Of a stretch of 64,000 nucleotides of DNA, positions 1-64,000 are shown in pieces. The DNA comes from Trypanosoma brucei (taxonomy: Eukaryota). The DNA lies in NCBI GenBank assembly GCA_000002445.1, contig CP000067.1:704001-768000 (forward strand). The letters are read 5' to 3'. Position numbers and translations under genes: made by a program. Position 1 is the first letter of the stretch. The number at the start of each line of letters is the position of its first letter. Under the pieces are notes generated by a model that worked only from the letters and a program-made list of their open reading frames with translations, ran no database searches and had not been told where the DNA came from.

Positions 1-1
1 T

Positions 2-262
2 TGCTCGTCAATTCCATCACTGGATGTCAGTGATTTGGATAAACCGGAGGTGTTGCCAAAACCCGTGTCGTCAACAGTGTCGGTTGTCTCTGAAGAAGTT
101 CCGGATACGCCGCAGTTGCCTTCACCATTGCTTCCGGAGGATGGCGTGGAGAACCTTCCGGAACCTTCCGTAAACCACCATCCTTCGAAACGAAGGGAAA
201 GAAAAGAGATAAAGGAAGAAAGGGAGAAGCAAAGCTGTGGAAAGTGTTGTGTGGTGTTATAG
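2..262 (+). CDS. 3' end of a gene that starts upstream of the window; the C-terminus is polybasic and ends in a CaaX box (…KRRERKEIKEEREKQSCGKCCVVL*)
   Basis: The frame is open from base 2 to the stop at 260-262. The C-terminal CVVL fits C-aliphatic-aliphatic-L (a geranylgeranylation-type CaaX) and is preceded by a Lys/Arg-rich stretch and extra Cys residues. Confidence 0.45.
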   Translation, partial: CSSIPSLDVSDLDKPEVLPKPVSSTVSVVSEEVPDTPQLPSPLLPEDGVENLPEPSVNHHPSKRRERKEIKEEREKQSCGKCCVVL

Positions 263-1470
263 ACATATTTCCCCTCTGTGTCCTCTCAATTCTTCCCATA
301 CGCACACGTGTATTACTTCCCTACACATTTTGACGTACGATATCCCTTTAATTATAATTTCCCCCTCCCCTTCCGCTTCGTCCTCATTCTTCCATTCCAT
401 TAGGTACATGCAAAGGGATTCCTTTTTTGTTTGTTTGTTTTTGCGTTTGTGTGTCTTTGAATTTGTTTGATTTGTTACTGTTGCTGTTAGTAGTGATTAT
501 GGGTGGTGGCCAAAACACGTTTGCTGTTATTGAGAGTGGCTATGGTTGTTTTGTTTTGTTTTCACTTCCTTTTTCATTCAGTATTTTAGACGCCTATGCA
601 AGACTTTCTTTTCCCATTTTTTTTCTCCTTAATTTTTCCCGTTTTCGCTTTCCTCATGCAGAGTTCCTCTGCATTGTGACGATGTTTGTTTCCACACAGA
701 GACACACATAAACAGACACGTGAGAAAAATTAAAAAGGAATATATATATATATATATATTCCTGTCCTTTTGATACCTTTCTATTTTCTTTTGTTTCGTT
801 TGCATTTCCTTTCGGATTGCCTGAAAGCTCAGTTGTTTTTCAACATGAACCCCTTCATTGTTTCTGTCGTCGCTTGTTTCCTCCTTCCCACACCCATTTT
901 CCTCCACTTCCTCATCAAAATTGAGCTTTTTAGAAAATAAATATATTTATTTTTATATGTATAATTAATAAATGCAAGAGTTTAGGCACTTAACTTTATG
1001 TATTTTTTTTCAATTTTTTTATTTTTGGAAAAAAAATATCATGTTTCACCTTGACATGTGTTTTATTATCGAATAATAAGTGTTAAATTTTTAACAAGAG
1101 TGCAGGATGCGATGGCGGTTTGTTATTTTCTTCCTTTCAGCAAAAAAAAAAGTCTACCGCCCACGATGGTATCGTCCGAAATTTTTTTTCTTTTCCTTCC
1201 TCTCTTTTTTTACCTCCACAAAAGTGGTGAGTGTTTTAATAAGATAACACGAAAAAAAAAGGGGGGGCGGAAAGTTAACGGAGGCAATTAAAAGGAAGAT
1301 GATTTTTTTTTTTTAAAGAGAAAAGAAAAATGTTTTGAAACAAAATAGAGAGGCGAATGGAGGGAAGGGAAAAGGAATAGTCGCGACACAAATTAAAGGT
1401 GAGAGAAAGAAAAATTTCAGGTATACAGAGAGTTACGCCTATACTTATATATTTATATAAATGTATGTAT

Positions 1471-1474
1471 ATAT

Positions 1475-1524
<50 letters not shown>

Positions 1525-1545
1525 ATGTGTGTGTATGTGTGTGTT
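1471..1545. repeat. compound microsatellite (TA)n followed by (TG)n
   Basis: About 22 TA dinucleotides run into a gtgtgtgtatgtgtgtgt tract. Confidence 0.9.
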
Positions 1546-2294
1546 GTTTGATGTTGTACAGTTGCGCAGACTAAATTGGTGGGAATAGTTACGATGATGA
1601 TGATGATGAAGATAGTAATAATAAATGATGATCATTGACGCAGTGACCGCCGCTTGCCTTTTCAAGGCTCCCATTTCAGTTTTTTTGTCACGTTTGTTTG
1701 TTTTTTTTTTTCATTGTTCATTCAGTGGTTGGTGTTTTCTTTTTATTATTTTCCTTAGTGGTGGTGCTGTGCGGGCCGTTGTGTCACTTTCATGTGAGCA
1801 CGCCAAGTCGGCAACGTTGCGCGACCTTCAATTATAACCCGAAGGAATGGATTGAAATGAAACGAAATGAAGCAAATAAATAATTCAGTACATGAGTAAG
1901 TGAATGACTGGAAAAGCAAAGAGGTATTAACGTCAACGCCAACAAGAAAAAAAATGAAGAAATCAAACAATCGAAAAAGGAAAAAAAAGGGAAAAAAAGA
2001 GGAAAGGCAGTGTTTATTGCTGGGAAATGAAATATAAGGAGGTGATAGGGGGGGGGAATCACGTTTAAAATAAAAATAACATCTGTAGGAGTTTTATTTG
2101 CATGTATTTGTATAGGGAAGCAAAAAAGGAGGGGAAAAGGGAAGAAAGCCGTGTGGTGACGCGATTACCACATTGTGTCCAGGTAGAGTGCACATTACAT
2201 AAACAAACGTTTAAAAAAAACAGGGAGAGGAAGCGAAAACAAACGGAACAAGCAAAAAAAAGAGAATGCGAATAGTAACAATTCAAACGCAGGG

Positions 2295-2326
<32 letters not shown>

Positions 2327-3148
2327 GCTTATGCTTATGAAGTGAGGCGGTGCCAAACGCTGCTGCATATGCATATCTTACATTATTTCCATTTTTTCCC
2401 CCTTCTTCTTCCTTTCTCCGTTTTGCTGTTGTTGTTGCCATCGTCGCTTCTCCCTTACTTTTTTTTCTTTTTTTCTCTTTTCCCTTCTGCAGATCCAACC
2501 ACTTATTTGTAGTGACATACGGTAATCATAATAATAGCCAGTAAGTTGCAGCAACAAATCCGTGCCAACCCGCAATTTCCCGTGTTGTCATACTTATGTT
2601 TATTGCCCGAACCCTTCCAGTCTTGCGGCAGGCGATGCCGCGCCAACGATCTTTTCTTTCATCCGTATTGAAGGGACGTCGCAATACACCAACATATTAC
2701 AGTGGCCGCGGTGATATGGCGGGGAATCCCGATATTTTAGCGGAGGCGGCGTGCTGCGGCCGGCCTGATGCGGAATGGGCGTGGCTGAGGCTTTTGTGTT
2801 TTGTGTGTGTTTCCTCCACTGTTGGGGTGTGGCTTTGGCAAGTGTACTTTTATAAACAGGCAATGTTCTTCAAAGATGAGCCCTGGTCACCCTTTAAGAA
2901 TTAAGGCAAAGAAGGTCAAAGAATTTCCGGTGGGAAGTACTGTTAAATGCATTTGACTGCGGTTCACAGACACACAAACACATCTCTTCCACCTCTTCCG
3001 ATTCCTCCGTTTCCAACACAAAAACCGGCACGCCTTCATTAGTTTGCAGTGGCGCGTCGGTATGGTTGCTCGTGTATTGTGCGACTGTCCTTAAGTTATC
3101 GTGTTATTGGTTTCCTTTCGGCCCATGCAACGCATGCATGCATACATG

Positions 3149-3150
<2 letters not shown>

Positions 3151-3181
<31 letters not shown>
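3151..3181. repeat. (TA)n microsatellite
   Basis: Read directly as a (TA)n run. Similar runs occur at about 2297-2326, 19543-19570, 20878-20903, 22316-22346, 26271-26292, 39972-40007 and 41298-41320. Confidence 0.9.
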
Positions 3182-3184
<3 letters not shown>

Positions 3185-3465
3185 CTTCCTTTTCTTTATT
3201 TTTTTTTCTATAAAAGCACACAATACGTAATAAAATTTTGATCTTTCTGAATGCTGTTCTTTGGCGTGAGCATTGATTCCCTCAACAACCATTAACACTA
3301 CTTTCTTTCCCCTGGTCGGACCACGCAGTTGGCAAACACCCACCAGCATAAAGGAAATTTGAAAAGAAGAACGGAAAACTACGAAGAAAAAACTTAAGGT
3401 ACGTGCGAAATAGGAAGCACACTGACATTGCTCGTGCTTCCGGGGTTACAGCGGTGCAGGTGGAA

Positions 3466-4134
3466 ATGAAGCCTACAAAACCACTACTTTACATAACGGG
3501 ATACGGACCCTTCTTGGAAGTAACGGAGAACCCCAGCGCCACCATTGCGCAAAGTGTAGCGGAACAGGTGAGACAAAGTGGCGAAGCGGATGTCCATCAT
3601 GAAACACTAGACGTGAACTTAGAGGCCGTTTCCAAATATTTCAACCGCCTCAATGAATCCGTCACCGCTCATCTGGAAGCCACACATCCCGAGAATCGAG
3701 TACTTCTCGTCAACGTGGGCCTTCACAGTCGCGAAAAGGAAAAGGTACTGCGGCTGGAAGTGCGCGCCTTCAATGAACTGGAGGGAAACCCCATCGATGA
3801 TGAGCTTCCCTTGAGTACATGCAAAGACAGTGCTTTCGTGAAGGGATGCAAGCTCGAAACAACAACAGCCCTCATAGAGGAACTCAATGCGATTGAGAGA
3901 AATGGTAGCGATCATCACGAAAAGCCTCGTTGGATTATTTCTTACGACGCGGGGCGATATTACTGCAACTATGCACTGTACAGAGGCGTGAAGATGCAGG
4001 AAGCTCTAAACAGCCGCGTGTTTGCCGTGTTTTTGCACATTGTAGCATCCACTGTCGTGTGCATGGAAGAGCAGGTTGCGCAGGTCCGCATGCTTGTGTC
4101 GCACCTCTTGAAACACATGGAAGCAGTTGAATGA
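3466..4134 (+). CDS. PGP: pyroglutamyl-peptidase I (peptidase C15 family)
   Basis: The N-terminus MKPTKPLLYITGYGPF…NPS matches the conserved PGP-I start (…v.vTGFgPF…NpS). A downstream …SYDAGRYYCNYALY… segment carries the Cys nucleophile. The ORF-track start at 3403 is trimmed to the in-frame ATG at 3466. Confidence 0.8.
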   Translation: MKPTKPLLYITGYGPFLEVTENPSATIAQSVAEQVRQSGEADVHHETLDVNLEAVSKYFNRLNESVTAHLEATHPENRVLLVNVGLHSREKEKVLRLEVRAFNELEGNPIDDELPLSTCKDSAFVKGCKLETTTALIEELNAIERNGSDHHEKPRWIISYDAGRYYCNYALYRGVKMQEALNSRVFAVFLHIVASTVVCMEEQVAQVRMLVSHLLKHMEAVE

Positions 4135-4581
4135 CTTCATTTACAAGCTATTCTTTTGGGCGTACCGTTTGATAGTTTGTTTATTCTGCTGGTTTTGTTG
4201 GTTGGGTTTACCTTTGATGGCTCATTATTACTGGGGTTTCTGTTGATGCCGCAAGCGGGGCTACCTATCACAGTGGTGTCGCTGTTGAAAGGGCGCTTAA
4301 CGAAAGTGCAGAATAGCCAGACACATACATACATATATATACGTACGCTTATTTATTGGTAGTATACGTCTCTGTGTGTATCTGCGTGTGTTTTGCAAAA
4401 AGCTCTGAGTTCCACAGACGGTTTACCTCAAAGAGGAGGTGTTTCCCCCACTTTTCCACTTGCATCCTCGATTTTATTTTATTTTTTTTCTTGCATACGT
4501 GAGATTGAGGGTCCACCCTCATGAATGCCTAGTGTCTTCTCCATATCAGAGAGTCCTCCAAACCACACGCGTTAATTTTAT

Positions 4582-4668
4582 GAAAATTTCCTCTTCCTCT
4601 ACCACACATTCCCCTCCCCTCCTTCTCTTCTTTTGTTGCTGTTGTTGTTATTTTTACTTTTCCCCCTC
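4582..4668 (+). promoter_or_regulatory. polypyrimidine tract immediately upstream of a start codon (candidate trans-splicing / upstream polyadenylation signal)
   Basis: A long C/T-rich run (ctcttcctctaccacacattcccctcccctccttctcttcttttgttgctgttgttgttatttttacttttccccctctt) is followed directly by the ATG. Confidence 0.6.
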
Positions 4669-4670
4669 TT

Positions 4671-6923
4671 ATGAGCGAAGAAGTAGATTGGTTGGGAAAC
4701 GGGGGATTCTTTTCTTCCACCGTAATAGAAGTGGCCGTAATCAGACACCATAATATCGGGAAGAAAAAGGAGGAGGTCATCACCTCCATGCAACCACCTT
4801 CACCAACTGTATCCTTCATTGAATATGTCCTTTTGGCACTTGAGCTTCCACCAAACATGTTTGTCTCCAAACTGGCCGCGTGCTGCACGATGCTTTTCCT
4901 AACGCGCTCAGACCCAAAGCTCCTACGGGAGTTGTGTAGAAAGTGGGTAATACGATTCAAAAAAGATCGGCACCTGATTATTTCCCGGATTCGGGAAAGC
5001 ACAAGGAGTGCTAATTGCTCTGATATGTACTCGAGAGCATCCATGGATAGTGTTGTCGAGAATCTTCCGGGCTCAGATGAGTGTGACCCACAGAACTGTA
5101 TGGAACATTTTCTTCACCTGATCAACACGTTTGTGCCGGAGTATTTTTCTTGGAATTGGCACCACACAGAGTTGATGATTCAAACCAATAGAAAGTCGGA
5201 GGACTTTGTACGCGAAAGGCTGCTTCCACTCTGTAGGAATAGCAGCGAGGATGCTGATGGATTGGATGACGAGGATAAGGACAAGGACGAAGCTCTGGCG
5301 TCCTTTTTTCTTAGTAAACGGCCTGCGGATACTCGGGGCTTTAACAAATGCGAAGAAGCATGGACAAACGGCCTCGAAAACCCTGAGCGGCCCCCTCTTG
5401 AAAGGTATGCATCGCGCATTCGTTTCGCAACATTCAGCAACCTCCGCAACTGTTTCCGCCAGTCACCACATGGCGTGGTGCTCATATTTCACGCTAACTA
5501 TTCTTCAAAGAGTTGCGAGACGCTGAGGACCTTTGAGGAAATTCTCATGAAACAGATGCTGAACCCTCAACCACAGGTGTGTGTTGTTCACATTGTTGCA
5601 GAGCCTGAACTCGCGCGCTTATATCAAATAAATTGGTTCCCAACGATCATCTATGTGCCACCGCTATCCCAACCGAAGAGCGGCCCATTGCTGGAAGTTG
5701 TAGAGTCTAACACCAATGGTAATGGTTGTTCATTCAACCAAGTGCGCACGAGTAACGGTACGCCTACCATTCGGGGCACTGGGGGTGAAGCCGATGATGT
5801 ATCATGCGACGCATTGCCACCAGTGCGTCTGGTGTCATCGGATGCGGAGGAGTCAAGCGATGATTCCCCCTGTGCAGCAAGTCCATTGCAAGAAGAGGAA
5901 ATATCACCCTCTGTTAAACATAAGAAGCACCGTGTGTATCCGCCAGAAGGTGACTTATCGGCTCCGTCGCTTGCAAAGTGGATAAATAGCAGAGGTTCCG
6001 TAGCACAGCTGATGCCTGCGGATAATCGTGCGGTTTCACGCATTAATCAGCTCCCTGAAAGGAAGGGATTTCCGAATGGTTTGAAGCATTCGTCGTCGAG
6101 GGACTCTCTGCAGACGTTGAGTTCCTCTGCGGAGGCGGCGGATTCTCATGAAACCAGCGCAAAGGCACCGGTGTTCATTTTTCTGGGAGGAGGTGTGGCT
6201 GCAGGGAAAAGCACTGTAGTGTCTGTGCTTTCTGGTAGTTTATGGTGGGAGGAGCACAAGGCAAATAGCGTCATCATTAGTGCTGATAACTACAAGAGCC
6301 AGAGTTACCTGGTATCGAATGACATGGAGAAGCAGCACGAGTATAGCACACGTTTGGCAGAGGAACTCATGGTGAGAGCAGTGAATGGGAGGCGCAGCAT
6401 TGTGTTTGATAGTACAATGATGTGGAAACCGTTTGTTCAGCAGGTGATTGATATGGTGCGCAATTCCCATCGTGTGCTGTACGAACAGGGACCGGGCTAT
6501 CGGGATGGTGGAAAAGTGGAAGAATACTTTAGGACGGTGGGACCACGGTCAGAGTCTCACCTTCCACCATATGTAATTCGACTCTTAGCAATAACGGTTG
6601 AGCCTGAAGTTGCGGTACGCCGCGGAATCCTTCGCAACTTCTCAACAGGACGAAGCGTGCCTATCAAAACTCAACTTCGCTCCTTCCGCCTATTTGCAGA
6701 GAACTTTGTGGAATATGTTTCCCTAGTAGATGAAGCTACGTTGTACAACAACAATGTGATTGTTGACCTCGAGAAGGGCGAACTTCCGCCGGTGGTAGCG
6801 GAAAAGCGGGAGGGGAAACTGGTGGTAGTTGATCACGACGCCTATGCACTTTTCTTAGGACAACGGGGGTTAAATGAAAATGCTGGGAATGCACTTGAGC
6901 TCTACAACCCCAAGCAATCCTAA
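4671..6923 (+). CDS. multidomain protein with an N-terminal thioredoxin-like fold (degenerate active site) and a C-terminal zeta-toxin/AAA_33-like P-loop kinase domain
   Basis: The ATG at 4671 directly follows a roughly 90-nt polypyrimidine tract. A thioredoxin-like pattern reads VVLIFHANYSSKSCETL…VCVVHIVAEPELARLYQINWFPTIIYV, with a single Cys in place of CxxC. Walker A (FIFLGGGVAAGKSTVV) is followed by VIISADNYK, as in the zeta-toxin/UNAG-kinase family. Confidence 0.65.
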   Translation: MSEEVDWLGNGGFFSSTVIEVAVIRHHNIGKKKEEVITSMQPPSPTVSFIEYVLLALELPPNMFVSKLAACCTMLFLTRSDPKLLRELCRKWVIRFKKDRHLIISRIRESTRSANCSDMYSRASMDSVVENLPGSDECDPQNCMEHFLHLINTFVPEYFSWNWHHTELMIQTNRKSEDFVRERLLPLCRNSSEDADGLDDEDKDKDEALASFFLSKRPADTRGFNKCEEAWTNGLENPERPPLERYASRIRFATFSNLRNCFRQSPHGVVLIFHANYSSKSCETLRTFEEILMKQMLNPQPQVCVVHIVAEPELARLYQINWFPTIIYVPPLSQPKSGPLLEVVESNTNGNGCSFNQVRTSNGTPTIRGTGGEADDVSCDALPPVRLVSSDAEESSDDSPCAASPLQEEEISPSVKHKKHRVYPPEGDLSAPSLAKWINSRGSVAQLMPADNRAVSRINQLPERKGFPNGLKHSSSRDSLQTLSSSAEAADSHETSAKAPVFIFLGGGVAAGKSTVVSVLSGSLWWEEHKANSVIISADNYKSQSYLVSNDMEKQHEYSTRLAEELMVRAVNGRRSIVFDSTMMWKPFVQQVIDMVRNSHRVLYEQGPGYRDGGKVEEYFRTVGPRSESHLPPYVIRLLAITVEPEVAVRRGILRNFSTGRSVPIKTQLRSFRLFAENFVEYVSLVDEATLYNNNVIVDLEKGELPPVVAEKREGKLVVVDHDAYALFLGQRGLNENAGNALELYNPKQS

Positions 6924-7192
6924 CACGGGAGCAGCGAGGGGTCGGGCGCGTTATGACCATTTGTTAATGTGCGCTTTCGGGTCGATAAAATATATGGATG
7001 GACGTAGGATATTGTTGTTGTTGTTATTGTTATTTCGTTTTTGTTTTATCATTTACACGTTTGGATGCCGTCGTTGCGGTTCGTATTAGTAGTGACATTT
7101 GTGCTGCTGTATTTGGTGGTGGGCTGGCGGTAGGGGAATCTGCATTGAGAAGGCTTTAATTAGTACTGTGTTCGTCATTTTTCCTGTTATTA

Positions 7193-7240
7193 TTATTATC
7201 ATTATTATCATTATTATTATTATTACTATTATTGTATGTA
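7193..7240. repeat. (ATT/ATC)n trinucleotide microsatellite
   Basis: The sequence reads attattatcattattatcattattattattactattatt. Confidence 0.85.
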
Positions 7241-8838
7241 TCTTATGTGTGCGTGCCTTCATATGTCCGTTTACAAATACTTAAAAAAAATCAGAGGGAA
7301 GTGGGAAGTGGTCCAAACAGGTTCAACTAATAAGTGATGGCGGAGGAGAGTGTTTGAACAGAGAAGGGATAACATAGCAACCGTTCTAGCTCATATAACA
7401 TCGGTGTTGATTTCTTTTCGGTGTGCGTGTGTGCGTGTTTTGTTTTGTTTGTTTGTTTGTTCTCTTTTCAATTAAAACGGTAATCCCACAGTAATATCTT
7501 GCATGTACATATACACGTGTAAATGTGGGTTTTTTTTTGTCCCTCCCCCTCCCCTACCTTGGCCCTTGCTTCCCCAACCGCCAGCCTCTGGTACAGAAAA
7601 TATGAGAACATTAAGGTGAAGGAAAAGGGTAGGCAGGGTTGTTACCGTTTAAAGAGGAAAAAAAAACTAGAAGAGATAGGGATAGGGATATTACTGTCCG
7701 TCACTTTTCTTTTCATTCTTTCTTGGTCTTATCATTTTCTGTTCCTTCATTTCTTTTCTCTCTCCTTCATTTCTTTTTTCTTTTTTTTTTTATTTTTATT
7801 TTAACTTTATCTTTCCTCTCACTAATGGTGGTGAAATGGAGGAAAGCGGGAGAAGCGGTTGGTTTCGTCGTTGGGGTTTCTTTTCCCGCTCAACAACCGA
7901 GTAAAAGTTACATTCATGCACGCGCAGGCGTGGAGCTTTTGGCGCCGCTTCCTTCTCTTCCTTTTTTTTCTTTGTTTGTGTGTTGTTGGTGTCGTTGTTG
8001 TTGTAGTTGTGTTCTATAATTATTCGTGCAAAGTGCTCCCATTAATATCTGGACTTTATGTTATCCCCTTTTTTTTTCTTTTTTTGCCCTCCCCTCACCT
8101 CCCTTTGCTCTCTTCTCTTCCACGCCTTTTCTTTCATACACATATGCACTCTTTTGTGTTTCCCCTTTTTTTTTTCATTTTATTTAAAGAAAGAAATAAA
8201 AAGAATCTTTTTCAAACCCGTTTGAACCATTTCTCATTTGGTGTAGGGCTGAAGTCAAGGCCTGCTGAACGCATTAGTTTGCTCGGGGAATTGTTGTGCT
8301 GCATTTCCACCACTCTCTTCCCTTCTCTGAATAGTACCTTCCCTACTATCATATTAATTTATATTTATTTATATTTACATATAAATAAATCTGTTGTTGT
8401 TGCCATTTGTGGGGGTGTTTTTTTTCCCCCCCCCCCCTCCCCTCCTTCTTTCCTTTTAAAGTTGTTGTACACATTCATCTTTTCTTTTTCTTTTTTGTGC
8501 GTAGGAAATAAAATTTTAACAAACAAACTTGCTCATACACTTACGTTGCCTCCACAAACACACACACACACACTTACATCCAACACCGCAGCAGTGTGTT
8601 GCTGCTCTTGGACAGTGGAACCCATTGAAAGGCAAACTAAACGAGTAACTAAAAAGGGCATTCGTACGTGTCAAAAAAAAAACAGTGGAGGAAAGATAAA
8701 AAGTAAAGTGGACAAAGCGGGCGATTAGTGCAATCATTGTTGTTTGTTTGTTTGTTTTTTTTTCTTTTTTGCCCCTTAATAAGGCAAAGAGACGCAACAA
8801 CATTTTTTTTTAAAAACGGTATCACTTGTATTAGAGAT

Positions 8839-10134
8839 ATGTTTCGAACGTTACCCTTGAGGTCAAGTATTCGCATGGTGGAGTGCCCGCGCGATGCGAT
8901 GCAGGGCTTACCACATTTTATCCCAACAGAACAAAAGATACGGTACCTTAAAGCTCTCCTGAAGTGTGGCTTTTATGCTCTTGATTGTGGTTCTTTTGTG
9001 TCACCGCGAGCAGTTCCTCAAATGCGTGATAGTACCGAAGTTATCGCTAACTGTTGGAAAACTATGCAAGAGGAAAAGGCAGCGCCTAAGTTGTCTGTTG
9101 TTGTTGCATCACTCGCTGGGTTTAAGCAGGCATTGGAAACTCCGGGAGTGAGTGTCATTGGGTATCCGATTGGTTGCTGCGAGCGGTTTCAGCAACGTAA
9201 TGCGAAAAAGAGCATTGCAATGTCCCTTGATGAAATTAGAAACATAAAGGAGGCCACAGATGCTTTCAATGCGCAACGAAGCTCAAACCCCGTGGCTCCC
9301 AATGAAGACGTCAATGGGAGGGAGCTTCTCATTTACATTTCTATGGCATTTGGTAATCCGTATGGCGAGTCGCACAGTATTGATTTAGTGGAAAAATTGG
9401 TAGGAGAACTTGTCGCATCGGGGGCGCGTGACATTAGTCTTGCTGACACCACTGGAGTAGCGCAACCGCCCCTCATATTTGACACCTTCACTCAATTACG
9501 GAAGAAATTCCCTGATGTAACATTTGCTGGACATTTTCACAGTAATGCGGTGGAGGCGAGAGGGAAAATTGTTGCAGCGTTGGATGCCGGTTGCACGATG
9601 ATCGACAGCGCGCTGTGTGGTATGGGCGGTTGCCCATTCGCTAAAGATGACGGTCTTGTGGGAAATGTTGCGACGGAGGTGGTGGTGAAGGCGCTTGAGG
9701 AGCGTGGCGTCCTCCCCGCTGCTCTCAATAAGGAGCAACTAAAGAAATGCGTCCTCATCAAACAGGAGATTTTTGGTGTGAGCGTGAGAGACATGTTGAT
9801 TTCACAAACACTGCACGATGAGAAGCGGTTTGCGACGTTATGCCAGGAGCACTTTAAGTTGTATGATGTTAACGACGATGGTACTTTGGATTATGAAGGA
9901 TTTAGAGATAGTATGATTCATGTCTTTGCTGAATTGGGTGCACCACAGCCATCAGAGGAGAAAATACGCAGCAGTTTCGCGAAGGTTGATATCCAAAATC
10001 TTGGGTTTATTACAATTGACGCGTACACGATGGGTGCAAGGCGCTTACTCGTCAAGAGATTGGCTTCCAACACCAACACAACAACTAAGAATGAAGAAAG
10101 GGGGGAAGGTGTCGTTGAAGCATCTTCCTGCTGA
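8839..10134 (+). CDS. HMG-CoA lyase family protein (HMGL-like TIM barrel) with a roughly 150-aa C-terminal extension containing two EF-hand-like loops
   Basis: PRDAMQGLP…DCGSFVSPRAVPQMRDSTEV and …HFHSNAVEARG…ALCGMGGCPFA match the HMGCL signature blocks (PRDGLQ, SFVSPKWVPQM, HFHDT…GLGGCPYA). The C-terminal loops are DVNDDGTLDYEGF and KVDIQNLGFITIDAY. The ORF-track start at 8728 (a hydrophobic, poly-F stretch) is trimmed to MFRTLPL at 8839. Confidence 0.85.
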   Translation: MFRTLPLRSSIRMVECPRDAMQGLPHFIPTEQKIRYLKALLKCGFYALDCGSFVSPRAVPQMRDSTEVIANCWKTMQEEKAAPKLSVVVASLAGFKQALETPGVSVIGYPIGCCERFQQRNAKKSIAMSLDEIRNIKEATDAFNAQRSSNPVAPNEDVNGRELLIYISMAFGNPYGESHSIDLVEKLVGELVASGARDISLADTTGVAQPPLIFDTFTQLRKKFPDVTFAGHFHSNAVEARGKIVAALDAGCTMIDSALCGMGGCPFAKDDGLVGNVATEVVVKALEERGVLPAALNKEQLKKCVLIKQEIFGVSVRDMLISQTLHDEKRFATLCQEHFKLYDVNDDGTLDYEGFRDSMIHVFAELGAPQPSEEKIRSSFAKVDIQNLGFITIDAYTMGARRLLVKRLASNTNTTTKNEERGEGVVEASSC

Positions 10135-11142
10135 GCATTCTAAAGGTTTGGTTTTTTTTTTCTTTTTATTATTTGTTGTTGTTGCTATTGTTTGGTTTTT
10201 CTTTCCCCCCCCCCCCCCTCCTCCCTCTTCAAACTCGTGATTGGGACTTTAGGAGGGACCAGGGGAAGGGAGACGAGTACCGTAATCATGGCTGGTTAAT
10301 GGCACCTCTATCATCCAGTCTGTGTTTCCCAAATTCACAAATCAAAACCACAGAACCGAAATTATGGGATAACAAAATGAAGAACTTAAGACAATGATGT
10401 GATGCAGGATAAAAAGAGGAACGGGGCATGAATGCACACAAACAGAAACCCGTACACACGATGTATGCAATATGTACTGTTTGTAGCAGAAAGAAAAAGA
10501 GGGAGGGAGGGAGTGAGTGAGAAAGAGGAAAGGAAGCTGATGGCGCTTCTCCCGGTTCCCTTTTACTCTGTCTTGTATCTCACACTTGATTTCTGTGACC
10601 TAACTTTTATCTGCTTCATACTTTTTTTTTTCATTCACTGTCTTCGGTTGGCTCGTTTGTATCCCTCTTTTTCTCTTTCCATTTGTTTCCATTCCTTCTG
10701 TCATGTCCTTCACTCCTTTTCCACTCATACGCACGGTCCATCTGCATGCTCATGTGTGTAATATACCGTGTCTCTTTGGAAAGTTCAGTAGTGAAATGTG
10801 TTTGATGCAGTTCAAAATGCGCATATCTCTAAAGATCACTTTTTGTTGTTGTTTTTGTTGTCGTTGTACCAATATTTGCAGCATTTATGTACTTGACATT
10901 TGCGTCTACTACCTGTTGGTTCTTTGTTCTCTTTACGCTACTTTCAATTTTCCCCCTTTTTTGTTATTATCTCCTTTAGTGCATAAATACACGAAGAGGA
11001 AGTGAGGCGGGGCTCATTCCCATTTGGCTCGCATCAGTGGAGACAACTTGTGGTGTTGCTAACGGAACCGTAAGCATTTAGCACCGGAGTTGTTTTGTTT
11101 TGTTTTGTTTCCCCCTACACACACACACACACACACACACAG

Positions 11143-11634
11143 ATGACGGCAATTGCGATGAAACGGATTGCTAAAGATCTTAACGTTCTAAAGACGGACA
11201 TTAGTCGTAGTGCTCCGGTGGTGTCTCTCATTGCCGCTGTTGAAAGTGAAAACGTTTATCAATGGCATATTGTGGCACGGGCTCCAGCCGACAGCATTTA
11301 CAGCAGTAATAGTGATGAAGCACAGCATAAGAAGAAAAATGCATATCGTCTTTCAGTAATATTCACAGACGATTACCCCGACAAGCCACCAAAGGTAAGT
11401 TTCATTACTAATATTTATAGTCCGCTTGTTGGGGAAAAGGGTGATGTGTGTGAGCGACTCACTGAAAAGGATTGGACACCAGACCAGCGTGCAACTAATG
11501 TTATTATGCGTGTCCTCAATGAGGTGTTTAGTGGATATAAAAACAATGACGATTATGATTTAAACCACGACGCACGCCGTTGTCTAAAGGAGGAACCAGA
11601 GGTATTCGAAAAGCGAGCTCAATGTCCGTTTTAG
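11143..11634 (+). CDS. ubiquitin-conjugating enzyme (UBC fold) with a non-canonical active-site region (HPN replaced by SPL)
   Basis: The UBC-fold pattern MKRIAKDLNVL…YPDKPPKVSFITNIYSPLVGEKGDVCERL…WTP is present and the catalytic Cys is retained. The start at 11143 (MTAIAM) lies right after the (AC)n/AG acceptor-like sequence acagATG. Confidence 0.8.
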   Translation: MTAIAMKRIAKDLNVLKTDISRSAPVVSLIAAVESENVYQWHIVARAPADSIYSSNSDEAQHKKKNAYRLSVIFTDDYPDKPPKVSFITNIYSPLVGEKGDVCERLTEKDWTPDQRATNVIMRVLNEVFSGYKNNDDYDLNHDARRCLKEEPEVFEKRAQCPF

Positions 11635-12199
11635 TTGAAACGCGAAGCACAAAGAAGGAAGAGTGGAAGGGGAGAACAAAAAGAAGCAAAAAAAAAAAAG
11701 AGGACGCAGATTTTTTCATAAAAGAACACAAAAAAACTTATTGAGCGAAACGCGTAATTGCCGCTGATGGTGTTTTAATTTTTGCGCCCGCATGCCGCAT
11801 ATGGATGAAGCCACATGTCTTCCATCCAACCGGAAGTTACGGTGTACAATATCGTATAGGTGGAAAAGGAAAAGAAAGGGAAAGTCTTTTGGATATACCG
11901 TGTTGTTGTGGCAAACGCATAAATAGACGAAGGCACAGATATTTTCCACCTCACATCGATGTTGTGAAGAAAAGTAGCTTTACATTGGCGTCACATTTCA
12001 GTAACCACTTTTTTTTATTATTTGAAACTGATTGGGCGCAAAGGCGGGGAGATTTTCTTTTTTTCTTTTTTGGGGACAAGATCAAAGGATAACAAATAAT
12101 AAAAATACCACTTCTTCGCCTGTCGGCAATACCTTTTCCGTCACCCCCTGCTACTTACATATATGGTTTCAATGTGCGTTACCGATTTATTTACATTTT

Positions 12200-12420
12200 A
12201 TGCGCTGGTGTTTTGTTTTCCCCTTCTCCACATCACACACAACCACACCCTTCTTTTTGTCCTATTTGTCGTTTTTGTTATTTATTTATTTATTTTTTTT
12301 TTTACGACCCTGTCCCGTCCTCGCAACCAAAATATTTTTCTCCTCCTCTTCTTCTCTTCTTTTCATACGTGGTACGCAACGATATAATGTTTTTGTTTGT
12401 TTTGTTTTGTTTTAGCGAAG
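12200..12420 (+). promoter_or_regulatory. extended pyrimidine-rich region upstream of the helicase-like gene
   Basis: Multiple C/T runs (cacacccttctttttgtcctatttgtcgtttttgttatttatttatttattttttttttt…ctcctcctcttcttctcttcttttc) occur. Confidence 0.5.
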
Positions 12421-12451
12421 GAACGAGACAGAGAGAAGTTGAATCGATGAA

Positions 12452-14761
12452 ATGGAAAGACTGTACCGTAGCCACATTCGCAGGTGCCACTGCCCGTGTG
12501 AAGTTAATATTTGCCTTCCGCGCTCTTTCCCCTTATTTGTAATGCAACGAAATGTCATACAATCAAACAGTGGAAGAGGCCTGCGGAGTATTTTGGATCA
12601 ATATGAGGATTTCAAGCTCATCATGCAGCTTCGCAAAAATGGACGGGGGAATTATTACAGATATCAACAGAAATTGTGGCCATCAGCTGAGGCTTTAGAG
12701 AGAGATATGACGGAGAGACTTTACAGCAGCACCGAACGCACTCCCCTCGCGCTTTTGCCGCAACCGAAAAGAGCACCATCGCCTCGCACATGTGTGCTTG
12801 AGGGGTGTGGTGCAGCGGCATTGTTAGAAGGAGCGGAAAATGCCGTACAGATCAGTGAGGACCTAAACGACAATCAAAAGGAAGTGAATGAGCCGTTAGA
12901 TCTCACGGACTCGACGGAAACAATGTTTGCCGAGCTTTATGGTACGGATCAGAGTATCAATAATAAAATCATCACAGATAACGACCTACAGGGGACTGTG
13001 CTGGAAGCGGCTCAACAGCGTGCGAGGACTCTCATATTCAATGACCTTCGGGTTAATGAGCTCGCAACTTCTCCAGCAGTTGCGTCCACTAATTCGAGAA
13101 GAACAACAACAATACTGTCCGCCAAAGATAAAGGTAGCATGGCGTGGGAGGCGCTCGGGCTCTGCCCCACGTTGAGTAAACAAGTTATAGCTAAATACAG
13201 TGCAGCGCCCACGCGACTTCAGTGTCGCCTCCTTCCCGCCCTTCTTCATGAAGATCATAACGATGTATTGTTTAATGGCGTGACGGGGAGCGGGAAAACT
13301 AGTGCGCTTCTTCTTGCCCTCTTACAAGCGGTCCGAAACGAGTCTGCCGGACTGAATGTATTTGTTGCTAGTAATGCCATTACTGCCATGCGAGCCCGCG
13401 ACCAGTTGCAGGCACTCTGTGGGGAACTGGGTGGTGCCATGGTGGACCGACCTCGAGACGATTTCACATGGTTGTTTATGGGCATCTTTTCAGGAGAATA
13501 TGAGGCGTACTATCGAACCCTTCGCCGTTCCCTGAATAGTGATCACGGACCCGTGCGGATCTTTATAACGACGGCAGACACTTTTTGCCAATTGTTATTC
13601 GAAAAGAAAATGGAGTTCGAGGCATTTGGTTATCTTCGCCGTGTTTACGTTGATGATGTGGGTGTACAACTTCCAATGGTGCCCCCTCATGCTCCCGTAC
13701 ACGAAATGCGGGAGAGGCTTCGGAATCCGCTCCCATGCGAACTGTTGCTTGGAACCCTGCATCAACTGCCGGGGCCTCACATTCGATCCATCTTGCAGCT
13801 GGGGCTCGTGTCGGCCGATATGGAAACTGCGCTCAAAGATCATTTAAAGTCGTTGTGCGTAAAATTGGAGCGCCACACGATTGTTCTTTCCGCTGTGCGC
13901 ATTCCCTCAACGATACACTGTCTTTTTAGCTTTCATCTCGCCCACGAGGATGTGTACGAATACGTTGTGCAACTCATCTGGAATGCACGGGCTACGATCC
14001 CTGGTCGGGCGGTGATATATGTCCGCTATGAAGACAACATCCTACAGGTGCGCACGAAGCTACGCCAGCTTGGAATGGATGTAAAGCTCTTCTCAGAAGT
14101 TTACCATGATGGTGTGTTTCGTGACTCATGGAAGTTTCTCTTGCTACATGAATCAGAGGCGTTTGGGGTTGACTTACCGCTTGTCTCGCATGTCTTCATC
14201 ACATTTTGTCCCCACAGCACATGTTCCTTCCAGCATATGTGTGGTCGAACCGGACGACTGGGAAATGTTGGTTGGGTGTACACCATAACAGACAAACGTG
14301 AAGCAAAGGCCGTGCGTGAGGTGGTCACACAGCTGGAAGTTGATTTTTGTAGTCACGTGGTTGACAGCAATCTTGCACAAGTGCCACCCAGCGATATGGA
14401 CCGCCTAACAAAGGAGTTTGAGCTATATGGGTTGGATCCGCAGTATGCAGTGAGGCAACACTACGTTGTCCAGAGTGAGAATCCAGACATGGCGTACCGC
14501 AGTCGTGAGTTCTTTAGTAAGCCGGCGGAAAAGCAGTTCCAGATGGAGGACTACACGCCAACGCCGGTGTTGCATAGGCGGTTCGTTAACGCAAAGAAGT
14601 TGGCTAAGGACGTGGAACGGGACCCTTCTGTGGCACTCACCTTACAGAAGGAAGGATTACTGAACAGCAAACTTGCTCCAACGAAAAAAATGAGAAACCT
14701 TCTCAACAACAAGAGCCGAAGCTTCAATGCAGCACTTTATGGTATGAAGAGTAATAAATAA
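12452..14761 (+). CDS. DEAD-box-like RNA helicase with degenerate motifs (possibly organellar)
   Basis: Helicase-like motifs are present in the canonical order, read as:
- motif I: GVTGSGKTSALL
- Ia-like: VFVASNAITA
- Ib-like: ITTADTF
- motif II: VYVDDVG (DEAD becomes VDDV)
- motif VI-like: HMCGRTGRLG
The start is uncertain (12452, or in-frame ATGs at 12542 and 12626). Confidence 0.7.
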   Translation: MERLYRSHIRRCHCPCEVNICLPRSFPLFVMQRNVIQSNSGRGLRSILDQYEDFKLIMQLRKNGRGNYYRYQQKLWPSAEALERDMTERLYSSTERTPLALLPQPKRAPSPRTCVLEGCGAAALLEGAENAVQISEDLNDNQKEVNEPLDLTDSTETMFAELYGTDQSINNKIITDNDLQGTVLEAAQQRARTLIFNDLRVNELATSPAVASTNSRRTTTILSAKDKGSMAWEALGLCPTLSKQVIAKYSAAPTRLQCRLLPALLHEDHNDVLFNGVTGSGKTSALLLALLQAVRNESAGLNVFVASNAITAMRARDQLQALCGELGGAMVDRPRDDFTWLFMGIFSGEYEAYYRTLRRSLNSDHGPVRIFITTADTFCQLLFEKKMEFEAFGYLRRVYVDDVGVQLPMVPPHAPVHEMRERLRNPLPCELLLGTLHQLPGPHIRSILQLGLVSADMETALKDHLKSLCVKLERHTIVLSAVRIPSTIHCLFSFHLAHEDVYEYVVQLIWNARATIPGRAVIYVRYEDNILQVRTKLRQLGMDVKLFSEVYHDGVFRDSWKFLLLHESEAFGVDLPLVSHVFITFCPHSTCSFQHMCGRTGRLGNVGWVYTITDKREAKAVREVVTQLEVDFCSHVVDSNLAQVPPSDMDRLTKEFELYGLDPQYAVRQHYVVQSENPDMAYRSREFFSKPAEKQFQMEDYTPTPVLHRRFVNAKKLAKDVERDPSVALTLQKEGLLNSKLAPTKKMRNLLNNKSRSFNAALYGMKSNK

Positions 14762-15059
14762 TGGATGTCCATGAGGTTACCAGCACCATTTTATCTTCCA
14801 ATTCTTCTGTGTGAGGAACGTTCAATTTGCAAGGCTACCGGCGAATCCGAGCCTTAGGGATATTAAAAAATAAATGTACGTTGGGCATGGAATTCTATGG
14901 TTGTGTGTAAAGATGGCTCGTCTCATTGCGGAAACTGATGTGATAAGAATGATTCTTTTAGGTCGGGGGGGAGGCCGGGAGAAGTGGTTGATGATGATAT
15001 CCCTCCTGTGAAAGTGCGGTCGTGTAATTGTGCGAATCAATAAACAACACTAATAGTGT

Positions 15060-15250
15060 TCGCCATGATGTGTTCGACTTTTTTTTTCTTTCTTTCTTTT
15101 TTTCCTCTGCGCTATCATGAATTATGGTCGAACAGCTGCTGTACGGTTTATTCGCTCACTAGCTTGGGTCTCCGCCTTTTCTTCTTTTTTTTCTTGCACA
15201 TTTTGTGTGGCTCACACCCGCTTTAAATAATCCTTTTTTTTTTTTTTGCT
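15060..15250 (+). promoter_or_regulatory. polypyrimidine / poly-T tracts upstream of the kinesin gene (candidate trans-splicing signal region)
   Basis: Several T/C-rich runs (tttttttttctttctttctttttttcctctgcgc…cttttttttttttttgctttcctgtcat) end about 60 nt upstream of the ATG at 15312. Confidence 0.55.
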
Positions 15251-15311
15251 TTCCTGTCATAAAGGTGTACCCGCAGGAGGGTCTCATAGTTGATCACATC
15301 TTCACTTTTGA

Positions 15312-17723
15312 ATGACCACTCTATCTTTAGATTCAACAGCGGTACGTGTTGTTGCCCGCTGTAGGCCCCTTCTTCCGAGTGAACGAAACCACACAACCTC
15401 CCGAATTCAGATTAACGCAGAAGCTGGGACAATTACTCTTGCCGAAAAGGGATTAGGGGTTGGTCGTTGTTTTACATTTGATCGTGTTTTCCTTCCCAAC
15501 GCGCAACAGCACGATGTTGCTGAAGAGGTGAGTCCACTGATCAGTCACGTACTCGAAGGATTTTGTGCCACCATTTTCGCATACGGTCAGACAGGTAGCG
15601 GAAAGACACACACAGTCGAAGGGTTTGAATACATTCGTAACGGTAGGGGTGGCCCTAAAGTCAACATAGACACAGACCCCGAAAAGCATGGTATTATTCC
15701 CCGCGTGATACAGCTCATTTTCGATCGTGTTCGGGAAAAGCAGTTCGCAGATGCTAACACATCATATCACCTTAAGTGCAGCTATTATCAGATATACAAT
15801 GAACGGGTTACAGATTTGCTGAATCCCTCATCGGAAGCTTCTAAAGGCACTGGTCTAAAGGTACGTTGGTGCCGTGACGATACTTTCACAGTGGAGAACC
15901 TTTACATATGTGAGTGTGACCAACCCGGCGAGATGCGCCGTATGTTCTTGTCTGGTGCTAAAGCTAAAGAAATGGGAAGTCATATGATGAACCAGCAATC
16001 GTCCCGCTCGCACTGCGTCTTTACAATCCACGTAGAGCGTTCCGATAGCGACATCCCAGGGAATAGTGTGAAGTCACAGCTCACCATTGTAGACTTGGCG
16101 GGGTCAGAGAAGCTGACGGCGCTTGACGCCAACCCCTCCTCAAAGCTGACTAAGGAATCTATAGATATAAATACGTCACTTTTTGCCTTGGGAAAAGTGA
16201 TCACCTCTCTCGCCCAGCGATCAAAGCACAATCAGAAAAACGGTGCGGGGGCTAATCAGTTGCACATCCCCTACCGTGATAGCAAACTGACCAAGCTCCT
16301 GAAGCATGCACTAGGAGGAAACTCACTAACAACGATGTTAGCGTGTATCAGCCCATCCGATAACTACGCGGAGGAAACAATGTCGACGCTTATGTTCGCT
16401 ACTACAGCTAGAACTATTAAAAACGTGCCTTACGTGGCTGAGGACCCTGTAACACAGGTTGTCAATCAACTCCGGAGCGAACTTGGAAATGTAAAGGAGG
16501 AGTTGAACTACTATCAGAACCTTGTTGGCAGCAACCTCATCAACAGTGGCCCAACGCGACCACAGCCTATGTACCACGTGCAGGCTTCAAACGACGAGGC
16601 CGTTAACGCACAAGTGAATGAATTATCGGACAAACTCCTGCAGGCATGTGATGCCCTCCAGAAAATTATGAGCATCAACACCCAGCTTCGCTCTGCTTTT
16701 GACGTGGTGAAGGAGGCGAAAGCAGAACTCGAACGAAGGGAGATGGAGCTAAACGCTGAAAATTTAGCTCTGCGCGAACGTATTGAGATGTTGGAGTCTG
16801 TTGTGCTTAAAGAGGACTTGACGGAGTGCTTTGGAAATGGCGCAAAGTCCCAGGAGGGGTATTTGAAGAACAACGGTTACTACTATTCCTCAGCGCGAGC
16901 ATCACTCCTTACAAATGCATCCGACCCAAAGTCCTGCCACGCACCCACCAGGCCCCACTCCGCAAGCGTGCACGAGTCGCCCGCTCCAACAACAGCTGGT
17001 CAAACAAATCCACGGGCTTATGCAGCGGATGGAGCGTGGGCGGCGGAGCGCCCTCCGATTGCCGAAGATAATCCCCGACCAATGACGGGACCTTCAGTGC
17101 GCCCGTCAGCGGAGGGTTTTGTGCCCTCAGCACAACTTGCGGAAGAACGCTTACGTGGGGAACAATCAATTAATAAACGAAGAGAAAAGCTGACAAAGGG
17201 TCTCGCCGAGTATGCTAACAGATACTGTCAACCTGACCGTTTCGTGAACTATGCGGAATACTACGGAAAGGCCCGCCGCTTGGTAACCACGAACCGTTCA
17301 GTTTCTAGTACCGTGGATGATATGAGCAAAACCCTCCGCCAAATCCCAGAGAGCATTGCCAGCACCGTTCCCAACTCACTGAAGACCACTTCTCAATTCG
17401 GGATGTTACACTTTGGTGGGAGCCGGGAGGAGTTGGGCGAACTCGAGGAACGTCGGCGGCAGCGTGAGGAGAAGCGGCAGGCGCTCATCGCTCAGCAGGA
17501 TGCCCTCCGCGGTGATGTTGCGCGCGCATTTGTTGGTATTACTGAAAAGAAGGAACCCATCCGAGCTGGAAAAGAACCATACGAGCAAGGATCATTAGCA
17601 TCCACGGACACGACCGGGAAGCAAATGCCAAAGTTACCTTCAGCGCAACCTGCCCCCGCAGATTCGGTGAGTCGGCTGAAGGCTTATTTGGAACAAGAAA
17701 TAGGTATGAGGGGTGAGTTATGA
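15312..17723 (+). CDS. kinesin-like motor protein (N-terminal motor, C-terminal coiled-coil tail)
   Basis: The P-loop FAYGQTGSGKTHTV, switch I SSRSH and switch II DLAGSE are all present. Coiled-coil heptads follow at roughly aa 440-500. Confidence 0.95.
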   Translation: MTTLSLDSTAVRVVARCRPLLPSERNHTTSRIQINAEAGTITLAEKGLGVGRCFTFDRVFLPNAQQHDVAEEVSPLISHVLEGFCATIFAYGQTGSGKTHTVEGFEYIRNGRGGPKVNIDTDPEKHGIIPRVIQLIFDRVREKQFADANTSYHLKCSYYQIYNERVTDLLNPSSEASKGTGLKVRWCRDDTFTVENLYICECDQPGEMRRMFLSGAKAKEMGSHMMNQQSSRSHCVFTIHVERSDSDIPGNSVKSQLTIVDLAGSEKLTALDANPSSKLTKESIDINTSLFALGKVITSLAQRSKHNQKNGAGANQLHIPYRDSKLTKLLKHALGGNSLTTMLACISPSDNYAEETMSTLMFATTARTIKNVPYVAEDPVTQVVNQLRSELGNVKEELNYYQNLVGSNLINSGPTRPQPMYHVQASNDEAVNAQVNELSDKLLQACDALQKIMSINTQLRSAFDVVKEAKAELERREMELNAENLALRERIEMLESVVLKEDLTECFGNGAKSQEGYLKNNGYYYSSARASLLTNASDPKSCHAPTRPHSASVHESPAPTTAGQTNPRAYAADGAWAAERPPIAEDNPRPMTGPSVRPSAEGFVPSAQLAEERLRGEQSINKRREKLTKGLAEYANRYCQPDRFVNYAEYYGKARRLVTTNRSVSSTVDDMSKTLRQIPESIASTVPNSLKTTSQFGMLHFGGSREELGELEERRRQREEKRQALIAQQDALRGDVARAFVGITEKKEPIRAGKEPYEQGSLASTDTTGKQMPKLPSAQPAPADSVSRLKAYLEQEIGMRGEL

Positions 17724-19053
17724 AGAGGATTATGGGCAGCTATAAGACCCGGGGACACATTTACGCACTGAATCGTGGCCGCACACAAACACCGTGTGCA
17801 CACTTACAACCACTTACATATCGAATATTGCCGGCCCCGGATCCCTGAACCAATGTTCTGCAAATGGGGTTTATGCAGCCGGTATAAGCGGCTAATTGGA
17901 GCTCGCTATTATTTATCCCTGGAGGTGGGAGGCAGGCGCGTGTTCGCTAAGCTGATGCGCACAGGCGAAAGGAATGAGTGCGTGGGAGGCGTTGCAGCAT
18001 GTCGCTCCAAGGAGTGGGAAGGGAAGAGAAGCGGAAAAGAGAAATATGAATTCGGCACCTCATCTCGGGAACTGTTTCGTGCTGTCGCCGTAACCCTCTA
18101 ATTCCCTGTGTGTTTATCCCGGATTTTGGCCACTCGGTTACCCTTGCCCTGGTGGGTTCCTGATGAGATCCTGTTGAGAGAGAGAGAGAGTGGGGTTCCT
18201 GTTTTGTCTGTGCTGGGCTGGACTGCAGATACAATTCATTTTCTTTCTCCTGACTATACCCTATTACGTATTCAGTCCCGGTAATAGTGGGGTTTGCCTT
18301 TTATTATTATTATTATTATTTCCCCTTGCTAGATGCCGTCGCGTTTCACGTCATGGTTTTAATGTTCCACTGATGTGCACCTCGTTGGTGGTAGTGTTAT
18401 TGTTTTTCTTTTCTTTCAAATTAATTCTTCCCCGCACATTTGCTTTGTTTTCCTTGTTTCAGCACGCAGCACCGCATGTACATTTGCGGGCGTAAGTGGG
18501 TGCCCACTACAACTTCGTTGGAGAGAGTGAGTTAGGTTTTCCTCCCTTACATACGCAGCTGATGTCTCTCCATTTTCCCCACCTCAGTTGGCTGCTCTTA
18601 CGGCCTCAACCGTGTCTGCACGTGTATGTGTGTTGAATGCATACCCTTATATTACCGATCGGGCGTAGTGATCTCTCATATATATATATATATATACATA
18701 TAGGTGGGTGAACAGCGTGTGCATTGTTTCACTGCGTCCCAACACATCCGCCCTTCTTTACTTCATGGCACCTCTGCTTTTAGCACATCATTCTATTAGG
18801 CGGTTATTTATCTATTCTATGATTGTATCTGTTACTACATTCTTTTTTTTTTTGTACTCTACTGCCTCTTCCGCCCTTATATAATTCTTCACAATCTCTC
18901 CTTTGCAATTATGGAAAGAAAGAGAGAAAACAAAGCAAAAGCTACAAGCGACCATCTACAAGAGCTAATACTACACACTACATATATTCTCAAGTAAGCA
19001 CTCAAAGGAAACCCTCAAAAAAGAAAAAAAAAAGATATCTACAGTTTGTCATC

Positions 19054-19506
19054 ATGGAAGCTGTCTTCTACGCATTTGCATCCTTCGGCACGGCGCCCAC
19101 GAAGGAGATGGACAATGCCCATTTCTCCAAAATGTTAAAGGAGGCTAAAATCATTGGCAAAACCTTCACCTCTACAGATGCCGACCTCCTCTTCAACAAG
19201 ATCAAGGCGAAGGGCGCCCGTAAAATCACCTTCACGGAGTTTAACACAAGAGCTCTCCCTGATATTGCCACCAAGTTGAAGATGACACCCGAGCAGGTGG
19301 CTGAAATTCTCACGAAGGCATCACCAGCCTCCAATTCCACAAAAGCGGAAGCTGTTAAGTTCCATGACGACAAAAATCTCTACACGGGCGTCTACAAGGC
19401 GGGAGGCCCCACAAATGTGGATCGTAACGCCGGATCCCTTTCAGGGGTTGTCGACCGCCGTGTGGATCAGGTCGATGTGCGTGGCACAACCTCCTCGCAA
19501 AAGTAA
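19054..19506 (+). CDS. p25-alpha / TPPP-domain protein (tubulin polymerisation-promoting protein family)
   Basis: …FASFGTAPTKEMDNAHFSKMLKEAKIIGKTFTSTDADLLFNKIKAKGARKITFTEF… matches the p25-alpha domain consensus. The ORF-track start at 18823 is trimmed to MEAVFY at 19054, downstream of a poly-T/pyrimidine tract. Confidence 0.75.
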   Translation: MEAVFYAFASFGTAPTKEMDNAHFSKMLKEAKIIGKTFTSTDADLLFNKIKAKGARKITFTEFNTRALPDIATKLKMTPEQVAEILTKASPASNSTKAEAVKFHDDKNLYTGVYKAGGPTNVDRNAGSLSGVVDRRVDQVDVRGTTSSQK

Positions 19507-19540
19507 AACAAAAGAAATTGTAATATGTTATATTCATTTG

Positions 19541-19572
<32 letters not shown>

Positions 19573-22311
19573 GGTACTTGTAGGTGAAGGATGAAAAAGG
19601 GGATTACGGAAAAGAAACAAAGAAAAAAGTAAAAGAAGAATAAGAATAAGAAGGGATGGAATAATTCTTTTTTTTAAGAAAAAAAAAGAAAGAAAGGAAA
19701 AAATATGAGGGGGAGTGTGTGGGAGGACGGAAGGATGGAAAAAAAAAAAGTCACAAGAAGTTTGAAAAAGAAGAAAAGAGAACGAAGTGAAGTGAAATGA
19801 ATATGAAATATAAATGCGGTGACTAGGAGAAAGGAAGAAGAAGAAAGTGAATTTTCGTCCCAAGATTGAAAAAAAAACGGAATATATAAAAAGAAAAAAG
19901 AAGAGCGAAGTTATGTCGACAAATGCAGAGCATATCAAAAGTGTAAAAGGGGAATAGGGATATTTAAGGACATATTTCTCATTTGTTTGGCGCCCTTCTG
20001 AATAACACTCCCAGGATATTTTCGCCTGATATTTTTGGCTGTTGTTTCTTTCCTTGTCTGTTTTTTGTTTGTTTGTTTTTGTTTTCGTTTCCCCTTTCGT
20101 TGTTGTGTTGTTTACAGTAATATCCCCTACACGACATCACATACCTTTCACCATGTCATTTGAATTTCTTTCCTCATCTCTCTTTCATTTTTATTTTCAT
20201 TTCCTCCCATAAGTGCCGTGGCGTCCTGATAGTTGCGATGTAATTTAATTCGGTTATTTCCGTCATTTAATCAGGTGTCAGGCACTTCTTGAAGAAAGTG
20301 AAAGGGAAAAAGGGAAAAGGAAAAGAAATGTGGCAGTGGAGACAGCAGCAGCAGCAGTGGCAAAAGAAGAAGAAAAAGAAGAAATTGGTGGAAAAAGAAA
20401 AAGAAAAATCATTATCATTATCATTTCGTACATGCCACAACAGTGCCTTCTTTCCTGCGTTTTTTTTTTATTTTGTTTTCTCTTTGTGGCGGATACCATT
20501 CAAATAGCTCCATCTCATGCGCGAAGGATTGAAATGAAGTAAGGATAAAGAAAGGTGAATATTAGGGATTGGAACATATATTTGAATTCTTCGTGGTATG
20601 TATTTATATATTAATGTATTTATATTCATACTCACTCAGAGGCATTTAAAAAAAAAATGAGGAAGATATAATTGTGGCGTGTAATGGGTGATGGAATTTG
20701 GTTGAGGAATGGAAAAGAAAATTTGAAGGGAAGGACACGCGTAAATTTTACGCAAATCTCTCTATCCCTTTTTCTTTTTTCTTTTCTTTTCCAAATTCCC
20801 CCTTTTCTTCTTTCTTCATGTGTATTTGTATGTGTGAATGTGCGGGTATGCTGCTTCTCATTTTGTATGTATAAATAAATATATATATATATATATATAT
20901 ATGCATCTATGTATGTATGTTTGTTCGTTTGTATGTGTGTGTGTGTGTGCGTGCACTTTTTTCTTTCTTTTCCATATCTGGGGAACAGTTCAATATTATT
21001 TACCCCGTATATCTCCTTTCGTCTCCTTACTATTTATATGTATTTTTTCCTTTTTTTTTTTTTTCTTGGGTGTTTTTTTTTCTTTTTTTTCTATTTAGCT
21101 GACACTGCCGTTGTTGTTATTCTTGTTATTATGATTATTATTGAAAAGTGTAATATATATATATATATTATAACAATAATAATCGCAATAAAAAAGAATA
21201 ATGAGGACAACTTCCGCTGCTGCAACAGAGATAAAGCGGTGCCTCACAATTCATGTGGACTTTTGATATCAACTAGGAATGATATGATGGTCACCGATAA
21301 CTCTCTCTGATATATCAAGTTCTCTAAATATATATATTTTTTTTTAAAAAAAAAAAAAGAGAAAATGACTAATATTTTTGTTATTAATTATTATTATTAT
21401 TACTATTATGCGCACACACGTATGCCACGTCATACCGTTGCTGTCGTTGTTGTTGGTGTTGTTGTTGGACCAGTGGGCGCACAATCAGTAAATGTACTTG
21501 GGTTGCTTTCATTCACACCTGTCATATCTCTAATCATTTCTCCTCTTTCCTTTTTTAAAGAAAATAATAAACAAAAAAAACAGAAGGGATAGAAAATAGA
21601 AAAAGTAACAACTAATTAGAAGTAATCATTTCTCAGTTAATTTGCATACAGAAAAACTTCATACAACTTAGCAAAAGGAATGCAACCTTTTCGAAGCTGG
21701 GAGGAGGACGTATTTAATTGATATGATAAACTCGTAGTCGCGTATATGCTGAGGCCAGTGACGTTATTTTCATTTATTATCGCCGGTCATGGATTTGGCT
21801 GTTGGTTTCGTCAGATAAATGCGGTCTCCTCAGTCATTATATAAAAATGAAAGGGATTGGGATTAAAATGTAACGAAATAATGTTTCTTCAAAAAAATAA
21901 AATATATATATATATATAAGAAAGGCAGCATTTGATGTTGTGCGGTGATGTGAAAGAGAGGTAAGAAAAGTCCCACAAAACAACTTTTCTGAAGTTTAAT
22001 CACTTTTTTCTTTTCTTTTTGCGTTCTTCACTACATTTTTTTTTTACAAAAAAAAAAAATAAACTCGCTGCTTCGCACTCTTTGTGCCTCACCATTTATA
22101 CGTGGTGATCAAGTTATCAGCCTGTTTGGTGCGTATCAATCAGAACTTCAGGAACAAAACCGAGTGAAACGAGTTAAACAAAAGGAAAGAACAAACAGAC
22201 ATAAAGGAGCAAACAACACGAAGAAAGAGCAAAGAGAATAAACGAGAATTAAGGAGCAAAAAAAAAAAAGTAAACAAGCAAAGGATAAGACGAAAACGGT
22301 GGTAATATTAG

Positions 22312-22350
<39 letters not shown>

Positions 22351-22420
22351 AATTTACTAGTAATACTACTAATTGAGGGAAGAAAATTAAAAATAAAGAA
22401 AAAGAAAAAAGTAGGAAGTT

Positions 22421-23320
22421 ATGAGCACAACATCGTCACGTACAGCAGACGACGGCCTGACGGAACTTGACGGTCACGTGCCGGGCCACTTCCGCCTTCC
22501 AACGCGCGGGAGCCAACAGCCTTTAGACGAAGATGAGGATCGTGCGCTGGTCTCCAACGGTACCGGTGGCGATGATGGTTCATGTTTTTCCGGTGACCCA
22601 CACGAAGTTCCCCATCCGGAGGAACCGACGCAACTCAACACCCGGACACTCCGGCGGATGCAGCGGGCCGTTGCGGGTGGCAACATTCCGTTACGTGCAG
22701 ATCTGCTTGGGGGCACGAATTTACGAGCGCAGCGGACGGCGAGTGCCATCACTGCGATGAGTTGTACTTCTGGTGGGATGGATGCTCAGTCCAGTGGTTG
22801 TGATACGTCGCGGGCGGAGAGTAAACAAAAATCTAACGATGTGCCTTTGGGTCGCGCTCATGATTCGGTGGCAAACCTCTCAATGGCCAGCGTGGAAAGC
22901 ATGTGTGGCAGTACCGTTATGCCAAACATACTCAACCGAAAGAATCTGGACTTTTTTTCTGCTCAATTGCTCAGCGGGGGAGCGCGGCTTCGCCAAGAGT
23001 TCCTCTCGGGTGAAGATGTGAAACCGCGGGGCGGTGAGCCCTCCGAAATGGCAACAGCAGATTTGCCAATGAGTTTGTGGACGGAAGGTGGCGGTAGTGA
23101 ACATTTGAGCCGATTTATCTCCCAAAGTGACATTGGATTAAATACGGAGGAAACACGACAGGGAAATGCAGCAGATAGCCTCAGTGAGGCCACAAACCCG
23201 CGGACTCCAGCAAATGAAGAGGGTATGCAGAGCGTAATGGCGGAAATGGGCACATTTGGTTCATCTTCACGTATAGCCGATCCCACCACGGCATCGGAAG
23301 GATCAGCCCAAAAAAAGTAG
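22421..23320 (+). CDS. hypothetical protein (Ser/Gly/acidic-rich, low complexity)
   Basis: A 299-aa + strand ORF, GC-richer than its flanks and in the same orientation as the array. No recognisable domain. Confidence 0.45.
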   Translation: MSTTSSRTADDGLTELDGHVPGHFRLPTRGSQQPLDEDEDRALVSNGTGGDDGSCFSGDPHEVPHPEEPTQLNTRTLRRMQRAVAGGNIPLRADLLGGTNLRAQRTASAITAMSCTSGGMDAQSSGCDTSRAESKQKSNDVPLGRAHDSVANLSMASVESMCGSTVMPNILNRKNLDFFSAQLLSGGARLRQEFLSGEDVKPRGGEPSEMATADLPMSLWTEGGGSEHLSRFISQSDIGLNTEETRQGNAADSLSEATNPRTPANEEGMQSVMAEMGTFGSSSRIADPTTASEGSAQKK

Positions 23321-23873
23321 AAGAGGGACCAAATGTCCACGAAACATTTTCGTGAAGAAGAGGAAGAGTGAGAGAATGACGTGGAAGAGAGAGAGAGAGA
23401 GAAAGAAAGAAAGAGAGGAAAAGGGAAAAAGAGAAATGATGAAAATAAGAGGAAAGAGTGGATAAATTCCAGAAAAGTGTGAGGGCATATATATATATAT
23501 ATATACATAAATGTGCATATGTGCGTGTATCCGTTTCCGTGTGTGTACTCGGGACGCTGATGATGTCAGCAGCAAAAATTGCTGAAAGTTGGAAGAAGAA
23601 GAAGATGATGATGAAGATGATGATGAAATCTCCTTCTCTTCACAAATTTGAACGACACTTGATGAGCATATGAGATGGCTGCTTGAGTGGAGGTCTTATT
23701 TAGTGAAAATGAAAAAGGGGGTAGTTAAAACTAAGTATAGAGTGAAATGTTTGATAAGATAAAATGAAGTGGAAAGAAAAGGTTAGGGATGATGTGAAAC
23801 AAGACGCCGTAAGAAAGGTTCGAGAAATGGGATGATGAAAAAGGGAGGCGCGTTTATAATTGTTGTTGTTTGT

Positions 23874-23912
23874 TTGGTTGGTTGGTTGGTTGGTTGGTTG
23901 GTTGGTTGGTTG
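23874..23912. repeat. (TTGG)n tetranucleotide repeat, about 10 units
   Basis: The sequence reads ttggttggttggttgg…. A (GTT)n/(GTTTT)n-rich block follows at 24290-24360. Confidence 0.9.
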
Positions 23913-24139
23913 AACCAATGTCTGGAAAAATGACGCTATACTACAAACCAGCGTACAAGAAAGGGGGCAAAGAAAAAAAAACAAAAAAGAAGTCAGGGAA
24001 AAGAAAGCGGGTGAAAGTGATACAAACTTCTCAGTTTGCACATCATACGTGTCTGGGTGTACTTTATTTTGTTACGCTCCGTTTAGTTTTACTCTGCTTT
24101 CCTCTCTTCTTTCTTTTTTTTTGTTTTGTTTTTTGTTGC

Positions 24140-24170
<31 letters not shown>

Positions 24171-24326
24171 GACTTGTGCTTCATTCATTCGTTTATTCAT
24201 TCAGACCATAAGATGGTCGTGGTATCTCCCTTTCCGTCCTCTTTAACGTGAAGATCTTTTCATCTTGAGGGGGATTGTCTCTGGTGACTGCGTTTTCTTT
24301 TTTGTTTTGTTTTGTTTTGTGTGTGA

Positions 24327-24360
<34 letters not shown>

Positions 24361-27300
24361 TTCTTTTCACTTTTGAATCATTTTATTTATTTTTGTTGAT
24401 GGTGCTTGCGGTAGCTGTTTTGAAGTGCAAGTGGAGGAAGAAAAGAGCAAAAAGATTAGGTGAAAATGCAAAAAAGAATGAGTGAGTGAGTTAAATTCTG
24501 ATAATTTCATGTGCCTTTGCAAAACTTGTGTCCTCTTTAATATCAAAGCAAAAAAAAAAGAAAAAGAAGGGAAAAAAACAAGGACAAAAAAGGGACGAAA
24601 AGACATGGAAAAAATCAGGTGAATAAAAGGAAGGGATTCGGGTAGATGACCATGAAAATTATTGTGTGTTTGCTCCATTGGGTTTGTTTTGTGTTTTTTT
24701 CTCCCCCTCCTCCCCTCCTCCCCTCCTCCCCCCCGCCAGCTAATCTCCCTTTTCCATCGCCCTTTCGTTCTTTAGTCATGTGCTTTTATTTGTCCATAAA
24801 AGTTTAACAACATTCCTTTAAGGAAAATACCTGCTGTTACTTCATGTTTTCTCTTTTTGTTTGTTTTTTGTTTGTTTGTTTGTTTGTTTGTTCTCTCAAC
24901 ACACACGCACACACGCACACCCTTCCTCTCCCGCCTTCGTGTCGTTTATACTTATATATTTGTATACTTACGTGTGTGACTTATATATTTATTCATGTAA
25001 ACATTTATTTTCATGACTTACGTGCGTTGCACTTTTAGTTGTTGTTTTTTTATTAATTATTATTTATGTTTATGTGTGTGGGCATGTGCCATGCGCATAA
25101 GGCAAAAGGAGTTGCCCGCGCATGTATGCAGCCGTGTAGTAAAGCAAATACACACACGCTGCGATATGTTGTGTTGTTTTGTGTTGTTTACTTTTTAGTT
25201 TTATTTATTTCCATTTGTTTTTGTTTTTTTTTTTTTTTGCAGCCCTCGATTTTATCTGGCGTTTATATTTATATAATCATATGTATTGGTGAAGAGGATA
25301 TTTGTGTAAAATTGCAAGGGAAATGGGGGAGGGGGTTGTTTCAACAACAACAAACAAATAAAAAGAATAAATAGGAACAATAAAATCTACGGTAACTCAT
25401 GGTGGAAAGGGTGGGGAATAAATTTTTTTAAAAAAAAATAGGGAAAGTAAAAAGGGATTGACATATGAATATAAATTTTCCTCTTGAATCGGATTTTAAA
25501 TGAACACGAACGCAAATGTACATGTTGGAGTGGGGGTACATGAAACGAAATAAGAAGGAATAAATGTATATATATTTATTTATTTACATTTATATTATTT
25601 ATATTTATAGCACAGTGCACTAATTTGATTCTTTCTCTCCATTCATTTGTTTGGTCGTTAGTTCGTTGCCGCCGCCTTCCATTTGCATTTGTTTGTTTCG
25701 GTGTGTTTCTACCTTTTGTTATCTGCCACGTTTTTTTTTCTTTTTTTTTTCACTTTTGCACGTCCCTTCTCTTTTTTTCCTCCTTTATTTACTTCCATTT
25801 TCCAGGAAAATCATCGCCACCATAAAATCATCATTACGCATGTGGGTGAATGCGTGAGAAAGTACAGGAGAGAATAGGAGGAGTGGTGCGGTACCGCGAA
25901 ATAAATAACGTCTAAAGTGATAAGTCTTGTGTGTTGTGGAAGGGGGGAAAATAAAACCAAGAAGGAGACATTACTTACGAGTACACTTGTATTTAAATCT
26001 TTATATTTGAATACATGCATACGTATATTTATGTGTTTTACAAGTATATGGAGAGAAGCAAATGAAGACATGACAACGAGTGGCACTTAAATTACCTTTC
26101 TCCATCCCCCACAATTCCTTTTCCTCTATCTTTTCCGTTTTACCTCTTCTCTCTTTCCCTTATTATTTGCCTTTATTTTCCATTCATTTCTCTCCTCATG
26201 TGTGGCATGGGGGGTTGCACTCTGCGCCCAGTAACGAATGCGCATGGGTGGCCGTGTGAGCGTGGATAAATATATATATATATATATATATTCATAAATA
26301 TGCGGAAACATTTATGATCTCTTGTCTTCACCATTCCACTGCCACTTAACCCTCCCTTCAGTATTTCCTCCCCGTCACTGGAAATTGAAACCAGTAACGT
26401 GTTTTCGTGGCTGTGTCATTGTTCCAACCAGGGGCTCGAGAACGCAACTGTTTTCGTTTGGTTTCCCTCTTTACTTCATGTTTTGTTGTTGTTTTGTTGC
26501 TGCTGCTGTTGTTGTTTTGTTACACTCCTCCTTGGGATCATATGGACTTGCTGATCATATTTTTTACTTTCCCCTTCTCTCTTTCTCTCTTTTCATTTCT
26601 TTCTTTTCACTTTCATTTCCTTTCTTCATGTAAGCATCACATCGTATGCACAAGGCACACACAAAAAAAAAAAGAGAAAAGAAAAGAAGGAGTAGAGAAA
26701 TGAAGCAAGTACAGTTGTCATGTGGCGCCTGAGAAAGTGATTGATTAAGGCCCTCATCGCGGTTATTATTATTTTTATTTTCTTTTTTCCATCCTCCTCC
26801 TTTTTCTTCTTTCACTGTTGTTTCATCTGGAGTCGTGGGCAGATGTGTCGTGGGAGGCGCACGGAAAAGGAGGGTTTTGCGTATGTTCAGTTATATTACC
26901 ATCATTATTATTGTTCTTATTGTTATTTTGACTGTCTCTATTACTTTTGTGTATACTCCGGATGAATGTTAATATTAAATAGTAATTCAATGTGTCAATA
27001 TACCACCATGTGGCGCCCCTATCTGTAAGTGTTACCATAATGTATGTGTCTGCACTTTTTCAACGTCGTGTTGTTCTCCCCTTATTTGATTATTTTTTTT
27101 TAGGACTAATTGTCTTTTTTTTTTCCTATTCGGTGAATCATACCTACGTGTTTCTTCTTAACCACACAACGCGCAGATAAATAAAAAAGAAAGAAAGAAA
27201 GGAAGAGGAAGTGTGCAGCAAAGAAGCACATCCAATTAGCGTAACTGTCCACGAAGAGATAGAGAAAAAGGAATTAAGGGAAGGAAGTTGAGGGGGGTCA

Positions 27301-27458
27301 CATCGACAAGAGGAAAAAAAAGGTAAGAAAAAAGTAAAGTAAAGTGAGTACATACATTGATATTCCTCCTTTTTTTTTCTTTCCTTCCTCTCTCTCTCCT
27401 TTATCGAGACTTGTTTGGGGTTTTTGTCTGTTAATAGTCTGCGTTCTTGTCTTTACAA

Positions 27459-29477
27459 ATGGAAGAGGGTGATCATATGGAGTTTTCCGCCAGGGAGATA
27501 GAAGAACTGGAGAATGATACAATCAATCCTACGAATTGCAACCACAAACTTGACAAGGAGCACGTCGAAAAGCTTAGGCAGGCCACGTTGCAGGAAATTG
27601 AGGAAAAGGATAAACTGGTGGAGAAAGGAATGCGACTGTTCTTCATGAATAAGGTAAAGGATGCAGAAGATATTATGAATAACAATGCGCCACTTGATCC
27701 GCTTCATGCGCTCGGCGCCTGTTGTCTGGCAGCACTGAAATCTCTGTTGTCGATGGGCGTGAACGATACAAAATATGCTCTTCAGAAGGCTGATTTTTCC
27801 ATAGCATTCTCCACTGAAGTTGCCACAATCCCCAAAGGTTTCTTTGGCTCCGTAACAAACTTGTTTTGGGGAGAAGCTGGGCGGGAATTTCAACCAGGGA
27901 TGTTCCGCGCAAAAACAATCCGCGCGCAGTCATTTGCCGTCCGTGGGATTCTGCTCATCTCCCAGCAGGGTGATATGATGGCACTTCTCCGCGGTGGCAT
28001 GGCCCTGAAGAATTCCTATAAGCTTCTGCAGTCGCTGAAACGGGAGCTGGAAGACCTTAAGAAGAAGAAAGATGCAAATTCCTACGAGGGTTTGGGAGCC
28101 GACCGCAACAGCGTGTACGGTCTTTTGTTGATGGTGGGAGTTACACATGTTGTCATTTCACTCCTCCCGTCACGTGTACTGTCCATCCTCGGTTTCTTGG
28201 GACTCAAATACGACAGGAAACATGGTATGAAATTCATCTCTATGACATGGGAGAGTCGCACTCTATTTGCACCCTTTGCTGCTCTGTTTCTTATGGTCAT
28301 CACGAGTTTTGTACCGGGTTTCTGCCCACTTCATGTCCCCCGGTGGCTTCCCGCTGCTAAAGCTATTGCTGAGCACACGGTGGATCAGCCACCAATGGGT
28401 GAGTCTCTATTGCATTTATGGATCCTCGGCCGTATTAAGCGCTTGGAGCAAGATGTTGAAGGGAGTATGTCCGCATTGTCCAAATGCTTGAAAGCCGCGG
28501 AGGAGGGACAAGTTGCCAAGTGGATGCCGCAGTTGCGGGACTTCGCCATTTATGATCAGGGGTGGAATTTTGTCATCACCATGCAGTGGAGGGAAGCCAT
28601 TGAATTATACAAGAGGCTTGAGGATCACTCAGCATGGTCAAAATTGTTTTATGGGTACGCGCAGGCGTGTTGTTTTGACATGTTAGCGCTAGAGGCTGAA
28701 CAGGCAGGAAATAAGGAGGGTGTGGCGAAGTATCAACAGGAAGCATCGGAGGCATTATGGAGGACGGCACACTACAGGATAAACATTATGGGTGGTAGAG
28801 CAGTGTCGGTAGAGGAGTTCGTATCCGTGAGACTGGGGGAAACGTTTAAGCACTGTGGCATTGAACATCCCAATAAAGGCAACAAACGTATTGTTGAGCC
28901 CACACCATTCCCTTTAGAGGGGCTGAAGCTACGAAACCCTGTACGAGTGGGTGTGATAGAGCTCCTTGCCCTATTCGACATCACGCATCAGATGCCGCAG
29001 TCTAATACGGAAAAGTTTCTAGATATCATCGACAGAGTATCGAAGAAGTGCAGTGATTCACCTCAAATAGGTTCCACAGATGATGGAAACGGGGCTTGCG
29101 GAAATGAGGCACCAGCAGAGAAGGGTGATGAAAAGAATATTGAAACATACACGACCATCGTATGCGCGGCAGTCAAGGCAAATTTGTTATGCAGGATCGA
29201 ATCCAGACGGGAAGAAGCGAGTGCATGTCTGGAAGGAGCAGTCGCAATATCATCCAAATACAAGCGGGAAAAGTGCTCAGTTTCCTGGGTGCGGCCTCAA
29301 ATGATATACGAGCAAGCCGTATTGGCGTCTGTGGAGGGTGACGAGGGACGGATGAACAAGTTATTGGATAAAGTTAAAGAAAGCAACCACAAACGGCTCT
29401 TTCAGAACGTGATGGATGTTAAATTACACCTGACGGAGTATGGTAAGGAGGCGCCAGTGGTCAGTCACATCATTTAG
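27459..29477 (+). CDS. TTC39/Iml2-like protein (DUF3808-type TPR-like)
   Basis: The N-terminal block KGMRLFFMNKVKDAEDIM… resembles the TTC39-family opening (a.lflnnkfadAeell). …LLMVGVTHVVISLLPSRVLSILGFLG… resembles the family's LLP.kvlkll.f.GF motif. The ORF-track start at 27447 is TTG; the first ATG is 27459. Confidence 0.5.
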   Translation: MEEGDHMEFSAREIEELENDTINPTNCNHKLDKEHVEKLRQATLQEIEEKDKLVEKGMRLFFMNKVKDAEDIMNNNAPLDPLHALGACCLAALKSLLSMGVNDTKYALQKADFSIAFSTEVATIPKGFFGSVTNLFWGEAGREFQPGMFRAKTIRAQSFAVRGILLISQQGDMMALLRGGMALKNSYKLLQSLKRELEDLKKKKDANSYEGLGADRNSVYGLLLMVGVTHVVISLLPSRVLSILGFLGLKYDRKHGMKFISMTWESRTLFAPFAALFLMVITSFVPGFCPLHVPRWLPAAKAIAEHTVDQPPMGESLLHLWILGRIKRLEQDVEGSMSALSKCLKAAEEGQVAKWMPQLRDFAIYDQGWNFVITMQWREAIELYKRLEDHSAWSKLFYGYAQACCFDMLALEAEQAGNKEGVAKYQQEASEALWRTAHYRINIMGGRAVSVEEFVSVRLGETFKHCGIEHPNKGNKRIVEPTPFPLEGLKLRNPVRVGVIELLALFDITHQMPQSNTEKFLDIIDRVSKKCSDSPQIGSTDDGNGACGNEAPAEKGDEKNIETYTTIVCAAVKANLLCRIESRREEASACLEGAVAISSKYKREKCSVSWVRPQMIYEQAVLASVEGDEGRMNKLLDKVKESNHKRLFQNVMDVKLHLTEYGKEAPVVSHII

Positions 29478-30313
29478 TGACAACAAATATGTGAAATAAA
29501 TAAACTTGCCCTACGCGGAAGCATGGGAAGGTTGAGTTGGAAGTGATAGTAGCGGAGTTTTCCCTTCTTTACTGCATCACGCAAATGCGCAGATATGCAC
29601 ACAACGCTGTGCACCGCTTGTTATAAGCGGCTGCAATGACGCAGTTGCTGGTCTCTGTTGTTCACATTTTCTTTTTTTTGTTTCTTTGGAGACACAGCAG
29701 CGGTTATTTACTGTTGTTCTTTTTTTTTTATTTTTACATTTTAATTACTCCCTTTGCCTAACAGCTGCAACCTCCGAACGGCGTAGTAATTGTGTGAATA
29801 ATTATCCACTGCAACTCTCCCTCTGTGCTGCTTTTTTTTTCTAAAAAAAAAAACAAAATTTAAACGCCACACGCGTGTACTAAAGGAATAATCTGATGAG
29901 GGAAAATTGGACCAAGCTCCAATCTACCACTACGATCAATTCCTTGCTTACAGATACGATTTTTTTTTTCCTTCAGTTTTGAGCTCCTTTCCATATTTAT
30001 TTCTCTTCGGCTAGCAATTCTATTGGCGTGTATTATTTTCTTGCACTCACCACAACGTTGTACCTCCAACAACACCATCACGGTTGCTGCATTACTTTAT
30101 TTTATGTTTTCAATCCTTTTCTTTTTCTTGTTTTACCCTTCCTTTCTTTGTGTGACTAGTTCTTACCGGGGAAGCCACTAACCACCACCGGCACCGCCAC
30201 CGGGCGCACAGATAACGGAGTGTAGAAAAAAAAAGTAAAAAATAATAATAATAACAATAGCAATAATAATAAAGTAAAACGAAAGCGAAAGCAGGCGCAA
30301 AAGAAGAGAGGAA

Positions 30314-31339
30314 ATGGCGGTGACACCAATAGAAAAAAGGGAAGGCGGTATGGAGCTAGAGAATCAAGAAGTGGTTGTCCAGAGTGAGTCGCCGCGAGAA
30401 GCGGCTAGAAATGGTGGTTCCTCATTGAACAGTGAATTAAAAAAAGTATTAAATAGGCGCGCACGGTATAGAACACCGTTAATATTTATCTCCCTAACAT
30501 CCGTGGTGCTGATGCTAACAACACTCGCAACCTCCACAATACCCGTTCCGCAATTCAAAAATAACACCAAGAAACGGGTCGTTATGATTGTGGCCCCATC
30601 GCTTCGGCCAGACGTGCTAAAGTTGTCAATTGAAAGCAACAAGGCGCCTTTTATGAATTTAGTGACCGCCGCTGGGGGAAACTATTTGTACACGAATTGG
30701 GGAGCAAAGAAGAACTGGTCAGTGACCAGTGCGCCGGATACGTCAAGAGGGAGTGGGTGGTCTGAAGCAAACGGGCGATCCAACTCTTTAAAACTCCTAC
30801 AGGAATTAGCAAAAGAGGGAAAACGGTCCATCGTGTTGGCGTCATCTTCCGACGATCGTCAGAGCAACAAGGAAGAAAAGAGCAGCAACGGTGGGAGACG
30901 CGGAGTAGAAATACTTCCCGTTACTACGAGTTCATCGGAGCTGCTTGAAGAAGATGTGCTTCATGCGTTCGAGCGACTCACGAAGAACGATGGAGATCTG
31001 CTTTATATCCACACAGGCGTGGGGGGCGGTTCGAAGGCTGCTGAAGGGGAAGGAAATGCAGCAGCTTTTGATGACATCAACATCCTTGACAGCATGCTGA
31101 AAAAGTTAACTATTGCGGTGGCCGGGCATTCACAAAAAACGGCGGAGAAGTGGCTGGTAGCTGTCGTCGCCGGAGGAGGAAGAGGAGGAAATGTGGCCCA
31201 CGAGGTCTCCATGTTAACCTCCACGTATGACCGTGGTAATCTGCTGAACAGCGATTCCCTGACGAAAGACATATCGTCTGATTGTGTGCAGTCCACGTTG
31301 CTGCGCTGGTTTGGTGTCAGGGAAGCCACTGCCTCCTGA
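30314..31339 (+). CDS. hypothetical type-II membrane protein, possibly a degenerate alkaline-phosphatase-superfamily (GPI-EtNP-transferase-like) luminal domain
   Basis: There is one predicted TM segment (LIFISLTSVVLMLTTLATSTI). KRVVMIVAPSLRPDVL resembles the v.lvviDALRfDf metal-site block of PigN-type enzymes, but with Asp replaced by Pro. …LTIAVAGHSQ resembles the …DHGm block. This assignment is weak. Confidence 0.4.
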   Translation: MAVTPIEKREGGMELENQEVVVQSESPREAARNGGSSLNSELKKVLNRRARYRTPLIFISLTSVVLMLTTLATSTIPVPQFKNNTKKRVVMIVAPSLRPDVLKLSIESNKAPFMNLVTAAGGNYLYTNWGAKKNWSVTSAPDTSRGSGWSEANGRSNSLKLLQELAKEGKRSIVLASSSDDRQSNKEEKSSNGGRRGVEILPVTTSSSELLEEDVLHAFERLTKNDGDLLYIHTGVGGGSKAAEGEGNAAAFDDINILDSMLKKLTIAVAGHSQKTAEKWLVAVVAGGGRGGNVAHEVSMLTSTYDRGNLLNSDSLTKDISSDCVQSTLLRWFGVREATAS

Positions 31340-31979
31340 AGGCTATTATATAACGTCTGCGTTTCGCACAATTTGCCCTCTCGTTTGCGCAGGGAAATGT
31401 TTCCCAGTAGTATCGTTTCGTCTATTTAATGTGTGTATCTGTTGGATATCTTTCGTTCTGTATGGGAGGAAGAAAGGAAAAAAAACAAAAAAAGAGACCA
31501 ACTCTTTCAGAGAAGCTCATACGATGACAGTGATGCCCACCCTGTAGGGTAGAGAAAACAGGAAAATGCTGTCAGACCACCAGAGTCTCAACATTTTTTA
31601 GTAAACAGTTTTTACCATCGTGCACCGCCGGCACTCTGCGCCAGGATACTTTGACAGTCATAATAATCGTCATCTCAAACTCGCCGACCTGTTAAATGTG
31701 TTTGTGTGTGTATGTGTGTATGTTTACCTGTCTACTGGTGTTGGTAGGAGAGGGGAAAAAAAACTGAGCTTTTAAAAGATATCATCCCACGTTTCGTGTC
31801 TTGTTTCCTCTTTGATTCTGCACAAAGTTTACCTGTATTTCCTTCCCTCACCCCGTGGGACTAGTATTACCAAACCAACTGGCTACTTCGTTTAGGGCCA
31901 TTCGATTATCAACACCATCACTAGTGCCACAACCCATCGTGTCACGCGCGCACACACACACACACACACACCGTAACGC

Positions 31980-34352
31980 ATGACACATTGTGACCCATCG
32001 AACCTTACTGGAGATAGCATACTTTCATTAGGGGATTGTACATCAACTGTAGCCTCCGAAACTGCGAACTCACCAGCACCGCACACCGACATGAAAGCCA
32101 TGCCGTGGCCCTCCCCAATACAAAAACAGCAACAGGAGGGACCATACATTCAATCACTCGTTCACCTGCATGCCGACCGCCAGTGCGATGAAGGCGGGTT
32201 GGGGCTCAACACCAACAATGGTGAGGACAAGACAAACATTTCCGCCTTGCAGGATTCCATCGTCATGTCCGACCTCAGCGATCAAGTTAAGAAAACTCAG
32301 GCGCGTCTCGCCACCCTTCGGGAAGAGGAAAAGGTGCTGCAGTTGCGGCGGAGAGCTCTGCTTGGTTCTGAGGAGCACTGTATTGCTGGTGATGGCAGTG
32401 CAGCTGTCGGGTATATACATCTTGCGTCTCTCACGTCCCCGAAAGCAGTTGATGATACCTGCGTGGGATGCGCAGTGGGGGAAAAGCGGGAAGGCGAAAA
32501 TCATTCTCATCTCTGCGACAGCCCCTCGGTTGGTACTGACGGTACGCCGTGCTCTACGCCGGCGGCAGTGAGGGAAAGTCGTGGGGTTCAGGTGTCGTGT
32601 GTCGCAGCCAAGTCCAACAACACCTCGAAACACTCACGAGCGACTTCCCCACATCTCGTTGGAGACCGCGGCTTCACCACGGGGACCACAGGCAGTCGGT
32701 TGCAGTCATGTGGGCTCGTCTTCTCGTTGGTAACATATCTGGAGCCGCTTTGGGCGGTAGATGTTGAGGTAAGCAGGGGTGTTTTTAAGAGGCTGGAGGT
32801 GTTTGCCGGGGAGAATGTGAACGAAGTTGCAAGACGGTTTGTTGAAAAGAACGGACTTGAGGAGGTTCGAGCCCTCCAGCCACTGCAACGTTATTTGGCA
32901 GCGTTAGCGGCACAGAAGATGAACCAGGGGGAAGGGATGGAACCGAGTGGTTCGACACCCAATGTACACACAGGAGTCAACAGAATGGACGAGAAGCTGG
33001 TCGGCCCTCTCCAAACGGACTGTGATCGAGTGGGGACGCCGCTGCGCTTCGAGGTTGGGCAAAGGAATCGTGGGTGTTCCAAGAAAGTGCAAGGATCTGA
33101 TGCAGCAAATATTGCGCAAGGAGGCACTGTCCAGGGAAGTGATACGTCCGATATTACTCATCCTGATGTCAAGATGTGCGGCAGGGATGGCAAGCTAATG
33201 TTGAAGCGACCAGGTGGCTCCCGCAAAATCGACGCGGGGAGGAATATCGAGGAGGAACAGGAGGAGAAATGGAAGAGACGGGGGACACCGGCCTCCCCCC
33301 GTCGCCCTGAGAGGGACCGCTTCGGTGCAAGGCGAACAAACAGTTCGTGTGCGGCGGTCCCTCGTGGTATCGAGGACACTAATCGTCAACTGGTACGTAA
33401 AATGGAGGCAGTGCCGCCAAGGGACCCTTCCACTACACGAGGGCAAGCCGCTCGTACGGCGATGTCCGAAAGGGGCAGACGAGCGGCAACACCAACGGCA
33501 CCGTACACGGATAGAGCATCCAGTGGATGCACCGGAACCCATAGAAACGGAATGGGCGCAACAAGCACCATATTGTGTAGTTCTACTCAACATGGAGAAC
33601 GTCCCATAATAACTGAGCCGGGTTGCGCGAGAGAAGATGAGGTGGAGCGACTCCTCATCCGCAGGCAGCAGCGCTCGGAGCAGGTTAAAAATACAGAATC
33701 CCATAGATGTACACCGCAATTGTCAAAAGCACGAGCAGTAAAAGGATCTGGCGCGCAGCCGCAAGTCCTCAACTGCGGTGCAAAAAAGGTGTCGTATAGC
33801 ACCCAAAGGGGTAAAATTGAGGAGCGAGTGGCCGGTCCCCCACTCCACCCCGCGGATGAACAGTCGACAAGTGATATGGAGAGTCTACAAGTTTCCCCGT
33901 CTGCAGCACAACCGCGTGGAGAGGCTGAACGACAGGCACTCCACGGAGAAGAGCGCTCCTATGAGAGGCTAAACACAAGCAAATCGCATGGATCTCCCTC
34001 ACCTGCCTCACAGAAACGGAGTGTGCACGTGAAGTCCACTGAGGAACTGGAGTTGGAGGCGTGTACCTTCAGCCCGGCAATCAACCCGCGGTCTGTACAC
34101 ATATTCAACACGATTATTAACGGACGGGCTGCAAGTGAAAGGAAACCACCCTTGACAAAACGAGAGGGTGTGCGGTTTGTAAGCCCGCAAAGCCGCAGTA
34201 CCAGCACAACGCGGGGAGGCTCACCTGCGGGAAACAGGCTTCCAAATCAAGAAATCATACAACGAAAACTCTCGGAAGAAATGAAATGTCATCGAACATC
34301 CGAGAACTTTGGGACCGGTAAGCGGGCTTCAAACCCCTTTCATGGGCGTTGA
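31980..34352 (+). CDS. hypothetical protein (790 aa; Ser/Arg/Gly-rich, largely low complexity)
   Basis: A long + strand ORF starting at an ATG immediately after a (CA)n tract. No confident domain. Confidence 0.45.
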   Translation: MTHCDPSNLTGDSILSLGDCTSTVASETANSPAPHTDMKAMPWPSPIQKQQQEGPYIQSLVHLHADRQCDEGGLGLNTNNGEDKTNISALQDSIVMSDLSDQVKKTQARLATLREEEKVLQLRRRALLGSEEHCIAGDGSAAVGYIHLASLTSPKAVDDTCVGCAVGEKREGENHSHLCDSPSVGTDGTPCSTPAAVRESRGVQVSCVAAKSNNTSKHSRATSPHLVGDRGFTTGTTGSRLQSCGLVFSLVTYLEPLWAVDVEVSRGVFKRLEVFAGENVNEVARRFVEKNGLEEVRALQPLQRYLAALAAQKMNQGEGMEPSGSTPNVHTGVNRMDEKLVGPLQTDCDRVGTPLRFEVGQRNRGCSKKVQGSDAANIAQGGTVQGSDTSDITHPDVKMCGRDGKLMLKRPGGSRKIDAGRNIEEEQEEKWKRRGTPASPRRPERDRFGARRTNSSCAAVPRGIEDTNRQLVRKMEAVPPRDPSTTRGQAARTAMSERGRRAATPTAPYTDRASSGCTGTHRNGMGATSTILCSSTQHGERPIITEPGCAREDEVERLLIRRQQRSEQVKNTESHRCTPQLSKARAVKGSGAQPQVLNCGAKKVSYSTQRGKIEERVAGPPLHPADEQSTSDMESLQVSPSAAQPRGEAERQALHGEERSYERLNTSKSHGSPSPASQKRSVHVKSTEELELEACTFSPAINPRSVHIFNTIINGRAASERKPPLTKREGVRFVSPQSRSTSTTRGGSPAGNRLPNQEIIQRKLSEEMKCHRTSENFGTGKRASNPFHGR

Positions 34353-34780
34353 GGCGGCCACCAGTAGCCGTTCAGTGAGCAAAACGGCAGGCCTTTCTCT
34401 GACGGTAAGCTCTGCCCTCACCGCGATGTTGGAGGCGGAACCCATATTGTACTAATGTAGTTTTGATGAAGCACAGTCGTTCCTCGTGTGTTTGTCTTTG
34501 TGTGTGTGTGTGTGTTTTCCAATCCTTTGTACATACCCGATCGACTTCTATATGACTGTTGTCCTCATTATGATCACAACAATCGGGTTACACGTGGCAT
34601 ACGGACGTGTGTGCCTGCAGAAACCTGTTGCATGTCCCTTTTTATATTTGCCTCGGGCCGCTAGGTCGTCACGTCTTTTCAACTATTTCTATTTTTAATC
34701 AATACTTCTTTCTCACACACATAAACAGACGGACACACACGCCTGGAGTGGTTCCGTGGGTAACATTCCTTCGGGGCTGA

Positions 34781-36490
34781 ATGATACACAGAAGTTTGCG
34801 TTCCAGCTATTTTAGTATCCATGTTACTAAACCCCAACGAGTACTCTTGATGGGTTACCGACAATGTGCCTCAAGTGCTGCGGCTCCGTTGATCAATGCA
34901 AAAGGTGCTGGCGTGTCTCCCCAGAAAGACGAGGTGCGCTCGACGTGTCAGGAGTTGCGCCGCGTAATGGCCAGCCTTCTTGAAGACCGCCAATGTCTAT
35001 ATCGTGATGCGGTCCTCAGTGCAGCTTTGGACCCGTACCGATCCAAGCTTCAGAGTCTTCTTGAGGGTAATGACTCTTTCGGAGGTTCGACTGAAACCCC
35101 CAAGTCGCTAACGCTAGGCAAACTTTTGGAGTGCCGAGATGGATGGGCGGCTCAAGTGGGTGGAGATGCGATTTCGCTCGTTGACTTCTACAATGCCTTT
35201 CTCCTTAGTGCTTTAGTGAATTCCCATGCAGATGTGCAACTGGTACTTGATTGCATGCAGCAGCATGATCATATGGATCCGACAGCGGAAACCTATGTGA
35301 CCATCATGCATTCTTTTACTGCCCAACGGAAGGGACCCAACCCTGTAGCAGGCGACACAGCCTTTCATTATTTTGGACATGCACTCAAAACGCGAGGGGA
35401 GGGCTTTATCACGCCAGAACTTTGGAGCGCCGTATTTGTTGTGTGTGCCGTTACGGGGGCAGCTGGGAAGCTCCTTGATCAATGGTGGGAACTTCTGCTC
35501 AAGACATGCAAAGAAGGTTCATCGCCACTACCTTACGGCGCAGTCCATGCAGCACTCACATGGTGCTCATCCAAAGGGGATGTCGAAAGGGTGATGCGTT
35601 ACTTTAACACGGCAAACAGCAATTCGATGGTTGCGTTTGACCAAAACGATGTACCGCACGTGATTGGAAGCGGGAGCTTAACAACCAGAAGCAGCGACCA
35701 GGTTGTCCAGCAGTGCCAACTGCGGCTGTTGGTAAAGTTGATGGTGACAGCAAAGGCAATTGAACTTGATGGCGGTCTTCGTGCACTTGTGGTCAAAGAC
35801 GTCCGACGCCTTATTGACCCAGAAGTACTTCGTGCGGCCCCGTGGGGAATCATCAACGACCTCCTTAGTGGACTTTCCTTGCAAAGTGCTATGCAGCTGT
35901 TGAAATTCCGCTCAGCAGCAGCACTGGAGAAGGATGGTGCAGTGCCCTTCACTCTTTGGGCCTCGCTTCTCCGACGCTGCGCGAGGGATCATCACATTGA
36001 TCAGGCGGAGTCACTGTTTCTTTTCATCCGCAAGCGCTTCGAGCTGTCGGGTGAGCAAAAGGCTGAGCTTGTGGAGATCATGATTCGAATGTTCGCTACG
36101 CTGCCACAAGGGGACTTCGCATCCGCCACTTCCCTTTTTATCGAACACGTTATTCGCCACCCACCAGGGGAGCCCAGAGTGGAACCTAATGCCACTTTTT
36201 ATAACTTATTGATACGTGCTGCCGACACGCGCAATGCTGCCATGATGACCTTTTTGGAGGCGTGTGCGGCGGGCATTGACATGAACATTGAAACTTTCGA
36301 GGCGCTTTGCCGCTCGAATCGCTTCGGGACCATATCGTCGCTTAGTAAAAAGCTGCCACACGGTTACCAAGCTTCCAAACTCGATCAGCAAATTCGCATC
36401 CCCGCCGACGCTGACGCTCACCTTCGCCGTGAGGAAGCGATGAGGCTGCGAGGGAAGCCGCTAGTGGACTCCACCGGTGAAGTGGACTGA
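34781..36490 (+). CDS. pentatricopeptide-repeat (PPR)-like protein, probably mitochondrial
   Basis: PPR-like 35-aa units include ETYVTIMHSFTAQRKG… and ATFYNLLIRAADTRNAAMMTFLEACAAGIDMNIETFEAL. The N-terminus is basic/hydroxylated (MGYRQCASSAAAPL at 34850 is an alternative start). Confidence 0.5.
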   Translation: MIHRSLRSSYFSIHVTKPQRVLLMGYRQCASSAAAPLINAKGAGVSPQKDEVRSTCQELRRVMASLLEDRQCLYRDAVLSAALDPYRSKLQSLLEGNDSFGGSTETPKSLTLGKLLECRDGWAAQVGGDAISLVDFYNAFLLSALVNSHADVQLVLDCMQQHDHMDPTAETYVTIMHSFTAQRKGPNPVAGDTAFHYFGHALKTRGEGFITPELWSAVFVVCAVTGAAGKLLDQWWELLLKTCKEGSSPLPYGAVHAALTWCSSKGDVERVMRYFNTANSNSMVAFDQNDVPHVIGSGSLTTRSSDQVVQQCQLRLLVKLMVTAKAIELDGGLRALVVKDVRRLIDPEVLRAAPWGIINDLLSGLSLQSAMQLLKFRSAAALEKDGAVPFTLWASLLRRCARDHHIDQAESLFLFIRKRFELSGEQKAELVEIMIRMFATLPQGDFASATSLFIEHVIRHPPGEPRVEPNATFYNLLIRAADTRNAAMMTFLEACAAGIDMNIETFEALCRSNRFGTISSLSKKLPHGYQASKLDQQIRIPADADAHLRREEAMRLRGKPLVDSTGEVD

Positions 36491-37016
36491 TGTGACGCCA
36501 CTGGCAAAACGAAAGGAAAATTTGATGATACGGACGATTTGTTGCACGAACAGTTGGGCTGGTCAAGCGGAGAAGGAACTGAAAGGGGGAGGGTGTTTTG
36601 TGCTCTCTTCTTTTGTGCCTCCTTACTCAAGTTTGCCTTTTTTTTTTCCTTTTTAATTACACCTAACGGCTTTCCTTCGCCTGAGTGAAGAAACTTGATG
36701 GGAAGTTTTTGATTTTGCGATGGAAAAGGTGTGTATGGGGAACGGGTTGCTGAAAAGGTGCGACAATGATATAAAGAGGGCGGTAAACGTTCGCCTGCGC
36801 ACGTATGCAAGTAAGCAAAGAAGAAAAAAGGGAGGGGGCTGTTTAATTATAGTACCATTGGAGACAGTTCCTTCGTAATTCACCTTTCATTCTCTTACCT
36901 TTAAAATATATAACATTGCCATTTGAATTCACAGCCGGTGTTAGTGACGGCGTGGAAGAAGAAAAATCCGAGTGAATCATTGAAAGTATTTACCAAAAAG
37001 AAAAGAAGTATTCGGA

Positions 37017-38477
37017 ATGACCGTGAGCGCAAACGATGATCCAGTAAATGAGAGTTTTTGCACGGCATATAATTCATCGAAGAAGGAAGGGGACGAAACG
37101 ACATCCGCCCAAGTGAGTGACTCCACTGCACCGCGAGTCACTCCCGTCCCACTCACCACACCACGTCACGCTAAGAAACAGCGCTTAAACCGCCGTATCG
37201 AAGTAACGGATACATCAGCAGACCGCATTACCGTAACGGACGCGCTGCAACAGCACACAAGGGAAGTGCTTACTGTCCACAACGGTCCTGTAGTTTACGA
37301 AGAGCAAATGATATTTCACCCATACGAGCTGTACAAGCACGGAAAGAACAAAATACACACCGGAAGCGTGGGTTACAGTAGTGGGGCTGATCTTGTTATG
37401 CTGCGCGATGCAGTTTCCGAGCCCAGTGATGCGGACCTTGCGTACGTTCGCCGGTCAGCGGAGATCGGTAGCGTTATTTGCCTTGACCCAAAAGCGCAGC
37501 GACCACTCACGGAAACGGAAGAAGAGGAACAAAAGAAAAACAAAAAGCGTCTCGCTGGCGCGGGGTACCGGAAATACCCGGGAATTCGAGCCCCAAAGAA
37601 TCGGAAGGTGCGAAACCGGCTTCTCAACACTTATCTTGCGACAGAGTTGGGCCGTGAGATTTTGGACAACTACCGTGAGATGCAAGAAAATGGTGAAACC
37701 GACGCGGATCAGACGCCGCCGCTGCGACCCATCTTTTCCGACTTGCCTCAAGTCTTCTATGATATACTCGATCTTGACGAAGATGCACAAACGGCGGCAC
37801 TTGAGCGCTACGGGGTGAAAATACATGCCCCTGCTGGCAATGCACAACCAAAGGATCCCGACTCGGGTGAAGTGCGATTCCAAAACCTCAACTCTCGACT
37901 ACGTGGGGAGCTCGTGCATGCGATTAACAGCGAATTCTTGTCTAAGCAAATTGAAGACTTGGAGCAGAACTTTACTGCCTTCATCAAGAGTGGGGACCCC
38001 AGTAAAAGTCTAACTTATAGATTCCGCGACGGCTACGGAAGGTTGGTCTGCCATGGTGTGGCGGCGTATTACAAGCTCGTCTCACAGTCGCATCAACAGG
38101 CGGATGGCAGCAAGACAACTGTTGTAAGCTGGCCCAAGCGGAAGAGGAAAAATACTTCAAGTCTCACGCTACCCAAAATTACTCTCAAGTCGCTCCTCCG
38201 TAAGAAACGCAACGAAATGCCGCACACGCCCCTCCAGTCGAGCACACTGGACACACCGCTGTTTGACTTTAATGACGGACCAACGGATATGGAACCACTT
38301 GATTTGGGTGCCGCTGCGTCCAATGATGCAAATCCCGATGATTGGCTTCAGCCTTTGGAGCCGGACGGAATCATGCCTGTTTACCAACCCTTCTCGCTTG
38401 CATATTCAATAGGAAATGAGAATTCAGGCACCAAGCAGAAAGGAAAGAAGAGTAAAGGAACGAAGACATCGAATTAA
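37017..38477 (+). CDS. R3H-like domain protein (putative nucleic-acid binding)
   Basis: …TYRFRDGYGRLVCHGVAAYYKLVSQS… has the R-x3-H spacing and the following hydrophobic pattern of an R3H domain. The rest is Lys/Arg-rich. Confidence 0.45.
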   Translation: MTVSANDDPVNESFCTAYNSSKKEGDETTSAQVSDSTAPRVTPVPLTTPRHAKKQRLNRRIEVTDTSADRITVTDALQQHTREVLTVHNGPVVYEEQMIFHPYELYKHGKNKIHTGSVGYSSGADLVMLRDAVSEPSDADLAYVRRSAEIGSVICLDPKAQRPLTETEEEEQKKNKKRLAGAGYRKYPGIRAPKNRKVRNRLLNTYLATELGREILDNYREMQENGETDADQTPPLRPIFSDLPQVFYDILDLDEDAQTAALERYGVKIHAPAGNAQPKDPDSGEVRFQNLNSRLRGELVHAINSEFLSKQIEDLEQNFTAFIKSGDPSKSLTYRFRDGYGRLVCHGVAAYYKLVSQSHQQADGSKTTVVSWPKRKRKNTSSLTLPKITLKSLLRKKRNEMPHTPLQSSTLDTPLFDFNDGPTDMEPLDLGAAASNDANPDDWLQPLEPDGIMPVYQPFSLAYSIGNENSGTKQKGKKSKGTKTSN

Positions 38478-39973
38478 TGAAGGAATGATATGGTTTTAAA
38501 TGACAGGACACTCGAACCCTTCATTGGCGTAGCAGAGGGAGGGAGAAAATGGTGAAGGTAAATGAAGGGATGGGGAAAAGAGGAAATGTTTAGGTCGATG
38601 CGGGGATTTGAAGTCGTCGGCCCTTCACCGATTTCCCTCCACGTAGCAAGACCATGTGTACTTTTTTGCATATATTTATTTATAAATATAGACGTACGTG
38701 AAGTGTTTGTTGATAAAGTGTTTTGCGTTCGACTTGAACGAGCTGCTCCCGAACGAATCTGAGTGATCCAAAGCGAGGGATGCATCGTGTGATCACCATT
38801 TTATCTGGATACACCCGTTTTTTTTTTTTAGAAAAGGATGTAAAAATACCGTCATGTATACACCCATTTCGTGTACGTTTGGAAGTGTTTCTACACGTCC
38901 CCGTCTTTCCCAGTTCCCTTTTCATCCGTTTTTTTCTCCCATTTATTCTTCGTTTGGCTCTCTTATCTTCGGTAAGGCGTGGTCTCGCTTCTAAAACGTC
39001 CATGGGTTCGCATGAATCCACGACTTTGTTTTTTTTTTCTTCTTGTCGCCTTTCCTTTCCACCCCTCCTCAATTCCCTTTCTTTCAGCTACCTTACGTTC
39101 TATTTTTCTTTTTACGGTGTTGCTGCTTGTTCCTTTATTTGTTTTGTTTTAGGGAAAAGGAGGGTGGAAGGAAGGATATCGCACGAAAACTTTTTTGAGT
39201 ATTTATTGCTCACTTTTTTTTTTAAATCTTTTCCTCACCTTGTAGACCCGCTGGTTGTAAATAACTATCAACCCGCGTTTGTGTGCGTGTGGCGATGTTG
39301 TGATGAGTTGGAGAGTAGAACCCGCGAAAGGTGGAAAGTTGGGCAACTTCAACTTCATCCTTCCGCTGCGTCATTTTCTTGTTGTTTGTTTGTTGCTGTT
39401 GTCGTTTTGGTTGTTGTTGTTGTTTTATGTTTTCCTGTCCCATTCCCCACTTGTTTCCCCTTCGCTGTTTTCGTTGTTTCGCATCATCGTAATTATCGCC
39501 GTTGTTTTTACCTGCTGTACACTTCAATAGGGAGAGGCCCCATGCATCCACTGGAATTCTGGTTAATGAGCGAATGAGTCTGAAAGAGGGAATGAATGTG
39601 ATTTTACATATATGGGAAAAGAGAAAGAATGACAACTTACATTATTGATGGTGTCTAATCAGGGAGTTCCCAGGTTAATAAAATGCATAGTGATCCAAAA
39701 ATACACGTGGATGTGCGGGGAGGATGGGAAGACGGGGGAATTATGCAGCGGAGAAATGATAGAATGATTGTGTCAGTTCCTCATTTTACTTCAAAGCGTT
39801 TATTCTCTTATACGTAGGGAAATGGCGTTGTTCTCCTCTTTCACGTGTACATGCGCTGTTACCCGTAACTACACCTTCTGTTCTTCTTTCGTTATGTGAA
39901 AGCGTGCGTGCGCAAATAAAGAAAGAAGACGGGACGGCGGAAGTGACGTGCACACACACACATATATATACAT

Positions 39974-40007
<34 letters not shown>

Positions 40008-41295
40008 CGCATACGTATGCATACTGCTTTATCTGCGTTTGTGTGTGAATAGGGATGAAAAGATAGGAGGAAGAGGAAGAGGAAGAGGAGGGGACTAAAA
40101 AGAGAAAAAAAGAAAACACACACCATAACTACCTCTATTGGTTGTTTGTTTTTGATGGTATCATATAAAGCACGGGTAAGGGAAAGATGTTGTGCCTCCA
40201 TCACTTACAATGGTTCCTTCTTCTCATACTGCCATTGCTTAAAGGTGATACATCCGTCCATGCATTAAGTTAAGTGATGGGAGAGGTATTTGGCAATGGT
40301 TGGACACCATTAGTTATTTGAAATATTAGTAGTGGCTCACATTGGGTGGAAGTAAGGAGATGTAGAGAAAAACGACAAATTTTTTTTTTTAAAGCGGTCA
40401 AGCACACACATAAGCCGCAACAACGAACGAATGATACTGCTGGTAGTCGTGAAAGACGCAAAAAAAAAAGGAAAGAAAGAAAGAAAGATATGGGTTGTAG
40501 ATCTCATGCACGCCTACCGCAAAAAAAAAAAAGGTGGCCGCTGCAAATACGAACTACACCATAAAGGTAAATGTCTCCTAGTGAGTTAACGTTGCTGCTA
40601 TTGCTCTCTTACTGCATTGTCGTGATATTCTTTTTGCCAACTGTGCGTTTGAGCGTGTGCCCGTTTGTTTATGCTTGGGTGAGGAAAGGCACTGCTTTAT
40701 TTTGTCTCCCCTCCCCCTTTCCCAAACATGCCATCGATGCGGGGGAAACCGTAGAGACACCAAAGATAATTGTGGGGAAGGGGGGGACCGTGTTAGCGTC
40801 CCAGTTGTTGGCGGGAGATGTGCGGGAAGGAACGTTTACGCGCATATATCCACATTCACACCATCGCGTCATCCGCTCACCTCTTCTCTCTGTTCCACCG
40901 AGGCCGTGTGTTGTTGCTCGTATTAATAATTACGCTTTCTTGTGTCCTTCCTCATTGTTTCTTTATATAATGATGGATTTATAATCTTTTCCTCCCTTGC
41001 ACATTTATTATTTCATTGATGTACGGAAGGTGCTCCAGACCGGTCTTTGGTAGTTGTTTGGGTGAGCGCCCCCATAGTTTGCCTTCCGGGGCCTGCAGTC
41101 GCCCGTCGTCGTACAACGCTGAAGCGAAAGGCCGGTACGAATAGATATAACAAAAAAAAAGACATTTAAGGGACAGGGCGTCGTGAAGGGGAAAGAGAAG
41201 GAGCAGCTGCAGAACGAGGGGAGGCCCGTCCGCGCCTCGTGGCTAAGAAAAGGACGGCGCTGACTTTCTTTCTCTGGCTGGTACCCCGAGCCCTC

Positions 41296-41326
<31 letters not shown>

Positions 41327-41473
41327 TTGGTTTTTTTTTGCCTGGAAACGAAAAAAAAGTAAAAGAGAAGGTGACAGAGTGAGCAACACCGGTAATAAGT
41401 TAGTGGCGATTCCCTTTTTGTTTGTTTTGTGTCACACACCCAACTGCTTTAGGAAAGAGGAGGGGGAAAAGAG

Positions 41474-44400
41474 ATGAATCTCGTGTATGGTTCCCACCTA
41501 CCTCCAGGAACTGAAGGGCCGACGTGTGGGGAACTACGTATTCGAGTAGAAAAAATGATTCTGCGAGAGGATATAGTCAACTCGGCGGTGCGGTCGGAAT
41601 GTGCGTCCGCAAATGCACGACCCATCTCCGTCTCTGTAGACCACTGTGCGGTTGCGCCTCTCTTCCGGGGCGAAGCGCGGCCGAGCGCACAGTGCACGCC
41701 AACAACACCTGGGAAAGTCCGCGGCGTACTTTCTCTTGTCTACCCCATCAAAACGCATGAAGCGCAGTTTGTGGAATATCTGACAAACATGAGTAAATCA
41801 TTCAACGGTGGTGTTCACGTTCTTGTTTTTGTGCCAACGAGCTATAGTGGACGGCGCAAGCCAACTCATATTGGAAAGACCATAGTCGCCCTGGACCGCC
41901 TTAAACCCTCCTCACCTGTAGGTGGATGGTTTCACATCATGAGAGACATGTCGAGTACGGACGGCAAAACGGCCGAAAAGGGCACCTCGCCTGTGACCTT
42001 AGTTGACGTCGGAAAAGTGAAGCTCTCCTTCACCGTGACGTATTTTTCTCAGGCGACGCCCACGCGACAAAGGAGCACCAGCACCACGGCATCCCACGCG
42101 CTGCAACAGGGAGGAGCAGAAACCAGCGACCAGTCACGCATAGAAAAGAAGAACCCACCACCGGGGGCGGCAAGGGTCTCCTCGCCAACACTTGTTGGAG
42201 TGAATATTCTTCCACCACAGGCAATAAAAGACGAGCAATCGGGTGAGCAGCGGCCAAGAGGTGAGAGAAGTTTGGGGAGAGACGATAGGACAACCCCAAA
42301 CTCGACTCCCGGACCACAGTTAATGCCCGCTTCACAAGTGCCTTTATGTGGCTCTTTCCCTCGTGCTTCAGAGGTACCGATGGGTTTCTCCACCAATCAA
42401 AAGGATACGATTAGTCAATTGCTACAGCGAGGGCATACTCTGCGAGCAAGAATGGAAAGGGCACTTGACCGTTCCGCCCTTATGGAAGGCGCACTTGGTG
42501 CAACTACCTACACTCCAATGCTTCCATATGCTAATTCTATCGAAAGGGCGATGGCATTGCCTGGTGTCACACCTGGGTCCAATCTTATGCTTGGTTTGTT
42601 TCCCGTTTCGGCAGAAGCTGACACGTCAGCGAGCTCGCGAACCTCCCTGAGCGATGGGTCCGTCAAGGGTACGCCAGAAAATAGCGTTGCATCTGGTGTT
42701 GTTGAACCAAACGAAACACCGAAGGAAAGTAGACTGCATACTGGAGTAACATCTGGTCAACGGTCTTTTCAACGTACGGGAGCACTTCCCACTGAGGGCG
42801 GGTACGTTGAGGTGGATCTGTCACGGATCTCTTTTTCGTCGGGACCAGCCACACTCGGCATGGAAGAAATGCGCATTGACATCCGGTTGTCAAAGGACGT
42901 GAAGACAGATGAGCCGGTGGAATCCTACTCATCCTATGTACACCGTGTTCCACTAGCAAAGGGCCCGGAACACCACATTGTCATTGGCTTCCAAGTGCGA
43001 TCGTTCAGCGAGGATAAAAGTCGTATGGTTATTGGCTTCTACCGCGTCTTCTCAGCCCCCGTGTCGAATCCCCCCAGTGAGACGCTCCTACCAGCCCCAG
43101 CAAGTGCAAAGCGGGTGCTGGTGAATGAAACACTTCTGGGTATTTGTATTGTCGGTCTTCACGCACAAAGCAGGGACATAGTGGCGCACGACCCATTTAG
43201 TGGTGAGGACCCAACGCAAGCTCACCTGTGCGTGCGCGTGCGGGACAGTGCCCCAGCTGTGGTGGATAACGGGCCTAAGAGGAAGGAGGCAAGTCGAGTG
43301 AAGCGTGTAACAGTTGTGAGGTCAGATCAGCGGAGTAACGGCAGCCACAGCAATGAAAAGCTCGTCGAAACCCGCCGAGAAGGCCATAGGGTGCATTTGA
43401 AAGAAGGCGCTGACGAACCAGTCCAGTGGAAGCGCGAGTGTAGTGAGGACCGAGAATCATGTAGCTCATCGTCAACATCAACCCCGTCGTCCACAGGTCG
43501 CTCCAAAAGAAGACACAGGGTAGGTGATTCCAGCAATAGGGTTGAGCAGACTGAAGTCTATCCGGTGCAAATTTGTCCCACGACCCCTGTTAAACCCACG
43601 GTTCAAAATGCCGGTGAACCCGAGAAAAAGAACTTCCGGTCTATCCTTGCTTCACCACAAGTGACAGGGGGTCTCCATAGGGGTAAGACATCCACTGACG
43701 GCCCATCAGACCGGTTCCGCATGCACGTGGCCATTCGCTCTTGTAAGGACCTCCCTCTGGTTGCTCTCCGCCGGGACGGACTCCCTATGGTGTCAACAGT
43801 AGTTCCGACTGATCAAATGGCGAATGGTGTGCGCTCGGCCCTCGCATCTGACGGTTCCCTCGTGCTTATTGACAGTGAGTACCGCGTCTTCACTCCCCCT
43901 TCAACCTTTTTTACTGTTGAAGACATTTACAATGCCACGAGCTCCAGTGCGCTGTCACGGGGGGTGGTACCGGATTGGTACGTGGAGGCTGCTGTCCGTG
44001 GGGAGTACGACCGCACCCTCGTCGTCCCGAAGTCACAGAGTCCGCAGTATGACTATGAATGCATCTTGTCCCTGCCGCATGAGGCTGTGTTTTTGCGTCA
44101 GGCCTCCGCGGAGAACCAACGGACGGCGATAGAGGCGGCTGCGGTACGAGAAGGCGCAGCGCCCGGTTTCCCCCCTTCCCTCTTGCCGGCCGACAAGACA
44201 TGGGCAGCACAGGGAGCTGGAAAGGAAACTGTTCCGTGCTTGTCTGAAATGCGTTTAACTTTGTGGCACCACGCACCTGAAGTGGATGGGGTAGAAACGA
44301 GGGCCCAGCGGAGTGAGGAAGAAAAACTGTGGGTCAATGCGGCGCCACTGGGAGAATGTAGGATAGATCTGCGTTCCCTACGCTTCCTGAGGGTAATTGA

Positions 44401-44479
44401 TGGTTGGTATCGAATTAACGAGATTGATAGACTGGACAATGTTGTTGGGTATGTTCGCGTAAGTGTTCGTATGCTTTGA
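41474..44479 (+). CDS. hypothetical 1001-aa protein with C2-like domains at both ends
   Basis: The N-terminus (GELRIRVEKM…HVLVFVPTSYSGRRKP…GWFHI) and the C-terminus (…CRIDLRSLRFLRVIDGWYRINEIDRLDNVVGYVRVSVRML*) resemble C2 beta-sandwich ends of the RPGRIP1/CC2D2A type. Confidence 0.45.
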   Translation: MNLVYGSHLPPGTEGPTCGELRIRVEKMILREDIVNSAVRSECASANARPISVSVDHCAVAPLFRGEARPSAQCTPTTPGKVRGVLSLVYPIKTHEAQFVEYLTNMSKSFNGGVHVLVFVPTSYSGRRKPTHIGKTIVALDRLKPSSPVGGWFHIMRDMSSTDGKTAEKGTSPVTLVDVGKVKLSFTVTYFSQATPTRQRSTSTTASHALQQGGAETSDQSRIEKKNPPPGAARVSSPTLVGVNILPPQAIKDEQSGEQRPRGERSLGRDDRTTPNSTPGPQLMPASQVPLCGSFPRASEVPMGFSTNQKDTISQLLQRGHTLRARMERALDRSALMEGALGATTYTPMLPYANSIERAMALPGVTPGSNLMLGLFPVSAEADTSASSRTSLSDGSVKGTPENSVASGVVEPNETPKESRLHTGVTSGQRSFQRTGALPTEGGYVEVDLSRISFSSGPATLGMEEMRIDIRLSKDVKTDEPVESYSSYVHRVPLAKGPEHHIVIGFQVRSFSEDKSRMVIGFYRVFSAPVSNPPSETLLPAPASAKRVLVNETLLGICIVGLHAQSRDIVAHDPFSGEDPTQAHLCVRVRDSAPAVVDNGPKRKEASRVKRVTVVRSDQRSNGSHSNEKLVETRREGHRVHLKEGADEPVQWKRECSEDRESCSSSSTSTPSSTGRSKRRHRVGDSSNRVEQTEVYPVQICPTTPVKPTVQNAGEPEKKNFRSILASPQVTGGLHRGKTSTDGPSDRFRMHVAIRSCKDLPLVALRRDGLPMVSTVVPTDQMANGVRSALASDGSLVLIDSEYRVFTPPSTFFTVEDIYNATSSSALSRGVVPDWYVEAAVRGEYDRTLVVPKSQSPQYDYECILSLPHEAVFLRQASAENQRTAIEAAAVREGAAPGFPPSLLPADKTWAAQGAGKETVPCLSEMRLTLWHHAPEVDGVETRAQRSEEEKLWVNAAPLGECRIDLRSLRFLRVIDGWYRINEIDRLDNVVGYVRVSVRML

Positions 44480-45164
44480 GAGGTGGTGGCTGGGCTGGGT
44501 TAAGGGCCTTGATGATGCACAGGAAGTGGAAAAAAAATATTGGAAGAGAGAGAAAAAGAAAGAGAGCAGGAACAAAAGAAGAGGAAGATGAGGAGGGGAT
44601 CCACCTCTCCATTGTCTGCACCGAGTGGAAGATCCGGAGGAAAACTGCATGGGGTGGCGGACCCGCTGGAAGGGTTTTGTTGTTCCACATTGAAGTGTGG
44701 ACAGCTTCACGTTTACAGTCCCCAAAGAAGTGTTTTGCACTGACGTCAGGGTAGCGGCGGAGGCGATAGGGGGCTGAATGGAGTTAACTGCCTGAGAGAT
44801 ACGGTTTTTGCTTTTGGCGCAGAGTCATGGGAACTTCGCAGAAACTGAAAAGTTGAGTGATATGAATGAGGGTTTGGGGTAGAGGGGAGAGGAAATTGTT
44901 CGGTGACGAGGGTGTAAAGTATTCGAAGGTCGGAATATGTAGCCCCCCCCCTCCCTCCCTTCATTCCTCATCTTTACGTCGCCTTGCCTAATGACAACAG
45001 GGGAAGACCATAGTTGTTGCCTGTGCATCACGTGCATGTGCTCTCATGGATCATCTCTCCAAGTGTGGACGTGGGAGGGTGCGCTTTTCTCCTTTATCGT
45101 CATTTGTGTGTGTATGTGTGGCTGTTTTGTAACTTTACCATTTATACTGTTTGATGATGTCATG

Positions 45165-45190
45165 GTGTGTGTGTGTGTGTGTGTGTGTGT
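45165..45190. repeat. (GT)n microsatellite
   Basis: The sequence reads gtgtgtgtgtgtgtgtgtgtgtgt. (AC)n/(CA)n runs also occur at 11119-11141 and 31949-31972, each directly upstream of an ATG. Confidence 0.9.
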
Positions 45191-45452
45191 TTTCCTTGTC
45201 TCTGCAACTTGCATATGTACGTAAAGGGACCATATACGATGTTGTATGTGCTGCCCCTATGAAGCTCGATGGACAACATGTATTGTCGCTGTTTGTTGAT
45301 TTCTTTTCTACAGTGAAAATTATTTCCCCCATACGCATCTTTTTTCTCGTTTGAAACTCTTTGTTCTAAAAGGCATTTAACAAGATATACATACGGACCG
45401 GGACCGGGGAGGTGAGCGTTGGTACGCTTTAGCGAAAACTGCTTAGACCCAT

Positions 45453-46148
45453 ATGCGACCAGGTAGTCAGTTCACTCCGAAAGCTATTCAAGTGTTCAAA
45501 AGTTTCGCCACTGCCGCACCTGCAGTGATGGAGGTCGGTACGCAAAGCGGAATCCCTAAGGATTTAATTGGAGGAGCCATTGGACAGTTATGCAATGAGG
45601 AGGGGGATGCCACATCCAACGGCGGTGTGCCCTTCAAGGCTGCAGAGATACGATTATATTCCCCACCACCACTGAAAAACAGCAAAGCACAGGTCATGCT
45701 GCTCTTCCGTGGCACAAAGTTCGTAACTGTCGAAGAAAGTATTGGGGCCGGACCGGAAGGAACGATTTTGTTTTTCTCAAGTTCATTGCTTGTTGCGCTC
45801 CCATACGGAGTGCTTCAGGAGGGGGAATCCAATGCGTTTCGCATCACGTTGTGTCGCGTGGAGCGGCGGCCCGATTCAGCTATTCTCGACAAGTCCCACC
45901 TACCAGATAAAGAGCTGGCAATATTGGAAAAACATGCTAACGATGTGGAGAAACTTAAAGCGTCGGTCAGTCAGTGGCCGCACGAAGGCAGTGATAACAC
46001 TGTATACGACGGCACAATGGAATATGGGGACTACGGAATGGTTTATTGCTTTAATACTAACTATGTAGGGGTAAGCACACTGCTGAGCGCGGATGTGCAA
46101 TGGGGTGAGACAGTACTGACACATAGTTCGGAGGGGAAACGTGTGTAG
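45453..46148 (+). CDS. hypothetical protein (231 aa)
   Basis: A complex, non-repetitive + strand ORF in array orientation. No recognisable domain. Confidence 0.4.
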   Translation: MRPGSQFTPKAIQVFKSFATAAPAVMEVGTQSGIPKDLIGGAIGQLCNEEGDATSNGGVPFKAAEIRLYSPPPLKNSKAQVMLLFRGTKFVTVEESIGAGPEGTILFFSSSLLVALPYGVLQEGESNAFRITLCRVERRPDSAILDKSHLPDKELAILEKHANDVEKLKASVSQWPHEGSDNTVYDGTMEYGDYGMVYCFNTNYVGVSTLLSADVQWGETVLTHSSEGKRV

Positions 46149-46489
46149 AGGTACTGAATCAACAACACATAGTGGAATATCAACGGTAACAGACATGAGG
46201 GTATGTCTTCAACTTTAAGCAGCGTCCTCTGGGAGACACTTCAAGAGCATGGATTGCTTTTAAGAGACCTCAAGCAGTATTGTTTTCTGTCTAACTAGAC
46301 GCACCCCGCAAGGCGGTGGTGATCAAAATTTGTTTGTAGATCATAGTTCTCATACCTTTCGCAGGAAGCAGTAACGCTTGGTATTTATTTTATACCATCG
46401 TAACCACTCCCTCTAACTTTTTGCTTAACGTTTCTGCAACCGGTAGAGTAGTAGAATTTAAATACTTTGTTGCTTCTAGAGGGTCCACC

Positions 46490-47239
46490 ATGCGTTGCCA
46501 TGTGATGGGGCCCAGCGGGCACAAGTCCGAGTACCACTGCGCCACGTTGCTGGGGAACTGGCAGGAAGAACGGCGGTCCTTCGGTTTCGTGGACCCTGCA
46601 CGTGAGCCCCTTAGCTACATGACGGTTTACAAGGACTCCTTCCGAGGCACGAAGACGGATGAAGAGCTGGCCAACGCGAAGCCACCAAGCTGTTTCCACG
46701 AAAACGCGCTACCGGAGCTTCTTTTTTACCATAACGAAATCACAAACCCGCCCAAGAACCTCCTTACTGTGAACGAACTAAGCTACACCAACGCCAAGGG
46801 AGGGGAGGAGGTGAATACTCTTCACGATATACTACACAAGGAAGGTGTCTCAAAGAAAAGGGACAAAACGATTGCCATCCGCCGTGAGCTGGGCTTCATT
46901 GGATACGGGGCACCCCATGAGGGCAGTTTGCTGGCGAGCAAAGGGGCGACGGCAACTCCTTTAGATTATACCATGCGGTGCGGCACAACCACAGATCAAA
47001 ACTTTCTTGAGAGCACGCGCGGTGGTTGTTACAAGCCACCAGTGATTCCCGCCATCGGTCGCATGCAAGAAAAGCAGCGACTCCTGACAACAAAGAACGT
47101 AACAGTAGACGCCACTGGAGAATATCTCAAGGACAATATTGACGAATATCCCGCCACAAGCAGTGAATGCTGGGGAATGTTCATGAAATTTACAGACAAT
47201 ATGAAGGGGAAGAAGCTGCGTGAGTGCTACGAAGATTAG
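46490..47239 (+). CDS. hypothetical protein (250 aa)
   Basis: A complex ORF. The start is trimmed to MRCHVMGPS at 46490; the upstream part of the track ORF crosses a stop-rich AT region. Confidence 0.45.
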   Translation: MRCHVMGPSGHKSEYHCATLLGNWQEERRSFGFVDPAREPLSYMTVYKDSFRGTKTDEELANAKPPSCFHENALPELLFYHNEITNPPKNLLTVNELSYTNAKGGEEVNTLHDILHKEGVSKKRDKTIAIRRELGFIGYGAPHEGSLLASKGATATPLDYTMRCGTTTDQNFLESTRGGCYKPPVIPAIGRMQEKQRLLTTKNVTVDATGEYLKDNIDEYPATSSECWGMFMKFTDNMKGKKLRECYED

Positions 47240-48533
47240 TTTCTTTAAGGTAAGTACCTACAGACGTATGAGACTTATGTATGTGTGTGCGTGTGTGTCT
47301 TTTTGCCGTTGTTGTGCGGGTCTGACAGGATGAACGCAAAGAAAATTGAATGTCACAAAAAAAATGTACAAATGAGAACAAGAGTGAGTTAGAGATAGAG
47401 GAGAAGATGAAAATGAAGAGGGAAGAAAAAAGAAAAAGGGTTAAATATGTGGGGTCACTTCGAGTCATCAAATGATTTCATTGCATATGCGTAAATGTAT
47501 TTGAAACAATGGATATGTCTGATGTCTTGGAGAAGCGTGTATGTGTACATATAGCACTCGTCCCATCTTCTACTCTGCGTTTATTTAACAGTTGTGTGCC
47601 CAAACCTGTTGCATCCAATATAGATAAAGACTCCCTTCCGGGTCGTCCTCACCCCGTATTGTAAACACCTGTCCACACAGATATAGGCTTAGACAACCAT
47701 GTATTTGCTTGCACAGCCAGCATCACATTGGTGGAGTAGCATGATGGTGACATGGCTACCGCGCTCCTCTGCATGTCGGTGTTAGAAGGCCGTGATATTT
47801 TTTGTCGTTTAGTTTCTACCTTTAATGTCCGACGACTCCTTCACCCCTACGGCGTCGTTGTGGCATTGTTAAGGTGTTTCCACGGTCCCTCGCATACATA
47901 CGCGTGCCCAAGAAACCAGGAAATGAGATGAAATGGCTTGTTGCATTCAACTGTTTGTTAGTTGAGGAGGGCTGTCTTAGTCACTCCGCGCCACAGGTAA
48001 TCAAAGAGGATGTTTCGGATCCTGCTTTGATATAACGTTGATTTAATAGTGGGTGCACTTATTGCTTAAAGTGTTCTGGGCCTGGGGAAAGGGAGGGGTA
48101 TGGTGTTGAATTGCCCCCACAGGTAAAAGATCTTTGGATGGTTTCTCATTCACCCGCAGCTGATTGTTTGGTGGCATGTACATCTGTATTTATTTAATGA
48201 TTTACGTATACGTATGCGCGGGCGAGTGCGGGGCCATGAGTGTTCAGCGCCAGCGATCTGACCTTGTTTGTGCGTTTTCACTACTCTTTTTGTTAGTACG
48301 TACTTCACTTTTGGTGCTCTCTTTTACAACGTGTCCTTCCCCCCCCCCGTCAGGAATCTACCCCGCTTTTTGTTAGAAAGATATTCCCGTTGAAGCACTC
48401 CGCACCTGTAACGGCAGCAGCAGACAAGTGGCACTGTATATCTGCGCTCCGAACTTAGCAACATCAAGAAAGGTGAAAAATAAAGAGGGAGGAGCTACAA
48501 AAAAGTGGGACACAAGTTCACTTGTTCTTATAG

Positions 48534-50579
48534 ATGCAAAGCACGAAAGGAACGACGTTGCCAAAGCAGCGGCCAGCCTCCACTGCACCGTTGGAGGCTA
48601 CGAAAACGCTTATGCCTCTTCATGAGCTGCCGTCGTTCCGTAGGGATTTATTGAGTCGGTCAGTGTTCGTCCTTGGCTTGCGAACCACGGCGGAGATGCG
48701 TGAACTCCTCTCACTCATGAAGAGGCACTGTGGCATCATCACAGGTGCGTTCCGCGTTGCCGATTTTGCCTCAGGTGGCATGTCTACAGGAGGGTCGATG
48801 GCCGTACAGGGGACGGCCGTGGACAGCCGCAGCGCTCTTAGTAACGCAGGAGGGTGTGTGGTTGTTTGCCTGACGTTCCGGACGGAGGAGGGTGCTCATC
48901 TTGCTCAGCGCATGGACAACACAGCCCTCGTCTATGGAAGCCGTTTTGTAGTGCTTCCAGCCACTCGCTTCCATCAAAACATCTCTCAGGTGTCCTCAAA
49001 GAAGCAAAGGAATATGCCCCAACACGAGCGACTCTGGCAGTTGCTTTTTTCCCCTACAGTGGGCGGCAGCAACATTGACTGGGCGGCTGCGGCGGGGGCC
49101 GTCAATCGGGGCGAGTTGTTGATGTTGCACCCCTCAGATTTACCTGTAGATGTTACAAGTGACGGTACGAGCAGCGGTGGTGGTGCGAGTGGTGCTGCCT
49201 ACATGAAGAGACAGGTTGATGGGGGAACTCATAGTACTGGCGACGACGACAAATTTCGGCTCTCACACTACCCCGCGGCTGCCGCGCCCGCTGACGACCT
49301 CAACGGCGCAAGAAACTTCTCAACAACACCAGCGACAACGACGGCCGTCACGGCGCCCGTCCCGCTGTACACACCCAGGGCTGCCGTGGACACTGAAAAC
49401 CTCGGTCGCTCCAATACACTCCAACAGCAGTACTATAACGACGTGTATGAGTCCTCACGCACGCCCTTCCTCTCGACGGTATCTGATATTGCCTCATCCA
49501 TACTCACATCTACGGGCAGTGGAAACACCGAATATATTCCGCGGGTGGGCCGCGCCGCCCAGCAAACTGACTTGTACGGTTCTCCGCCTCTTCGTCAGCG
49601 TGTTGAACCGTCTAGGGGTCAGCCCCTCGCTGAAAGAGTTACTGCCCACAGCCAACGTCTTACCGTTGAAGGGAATGAGACCGAATCCCGTACCAATAAC
49701 GTCACAACCAATTCGGTGTATATACCCAGGGTGCATTCGCTCGGTAGCCTTGTCATGGATGCCCTGCCCTTCGCTTCCTCACTCATTTCCACACTGCTGC
49801 GTGCAGTTTCTTCTCCGTCGCAACAGCATCTCACGGCAGATGCAACCGCCGGTTACGAGAGGATCAACGAGGGGGAGGCAGAAGAATCCAGAATCAGGGA
49901 AATGCTCGGCATGGGGGACTGGCGAGATGCGCGGGGTCGGAAACGCATGCGCCATGGGGAGGATGCGCGCGGGACGCCAGTTAGGTACATTAGCAGTAGG
50001 GGGAATGAAGTGGCAGGCACCACTGAGGAGAAGTTTTACAATTTCGAGGGTGGTTTCACCACCCTCAGCCCAGACGTACTAAACACTCGATTTTCCCCCT
50101 CGGGGATGGCGGCGGTGCCAATGACAGTTGCTGGAGGAGAAGCGGGGGGTGGGGTCACTGGTCCCATGGGGAGTTTTTATGCTGCTGGCAGACGCCATGG
50201 TGGGGGCCAAGATCTGCGCCGTTCACTGCTTCATGCAATGATGAGTGCCGCCTCCCTCCGTGCCCAAGGAAATGGCAGTGGCGTCGGTAATGACAATAGT
50301 GATTTGACGGCGTCGGCCGCTCGATCGGACTTACCTTTACCTCCCGTCCCGGACAATGCGAGTAATGAAGAAGTACGGGAGTATATTATGCGAAATGTTC
50401 GATTGCTTCCGGCAGAGGGACAGCGACAGCAACAAATGAGGTATGTTAGGGGGACGGATGTTGCTGCGGCGGCGGCGGCGGCGACCACCACTCCTGCTGG
50501 TGGTGGATCGTCATTTATTCCTTTCGTATCTGCAGTGAGTTCGTTATTTCGGCGGGTGAACTCCGTGTGGAGAGGCTGA
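48534..50579 (+). CDS. hypothetical Gly/Ala/Ser-rich protein with an N-terminal RRM-like segment
   Basis: An RNP2-like VFVLGL is followed by an RNP1-like GGCVVVCLTF and then …SRFVVLPA. The remainder is low-complexity G/A/S/T. An alternative start lies at 48612 (MPLHEL). Confidence 0.45.
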   Translation: MQSTKGTTLPKQRPASTAPLEATKTLMPLHELPSFRRDLLSRSVFVLGLRTTAEMRELLSLMKRHCGIITGAFRVADFASGGMSTGGSMAVQGTAVDSRSALSNAGGCVVVCLTFRTEEGAHLAQRMDNTALVYGSRFVVLPATRFHQNISQVSSKKQRNMPQHERLWQLLFSPTVGGSNIDWAAAAGAVNRGELLMLHPSDLPVDVTSDGTSSGGGASGAAYMKRQVDGGTHSTGDDDKFRLSHYPAAAAPADDLNGARNFSTTPATTTAVTAPVPLYTPRAAVDTENLGRSNTLQQQYYNDVYESSRTPFLSTVSDIASSILTSTGSGNTEYIPRVGRAAQQTDLYGSPPLRQRVEPSRGQPLAERVTAHSQRLTVEGNETESRTNNVTTNSVYIPRVHSLGSLVMDALPFASSLISTLLRAVSSPSQQHLTADATAGYERINEGEAEESRIREMLGMGDWRDARGRKRMRHGEDARGTPVRYISSRGNEVAGTTEEKFYNFEGGFTTLSPDVLNTRFSPSGMAAVPMTVAGGEAGGGVTGPMGSFYAAGRRHGGGQDLRRSLLHAMMSAASLRAQGNGSGVGNDNSDLTASAARSDLPLPPVPDNASNEEVREYIMRNVRLLPAEGQRQQQMRYVRGTDVAAAAAAATTTPAGGGSSFIPFVSAVSSLFRRVNSVWRG

Positions 50580-51226
50580 GCATTCCGTGAAGGCGGGTGT
50601 GCGACTTGCTGCCGTTGGTTTTGGTGGCCGACACCAAGACGGGTATGAAAGTAGAAAAACAGAAAAGAAGAGATGCTAGAATGAATAACGTGGCGTCACA
50701 CGGATATCTTAGCATTCCTTTGCAAACTTCTTCGACCAGAACAATTTCATGGCCGTGCGTTGGTCTTTCACAGGAACAGAAAACTTCCCCCCCCCCCCCT
50801 CTCTCCAATGCAAACAAAAAGAAAGAACACGCCTGGTTACTTTCTGCTAAAAGGTATGCACTTTCACCCGACATGGTGCCGAATCGCTCAATGGTCGCAC
50901 AGTAACCAAAAAAAAAAGGAAATCAATGCGTGAATGTCGGAAGGAAGCAAGGAGGTATTATGGCGTTTTTTTGTAATTTTTTTTTCTTTTCCTGCTCAAG
51001 AAGAGTCGTGGTGACCTTCCCAAGTGGCTGAGCAGTTTCCTCTCGACCATACCGCTTCAACATAACCCTCCGGGGGTGCAAATTGAGGAAACCTGCTGAG
51101 GAAAGAAGTGAAGAAGAGAGCCCTCTTGAGGAGTAATATCCGTGTCTACACCAACTTTCTTTTGCCTTTTATTTATTTTTTCCCCCTCCATTCTTTCACT
51201 TACTTTACTTTAGTCCGCCAGGGGGG

Positions 51227-52270
51227 ATGCGGCGTGGCGTCGGTGTCGCCCATGTACAGAAGTCGCGGGAGACGAAACGGCAAATGACCGACTTGGGCGC
51301 GCAGCTCACAGCAGAGCGAGCGGGACAAATTGCGGACCAACTGGAAAGCCTTGAAGAGCAGCTTCGTGTGCTCGCCCGAAAGCACAAAGATGAAATTAAA
51401 CGCGACCCCGTTGTGCGCGCTCGCTTTAAGCAGGTGTCAGACTCTCTTGGTGTGGATCTGATCTCCTCCAAAAAAAATGTTTTTGCTGGTTTGCTGGGGT
51501 TGGGTGATTTCTACTACGGTCTCGCGGGCAAGGTGGTAGAAGCGTGTATGAAGGAGCAAAAGTTCTTTGGATCATACGTTCCGCTGGCGCGGGTTGTGCA
51601 TGTTATGAACAAGCAATACGAGATGAGCGCGCAAGGTGGAAAACGGTGCGTCATTTCGGAAGGAGATGTTCGCATGGCCCTCAGCAAATTGCACGTGTTG
51701 GGAGACGGCTACAACATCGTGAAGTTAGGGAGTGTGAATTACATTCAAACAACACCCGATGGAAGCCGTGGCGTTGATCATGTCCCAATTTTGGAATATG
51801 TTCTAGCCAAGCAAGAAAAGTTGGTTGCGAACTACCGGGCAGCGCACCGCAAGAGTAACTCGAGAGATGCGGTGAAACCGTTGGGGGGGCCCCTCAGGCA
51901 TGTGGGTGTGTCTTGTTTCCCATTGAAGGGAGGAAAAGAATTGGTCTGCAGCGACGCAGTTGGGAAGTCATCTACCGCCGCGAAGGAAAACAACAGCAGC
52001 AGTGAAAGCAATGAAGACGTGCCGTTTGAGGTCGTGTGCGTCTCTGTCACTCATGATGAACTGGAAAAGCACCTCATGTGGCAGTCACATCGGGTTGAAG
52101 CGGCGCTGCAGTGTCTGGTGCGGAGTGGTTCGGTTTGGATTGAGAGCGTAAAAACATCGACTGAAGAGGTGCCCCCAACCACGTGGATTAGTTGGCCTAC
52201 AGCCAAAGGCAAAGTGGCGTCAGGCACAGAGACGATTTATTGGTTCGTTGGTGTCGCCTCTGGTAACTGA
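51227..52270 (+). CDS. VPS22: ESCRT-II subunit Vps22/SNF8 (EAP30 family) with a C-terminal extension
   Basis: MRRGVGVAHV…LGLGDFYYGLAGKVVEAC… aligns with the SNF8 N-terminus (MRRRGVGAGA…LGVGDFYYELGVQIIEVC). Two winged-helix-like regions follow. Confidence 0.85.
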   Translation: MRRGVGVAHVQKSRETKRQMTDLGAQLTAERAGQIADQLESLEEQLRVLARKHKDEIKRDPVVRARFKQVSDSLGVDLISSKKNVFAGLLGLGDFYYGLAGKVVEACMKEQKFFGSYVPLARVVHVMNKQYEMSAQGGKRCVISEGDVRMALSKLHVLGDGYNIVKLGSVNYIQTTPDGSRGVDHVPILEYVLAKQEKLVANYRAAHRKSNSRDAVKPLGGPLRHVGVSCFPLKGGKELVCSDAVGKSSTAAKENNSSSESNEDVPFEVVCVSVTHDELEKHLMWQSHRVEAALQCLVRSGSVWIESVKTSTEEVPPTTWISWPTAKGKVASGTETIYWFVGVASGN

Positions 52271-52687
52271 GTGTACCAGTGGGGGAACTACGCAAAGGCA
52301 AAATGCGCTCCGACAACAGGGTCAGTCGTGAGGGTGAGTTTCGGCTCGCCGTATTTTTTAATACGTTGTGAATGCTTCTTTTCTTTCTTTTTTCAGTCAT
52401 GTAGAATCCTCCTGCTGACTATCCTGAACCAACACCTGCGGGTGCTTTGTTCTCTCGCTCGTGGGCAAACGCAGGTTTTGCAGCTCTCATGGATTTCGTC
52501 ACTCCCGTACCCACCAACAGACACACACGCAAACACACACATCACTACAAATCATTACCCTTTTGAAAGAAGTGTCTCTTCACATCTGTTCGTTTCTTCA
52601 TGCAAGAAGCCGCCGGTTCCCTGCGATCCATACCTGCGGGGGCGTACATTGTCGTGTAGTGCAGTGTATTCGCCCTGTCCGTGCGAA

Positions 52688-53539
52688 ATGAACCGCCAGC
52701 AACGCCAGCCGCAAGGAGGTCTAACCTCTAGAAGCGTGAACCTGCCTCCGCGGTCGGCTAACTTAGCGAATAAAACATCAACCGTCACGAAACCGTCTGC
52801 ATCGCCACCGGCGTCAGCAACCTCACGGTCAAACCGTAAATCTGATCCAGCATCTAACGAAAAGGTAAGCGACTCTAAGCTAGAGTATGAAAACGCCTTA
52901 GCGCAGCTCCAGCTCATACAGCAGAAGCTGCGACAGCAGGCACTCACCGCCTGCCACCTGGAGCGTGAAGCACTGGAATTTTACTACTCACATGTCATTT
53001 GTTTTGAAGGGTACAGCGGCGAACCGATGCCCCAGCAGCAGAGCAGTTCACATCATTACTACTTCAATAGCACTATAGCGCGGGCGCGGCAGACGGACCG
53101 CGAACGGCGCGCAACTGAAGAGCAACAGCTGCAGCGGGAGAGATGTCGCGTGGAACAGCTCGAAGAGGAGCTCCGCAGTTCGGTGGTGATGAAACGATTA
53201 GAGGAGGAGCGCTGTGCCGTTCGTTCAGCGGAGGCTGAAAAGGAGGCTTTGGAACGGCAGCTCGCGCAAAAGCATGCAGAGCGCAACTCGCGTGAAGAGG
53301 AGCTGCAGAAGCAGCGAGAGAAACTACAGCAAATGCGGCGGGAATTCCTCGAGCGAGAGGCAGGGATTCGGCAGCTGGAAATAGGTAAGCGCAAACAGAT
53401 GGAGGACATGGAGACCATACGTCTGCAACTCAAAACACAGCGCGGTGAACTGGATTCAGCCCAAACGGAGCTGCAAAGAAGAGAGAAGGTAGTTGAAGAT
53501 CTGCAACAGACTATTGAGCGCCTCTCACGCAAAAAATAG
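52688..53539 (+). CDS. hypothetical coiled-coil protein
   Basis: The ORF-track start at 52271 merely abuts the VPS22 stop. The first ATG is at 52688 (MNRQQRQ), after a pyrimidine tract. The C-terminal roughly 200 aa is Glu/Arg/Gln-rich heptad coiled coil. Confidence 0.5.
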   Translation: MNRQQRQPQGGLTSRSVNLPPRSANLANKTSTVTKPSASPPASATSRSNRKSDPASNEKVSDSKLEYENALAQLQLIQQKLRQQALTACHLEREALEFYYSHVICFEGYSGEPMPQQQSSSHHYYFNSTIARARQTDRERRATEEQQLQRERCRVEQLEEELRSSVVMKRLEEERCAVRSAEAEKEALERQLAQKHAERNSREEELQKQREKLQQMRREFLEREAGIRQLEIGKRKQMEDMETIRLQLKTQRGELDSAQTELQRREKVVEDLQQTIERLSRKK

Positions 53540-54107
53540 GACCACCTTCCCGCATTTCAGGTGGACAGAAAGGGTTAAATGTCCATAGTTGTCCACGACA
53601 GACGTGCGCACGCATTCACAACCCCCTTTGCATGCCACACAACATGAAAAAAACGTGCTGCCGTTTTCAAGCAAAGAAAAGAAAAACGCTTGGGATTGCA
53701 AAGGCACAAAGAAAGTAGAGGGGGAGTTTCGTCCGTGACTCATCCCCACACACTCCCCCGCACACACTCATCGTTTCCAGCGCTTCTACATTCCCACGGC
53801 CCTTTATTCTTTTTCCATTTGTAAGAGTTTTTTTTTAAGGGTAGCGCTGGCGTTCGACTTCCTCCTCACTTCGTTTTGTTTTTACGTTGTATTCACACCA
53901 ATCCCACTCTCTCGTATCTGTAGACACCTTTAATGCAATGGACCGAGAAAAGCAGAACAAGGACAGCAGAACTCGTGGAACCCGTGACATTAGAGAAAGG
54001 TGGACAGAATGTTAGGCTTCAAGGCACTAGTGGCGTTAAGTTGGTGAGGTCGCACAACACCAACAAAAGGACTTATGAAAGAGAAATAAAATCCATGTTC
54101 TAAATTT

Positions 54108-54215
54108 TTGTCTGTGTTTGTTTTTCTCCCTCTTCCCCGCTTGTTATTGGTTAATTGGGCATTTTGGTGTTTCTGTTTAAATCGCTGTCATCTATTAATT
54201 TCTCCTCAACTTAAT
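54108..54215 (+). promoter_or_regulatory. polypyrimidine tract upstream of the 2092-aa ORF
   Basis: A T/C-rich run tgtctgtgtttgtttttctccctcttccccgcttgtt… lies upstream of the first ATG. Confidence 0.5.
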
Positions 54216-54291
54216 AGCCGCACGGTTGAAAGGATCTTTAAAACAAGGGAAAGGTGCACAGGGAGGAGAGAGCAGTGTGTACAGTTGGCAA

Positions 54292-57200
54292 ATGATGAAT
54301 CCGGAGGACGTTCTGCAGAGTATCGCAAATGTGTGCCGTACCGGCCACCTTGGAGACGCGGCGGCTGCAGGTATAAAGGCTTACATAGCAGCGCCATTCA
54401 AACACAGCAACACGAGTCATAGCTCTACCACTGTCACGAACTCTAGCACTATGGCTAACATCCCTCCCGCCAACGTCACTGCTGCTCCACCAACAGGTTT
54501 AGGAGGGGTTGGGGGTGGATTTACGACAAGCATCCAACAGCAACCATTCGCGTTATTGAACACAGTGAAGGACACCCAGGCGAGTCACGTGACTGCTACT
54601 GATGAACTGGACGAACAGGTGTCCAAGATTAAAAGTTTGATGAATCTTCTGTTGCTTTGTGGTGATCCCGAACGTTTTGGAAGTGTCACTTGTGTAATAG
54701 CCAGTATTGCCCCCACCGTCTCGTCAAACGTCGTGAACTTCATCAAAACTGAGATTTCACCGACGTCGCTTTCCCTTATAGATCACGGCCCCGTTGCTTC
54801 CTCTCTCGCATCCAATGGGAAGTCTAACCCCGTGCTCCTTGCCGCACAGTGCCTCTTCCTGTTGACCCGCCATTTTCAAATGAACCCAGACGTTGTGCGA
54901 GGGATATGCGAGTTGTTGGAAATACTCCTGCAGGAGATGTCTTGCCACACGAACAGCAGTACAACCAGCGCGGCGTCGTTCCGGCAGCACCCTTCAACGC
55001 GGGGCTTGTGTGCGCTCACGTGGTTCGTGACCATGTCGTTGGTGAACACTCTCGCCGTATGGCAGAAGCTCCGTGGTGCCACCGGTGTCGCCCAAGAAAA
55101 TGCGTTGCTGGGCTCCAATATCGTTGCCGACATCGAAAAATGGGCAACTAATCTCCATGCAAGGCTCGAGCGCACGCAGGACACGGGGTTCTTATCTTCA
55201 AGTCTTCAGATGCGCAGAGGAATCAGCCAGCAGTACCAACACGATGAAGCGGCGTGGCGCGGTGGAAACGGGAAGCGGCCTCGGTGGCTGGTCATTGTGG
55301 ATGGATACATGAGCATTGTCTTGCTAGCACTCGGAATGTTTCTCTGCGGCAAAGGTGATGAGCGCGGACTTGACAAGGCAGTTGAGGCATTCGTTGGTGA
55401 CTGTGCGCATTCAACCGGTGCTGGGCGTCGTGGTAAAGTGATGAAGTACATTGTGGATTTAGCCCCACTGCAAGCCATGCTCGCTATTCCACTAGAGTGC
55501 ATCTACATTATTCCGTATGAAATGGCGGCATACATGTTTGACGAAATGCTCGTTGCGGTCAAGCATGTGGCGGACATTGACGTTAGTTCCTGTGTGCGGT
55601 ACTTAGAAGCACTGCAATCAAAAAGCGACGCATCTTATGCCATAAAGGGTGACGTTGCAGCAGCTGATGGTGGTTTACAACGTCCCGAGGCAAACAAGGC
55701 ACAAGCGGGGGAAGAACCCTTCATATCTGAAACGGCACACATACTTCGCGCCCTTACCATCTGCTTAGAAAACCTTCCATCAACGGTATTAAATCCTGAT
55801 ATTGATGTGGACTGCGCCGTTACGTTCTTCATATTTAAAAACTGTGTGACGCACATGCGAGCCATCTTCGAAACGCAGCGATCCAGTGGGGCATGGGAGG
55901 CCTACACATTGAAGGTGGTGACGCGGTTCTTAGACGTACTTGCAATGATTGGTAGGAACCCGCAGTATACGCAACGAGTGGTGGCGCTGTTCTCTGAAAT
56001 GCAAGTGAACTGTGCAGAACTCCAGTGGTCGTCCCTCATCGCCAAGGCGCAAGCGTGTGCAGGGGCGAGTGGTGATGCAGTTCCGTTGACGTTGTGCGAC
56101 AACGGGGGAAGCATGGCAGCCCTAAGGAAACCGTCGGTAAGTGGTGCGGCTGCTCCAGGACGACACAGACAGTTCACACCGGAGTATCTACAGGAAAAAC
56201 AACAAGAATTCGCCTCCAGTGTATTTGTGCTCCTGCGACAAATGGCAACGCATCCGCTTTTGAGCGAACAAGTGAGGCAACACACAACGCTTAACGTCGT
56301 ACTTGGATTCCTCCACGCTACCAAACTGTCACAGTTGGTCCTGGGGAGAGTGCTCTCGCTCATTGGCTCACTCATCACAAATCACGAAGAAGCGGCATGT
56401 GTTTGGACTTATCTGGAGGAGAGCCATCTCATCTGCAGCACTGAAAATGCGGCAGCGCAAACCAAGGGTGGGCAAGGATCTTCCACCGTCATGGGTAACA
56501 AACAGAGGCAGGGCGATAACGTCGCTGTGACGGTGGAGGCACGCTCCCTCCTGGGTCACTGTCAGTATGAGTGTCATCACGCAACATACAGCATCACCAT
56601 TGGGTTCCTTGACCTAATGTTGGCTATGTTTAAGTATCACCGACCCGACGTGACGTGCCTACCAACTTACGCAACGATTATTCGCTTTATTTCCGAGGAA
56701 ATCTTCCGAGGAGTTAGCAGGCGCTCCTTTTCATGTGAGAAGGAACGGTACATTGTAACTGCTTTAGCTGCCGTTGTGCTGAACCGTGCGCTCTCTTTGC
56801 ACCTCCCACTTCATGGGAAAAATAATGTTCCATCGTTTCAACTGGTTATGGCGTGCTCTAAGGCACCGGCAGATGTTCTTGGAGAGCTGCTTCATATCAT
56901 CGGAGAGGCGGCAGGAGCGCTCCACGAGATGGACAACTACCAGCGGGCGGCGGTTCGTCAATGTTTGGCTCTGTTGAGGACAGCCATTACAGTAAAGGAG
57001 GAGCAGAGACTAGACAATATATTCACTTTTGATGCAAGGACGCACAGCAGTAAAGAGTTCGCAGCTCAACTGCTACCGTTATGTGTCTCTTTTGACAGTC
57101 TTTTGGCCAATAAGGCATTGCAGGTACTACTGCTTCTGCCACACTCAACACTCAGCGAGGCGGCGAGGTACTGGGACGGTAGACCCGATGCGCTAGAGAC

Positions 57201-60200
57201 GGTTATAACGCCATATGTGTCGACTCTGCGGGAGGAGGCCGTGAGCAACCCTGTCATTCACGCACCCCCAGCGCTCGCCGTACTCGACAGCGACGAGGTG
57301 CAGCTGTTGATGCCATATGTAGAGACCGAGACAAAATCACTCATGTTAGATCTCCTCATTCAACACGCGGCCGCCCCACAGCCGTCTATCACTTCATGGC
57401 TGTGTGGCTATCAAATGTACGGTTCCACAGAGGAACTGCTACCCGGGTACTGTCTCGAGCCTATCATTGATGGCGCACGCAGTCGCGTACTCGAAGAAAA
57501 AAGCCCGCATATTGCTGTCAAGTACGTGAAGCTGTTGTATCAGCTGCGCGCTAATCCCTCCTTGTGCACACCAAGCTTGAAGCGCCTCATGAGGGAGCGG
57601 GGAACTGACGAGATGTTCCATGTTTTGAAGACGTTGCGGCCAGATCAGTGCCCCCCGCTCGTGATGAGTAAGTACGCCTTTGTAATGAAACTGTTGGGGC
57701 TTGAACTCTTTAGCGTCGGTACGGAGTTCCTAGAGGAGCTGAACGCCTTATCACCCTTGACGCCTCATGCCAGCGTGGTCGAGCTCCTCTTCCAGTTGTT
57801 GCAAGCGGCACCACCGCACGAACTGTACAGACAGACCAGTGAATCAGGCGCACAACTAGTTCTGGAAGACCATAACAACGGTGTCGCTTTGGACTTTGCT
57901 CAATGGCCCTCATCATGTCTCATGTCTCTTCCGCCGTTCCCCGCAAACTGCGTAGCGCCTGGGGGGGCGGAGAGTTACGTCTTCCGCGCCAGCGATGATG
58001 TTCCACAGTATTCTATTCCTCGTTTGTACGAGGCGCTCCGAAGAGAGAACATTGCAAACAAGGGGGAGGCCCCATCTGGAGCGGAGTTGCGTGAGCAATT
58101 GGGAGTTTTCGCGCGGGCAAATGAATGTCTTCTTGCCTACGCGAGTGCGGTGCAGTTTCTCGACGGGTGGTGCACTTTAACGAATATCACCGTAGTCGTT
58201 CTTGACCGTATCAGCCATGAGCGCGTGGTATACTTGGCGCGGTCTATGCTGGGCAGCGTGCAGTTAATATCCAATCTTACCGTGGCGGCACAGGAACAAA
58301 TTGTACATCGGGTAAGTCGGACAATGTCAACCCTTGCGGCGCAACTAAGACGGAAACTGGGAAGAAACACGAATGGAGAAGGGCTTAGCGGCGCCACAGC
58401 AACGTGTGCAGGGGATGAAGGCCCTGTGGAGGCAGACGTGAGCGTGCCGCAGACCGCACAGCAGGATGTGACCAGCTTCCTCCAGGTAACAGGTACAAAG
58501 ATTTCGGCTTTTGGGACAAATGCAAGTCTAACAAGGGGACGGTTAACTGGCGGTAGCAAAAGGGATCCAAGGGGAGCTGTTGTAAGCCGCATGGACGCAA
58601 CGGGAGTCATCTCAACACTCGTGGAGGCCCCCAGCCGCGCGGCCATACATTCGGAGAACCTTCAGCTGCTGAGGACCCTCTTGATTGTTACCGTCCAATG
58701 GGGATCGCGCGTCCCTCAGGCACGTCAACATCTCTATGACGCCATTTCAGCATTCCTTAGCATTTCTGGAACGAATGTGGATGACATTACGCTTCAGCAA
58801 TACCATAATGCCCTTTTTGACATCCTCGTCCAAGACACATCGGCAACTGCTACAAACGGTAACAAGTTTGCCGCCTTACCCCTTCTTAGTCAACTCATGT
58901 ATATCTCCCCCCAGTTGTGTGAGTTACTTTGTGTATCACTTACCAATGACGGGGTCAGTCCTCGACTGATGTCGTGTGTGGCGCAGTGCTTTCAGGCGAT
59001 CGATGAATCTATCTGTGCATTTTTCAGCCACGGTGGTGCCAGCGTTTCGTCTATTCTGTGGTTTGTGAGGGTCGTGTTCGACATGTTAATGGTCATCTCT
59101 CAGCGGCACTCCCTGCAGCTGTTTCATGCGAATGCTCTCACTCACTGTATGGGGATGAAACTATGGAGTACCTGCGCGCGTATAATGTTGGGCCACGTGA
59201 AGTACGCCGCGGGTACGTCGCTGTCTAATACAGAAAATATTGAAGTGTTTAAAGAGGTCATCCACAATGTCCTGCTTTCTACCATACGTTGGTTCAACGC
59301 AGTGCTCTCGGCTTTGGATAACTCGGAGTCTGCACTAGGCGCCGTCGCGGATTTTGTATTTTCCCAGCAGTTACTGTTTCAAAGCGTACTGGTTTCGCCT
59401 ACAACAAGCGAGCACCGACGCTTCATCGACACGCCAACACTCGAGATGTATGGTGAAATTGGGGGCCTGCTCCTGCGTCTAGCTTCATCGCCGCTGGTGG
59501 ACGAATGCCGACCGTTTGTGCAACTTTTTGCCTTGACCGAATTGCTGGATGTCCTGACGCGAAGTGAGTTCATCAACACGCCAATCTTTCTCGAAGACAG
59601 AATGCCAAACTCAGTGGCGGCGGTTCCTCTTTCGAGCAGCCAATCGGGGTCTCTTCCCTCCATATATCAGCGGCAGCTGATCGCAGTTGCAACGCAGAAC
59701 ATCGTCCTCTTTATTTTCTTCGTCGAGCGACTGGTACAGCATTTCAACGGCTATGAGGGAAATGTCCCTTCAGCTCAACAACAGCCGGAGTTGCAGAAAA
59801 AGAGTTACCTGCGCGACGACCCGCGTAGCAGGTTCCTTATCACGACAATCACCGAAAATGTTGTGGCTATTATGGAAAAGTTCTGTGATGGTCAGGTCCT
59901 ACACGTGGCGACGGTTGTGCCGTACTTCGTTGCAACCCACAGTCTTGTACTTTTGTTGCATGCATTCCTTCTGGTGGACCGCGCCTTCTCTCTAAATAAT
60001 GTTAACTCGAACAATCAATGGGGTGGCATCGTGCACGCCCTTGAAGAGGCCCGGCGTGTTGTGGGTCTTTGGCGAGCGCTTCACTCGGATTATCATAAGG
60101 GAGTCAAGGTAAGCCGCACCGGAGGTCGCTGGAGTGTTGCCGCCCCATCCTTGAGTAATCAGACCTTACATCATGCAGCAGTTATGCCGGTTCCTCCGGC

Positions 60201-60504
60201 AGAAGTGGAAAGCCCCTCCGCTGCTGGCAGTCGAGCAGCTGCTGGTGAGATGATTCATGCGGACAACGCGGCCCCTGCGCCAGCGGAAAACGGCACGAAT
60301 ATGGCGTCCATCACTTCAGGTACAGTTTGCGATCGGACAACCATCGGTGCGCTGGTGGAACTCTCGAGAATCGGCTGCATGGACACTGTGAGTGATGAGC
60401 CGCCTGTGTACAAAGCAGTCGATCAGGTAGTCTTGATGGAGTCATTCTTGCGACGGGTGAAGGTGGCAATCTCCAATGCGTTGCGGGAGGCCTCCCGTAT
60501 GTGA
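54292..60504 (+). CDS. very large (about 2070 aa) alpha-helical/solenoid protein (HEAT/ARM-like; function unknown, nucleoporin- or scaffold-like)
   Basis: A continuous 6.2-kb ORF, Leu/Ala-rich with helical periodicity throughout. The track start at 54226 is TTG; the first ATG is at 54292 (MMNPEDV), after a polypyrimidine tract at 54108-54215. Confidence 0.6.
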   Translation: MMNPEDVLQSIANVCRTGHLGDAAAAGIKAYIAAPFKHSNTSHSSTTVTNSSTMANIPPANVTAAPPTGLGGVGGGFTTSIQQQPFALLNTVKDTQASHVTATDELDEQVSKIKSLMNLLLLCGDPERFGSVTCVIASIAPTVSSNVVNFIKTEISPTSLSLIDHGPVASSLASNGKSNPVLLAAQCLFLLTRHFQMNPDVVRGICELLEILLQEMSCHTNSSTTSAASFRQHPSTRGLCALTWFVTMSLVNTLAVWQKLRGATGVAQENALLGSNIVADIEKWATNLHARLERTQDTGFLSSSLQMRRGISQQYQHDEAAWRGGNGKRPRWLVIVDGYMSIVLLALGMFLCGKGDERGLDKAVEAFVGDCAHSTGAGRRGKVMKYIVDLAPLQAMLAIPLECIYIIPYEMAAYMFDEMLVAVKHVADIDVSSCVRYLEALQSKSDASYAIKGDVAAADGGLQRPEANKAQAGEEPFISETAHILRALTICLENLPSTVLNPDIDVDCAVTFFIFKNCVTHMRAIFETQRSSGAWEAYTLKVVTRFLDVLAMIGRNPQYTQRVVALFSEMQVNCAELQWSSLIAKAQACAGASGDAVPLTLCDNGGSMAALRKPSVSGAAAPGRHRQFTPEYLQEKQQEFASSVFVLLRQMATHPLLSEQVRQHTTLNVVLGFLHATKLSQLVLGRVLSLIGSLITNHEEAACVWTYLEESHLICSTENAAAQTKGGQGSSTVMGNKQRQGDNVAVTVEARSLLGHCQYECHHATYSITIGFLDLMLAMFKYHRPDVTCLPTYATIIRFISEEIFRGVSRRSFSCEKERYIVTALAAVVLNRALSLHLPLHGKNNVPSFQLVMACSKAPADVLGELLHIIGEAAGALHEMDNYQRAAVRQCLALLRTAITVKEEQRLDNIFTFDARTHSSKEFAAQLLPLCVSFDSLLANKALQVLLLLPHSTLSEAARYWDGRPDALETVITPYVSTLREEAVSNPVIHAPPALAVLDSDEVQLLMPYVETETKSLMLDLLIQHAAAPQPSITSWLCGYQMYGSTEELLPGYCLEPIIDGARSRVLEEKSPHIAVKYVKLLYQLRANPSLCTPSLKRLMRERGTDEMFHVLKTLRPDQCPPLVMSKYAFVMKLLGLELFSVGTEFLEELNALSPLTPHASVVELLFQLLQAAPPHELYRQTSESGAQLVLEDHNNGVALDFAQWPSSCLMSLPPFPANCVAPGGAESYVFRASDDVPQYSIPRLYEALRRENIANKGEAPSGAELREQLGVFARANECLLAYASAVQFLDGWCTLTNITVVVLDRISHERVVYLARSMLGSVQLISNLTVAAQEQIVHRVSRTMSTLAAQLRRKLGRNTNGEGLSGATATCAGDEGPVEADVSVPQTAQQDVTSFLQVTGTKISAFGTNASLTRGRLTGGSKRDPRGAVVSRMDATGVISTLVEAPSRAAIHSENLQLLRTLLIVTVQWGSRVPQARQHLYDAISAFLSISGTNVDDITLQQYHNALFDILVQDTSATATNGNKFAALPLLSQLMYISPQLCELLCVSLTNDGVSPRLMSCVAQCFQAIDESICAFFSHGGASVSSILWFVRVVFDMLMVISQRHSLQLFHANALTHCMGMKLWSTCARIMLGHVKYAAGTSLSNTENIEVFKEVIHNVLLSTIRWFNAVLSALDNSESALGAVADFVFSQQLLFQSVLVSPTTSEHRRFIDTPTLEMYGEIGGLLLRLASSPLVDECRPFVQLFALTELLDVLTRSEFINTPIFLEDRMPNSVAAVPLSSSQSGSLPSIYQRQLIAVATQNIVLFIFFVERLVQHFNGYEGNVPSAQQQPELQKKSYLRDDPRSRFLITTITENVVAIMEKFCDGQVLHVATVVPYFVATHSLVLLLHAFLLVDRAFSLNNVNSNNQWGGIVHALEEARRVVGLWRALHSDYHKGVKVSRTGGRWSVAAPSLSNQTLHHAAVMPVPPAEVESPSAAGSRAAAGEMIHADNAAPAPAENGTNMASITSGTVCDRTTIGALVELSRIGCMDTVSDEPPVYKAVDQVVLMESFLRRVKVAISNALREASRM

Positions 60505-61316
60505 AAGGGTAAAGGGAAATGGTGTATCAGAACAGAATCAAACTTTGAGGAATAGCGTAGTGTGATGGAAGTGATGCTGAAATGCTGTAACTTATGTGGT
60601 GAAAAGAGAAAAAAACACATAGAAAGGGAGGGGCCATTTGGATTTGTAACCCCTCTTCCTTACAAACACACACGAAGGGGAGAGTTCCGGGCGTACATGA
60701 AGGTTCTGCGGGTATAAACGAATAATGAATAACACGTTCCACTCTGGAAAGAGTGGGGAGTATTAAAGGGGAATGCGAAAAGGAATGATTTTATTACATT
60801 GATCACACACGCTGGTCGGATTTTTTTTTTTGTCAGTCAAGGTGCTCCCTCCCCTCTTATTTTAACCCTGTAAGTCGTAGCAAAGCGCTCTGTCCCCACA
60901 CGAATACAAAAATTTTGTCGCGCCCTTTTTCTCTCTGGTATCACCCCTGCTGTAAACGCCAGTGCTTAGTTCTGACACACGTGAAAAAGTGCGTGGACGT
61001 TCTCTTTTTTTCTGCGTTACTTCACTCTCCGCAATTAGCATCTCGCGGGTGCTTGAACGCAGGCATCCCAAGGTAGCGTATTCCTGAGGAAGCCGTATCA
61101 GCTGTGCGATTTCCAACGGTGTCAAAAGCCGATATATTCACACGCATTATAAGGAACATATACGTGTTGTGCACAGGTGGGTGTCATATTTTATATGCGT
61201 GTAAGTTGGCCTCCATTTGACTGCAAGGATAATATTTAGGGCTTCACAGCAATAACACAAACACACAAATATATATATATATATAAACATATTTTGTTTT
61301 CAAGTATCGGACACGC

Positions 61317-63212
61317 ATGAATTCTGCCTCACAGGATATCGCCGATACTGTACGGCAGCTTCAGAAGTTGTCGCGTGAACTACAGCCTGTCAAAGCGGCG
61401 CTGGCGGCTATCGCAAAACGTGAGAGGGCAACACCAAACGCCGCTACCGCCGCAGGATCACTGGACAAAGTCGCCTCTCGCGTCCAAGAGGTATCCCGTA
61501 AGTACAGTTCCTTCTTTAGTCGGGTCAATTTCCTCCTGGACGCTGAGTTCCCTCGCCTACAAGCCATTACACCACTGCTGGAGGTTTGCCGTGATGGCGA
61601 GGACACTAGCGGGGAGGGCAACAGCGGGCAGGACCCGTTCCGGCTTGTCTGTTCACCAATTGTCCCGCACATTTTGAATCGTACAAGTTACCACGTGGTT
61701 TGTGGTGTGATTCGCCTGCACATGGAAATGGTTGATTACCTTATTGCAACAGAGCGGTATCAGTTGGCCTGCCATGTGGCTGACGCTTACGGGTTGCCGC
61801 TCTACCTGTTTCCGAGGCTTGCTGCACTTGTTTTACCGCCGCTTCCGCCCATTCAAAACAACAGTGCCGGCTCTGAAGAAAGAGGAGGGGGAAGAGACTC
61901 CACCTCGCTCCCGGCGTCAGCACTCGTATCCCCCTACCTCGGCCCAGTGTCAGCGAAAGCGACCTTGGGATCAAACGAAACAGGGCCTCCACACGACAGC
62001 GTGCCGCCGGAACATATAGCTGTCAAGTGCATTGAGGCAAAGCACTCTGTCATGGAAGCGATTGCATACTGTGAAGGGAAACTGCTGCCCGCATTGGAAA
62101 GTATTGAGCCGGAGAGGCGGCCAAAAGAAATGGAGGTGTTGTACGACCTTCTCCTGGACTTGCACGTTACACGGATCCTGCAACTATTTCAAGGAGGAAC
62201 TACAGGGCAGGAGGCTATCCACGTGTATCTAGCAAACAATATCCTGCGATGGGCAACACGCCGGCCATATTTCGTTCAGACTGTCATCAACGCTCTCACA
62301 CTACGAAGTGAGGCTGGCGCGACGGCAGTGCCACCTCAAAAGAGCGCCGTGCAGAACGGGAGGGAAAGAACGCCAAATGGAAGAAGTGCATGTCGAACCT
62401 CCCAAAAGGACGAAGAGGCGATACGATTGGTGGCGTGTATGATGTCAGTAGAGGGCTACCGGAAGTTGGCCGTTTTGTTCCACCGGGGAGCAATTCTTGC
62501 AGGCTCGCAAATCCTCTCCCTCGCTGAAACCCTCGAGCGCCGCAGGGCTTCAGCTGCCTCCCAATCCCAAGCTGTTGGTAGCGACGCCTGCGCAAGTACC
62601 ATGGAGGGATGCAAGTGTGAACTACCCGATCTCGTCGTCCGTGCCGTGGCCGCATCCATCTTACTGAAGGACGAATACTTTGATCGCATGGTAATCAGCA
62701 GGCGCAGTGCCGCTGACGCCGAAAATGGCGGGGGTGAGACGCGGGCAATTCAAATCCCACCAACTCATCTGAACACACAGTCCGGGTCCGCGGCGTTTGA
62801 TGGAGCGGTCATGGCAATTGTGGAGGAAATGTTGAGGTCATTCTTCTGTAACAAGCAAAATAGCGAGGCACAGCAAAGCGGTCGAGGCAAGTCCCTTGAT
62901 GGTGTGAACAGTTGCGTGCCTCTGAATGCATCAGATCTGCTTCAGGTAGAGGAACGGTGGAGCAATGACGTGATCTTCATTAGGCGTCCCACACGCTTTT
63001 ACTGCTACATAACGAAAGAGTGCTTCGATGGCGGACGTGGTGGGAACTATCCGCTTGCACTCCCTAATGGTACAGTTGTGTCGAAACTCGCCATCATGCA
63101 GTACCACTCAAAAAATGTCAGTCAAAGTGATCACGCGCAACCAGTTGTGGTGTGTCCCCGAACGGGTGAAGAGTTCCCCATATCGGCAATAAAGCGCATC
63201 TTCGTTACCTGA
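61317..63212 (+). CDS. CTLH-complex E3 subunit, MAEA/RMD5 (Gid9/Gid2)-like, with a C-terminal RING-Gid domain
   Basis: The C-terminus RPTRFYCYITKECFDGGRGGNYPLALPNGTVVSKLAIMQY…VVCPRTGEEFPISAIKRIFVT matches the degenerate RING of MAEA/RMD5 (F.C.isKe…NPP..LPNG.VyS..al..m…CPrTg..f…..k.vy). An upstream LisH/CTLH-like helix reads YLIATERYQLACHVADAYGLP. Confidence 0.7.
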   Translation: MNSASQDIADTVRQLQKLSRELQPVKAALAAIAKRERATPNAATAAGSLDKVASRVQEVSRKYSSFFSRVNFLLDAEFPRLQAITPLLEVCRDGEDTSGEGNSGQDPFRLVCSPIVPHILNRTSYHVVCGVIRLHMEMVDYLIATERYQLACHVADAYGLPLYLFPRLAALVLPPLPPIQNNSAGSEERGGGRDSTSLPASALVSPYLGPVSAKATLGSNETGPPHDSVPPEHIAVKCIEAKHSVMEAIAYCEGKLLPALESIEPERRPKEMEVLYDLLLDLHVTRILQLFQGGTTGQEAIHVYLANNILRWATRRPYFVQTVINALTLRSEAGATAVPPQKSAVQNGRERTPNGRSACRTSQKDEEAIRLVACMMSVEGYRKLAVLFHRGAILAGSQILSLAETLERRRASAASQSQAVGSDACASTMEGCKCELPDLVVRAVAASILLKDEYFDRMVISRRSAADAENGGGETRAIQIPPTHLNTQSGSAAFDGAVMAIVEEMLRSFFCNKQNSEAQQSGRGKSLDGVNSCVPLNASDLLQVEERWSNDVIFIRRPTRFYCYITKECFDGGRGGNYPLALPNGTVVSKLAIMQYHSKNVSQSDHAQPVVVCPRTGEEFPISAIKRIFVT

Positions 63213-64000
63213 AATGGGGGGGAATCAAGAAGAGGAAAAGTTAACTCTGAAGGCGGGTTGAATGCTCGAGTTTGTTAGTTCTCTTTACCCATCCACTACC
63301 CCGTCTTATTCCCCATTTTGCTTATATATTTGCGGTGCTCGGTTTATGCCGGTGTACTCAGTCCACCACCAGTGAATTTTTTTTAAAGTAGAAGTGGAGT
63401 GGAGTCCCGAGAAAAGGATGAAGTGTTTGTCAACACCAAAAAAGAAAAAGAAGGAACTCCTGCTGTGTTGTACCGGTGTGCTTTACACCTGGGCTTCTAA
63501 ACACAGCGGAAGGGTAGGAACGGTGAAACAAAGTTCGGCCTCGTTGCAGTCCGGAAGAGGCAATGTGGCTGCCTTTTTGCCACAAACAACCTTCTTTCGA
63601 AGCTCATTTCTCCCATTGCAAGGGAGGCTATTCCATTTCTCCCCTTCCTTCCTGCCCCTCCCCCTTATTCAATAGCAACGAGGTGTAACAATGGCATAAA
63701 TTGTGTTGCCTCATTTATTTTTGTGTGCGCCTGCGTCAGTACCTGAAACTATCAGTCAGGGGGGAAGGTGATGATGATAGTGGATATAACGGAAGGAGAG
63801 GGGGGAAACAAGAGATAAAAGACTGCTGAAGGGACTTCATGGGGGAGCCTCCCATGCCAGAAGGGGGAAAAACAGGTTCAGAAACACAGTTGGAGTTGCA
63901 AACGATTTCTACGCGCATGTGAACTTTTGAAACTCTATAGGCGTGCGCTCAAGGCGATGTGTTGCTGGCTCATTACATGCGCATCACTAATTCTTTTCCA

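What the first reader, a model, noticed from the sequence alone, without database searches (positions are those of the whole stretch)
8839..10134. HMG-CoA lyase-family enzyme carrying a C-terminal EF-hand-like extension
The catalytic TIM-barrel blocks of HMGCL (PRD…GLP, SFVSPxxVPQM, HFH…GxGGCP[YF]A) are clearly present. The protein continues for about 150 residues with two loops resembling EF-hands (DVNDDGTLDYEGF; DIQNLGFITIDAY), although the -Z acidic residue is shifted by one position. That would suggest a Ca2+-responsive or dimerisation appendage on a ketogenesis/leucine-catabolism enzyme. Alternatively the enzyme could be a different HMGL-like member, since the family includes isopropylmalate and homocitrate synthases.
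Basis: partly seen in the sequence, partly recalled or inferred. Interest (0 to 1): 0.5.

Follow-up and report, generated by a model that had tools for sequence, protein, structure and literature searches.

The report
Trypanosome HMG-CoA-lyase-like enzyme with degenerate EF-hands
This is the annotated Trypanosoma brucei gene Tb927.4.2700, a mitochondrial HMG-CoA-lyase-family enzyme fused to a real calcium-sensor-type (EF-hand) domain; the fusion is shared by all Euglenozoa, but in trypanosomes both loops have lost the key calcium-binding residue, so it is a moderately interesting variant and not a new kind of system.

Summary

**Catalytic core.** Residues 14-312 form an HMGL-like TIM barrel. 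Every HMG-CoA-lyase catalytic and metal residue is present, and the model is closest to solved HMG-CoA lyases. The core nevertheless belongs to a divergent subfamily (signature ECPRDAMQG). That subfamily is shared with about 283-aa Bacteroidota enzymes and scores below NCBIfam's HMG-CoA-lyase cutoff.

**Calcium binding.** Many free-living relatives have canonical loops. All 10 Trypanosoma sequences lack the bidentate Glu at loop position 12 in both loops. The module is still as conserved as the catalytic core. In T. brucei it is most likely a Ca2+-insensitive structural or regulatory appendage descended from a Ca2+ sensor.

**Open points.** Published leucine labelling found no HMG-CoA-lyase flux in procyclic cells although the protein is expressed, so substrate and regulation remain unsettled. 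I found no paper that discusses the fusion.

Verdict: new variant of a known kind, moderate interest.

The parts
8738..8776 (+). Polypyrimidine tract upstream of the start codon, followed by AG dinucleotides; the likely trans-splice acceptor region of the mRNA
   Evidence: Read directly from the sequence. The function is inferred from general trypanosomatid gene structure.
8839..10134 (+). Complete coding sequence: 431 codons plus TGA. This is Tb927.4.2700, annotated as putative mitochondrial HMG-CoA lyase.
   Evidence: ORF and translation; 100% identity to T. brucei XP_844420/AAZ10861; gene identifier from PMC5993337 and PMC3155505.
8839..8874 (+). N-terminal 12 residues, MFRTLPLRSSIR: a short basic presequence, the presumed mitochondrial targeting signal
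   Evidence: Basic, acid-free N-termini are aligned in all Trypanosoma orthologues, and Bodo and diplonemids have longer Arg/Ser/Ala-rich ones. Papers call the protein mitochondrial, a prediction in the one that gives a basis. Some gene calls start at M13.
8878..9774 (+). HMGL-like (beta/alpha)8 DRE-TIM barrel, residues 14-312; the Pfam match covers residues 17-301
   Evidence: Pfam PF00682 at 90 bits. AF2 model pLDDT 89.9, pTM 0.82. Foldseek best matches are HMG-CoA lyases 1ydn, 1ydo, 6nds and 2cw6, with TM 0.84-0.89 normalised to the target.
8890..8895 (+). Catalytic Arg18-Asp19, equivalent to human HMGCL Arg41-Asp42, inside the subfamily signature ECPRDAMQG
   Evidence: Alignment to 2cw6. 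Invariant in 50 sequences. Coordinates checked.
8983..8985 (+). Asp49, at the position of human Glu72; a conservative substitution that is invariant in this subfamily
9256..9321 (+). Insertion found only in Trypanosoma, residues 140-161, poorly conserved
   Evidence: Absent from non-Trypanosoma sequences. Only 5-36% identity within the genus. pLDDT falls to 72 in the block of residues 151-160.
9532..9540 (+). His232-Phe-His234 metal ligands, equivalent to human His233 and His235
9619..9636 (+). Flexible glycine loop GMGGCP carrying catalytic Cys265, equivalent to human Cys266. Asn276, equivalent to human Asn275, follows at 9664-9666.
   Evidence: Lower pLDDT (69) over residues 261-270, as expected for a mobile loop.
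9775..9828 (+). Conserved linker, residues 313-330, containing a short helix (316-326) and the start of the first EF-hand helix (328-342). It is absent from the Bacteroidota enzymes, which end near residue 312.
   Evidence: Alignment. Predicted helices 316-326 and 328-342.
9829..10089 (+). EF-hand pair with its long exiting helix, residues 331-417: helix-loop-helix twice, with a short beta bridge between the two loops
9865..9900 (+). EF loop 1, DVNDDGTLDYEG. Ligand positions 1, 3, 5 and 9 are kept, but position 12 is Gly instead of the bidentate Glu.
9988..10023 (+). EF loop 2, DIQNLGFITIDA. Degenerate: Gln at position 3, Leu at 5, Ala at 12. Nearly invariant in this degenerate form across Trypanosoma.
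10090..10131 (+). Predicted disordered, unconserved C-terminal tail, residues 418-431, with no peroxisomal SKL-type ending
   Evidence: pLDDT below 50 for residues 421-431. Not alignable between species.

Best explanation
The gene encodes a nuclear-encoded, mitochondrially targeted metal-dependent acyl-CoA lyase of the HMG-CoA-lyase clade. Its catalytic machinery is intact: an Arg-Asp pair, a His-x-His plus Asn metal site, and a Cys on a mobile Gly loop.

The core belongs to a divergent subfamily whose nearest relatives are about 283-aa Bacteroidota enzymes, not the canonical animal or bacterial HMG-CoA lyases. In the ancestor of Euglenozoa this core became fused, through a conserved helical linker, to an EF-hand pair. 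Many free-living members keep canonical Ca2+ loops, so the ancestral enzyme was probably Ca2+-binding (inferred).

In the genus Trypanosoma both loops lost the position-12 Glu, and loop 2 also lost the position-3 and position-5 ligands. The whole module nevertheless stayed under purifying selection as strong as on the barrel. In T. brucei the EF-hand pair therefore most likely acts as a Ca2+-independent structural or regulatory domain, for example by packing on the barrel or by oligomerisation (inferred).

The most likely reaction is HMG-CoA to acetyl-CoA plus acetoacetate, at the branch between leucine catabolism and sterol synthesis. This activity has not been demonstrated.
For: **Identity and intactness:**

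**Catalytic core.** HMGL-like at 90 bits. PDB sequence hits to HMG-CoA lyases are about 1e-28, against 1e-8 or weaker for homocitrate, isopropylmalate or citramalate synthases and pyruvate carboxylase. R18, D19, Q22, D49, D203, H232, H234, C265 and N276 are invariant in 50 sequences and map to human R41, D42, Q45, E72, D204, H233, H235, C266 and N275. The AF2 model has pLDDT 89.9, and its best structural matches are HMG-CoA lyases at TM 0.84-0.89.

**Subfamily.** Bacteroidota proteins are 43-53% identical over the core and share ECPRDAMQG. An NJ tree groups fusion proteins plus Bacteroidota in 100 of 100 bootstraps against human and B. subtilis HMGCL.

**EF-hand pair.**

**Distribution.** Trypanosoma, Bodo, Papus, four diplonemid genera and two euglenid genera. 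The gene is absent from Leishmaniinae, Blastocrithidia and Herpetomonas.

**Loop decay.** No Trypanosoma sequence has Glu12 in either loop, whereas most other fusion proteins keep it in at least one loop. A PROSITE-type loop pattern matches 0 of 10 Trypanosoma sequences and 20 of 28 others. P0014 and P0017 are canonical in both loops. Ligand positions 3, 5 and 12 of loop 1 vary within Trypanosoma (Lys or Arg at position 5 in half of them), while D1, G6 and L8 are fixed.

**Constraint.** Residues 313-417 are 62-72% identical across Trypanosoma, the core 59-76%, and the genus-specific insertion only 5-36%.

**Location and expression.** Described as mitochondrial (a MitoCarta prediction) and detected in the procyclic proteome and in a bloodstream-form proteomic study.
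Against: No Ca2+-binding or enzyme assay exists for this protein.

T. brucei loop 1 keeps five of six ligand positions, with an acidic residue at position 11, so weak or non-canonical cation binding cannot be excluded.

The protein scores 181 bits against NCBIfam's HMG-CoA-lyase model, below the curated cutoff of 246. [quoted passage not shown] The assumed substrate may therefore be wrong, or the enzyme may be held inactive.

I could not inspect model coordinates, so how the EF module contacts the barrel is unknown.

Four gene neighbourhoods of the Bacteroidota relatives gave no pathway clue.
Confidence: 0.6

Rival explanations
1. The T. brucei enzyme is still a Ca2+-gated (or Mg2+-gated) HMG-CoA lyase. 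Loop 1 binds the cation non-canonically, with Glu353 at position 11 or a water molecule replacing the missing Glu12. Matrix Ca2+ then switches the lyase on, which would explain why no lyase flux is seen in resting cultured procyclic cells.
For: Loop 1 keeps D1, N3, D5, G6, L8 and D9. An acidic residue at position 11 is present in 8 of 10 Trypanosoma sequences. The module is strongly conserved. The protein is expressed, yet no lyase flux is detected. Relatives with canonical loops imply an ancestral Ca2+ role.
Against: From established EF-hand biochemistry (my knowledge, not tested here): the bidentate Glu12 supplies two of the seven ligands, and replacing it is the standard way to abolish binding.

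Within Trypanosoma the ligand positions drift: position 5 is Lys or Arg in 5 of 10 sequences, and position 12 is Gly, Asp or Cys. That is not the pattern of a conserved binding site. Loop 2 has lost three ligand positions.
Confidence: 0.17
2. The protein is not an HMG-CoA lyase in vivo. The divergent ECPRDAMQG subfamily, in Euglenozoa and Bacteroidota, cleaves or condenses a different acyl-CoA or 2-oxo-acid substrate using the same DRE-TIM chemistry. This rival concerns the substrate and is compatible with any reading of the EF-hand module.
For: The score is below the NCBIfam HMG-CoA-lyase cutoff, 181 against 246. Identity to solved HMG-CoA lyases is only 25-30%. Motifs near the active site differ from the canonical enzyme: PRDAMQG versus PRDGLQN, Asp for Glu72, and Pro at the position of human Lys48. 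Labelling indicates no HMG-CoA-lyase flux although the protein is present.
Against: Every residue known to be needed for HMG-CoA cleavage is present, including the Cys loop that is specific to the lyases. HMG-CoA lyases are by far the best sequence and structure matches. The gene's presence in Trypanosoma and Bodo and its absence from Leishmaniinae agree with published pathway reconstructions.
Confidence: 0.2
3. The EF-hand resemblance is a chance similarity in an unrelated helical C-terminal extension.
For: For the T. brucei sequence alone, Pfam EF-hand_7 falls just under the gathering cutoff (27.1-29.9 bits against 30). Neither loop matches the PROSITE-type pattern. Foldseek E-values are only about 1e-3.
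Confidence: 0.02

Closest known systems
Canonical HMG-CoA lyase: human HMGCL and HMGCLL1, and bacterial forms such as B. subtilis YngG, P. aeruginosa, Brucella (EC 4.1.3.4)
   Same: Same DRE-TIM (beta/alpha)8 fold. Same Arg-Asp pair, His-x-His plus Asn metal site, and Cys on a Gly-rich mobile loop. A mitochondrial presequence, as in human HMGCL. These are the best PDB sequence and structure matches.
   Different: - Only 25-30% identical, and below NCBIfam's curated cutoff.
- Different signature: ECPRDAMQG against GPRDGLQN, and Asp in place of Glu72.
- No peroxisomal C-terminal signal.
- Carries an EF-hand module of about 105 residues that no solved HMG-CoA lyase has.
- Activity has not been demonstrated, and labelling data argue against flux in procyclic cells.
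Short (about 283 aa) Bacteroidota proteins annotated as 'hydroxymethylglutaryl-CoA lyase' (Cyclobacteriaceae, Flammeovirgaceae, Roseivirga, Flavipsychrobacter)
   Same: Nearest relatives of the catalytic core: 43-53% identity, the same ECPRDAMQG signature and the same invariant residues. They form a clade with the fusion proteins in 100 of 100 bootstraps.
   Different: They end where the linker begins, near residue 312, and have no EF-hand module and no presequence. As far as I could find they are uncharacterised. Their gene neighbourhoods are not informative. The direction of any gene transfer is unresolved.
Ilborins: DRE-TIM-like barrel plus C-terminal EF-hand proteins of sponges, cnidarians and other marine invertebrates (Borisenko et al. 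2022, PMC8864356)
   Same: The same overall architecture: an aldolase-type or DRE-TIM barrel followed by a C-terminal EF-hand domain. The authors also propose a link between Ca2+ and acyl-CoA or energy metabolism.
   Different: - Ilborins are 560-610 aa, predicted cytoplasmic, and so divergent that Pfam finds no significant catalytic domain.
- They have Arg-Glu, as in homocitrate synthase, not Arg-Asp.
- They keep a canonical Ca2+ loop.
- The fusion is probably independent. I could not test homology because no ilborin sequence was available.
Other enzymes fused to an EF-hand domain: T. cruzi acidocalcisomal soluble pyrophosphatase (5cuu), Drosophila nicotinamidase (9u8m), Chlamydomonas EF-hand thioredoxin (5e37)
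   Different: The catalytic domains are unrelated, and the EF domain sits elsewhere in the protein. What those EF domains do (Ca2+ sensing or oligomerisation) was not checked here; one literature search for the trypanosome pyrophosphatase found nothing.

Membership tests
HMG-CoA lyase (EC 4.1.3.4), DRE-TIM metallolyase superfamily | HMGL-like domain (Pfam PF00682) above the gathering score | tested here: met
   90 bits against a cutoff of 29, residues 17-301.
HMG-CoA lyase (EC 4.1.3.4), DRE-TIM metallolyase superfamily | Score above the curated cutoff of the NCBIfam HMG-CoA-lyase model NF004283 | tested here: not met
   181.1 bits against a cutoff of 246. It is still the top-ranked model by a wide margin.
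HMG-CoA lyase (EC 4.1.3.4), DRE-TIM metallolyase superfamily | Catalytic Arg41-Asp42 and Gln45 (human numbering) | tested here: met
   R18, D19 and Q22 are aligned to 2cw6 and invariant in 50 sequences.
HMG-CoA lyase (EC 4.1.3.4), DRE-TIM metallolyase superfamily | Metal ligands His233, His235 and Asn275, plus Asp204 | tested here: met
   H232, H234, N276 and D203 are invariant.
HMG-CoA lyase (EC 4.1.3.4), DRE-TIM metallolyase superfamily | Cys266 on the GxGGCP[YF]A mobile loop | tested here: met
   GMGGCPFA with C265, invariant. The loop has lower pLDDT, as expected for a mobile element.
HMG-CoA lyase (EC 4.1.3.4), DRE-TIM metallolyase superfamily | Glu72 | tested here: inconclusive
   Replaced by Asp49, which is invariant in this subfamily. 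The change is conservative, but its functional effect is unknown.
HMG-CoA lyase (EC 4.1.3.4), DRE-TIM metallolyase superfamily | (beta/alpha)8 fold closest to solved HMG-CoA lyases | tested here: met
   Foldseek hits 1ydn, 1ydo, 6nds and 2cw6: E 2.5e-22 to 3.4e-21, TM 0.84-0.89 normalised to the target.
HMG-CoA lyase (EC 4.1.3.4), DRE-TIM metallolyase superfamily | Cleaves HMG-CoA to acetyl-CoA plus acetoacetate | not testable with these tools
   I found no assay. Labelling in procyclic cells suggests no such flux although the protein is detected (PMC5993337).
EF-hand pair (Pfam PF13499, calmodulin-like fold) | Pfam EF-hand_7 gathering score | tested here: inconclusive
   The T. brucei sequence scores 27.1 bits full-length and 29.7-29.9 bits for the C-terminus alone, against a cutoff of 30. 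Of 31 family members, 29 match at E<=1e-3, best 3e-12. The family profile hits calmodulin at about 1e-11.
EF-hand pair (Pfam PF13499, calmodulin-like fold) | Two helix-loop-helix units paired through a short beta bridge | tested here: met
EF-hand pair (Pfam PF13499, calmodulin-like fold) | Canonical 12-residue Ca2+ loop with ligands at positions 1, 3, 5 and 9 and a bidentate Glu at 12 | tested here: not met
   Loop 1 has Gly at position 12. Loop 2 has Gln at 3, Leu at 5 and Ala at 12. None of the 10 Trypanosoma sequences has Glu12 in either loop, whereas 20 of 28 other fusion proteins have at least one loop matching the pattern.
EF-hand pair (Pfam PF13499, calmodulin-like fold) | Binds Ca2+ | not testable with these tools
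   Needs ITC, 45Ca overlay or Tb3+ luminescence on recombinant protein.
Ilborin family (PMC8864356) | 560-610 aa; barrel not significantly detected by Pfam; Arg-Glu at the substrate and metal site; canonical C-terminal EF loop; metazoan or cyanobacterial distribution | tested here: not met
   This protein is 431 aa, has a strong HMGL-like hit and Arg-Asp, has degenerate loops, and is euglenozoan, compared with the paper's description. No direct sequence comparison was possible.

The most novel reading that the evidence does not exclude
In Euglenozoa, matrix Ca2+ directly gates the HMG-CoA branch point between sterol synthesis and ketogenesis or acetyl-CoA production. It does so through an EF-hand pair fused to a laterally acquired, Bacteroidota-type HMG-CoA lyase. 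T. brucei retains a working, non-canonical form of this switch. That would explain why the expressed enzyme shows no flux in unstimulated procyclic cells, and it would supply one of the very few direct Ca2+ effectors in the trypanosome mitochondrial matrix.
Probability: 0.15. Interest if true: 0.65.

Novelty: new variant of a known kind. Interest (0 to 1): 0.4.

Why it matters
HMG-CoA sits where leucine catabolism, ketogenesis and sterol synthesis meet in the trypanosome mitochondrion. The one candidate lyase, Tb927.4.2700, is expressed, yet no lyase flux was detected in procyclic cells (PMC5993337).

This analysis shows three things about the enzyme. It is a divergent subfamily member. It has carried an EF-hand pair since the origin of Euglenozoa. 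The Ca2+ ligands decayed specifically in Trypanosoma.

These give concrete, testable explanations for the missing flux: a regulated or silenced enzyme, or a different substrate. Orthologues with canonical loops and with decayed loops form a natural comparison set for asking how a Ca2+ sensor domain is repurposed. The practical impact is modest. The gene and both domains are already in public annotations, and the gene is absent from Leishmania.

Tried and rejected
- **Profile search with the C-terminal alignment A2** in the 5.8-billion-protein index returned nothing. Cause unknown; one search wasted.
- **The same profile against 1.84 billion representatives** was dominated by long multi-EF-hand proteins. 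Only HMGL-fusion proteins or short fragments covered the whole linker plus EF profile in one stretch. No new architecture was found.
- **The afdb50 fold library was unavailable**, so I could not look for the architecture in other taxa by structure.
- **Gene neighbourhoods of four Bacteroidota relatives** showed no leucine-catabolism or other conserved operon, so they give no clue to the substrate.
- **Ilborin sequences** could not be obtained from the paper, so homology with that family is untested.
- **Literature searches** combining HMG-CoA lyase, EF-hand and Trypanosoma, and one on the EF-hand of the trypanosome pyrophosphatase, found nothing. Searching the gene identifier found only pathway tables and proteomics lists.
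- **Isopropylmalate, homocitrate or citramalate synthase, or a pyruvate-carboxylase-type carboxyltransferase**, were considered and rejected. Their scores are far weaker, and they lack the Cys loop.
- **Reading the loops as a '-Z shifted by one' site** was considered and rejected. Canonical relatives have acidic residues at both positions 11 and 12, so the trypanosome state is a loss of Glu12.
- **The first phylogeny script timed out**. The faster NJ version resolves the fusion-plus-Bacteroidota clade but not its internal rooting.
Full report
**What is there.** Window 8839-10134 (+) is a single uninterrupted ORF of 431 codons ending in TGA. A longer GTG-started ORF from 8728 is a listing artefact. 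The stretch between 8738 and 8776 is a polypyrimidine tract followed by AG dinucleotides, as expected upstream of a trypanosomatid trans-splice site. The protein is 100% identical to T. brucei brucei TREU927 XP_844420/AAZ10861 and to the T. b. gambiense and T. equiperdum proteins. This is Tb927.4.2700, 'putative mitochondrial HMG-CoA lyase'. The window is therefore T. brucei chromosomal DNA. All 23 ORFs of at least 200 aa lie on the + strand, as in one polycistronic unit.

**The catalytic core.**
- Pfam HMGL-like covers residues 17-301 at 90 bits against a cutoff of 29.
- Against PDB sequences, HMG-CoA lyases score about 1e-28. Homocitrate, isopropylmalate and citramalate synthases and pyruvate-carboxylase-type domains score 1e-8 or weaker.
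- Using the alignment to human HMGCL (2cw6; chain index plus 27 gives native numbering), R18, D19, Q22, D203, H232, H234, C265 and N276 correspond to human R41, D42, Q45, D204, H233, H235, C266 and N275. Human E72 is replaced by D49. All of these are invariant in a 50-sequence alignment.
- An AlphaFold2 model built on that alignment is confident (pLDDT 89.9, pTM 0.82). Its best structural matches are the solved HMG-CoA lyases, at TM 0.84-0.89 normalised to the target and 25-30% identity.

**A divergent subfamily.**
- The protein reaches only 181 bits on NCBIfam's HMG-CoA-lyase model, whose curated cutoff is 246.
- Its closest non-fusion relatives are about 283-aa Bacteroidota proteins (Cyclobacteriaceae, Flammeovirgaceae, Roseivirga, Flavipsychrobacter). 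They are 43-53% identical over the core and share the signature ECPRDAMQG; the canonical form is GPRDGLQN.
- In a neighbour-joining tree, fusion proteins plus Bacteroidota group in 100 of 100 bootstraps against human and B. subtilis HMGCL. Bacteroidota are monophyletic in 79 of 100.
- Monophyly of the fusion proteins is recovered in only 10 of 100, so the direction of any transfer is unresolved.
- Four Bacteroidota gene neighbourhoods gave no pathway clue.

**The extension.** The Bacteroidota proteins end near residue 312. The T. brucei protein continues with a conserved linker (313-330) and two helix-loop-helix units (to about 417), followed by a disordered, unconserved 14-residue tail.
- Pfam EF-hand_7 matches at E 5e-6 to 8e-7, scoring 27-30 bits, at or just below the cutoff of 30.
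- Of 31 aligned C-terminal regions, 29 match EF-hand_7, with a best E of 3e-12.
- A profile of the region hits Chlamydomonas RSP7 at 3e-19 and calmodulins at about 1e-11.
- A separate AF2 model of residues 296-431 (pLDDT 85.7) shows the classical loop-loop beta bridge.

The EF-hand fold is real.

**Distribution.** Named fusion proteins come from these groups:
- Trypanosoma species.
- Bodo saltans and the prokinetoplastid Papus.
- The diplonemids Namystynia, Flectonema, Diplonema and Lacrimia.
- The euglenids Ploeotia and Petalomonas.

Environmental sequences add to these. One of them sits on a polycistron-like contig with the same upstream neighbour as in T. brucei. The fusion therefore predates the euglenozoan radiation. 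Published comparisons report the gene absent from Leishmaniinae, Blastocrithidia and Herpetomonas.

**Are the loops competent for Ca2+?** I scored positions 1, 3, 5, 6, 8, 9 and 12 of both loops in all fusion proteins.
- Several free-living sequences, such as P0014 and P0017, are canonical in both loops.
- Bodo-type sequences and most diplonemids keep a canonical loop 1.
- The euglenids and some environmental sequences keep a near-canonical loop 2.
- All 10 Trypanosoma sequences lack Glu12 in both loops. Loop 1 has Gly, Asp or Cys; loop 2 has Ala. Loop 2 also has Gln at position 3 and Leu at position 5.
- Within Trypanosoma, ligand positions 3, 5 and 12 of loop 1 drift (Lys or Arg at position 5 in half of them), while the structural positions D1, G6 and L8 are fixed.

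The trypanosome state is therefore a loss, not a shift. From established EF-hand biochemistry (my knowledge), losing the bidentate Glu12 normally abolishes Ca2+ binding.

The module is nevertheless not decaying. Residues 313-417 are 62-72% identical between T. brucei and other Trypanosoma, against 59-76% for the barrel and 5-36% for a genus-specific insertion.

**Interpretation.**
- Shown: an intact HMG-CoA-lyase-type active site, a genuine EF-hand pair, a fusion found across Euglenozoa, decay of the Ca2+ ligands specific to Trypanosoma, and strong constraint on the module.
- Inferred: the ancestral enzyme was Ca2+-binding. In T. brucei the module now serves a Ca2+-independent structural or regulatory role. 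The reaction is HMG-CoA cleavage.

The last inference is the weakest. Millerioux et al. 2018 found that leucine carbon enters sterols but not fatty acids in procyclic cells. They concluded that HMG-CoA-lyase activity appears absent although Tb927.4.2700 is in the proteome. That result fits an enzyme held inactive, a very low flux, or a different substrate. I give the main reading 0.6, residual Ca2+ or Mg2+ gating 0.17, and a different substrate 0.2. The substrate question overlaps with the other two.

**Comparison with what is known.** The gene and both domains are already in public annotation. The protein database's precomputed Pfam lists PF00682 plus PF13499, and one source names the T. melophagium orthologue 'EF-hand domain'. 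I found no paper discussing the fusion.

The closest described architecture is the ilborin family of marine invertebrates, a very divergent DRE-TIM-like barrel plus a C-terminal EF-hand (PMC8864356). Ilborins differ in length, in having Arg-Glu instead of Arg-Asp, in predicted location and in distribution. The two fusions are probably independent, but I could not test this.

**Verdict.** This is a new variant of a known kind, of moderate interest (0.4). It offers a testable explanation for the unexplained silence of the trypanosome HMG-CoA lyase.

Noticed in passing
window 4671-6923 (+): The gene directly upstream encodes a 750-aa protein with a Zeta_toxin-like P-loop domain at residues 491-597. 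A 755-aa Zeta_toxin-domain gene also sits directly upstream of the HMGL-EF-hand gene P0279, on the same strand, on a 24.6-kb environmental contig. The adjacency is therefore conserved across distant kinetoplastid-like genomes.
   Followed up: partly
window 1-64000: All 23 ORFs of at least 200 aa are on the + strand, as in one polycistronic transcription unit. Downstream genes include a ubiquitin-conjugating E2 (11095-11634), a DEAD-like helicase (12452-14761), a kinesin (15312-17723), a TTC39/Iml2-like protein (27447-29477) and a C2CD3-like protein (41474-44479).
   Followed up: partly
window 54226-60504, 31980-34352, 34781-36490 and 61317-63212 (+): Four large ORFs, of 2092, 790, 569 and 631 aa, have no Pfam match at E<=1e-5.
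   Followed up: no
window 9256-9321 (residues 140-161): A 22-residue insertion in the barrel is present only in Trypanosoma. It is poorly conserved (5-36% identity) and coincides with a dip in pLDDT. It is probably a surface loop of no fixed sequence.
   Followed up: partly
window 8839-8877: Some automatic gene calls for this protein start at Met13 and give 419 aa. The 12 residues before it form a basic presequence that aligns with similar N-termini in other Trypanosoma, so ATG 8839 is the better start.
   Followed up: yes
window 8560-8575 and 10140-10225: There is a (CA)n microsatellite upstream of the gene. Just after the stop codon there is a long T-rich tract followed by a C-rich tract of about 25 bases that includes a run of 13 C. 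These are typical trypanosome intergenic low-complexity sequence.
   Followed up: no
related proteins P0041-P0120 and P0283-P0370 (Bacteroidota): Bacteroidota carry a large, uncharacterised family of about 283-aa 'HMG-CoA lyases' with the ECPRDAMQG signature, well separated from canonical HMG-CoA lyases. In the NJ tree they fall inside or next to the euglenozoan fusion proteins, so an inter-domain transfer in one direction or the other is likely.
   Followed up: partly
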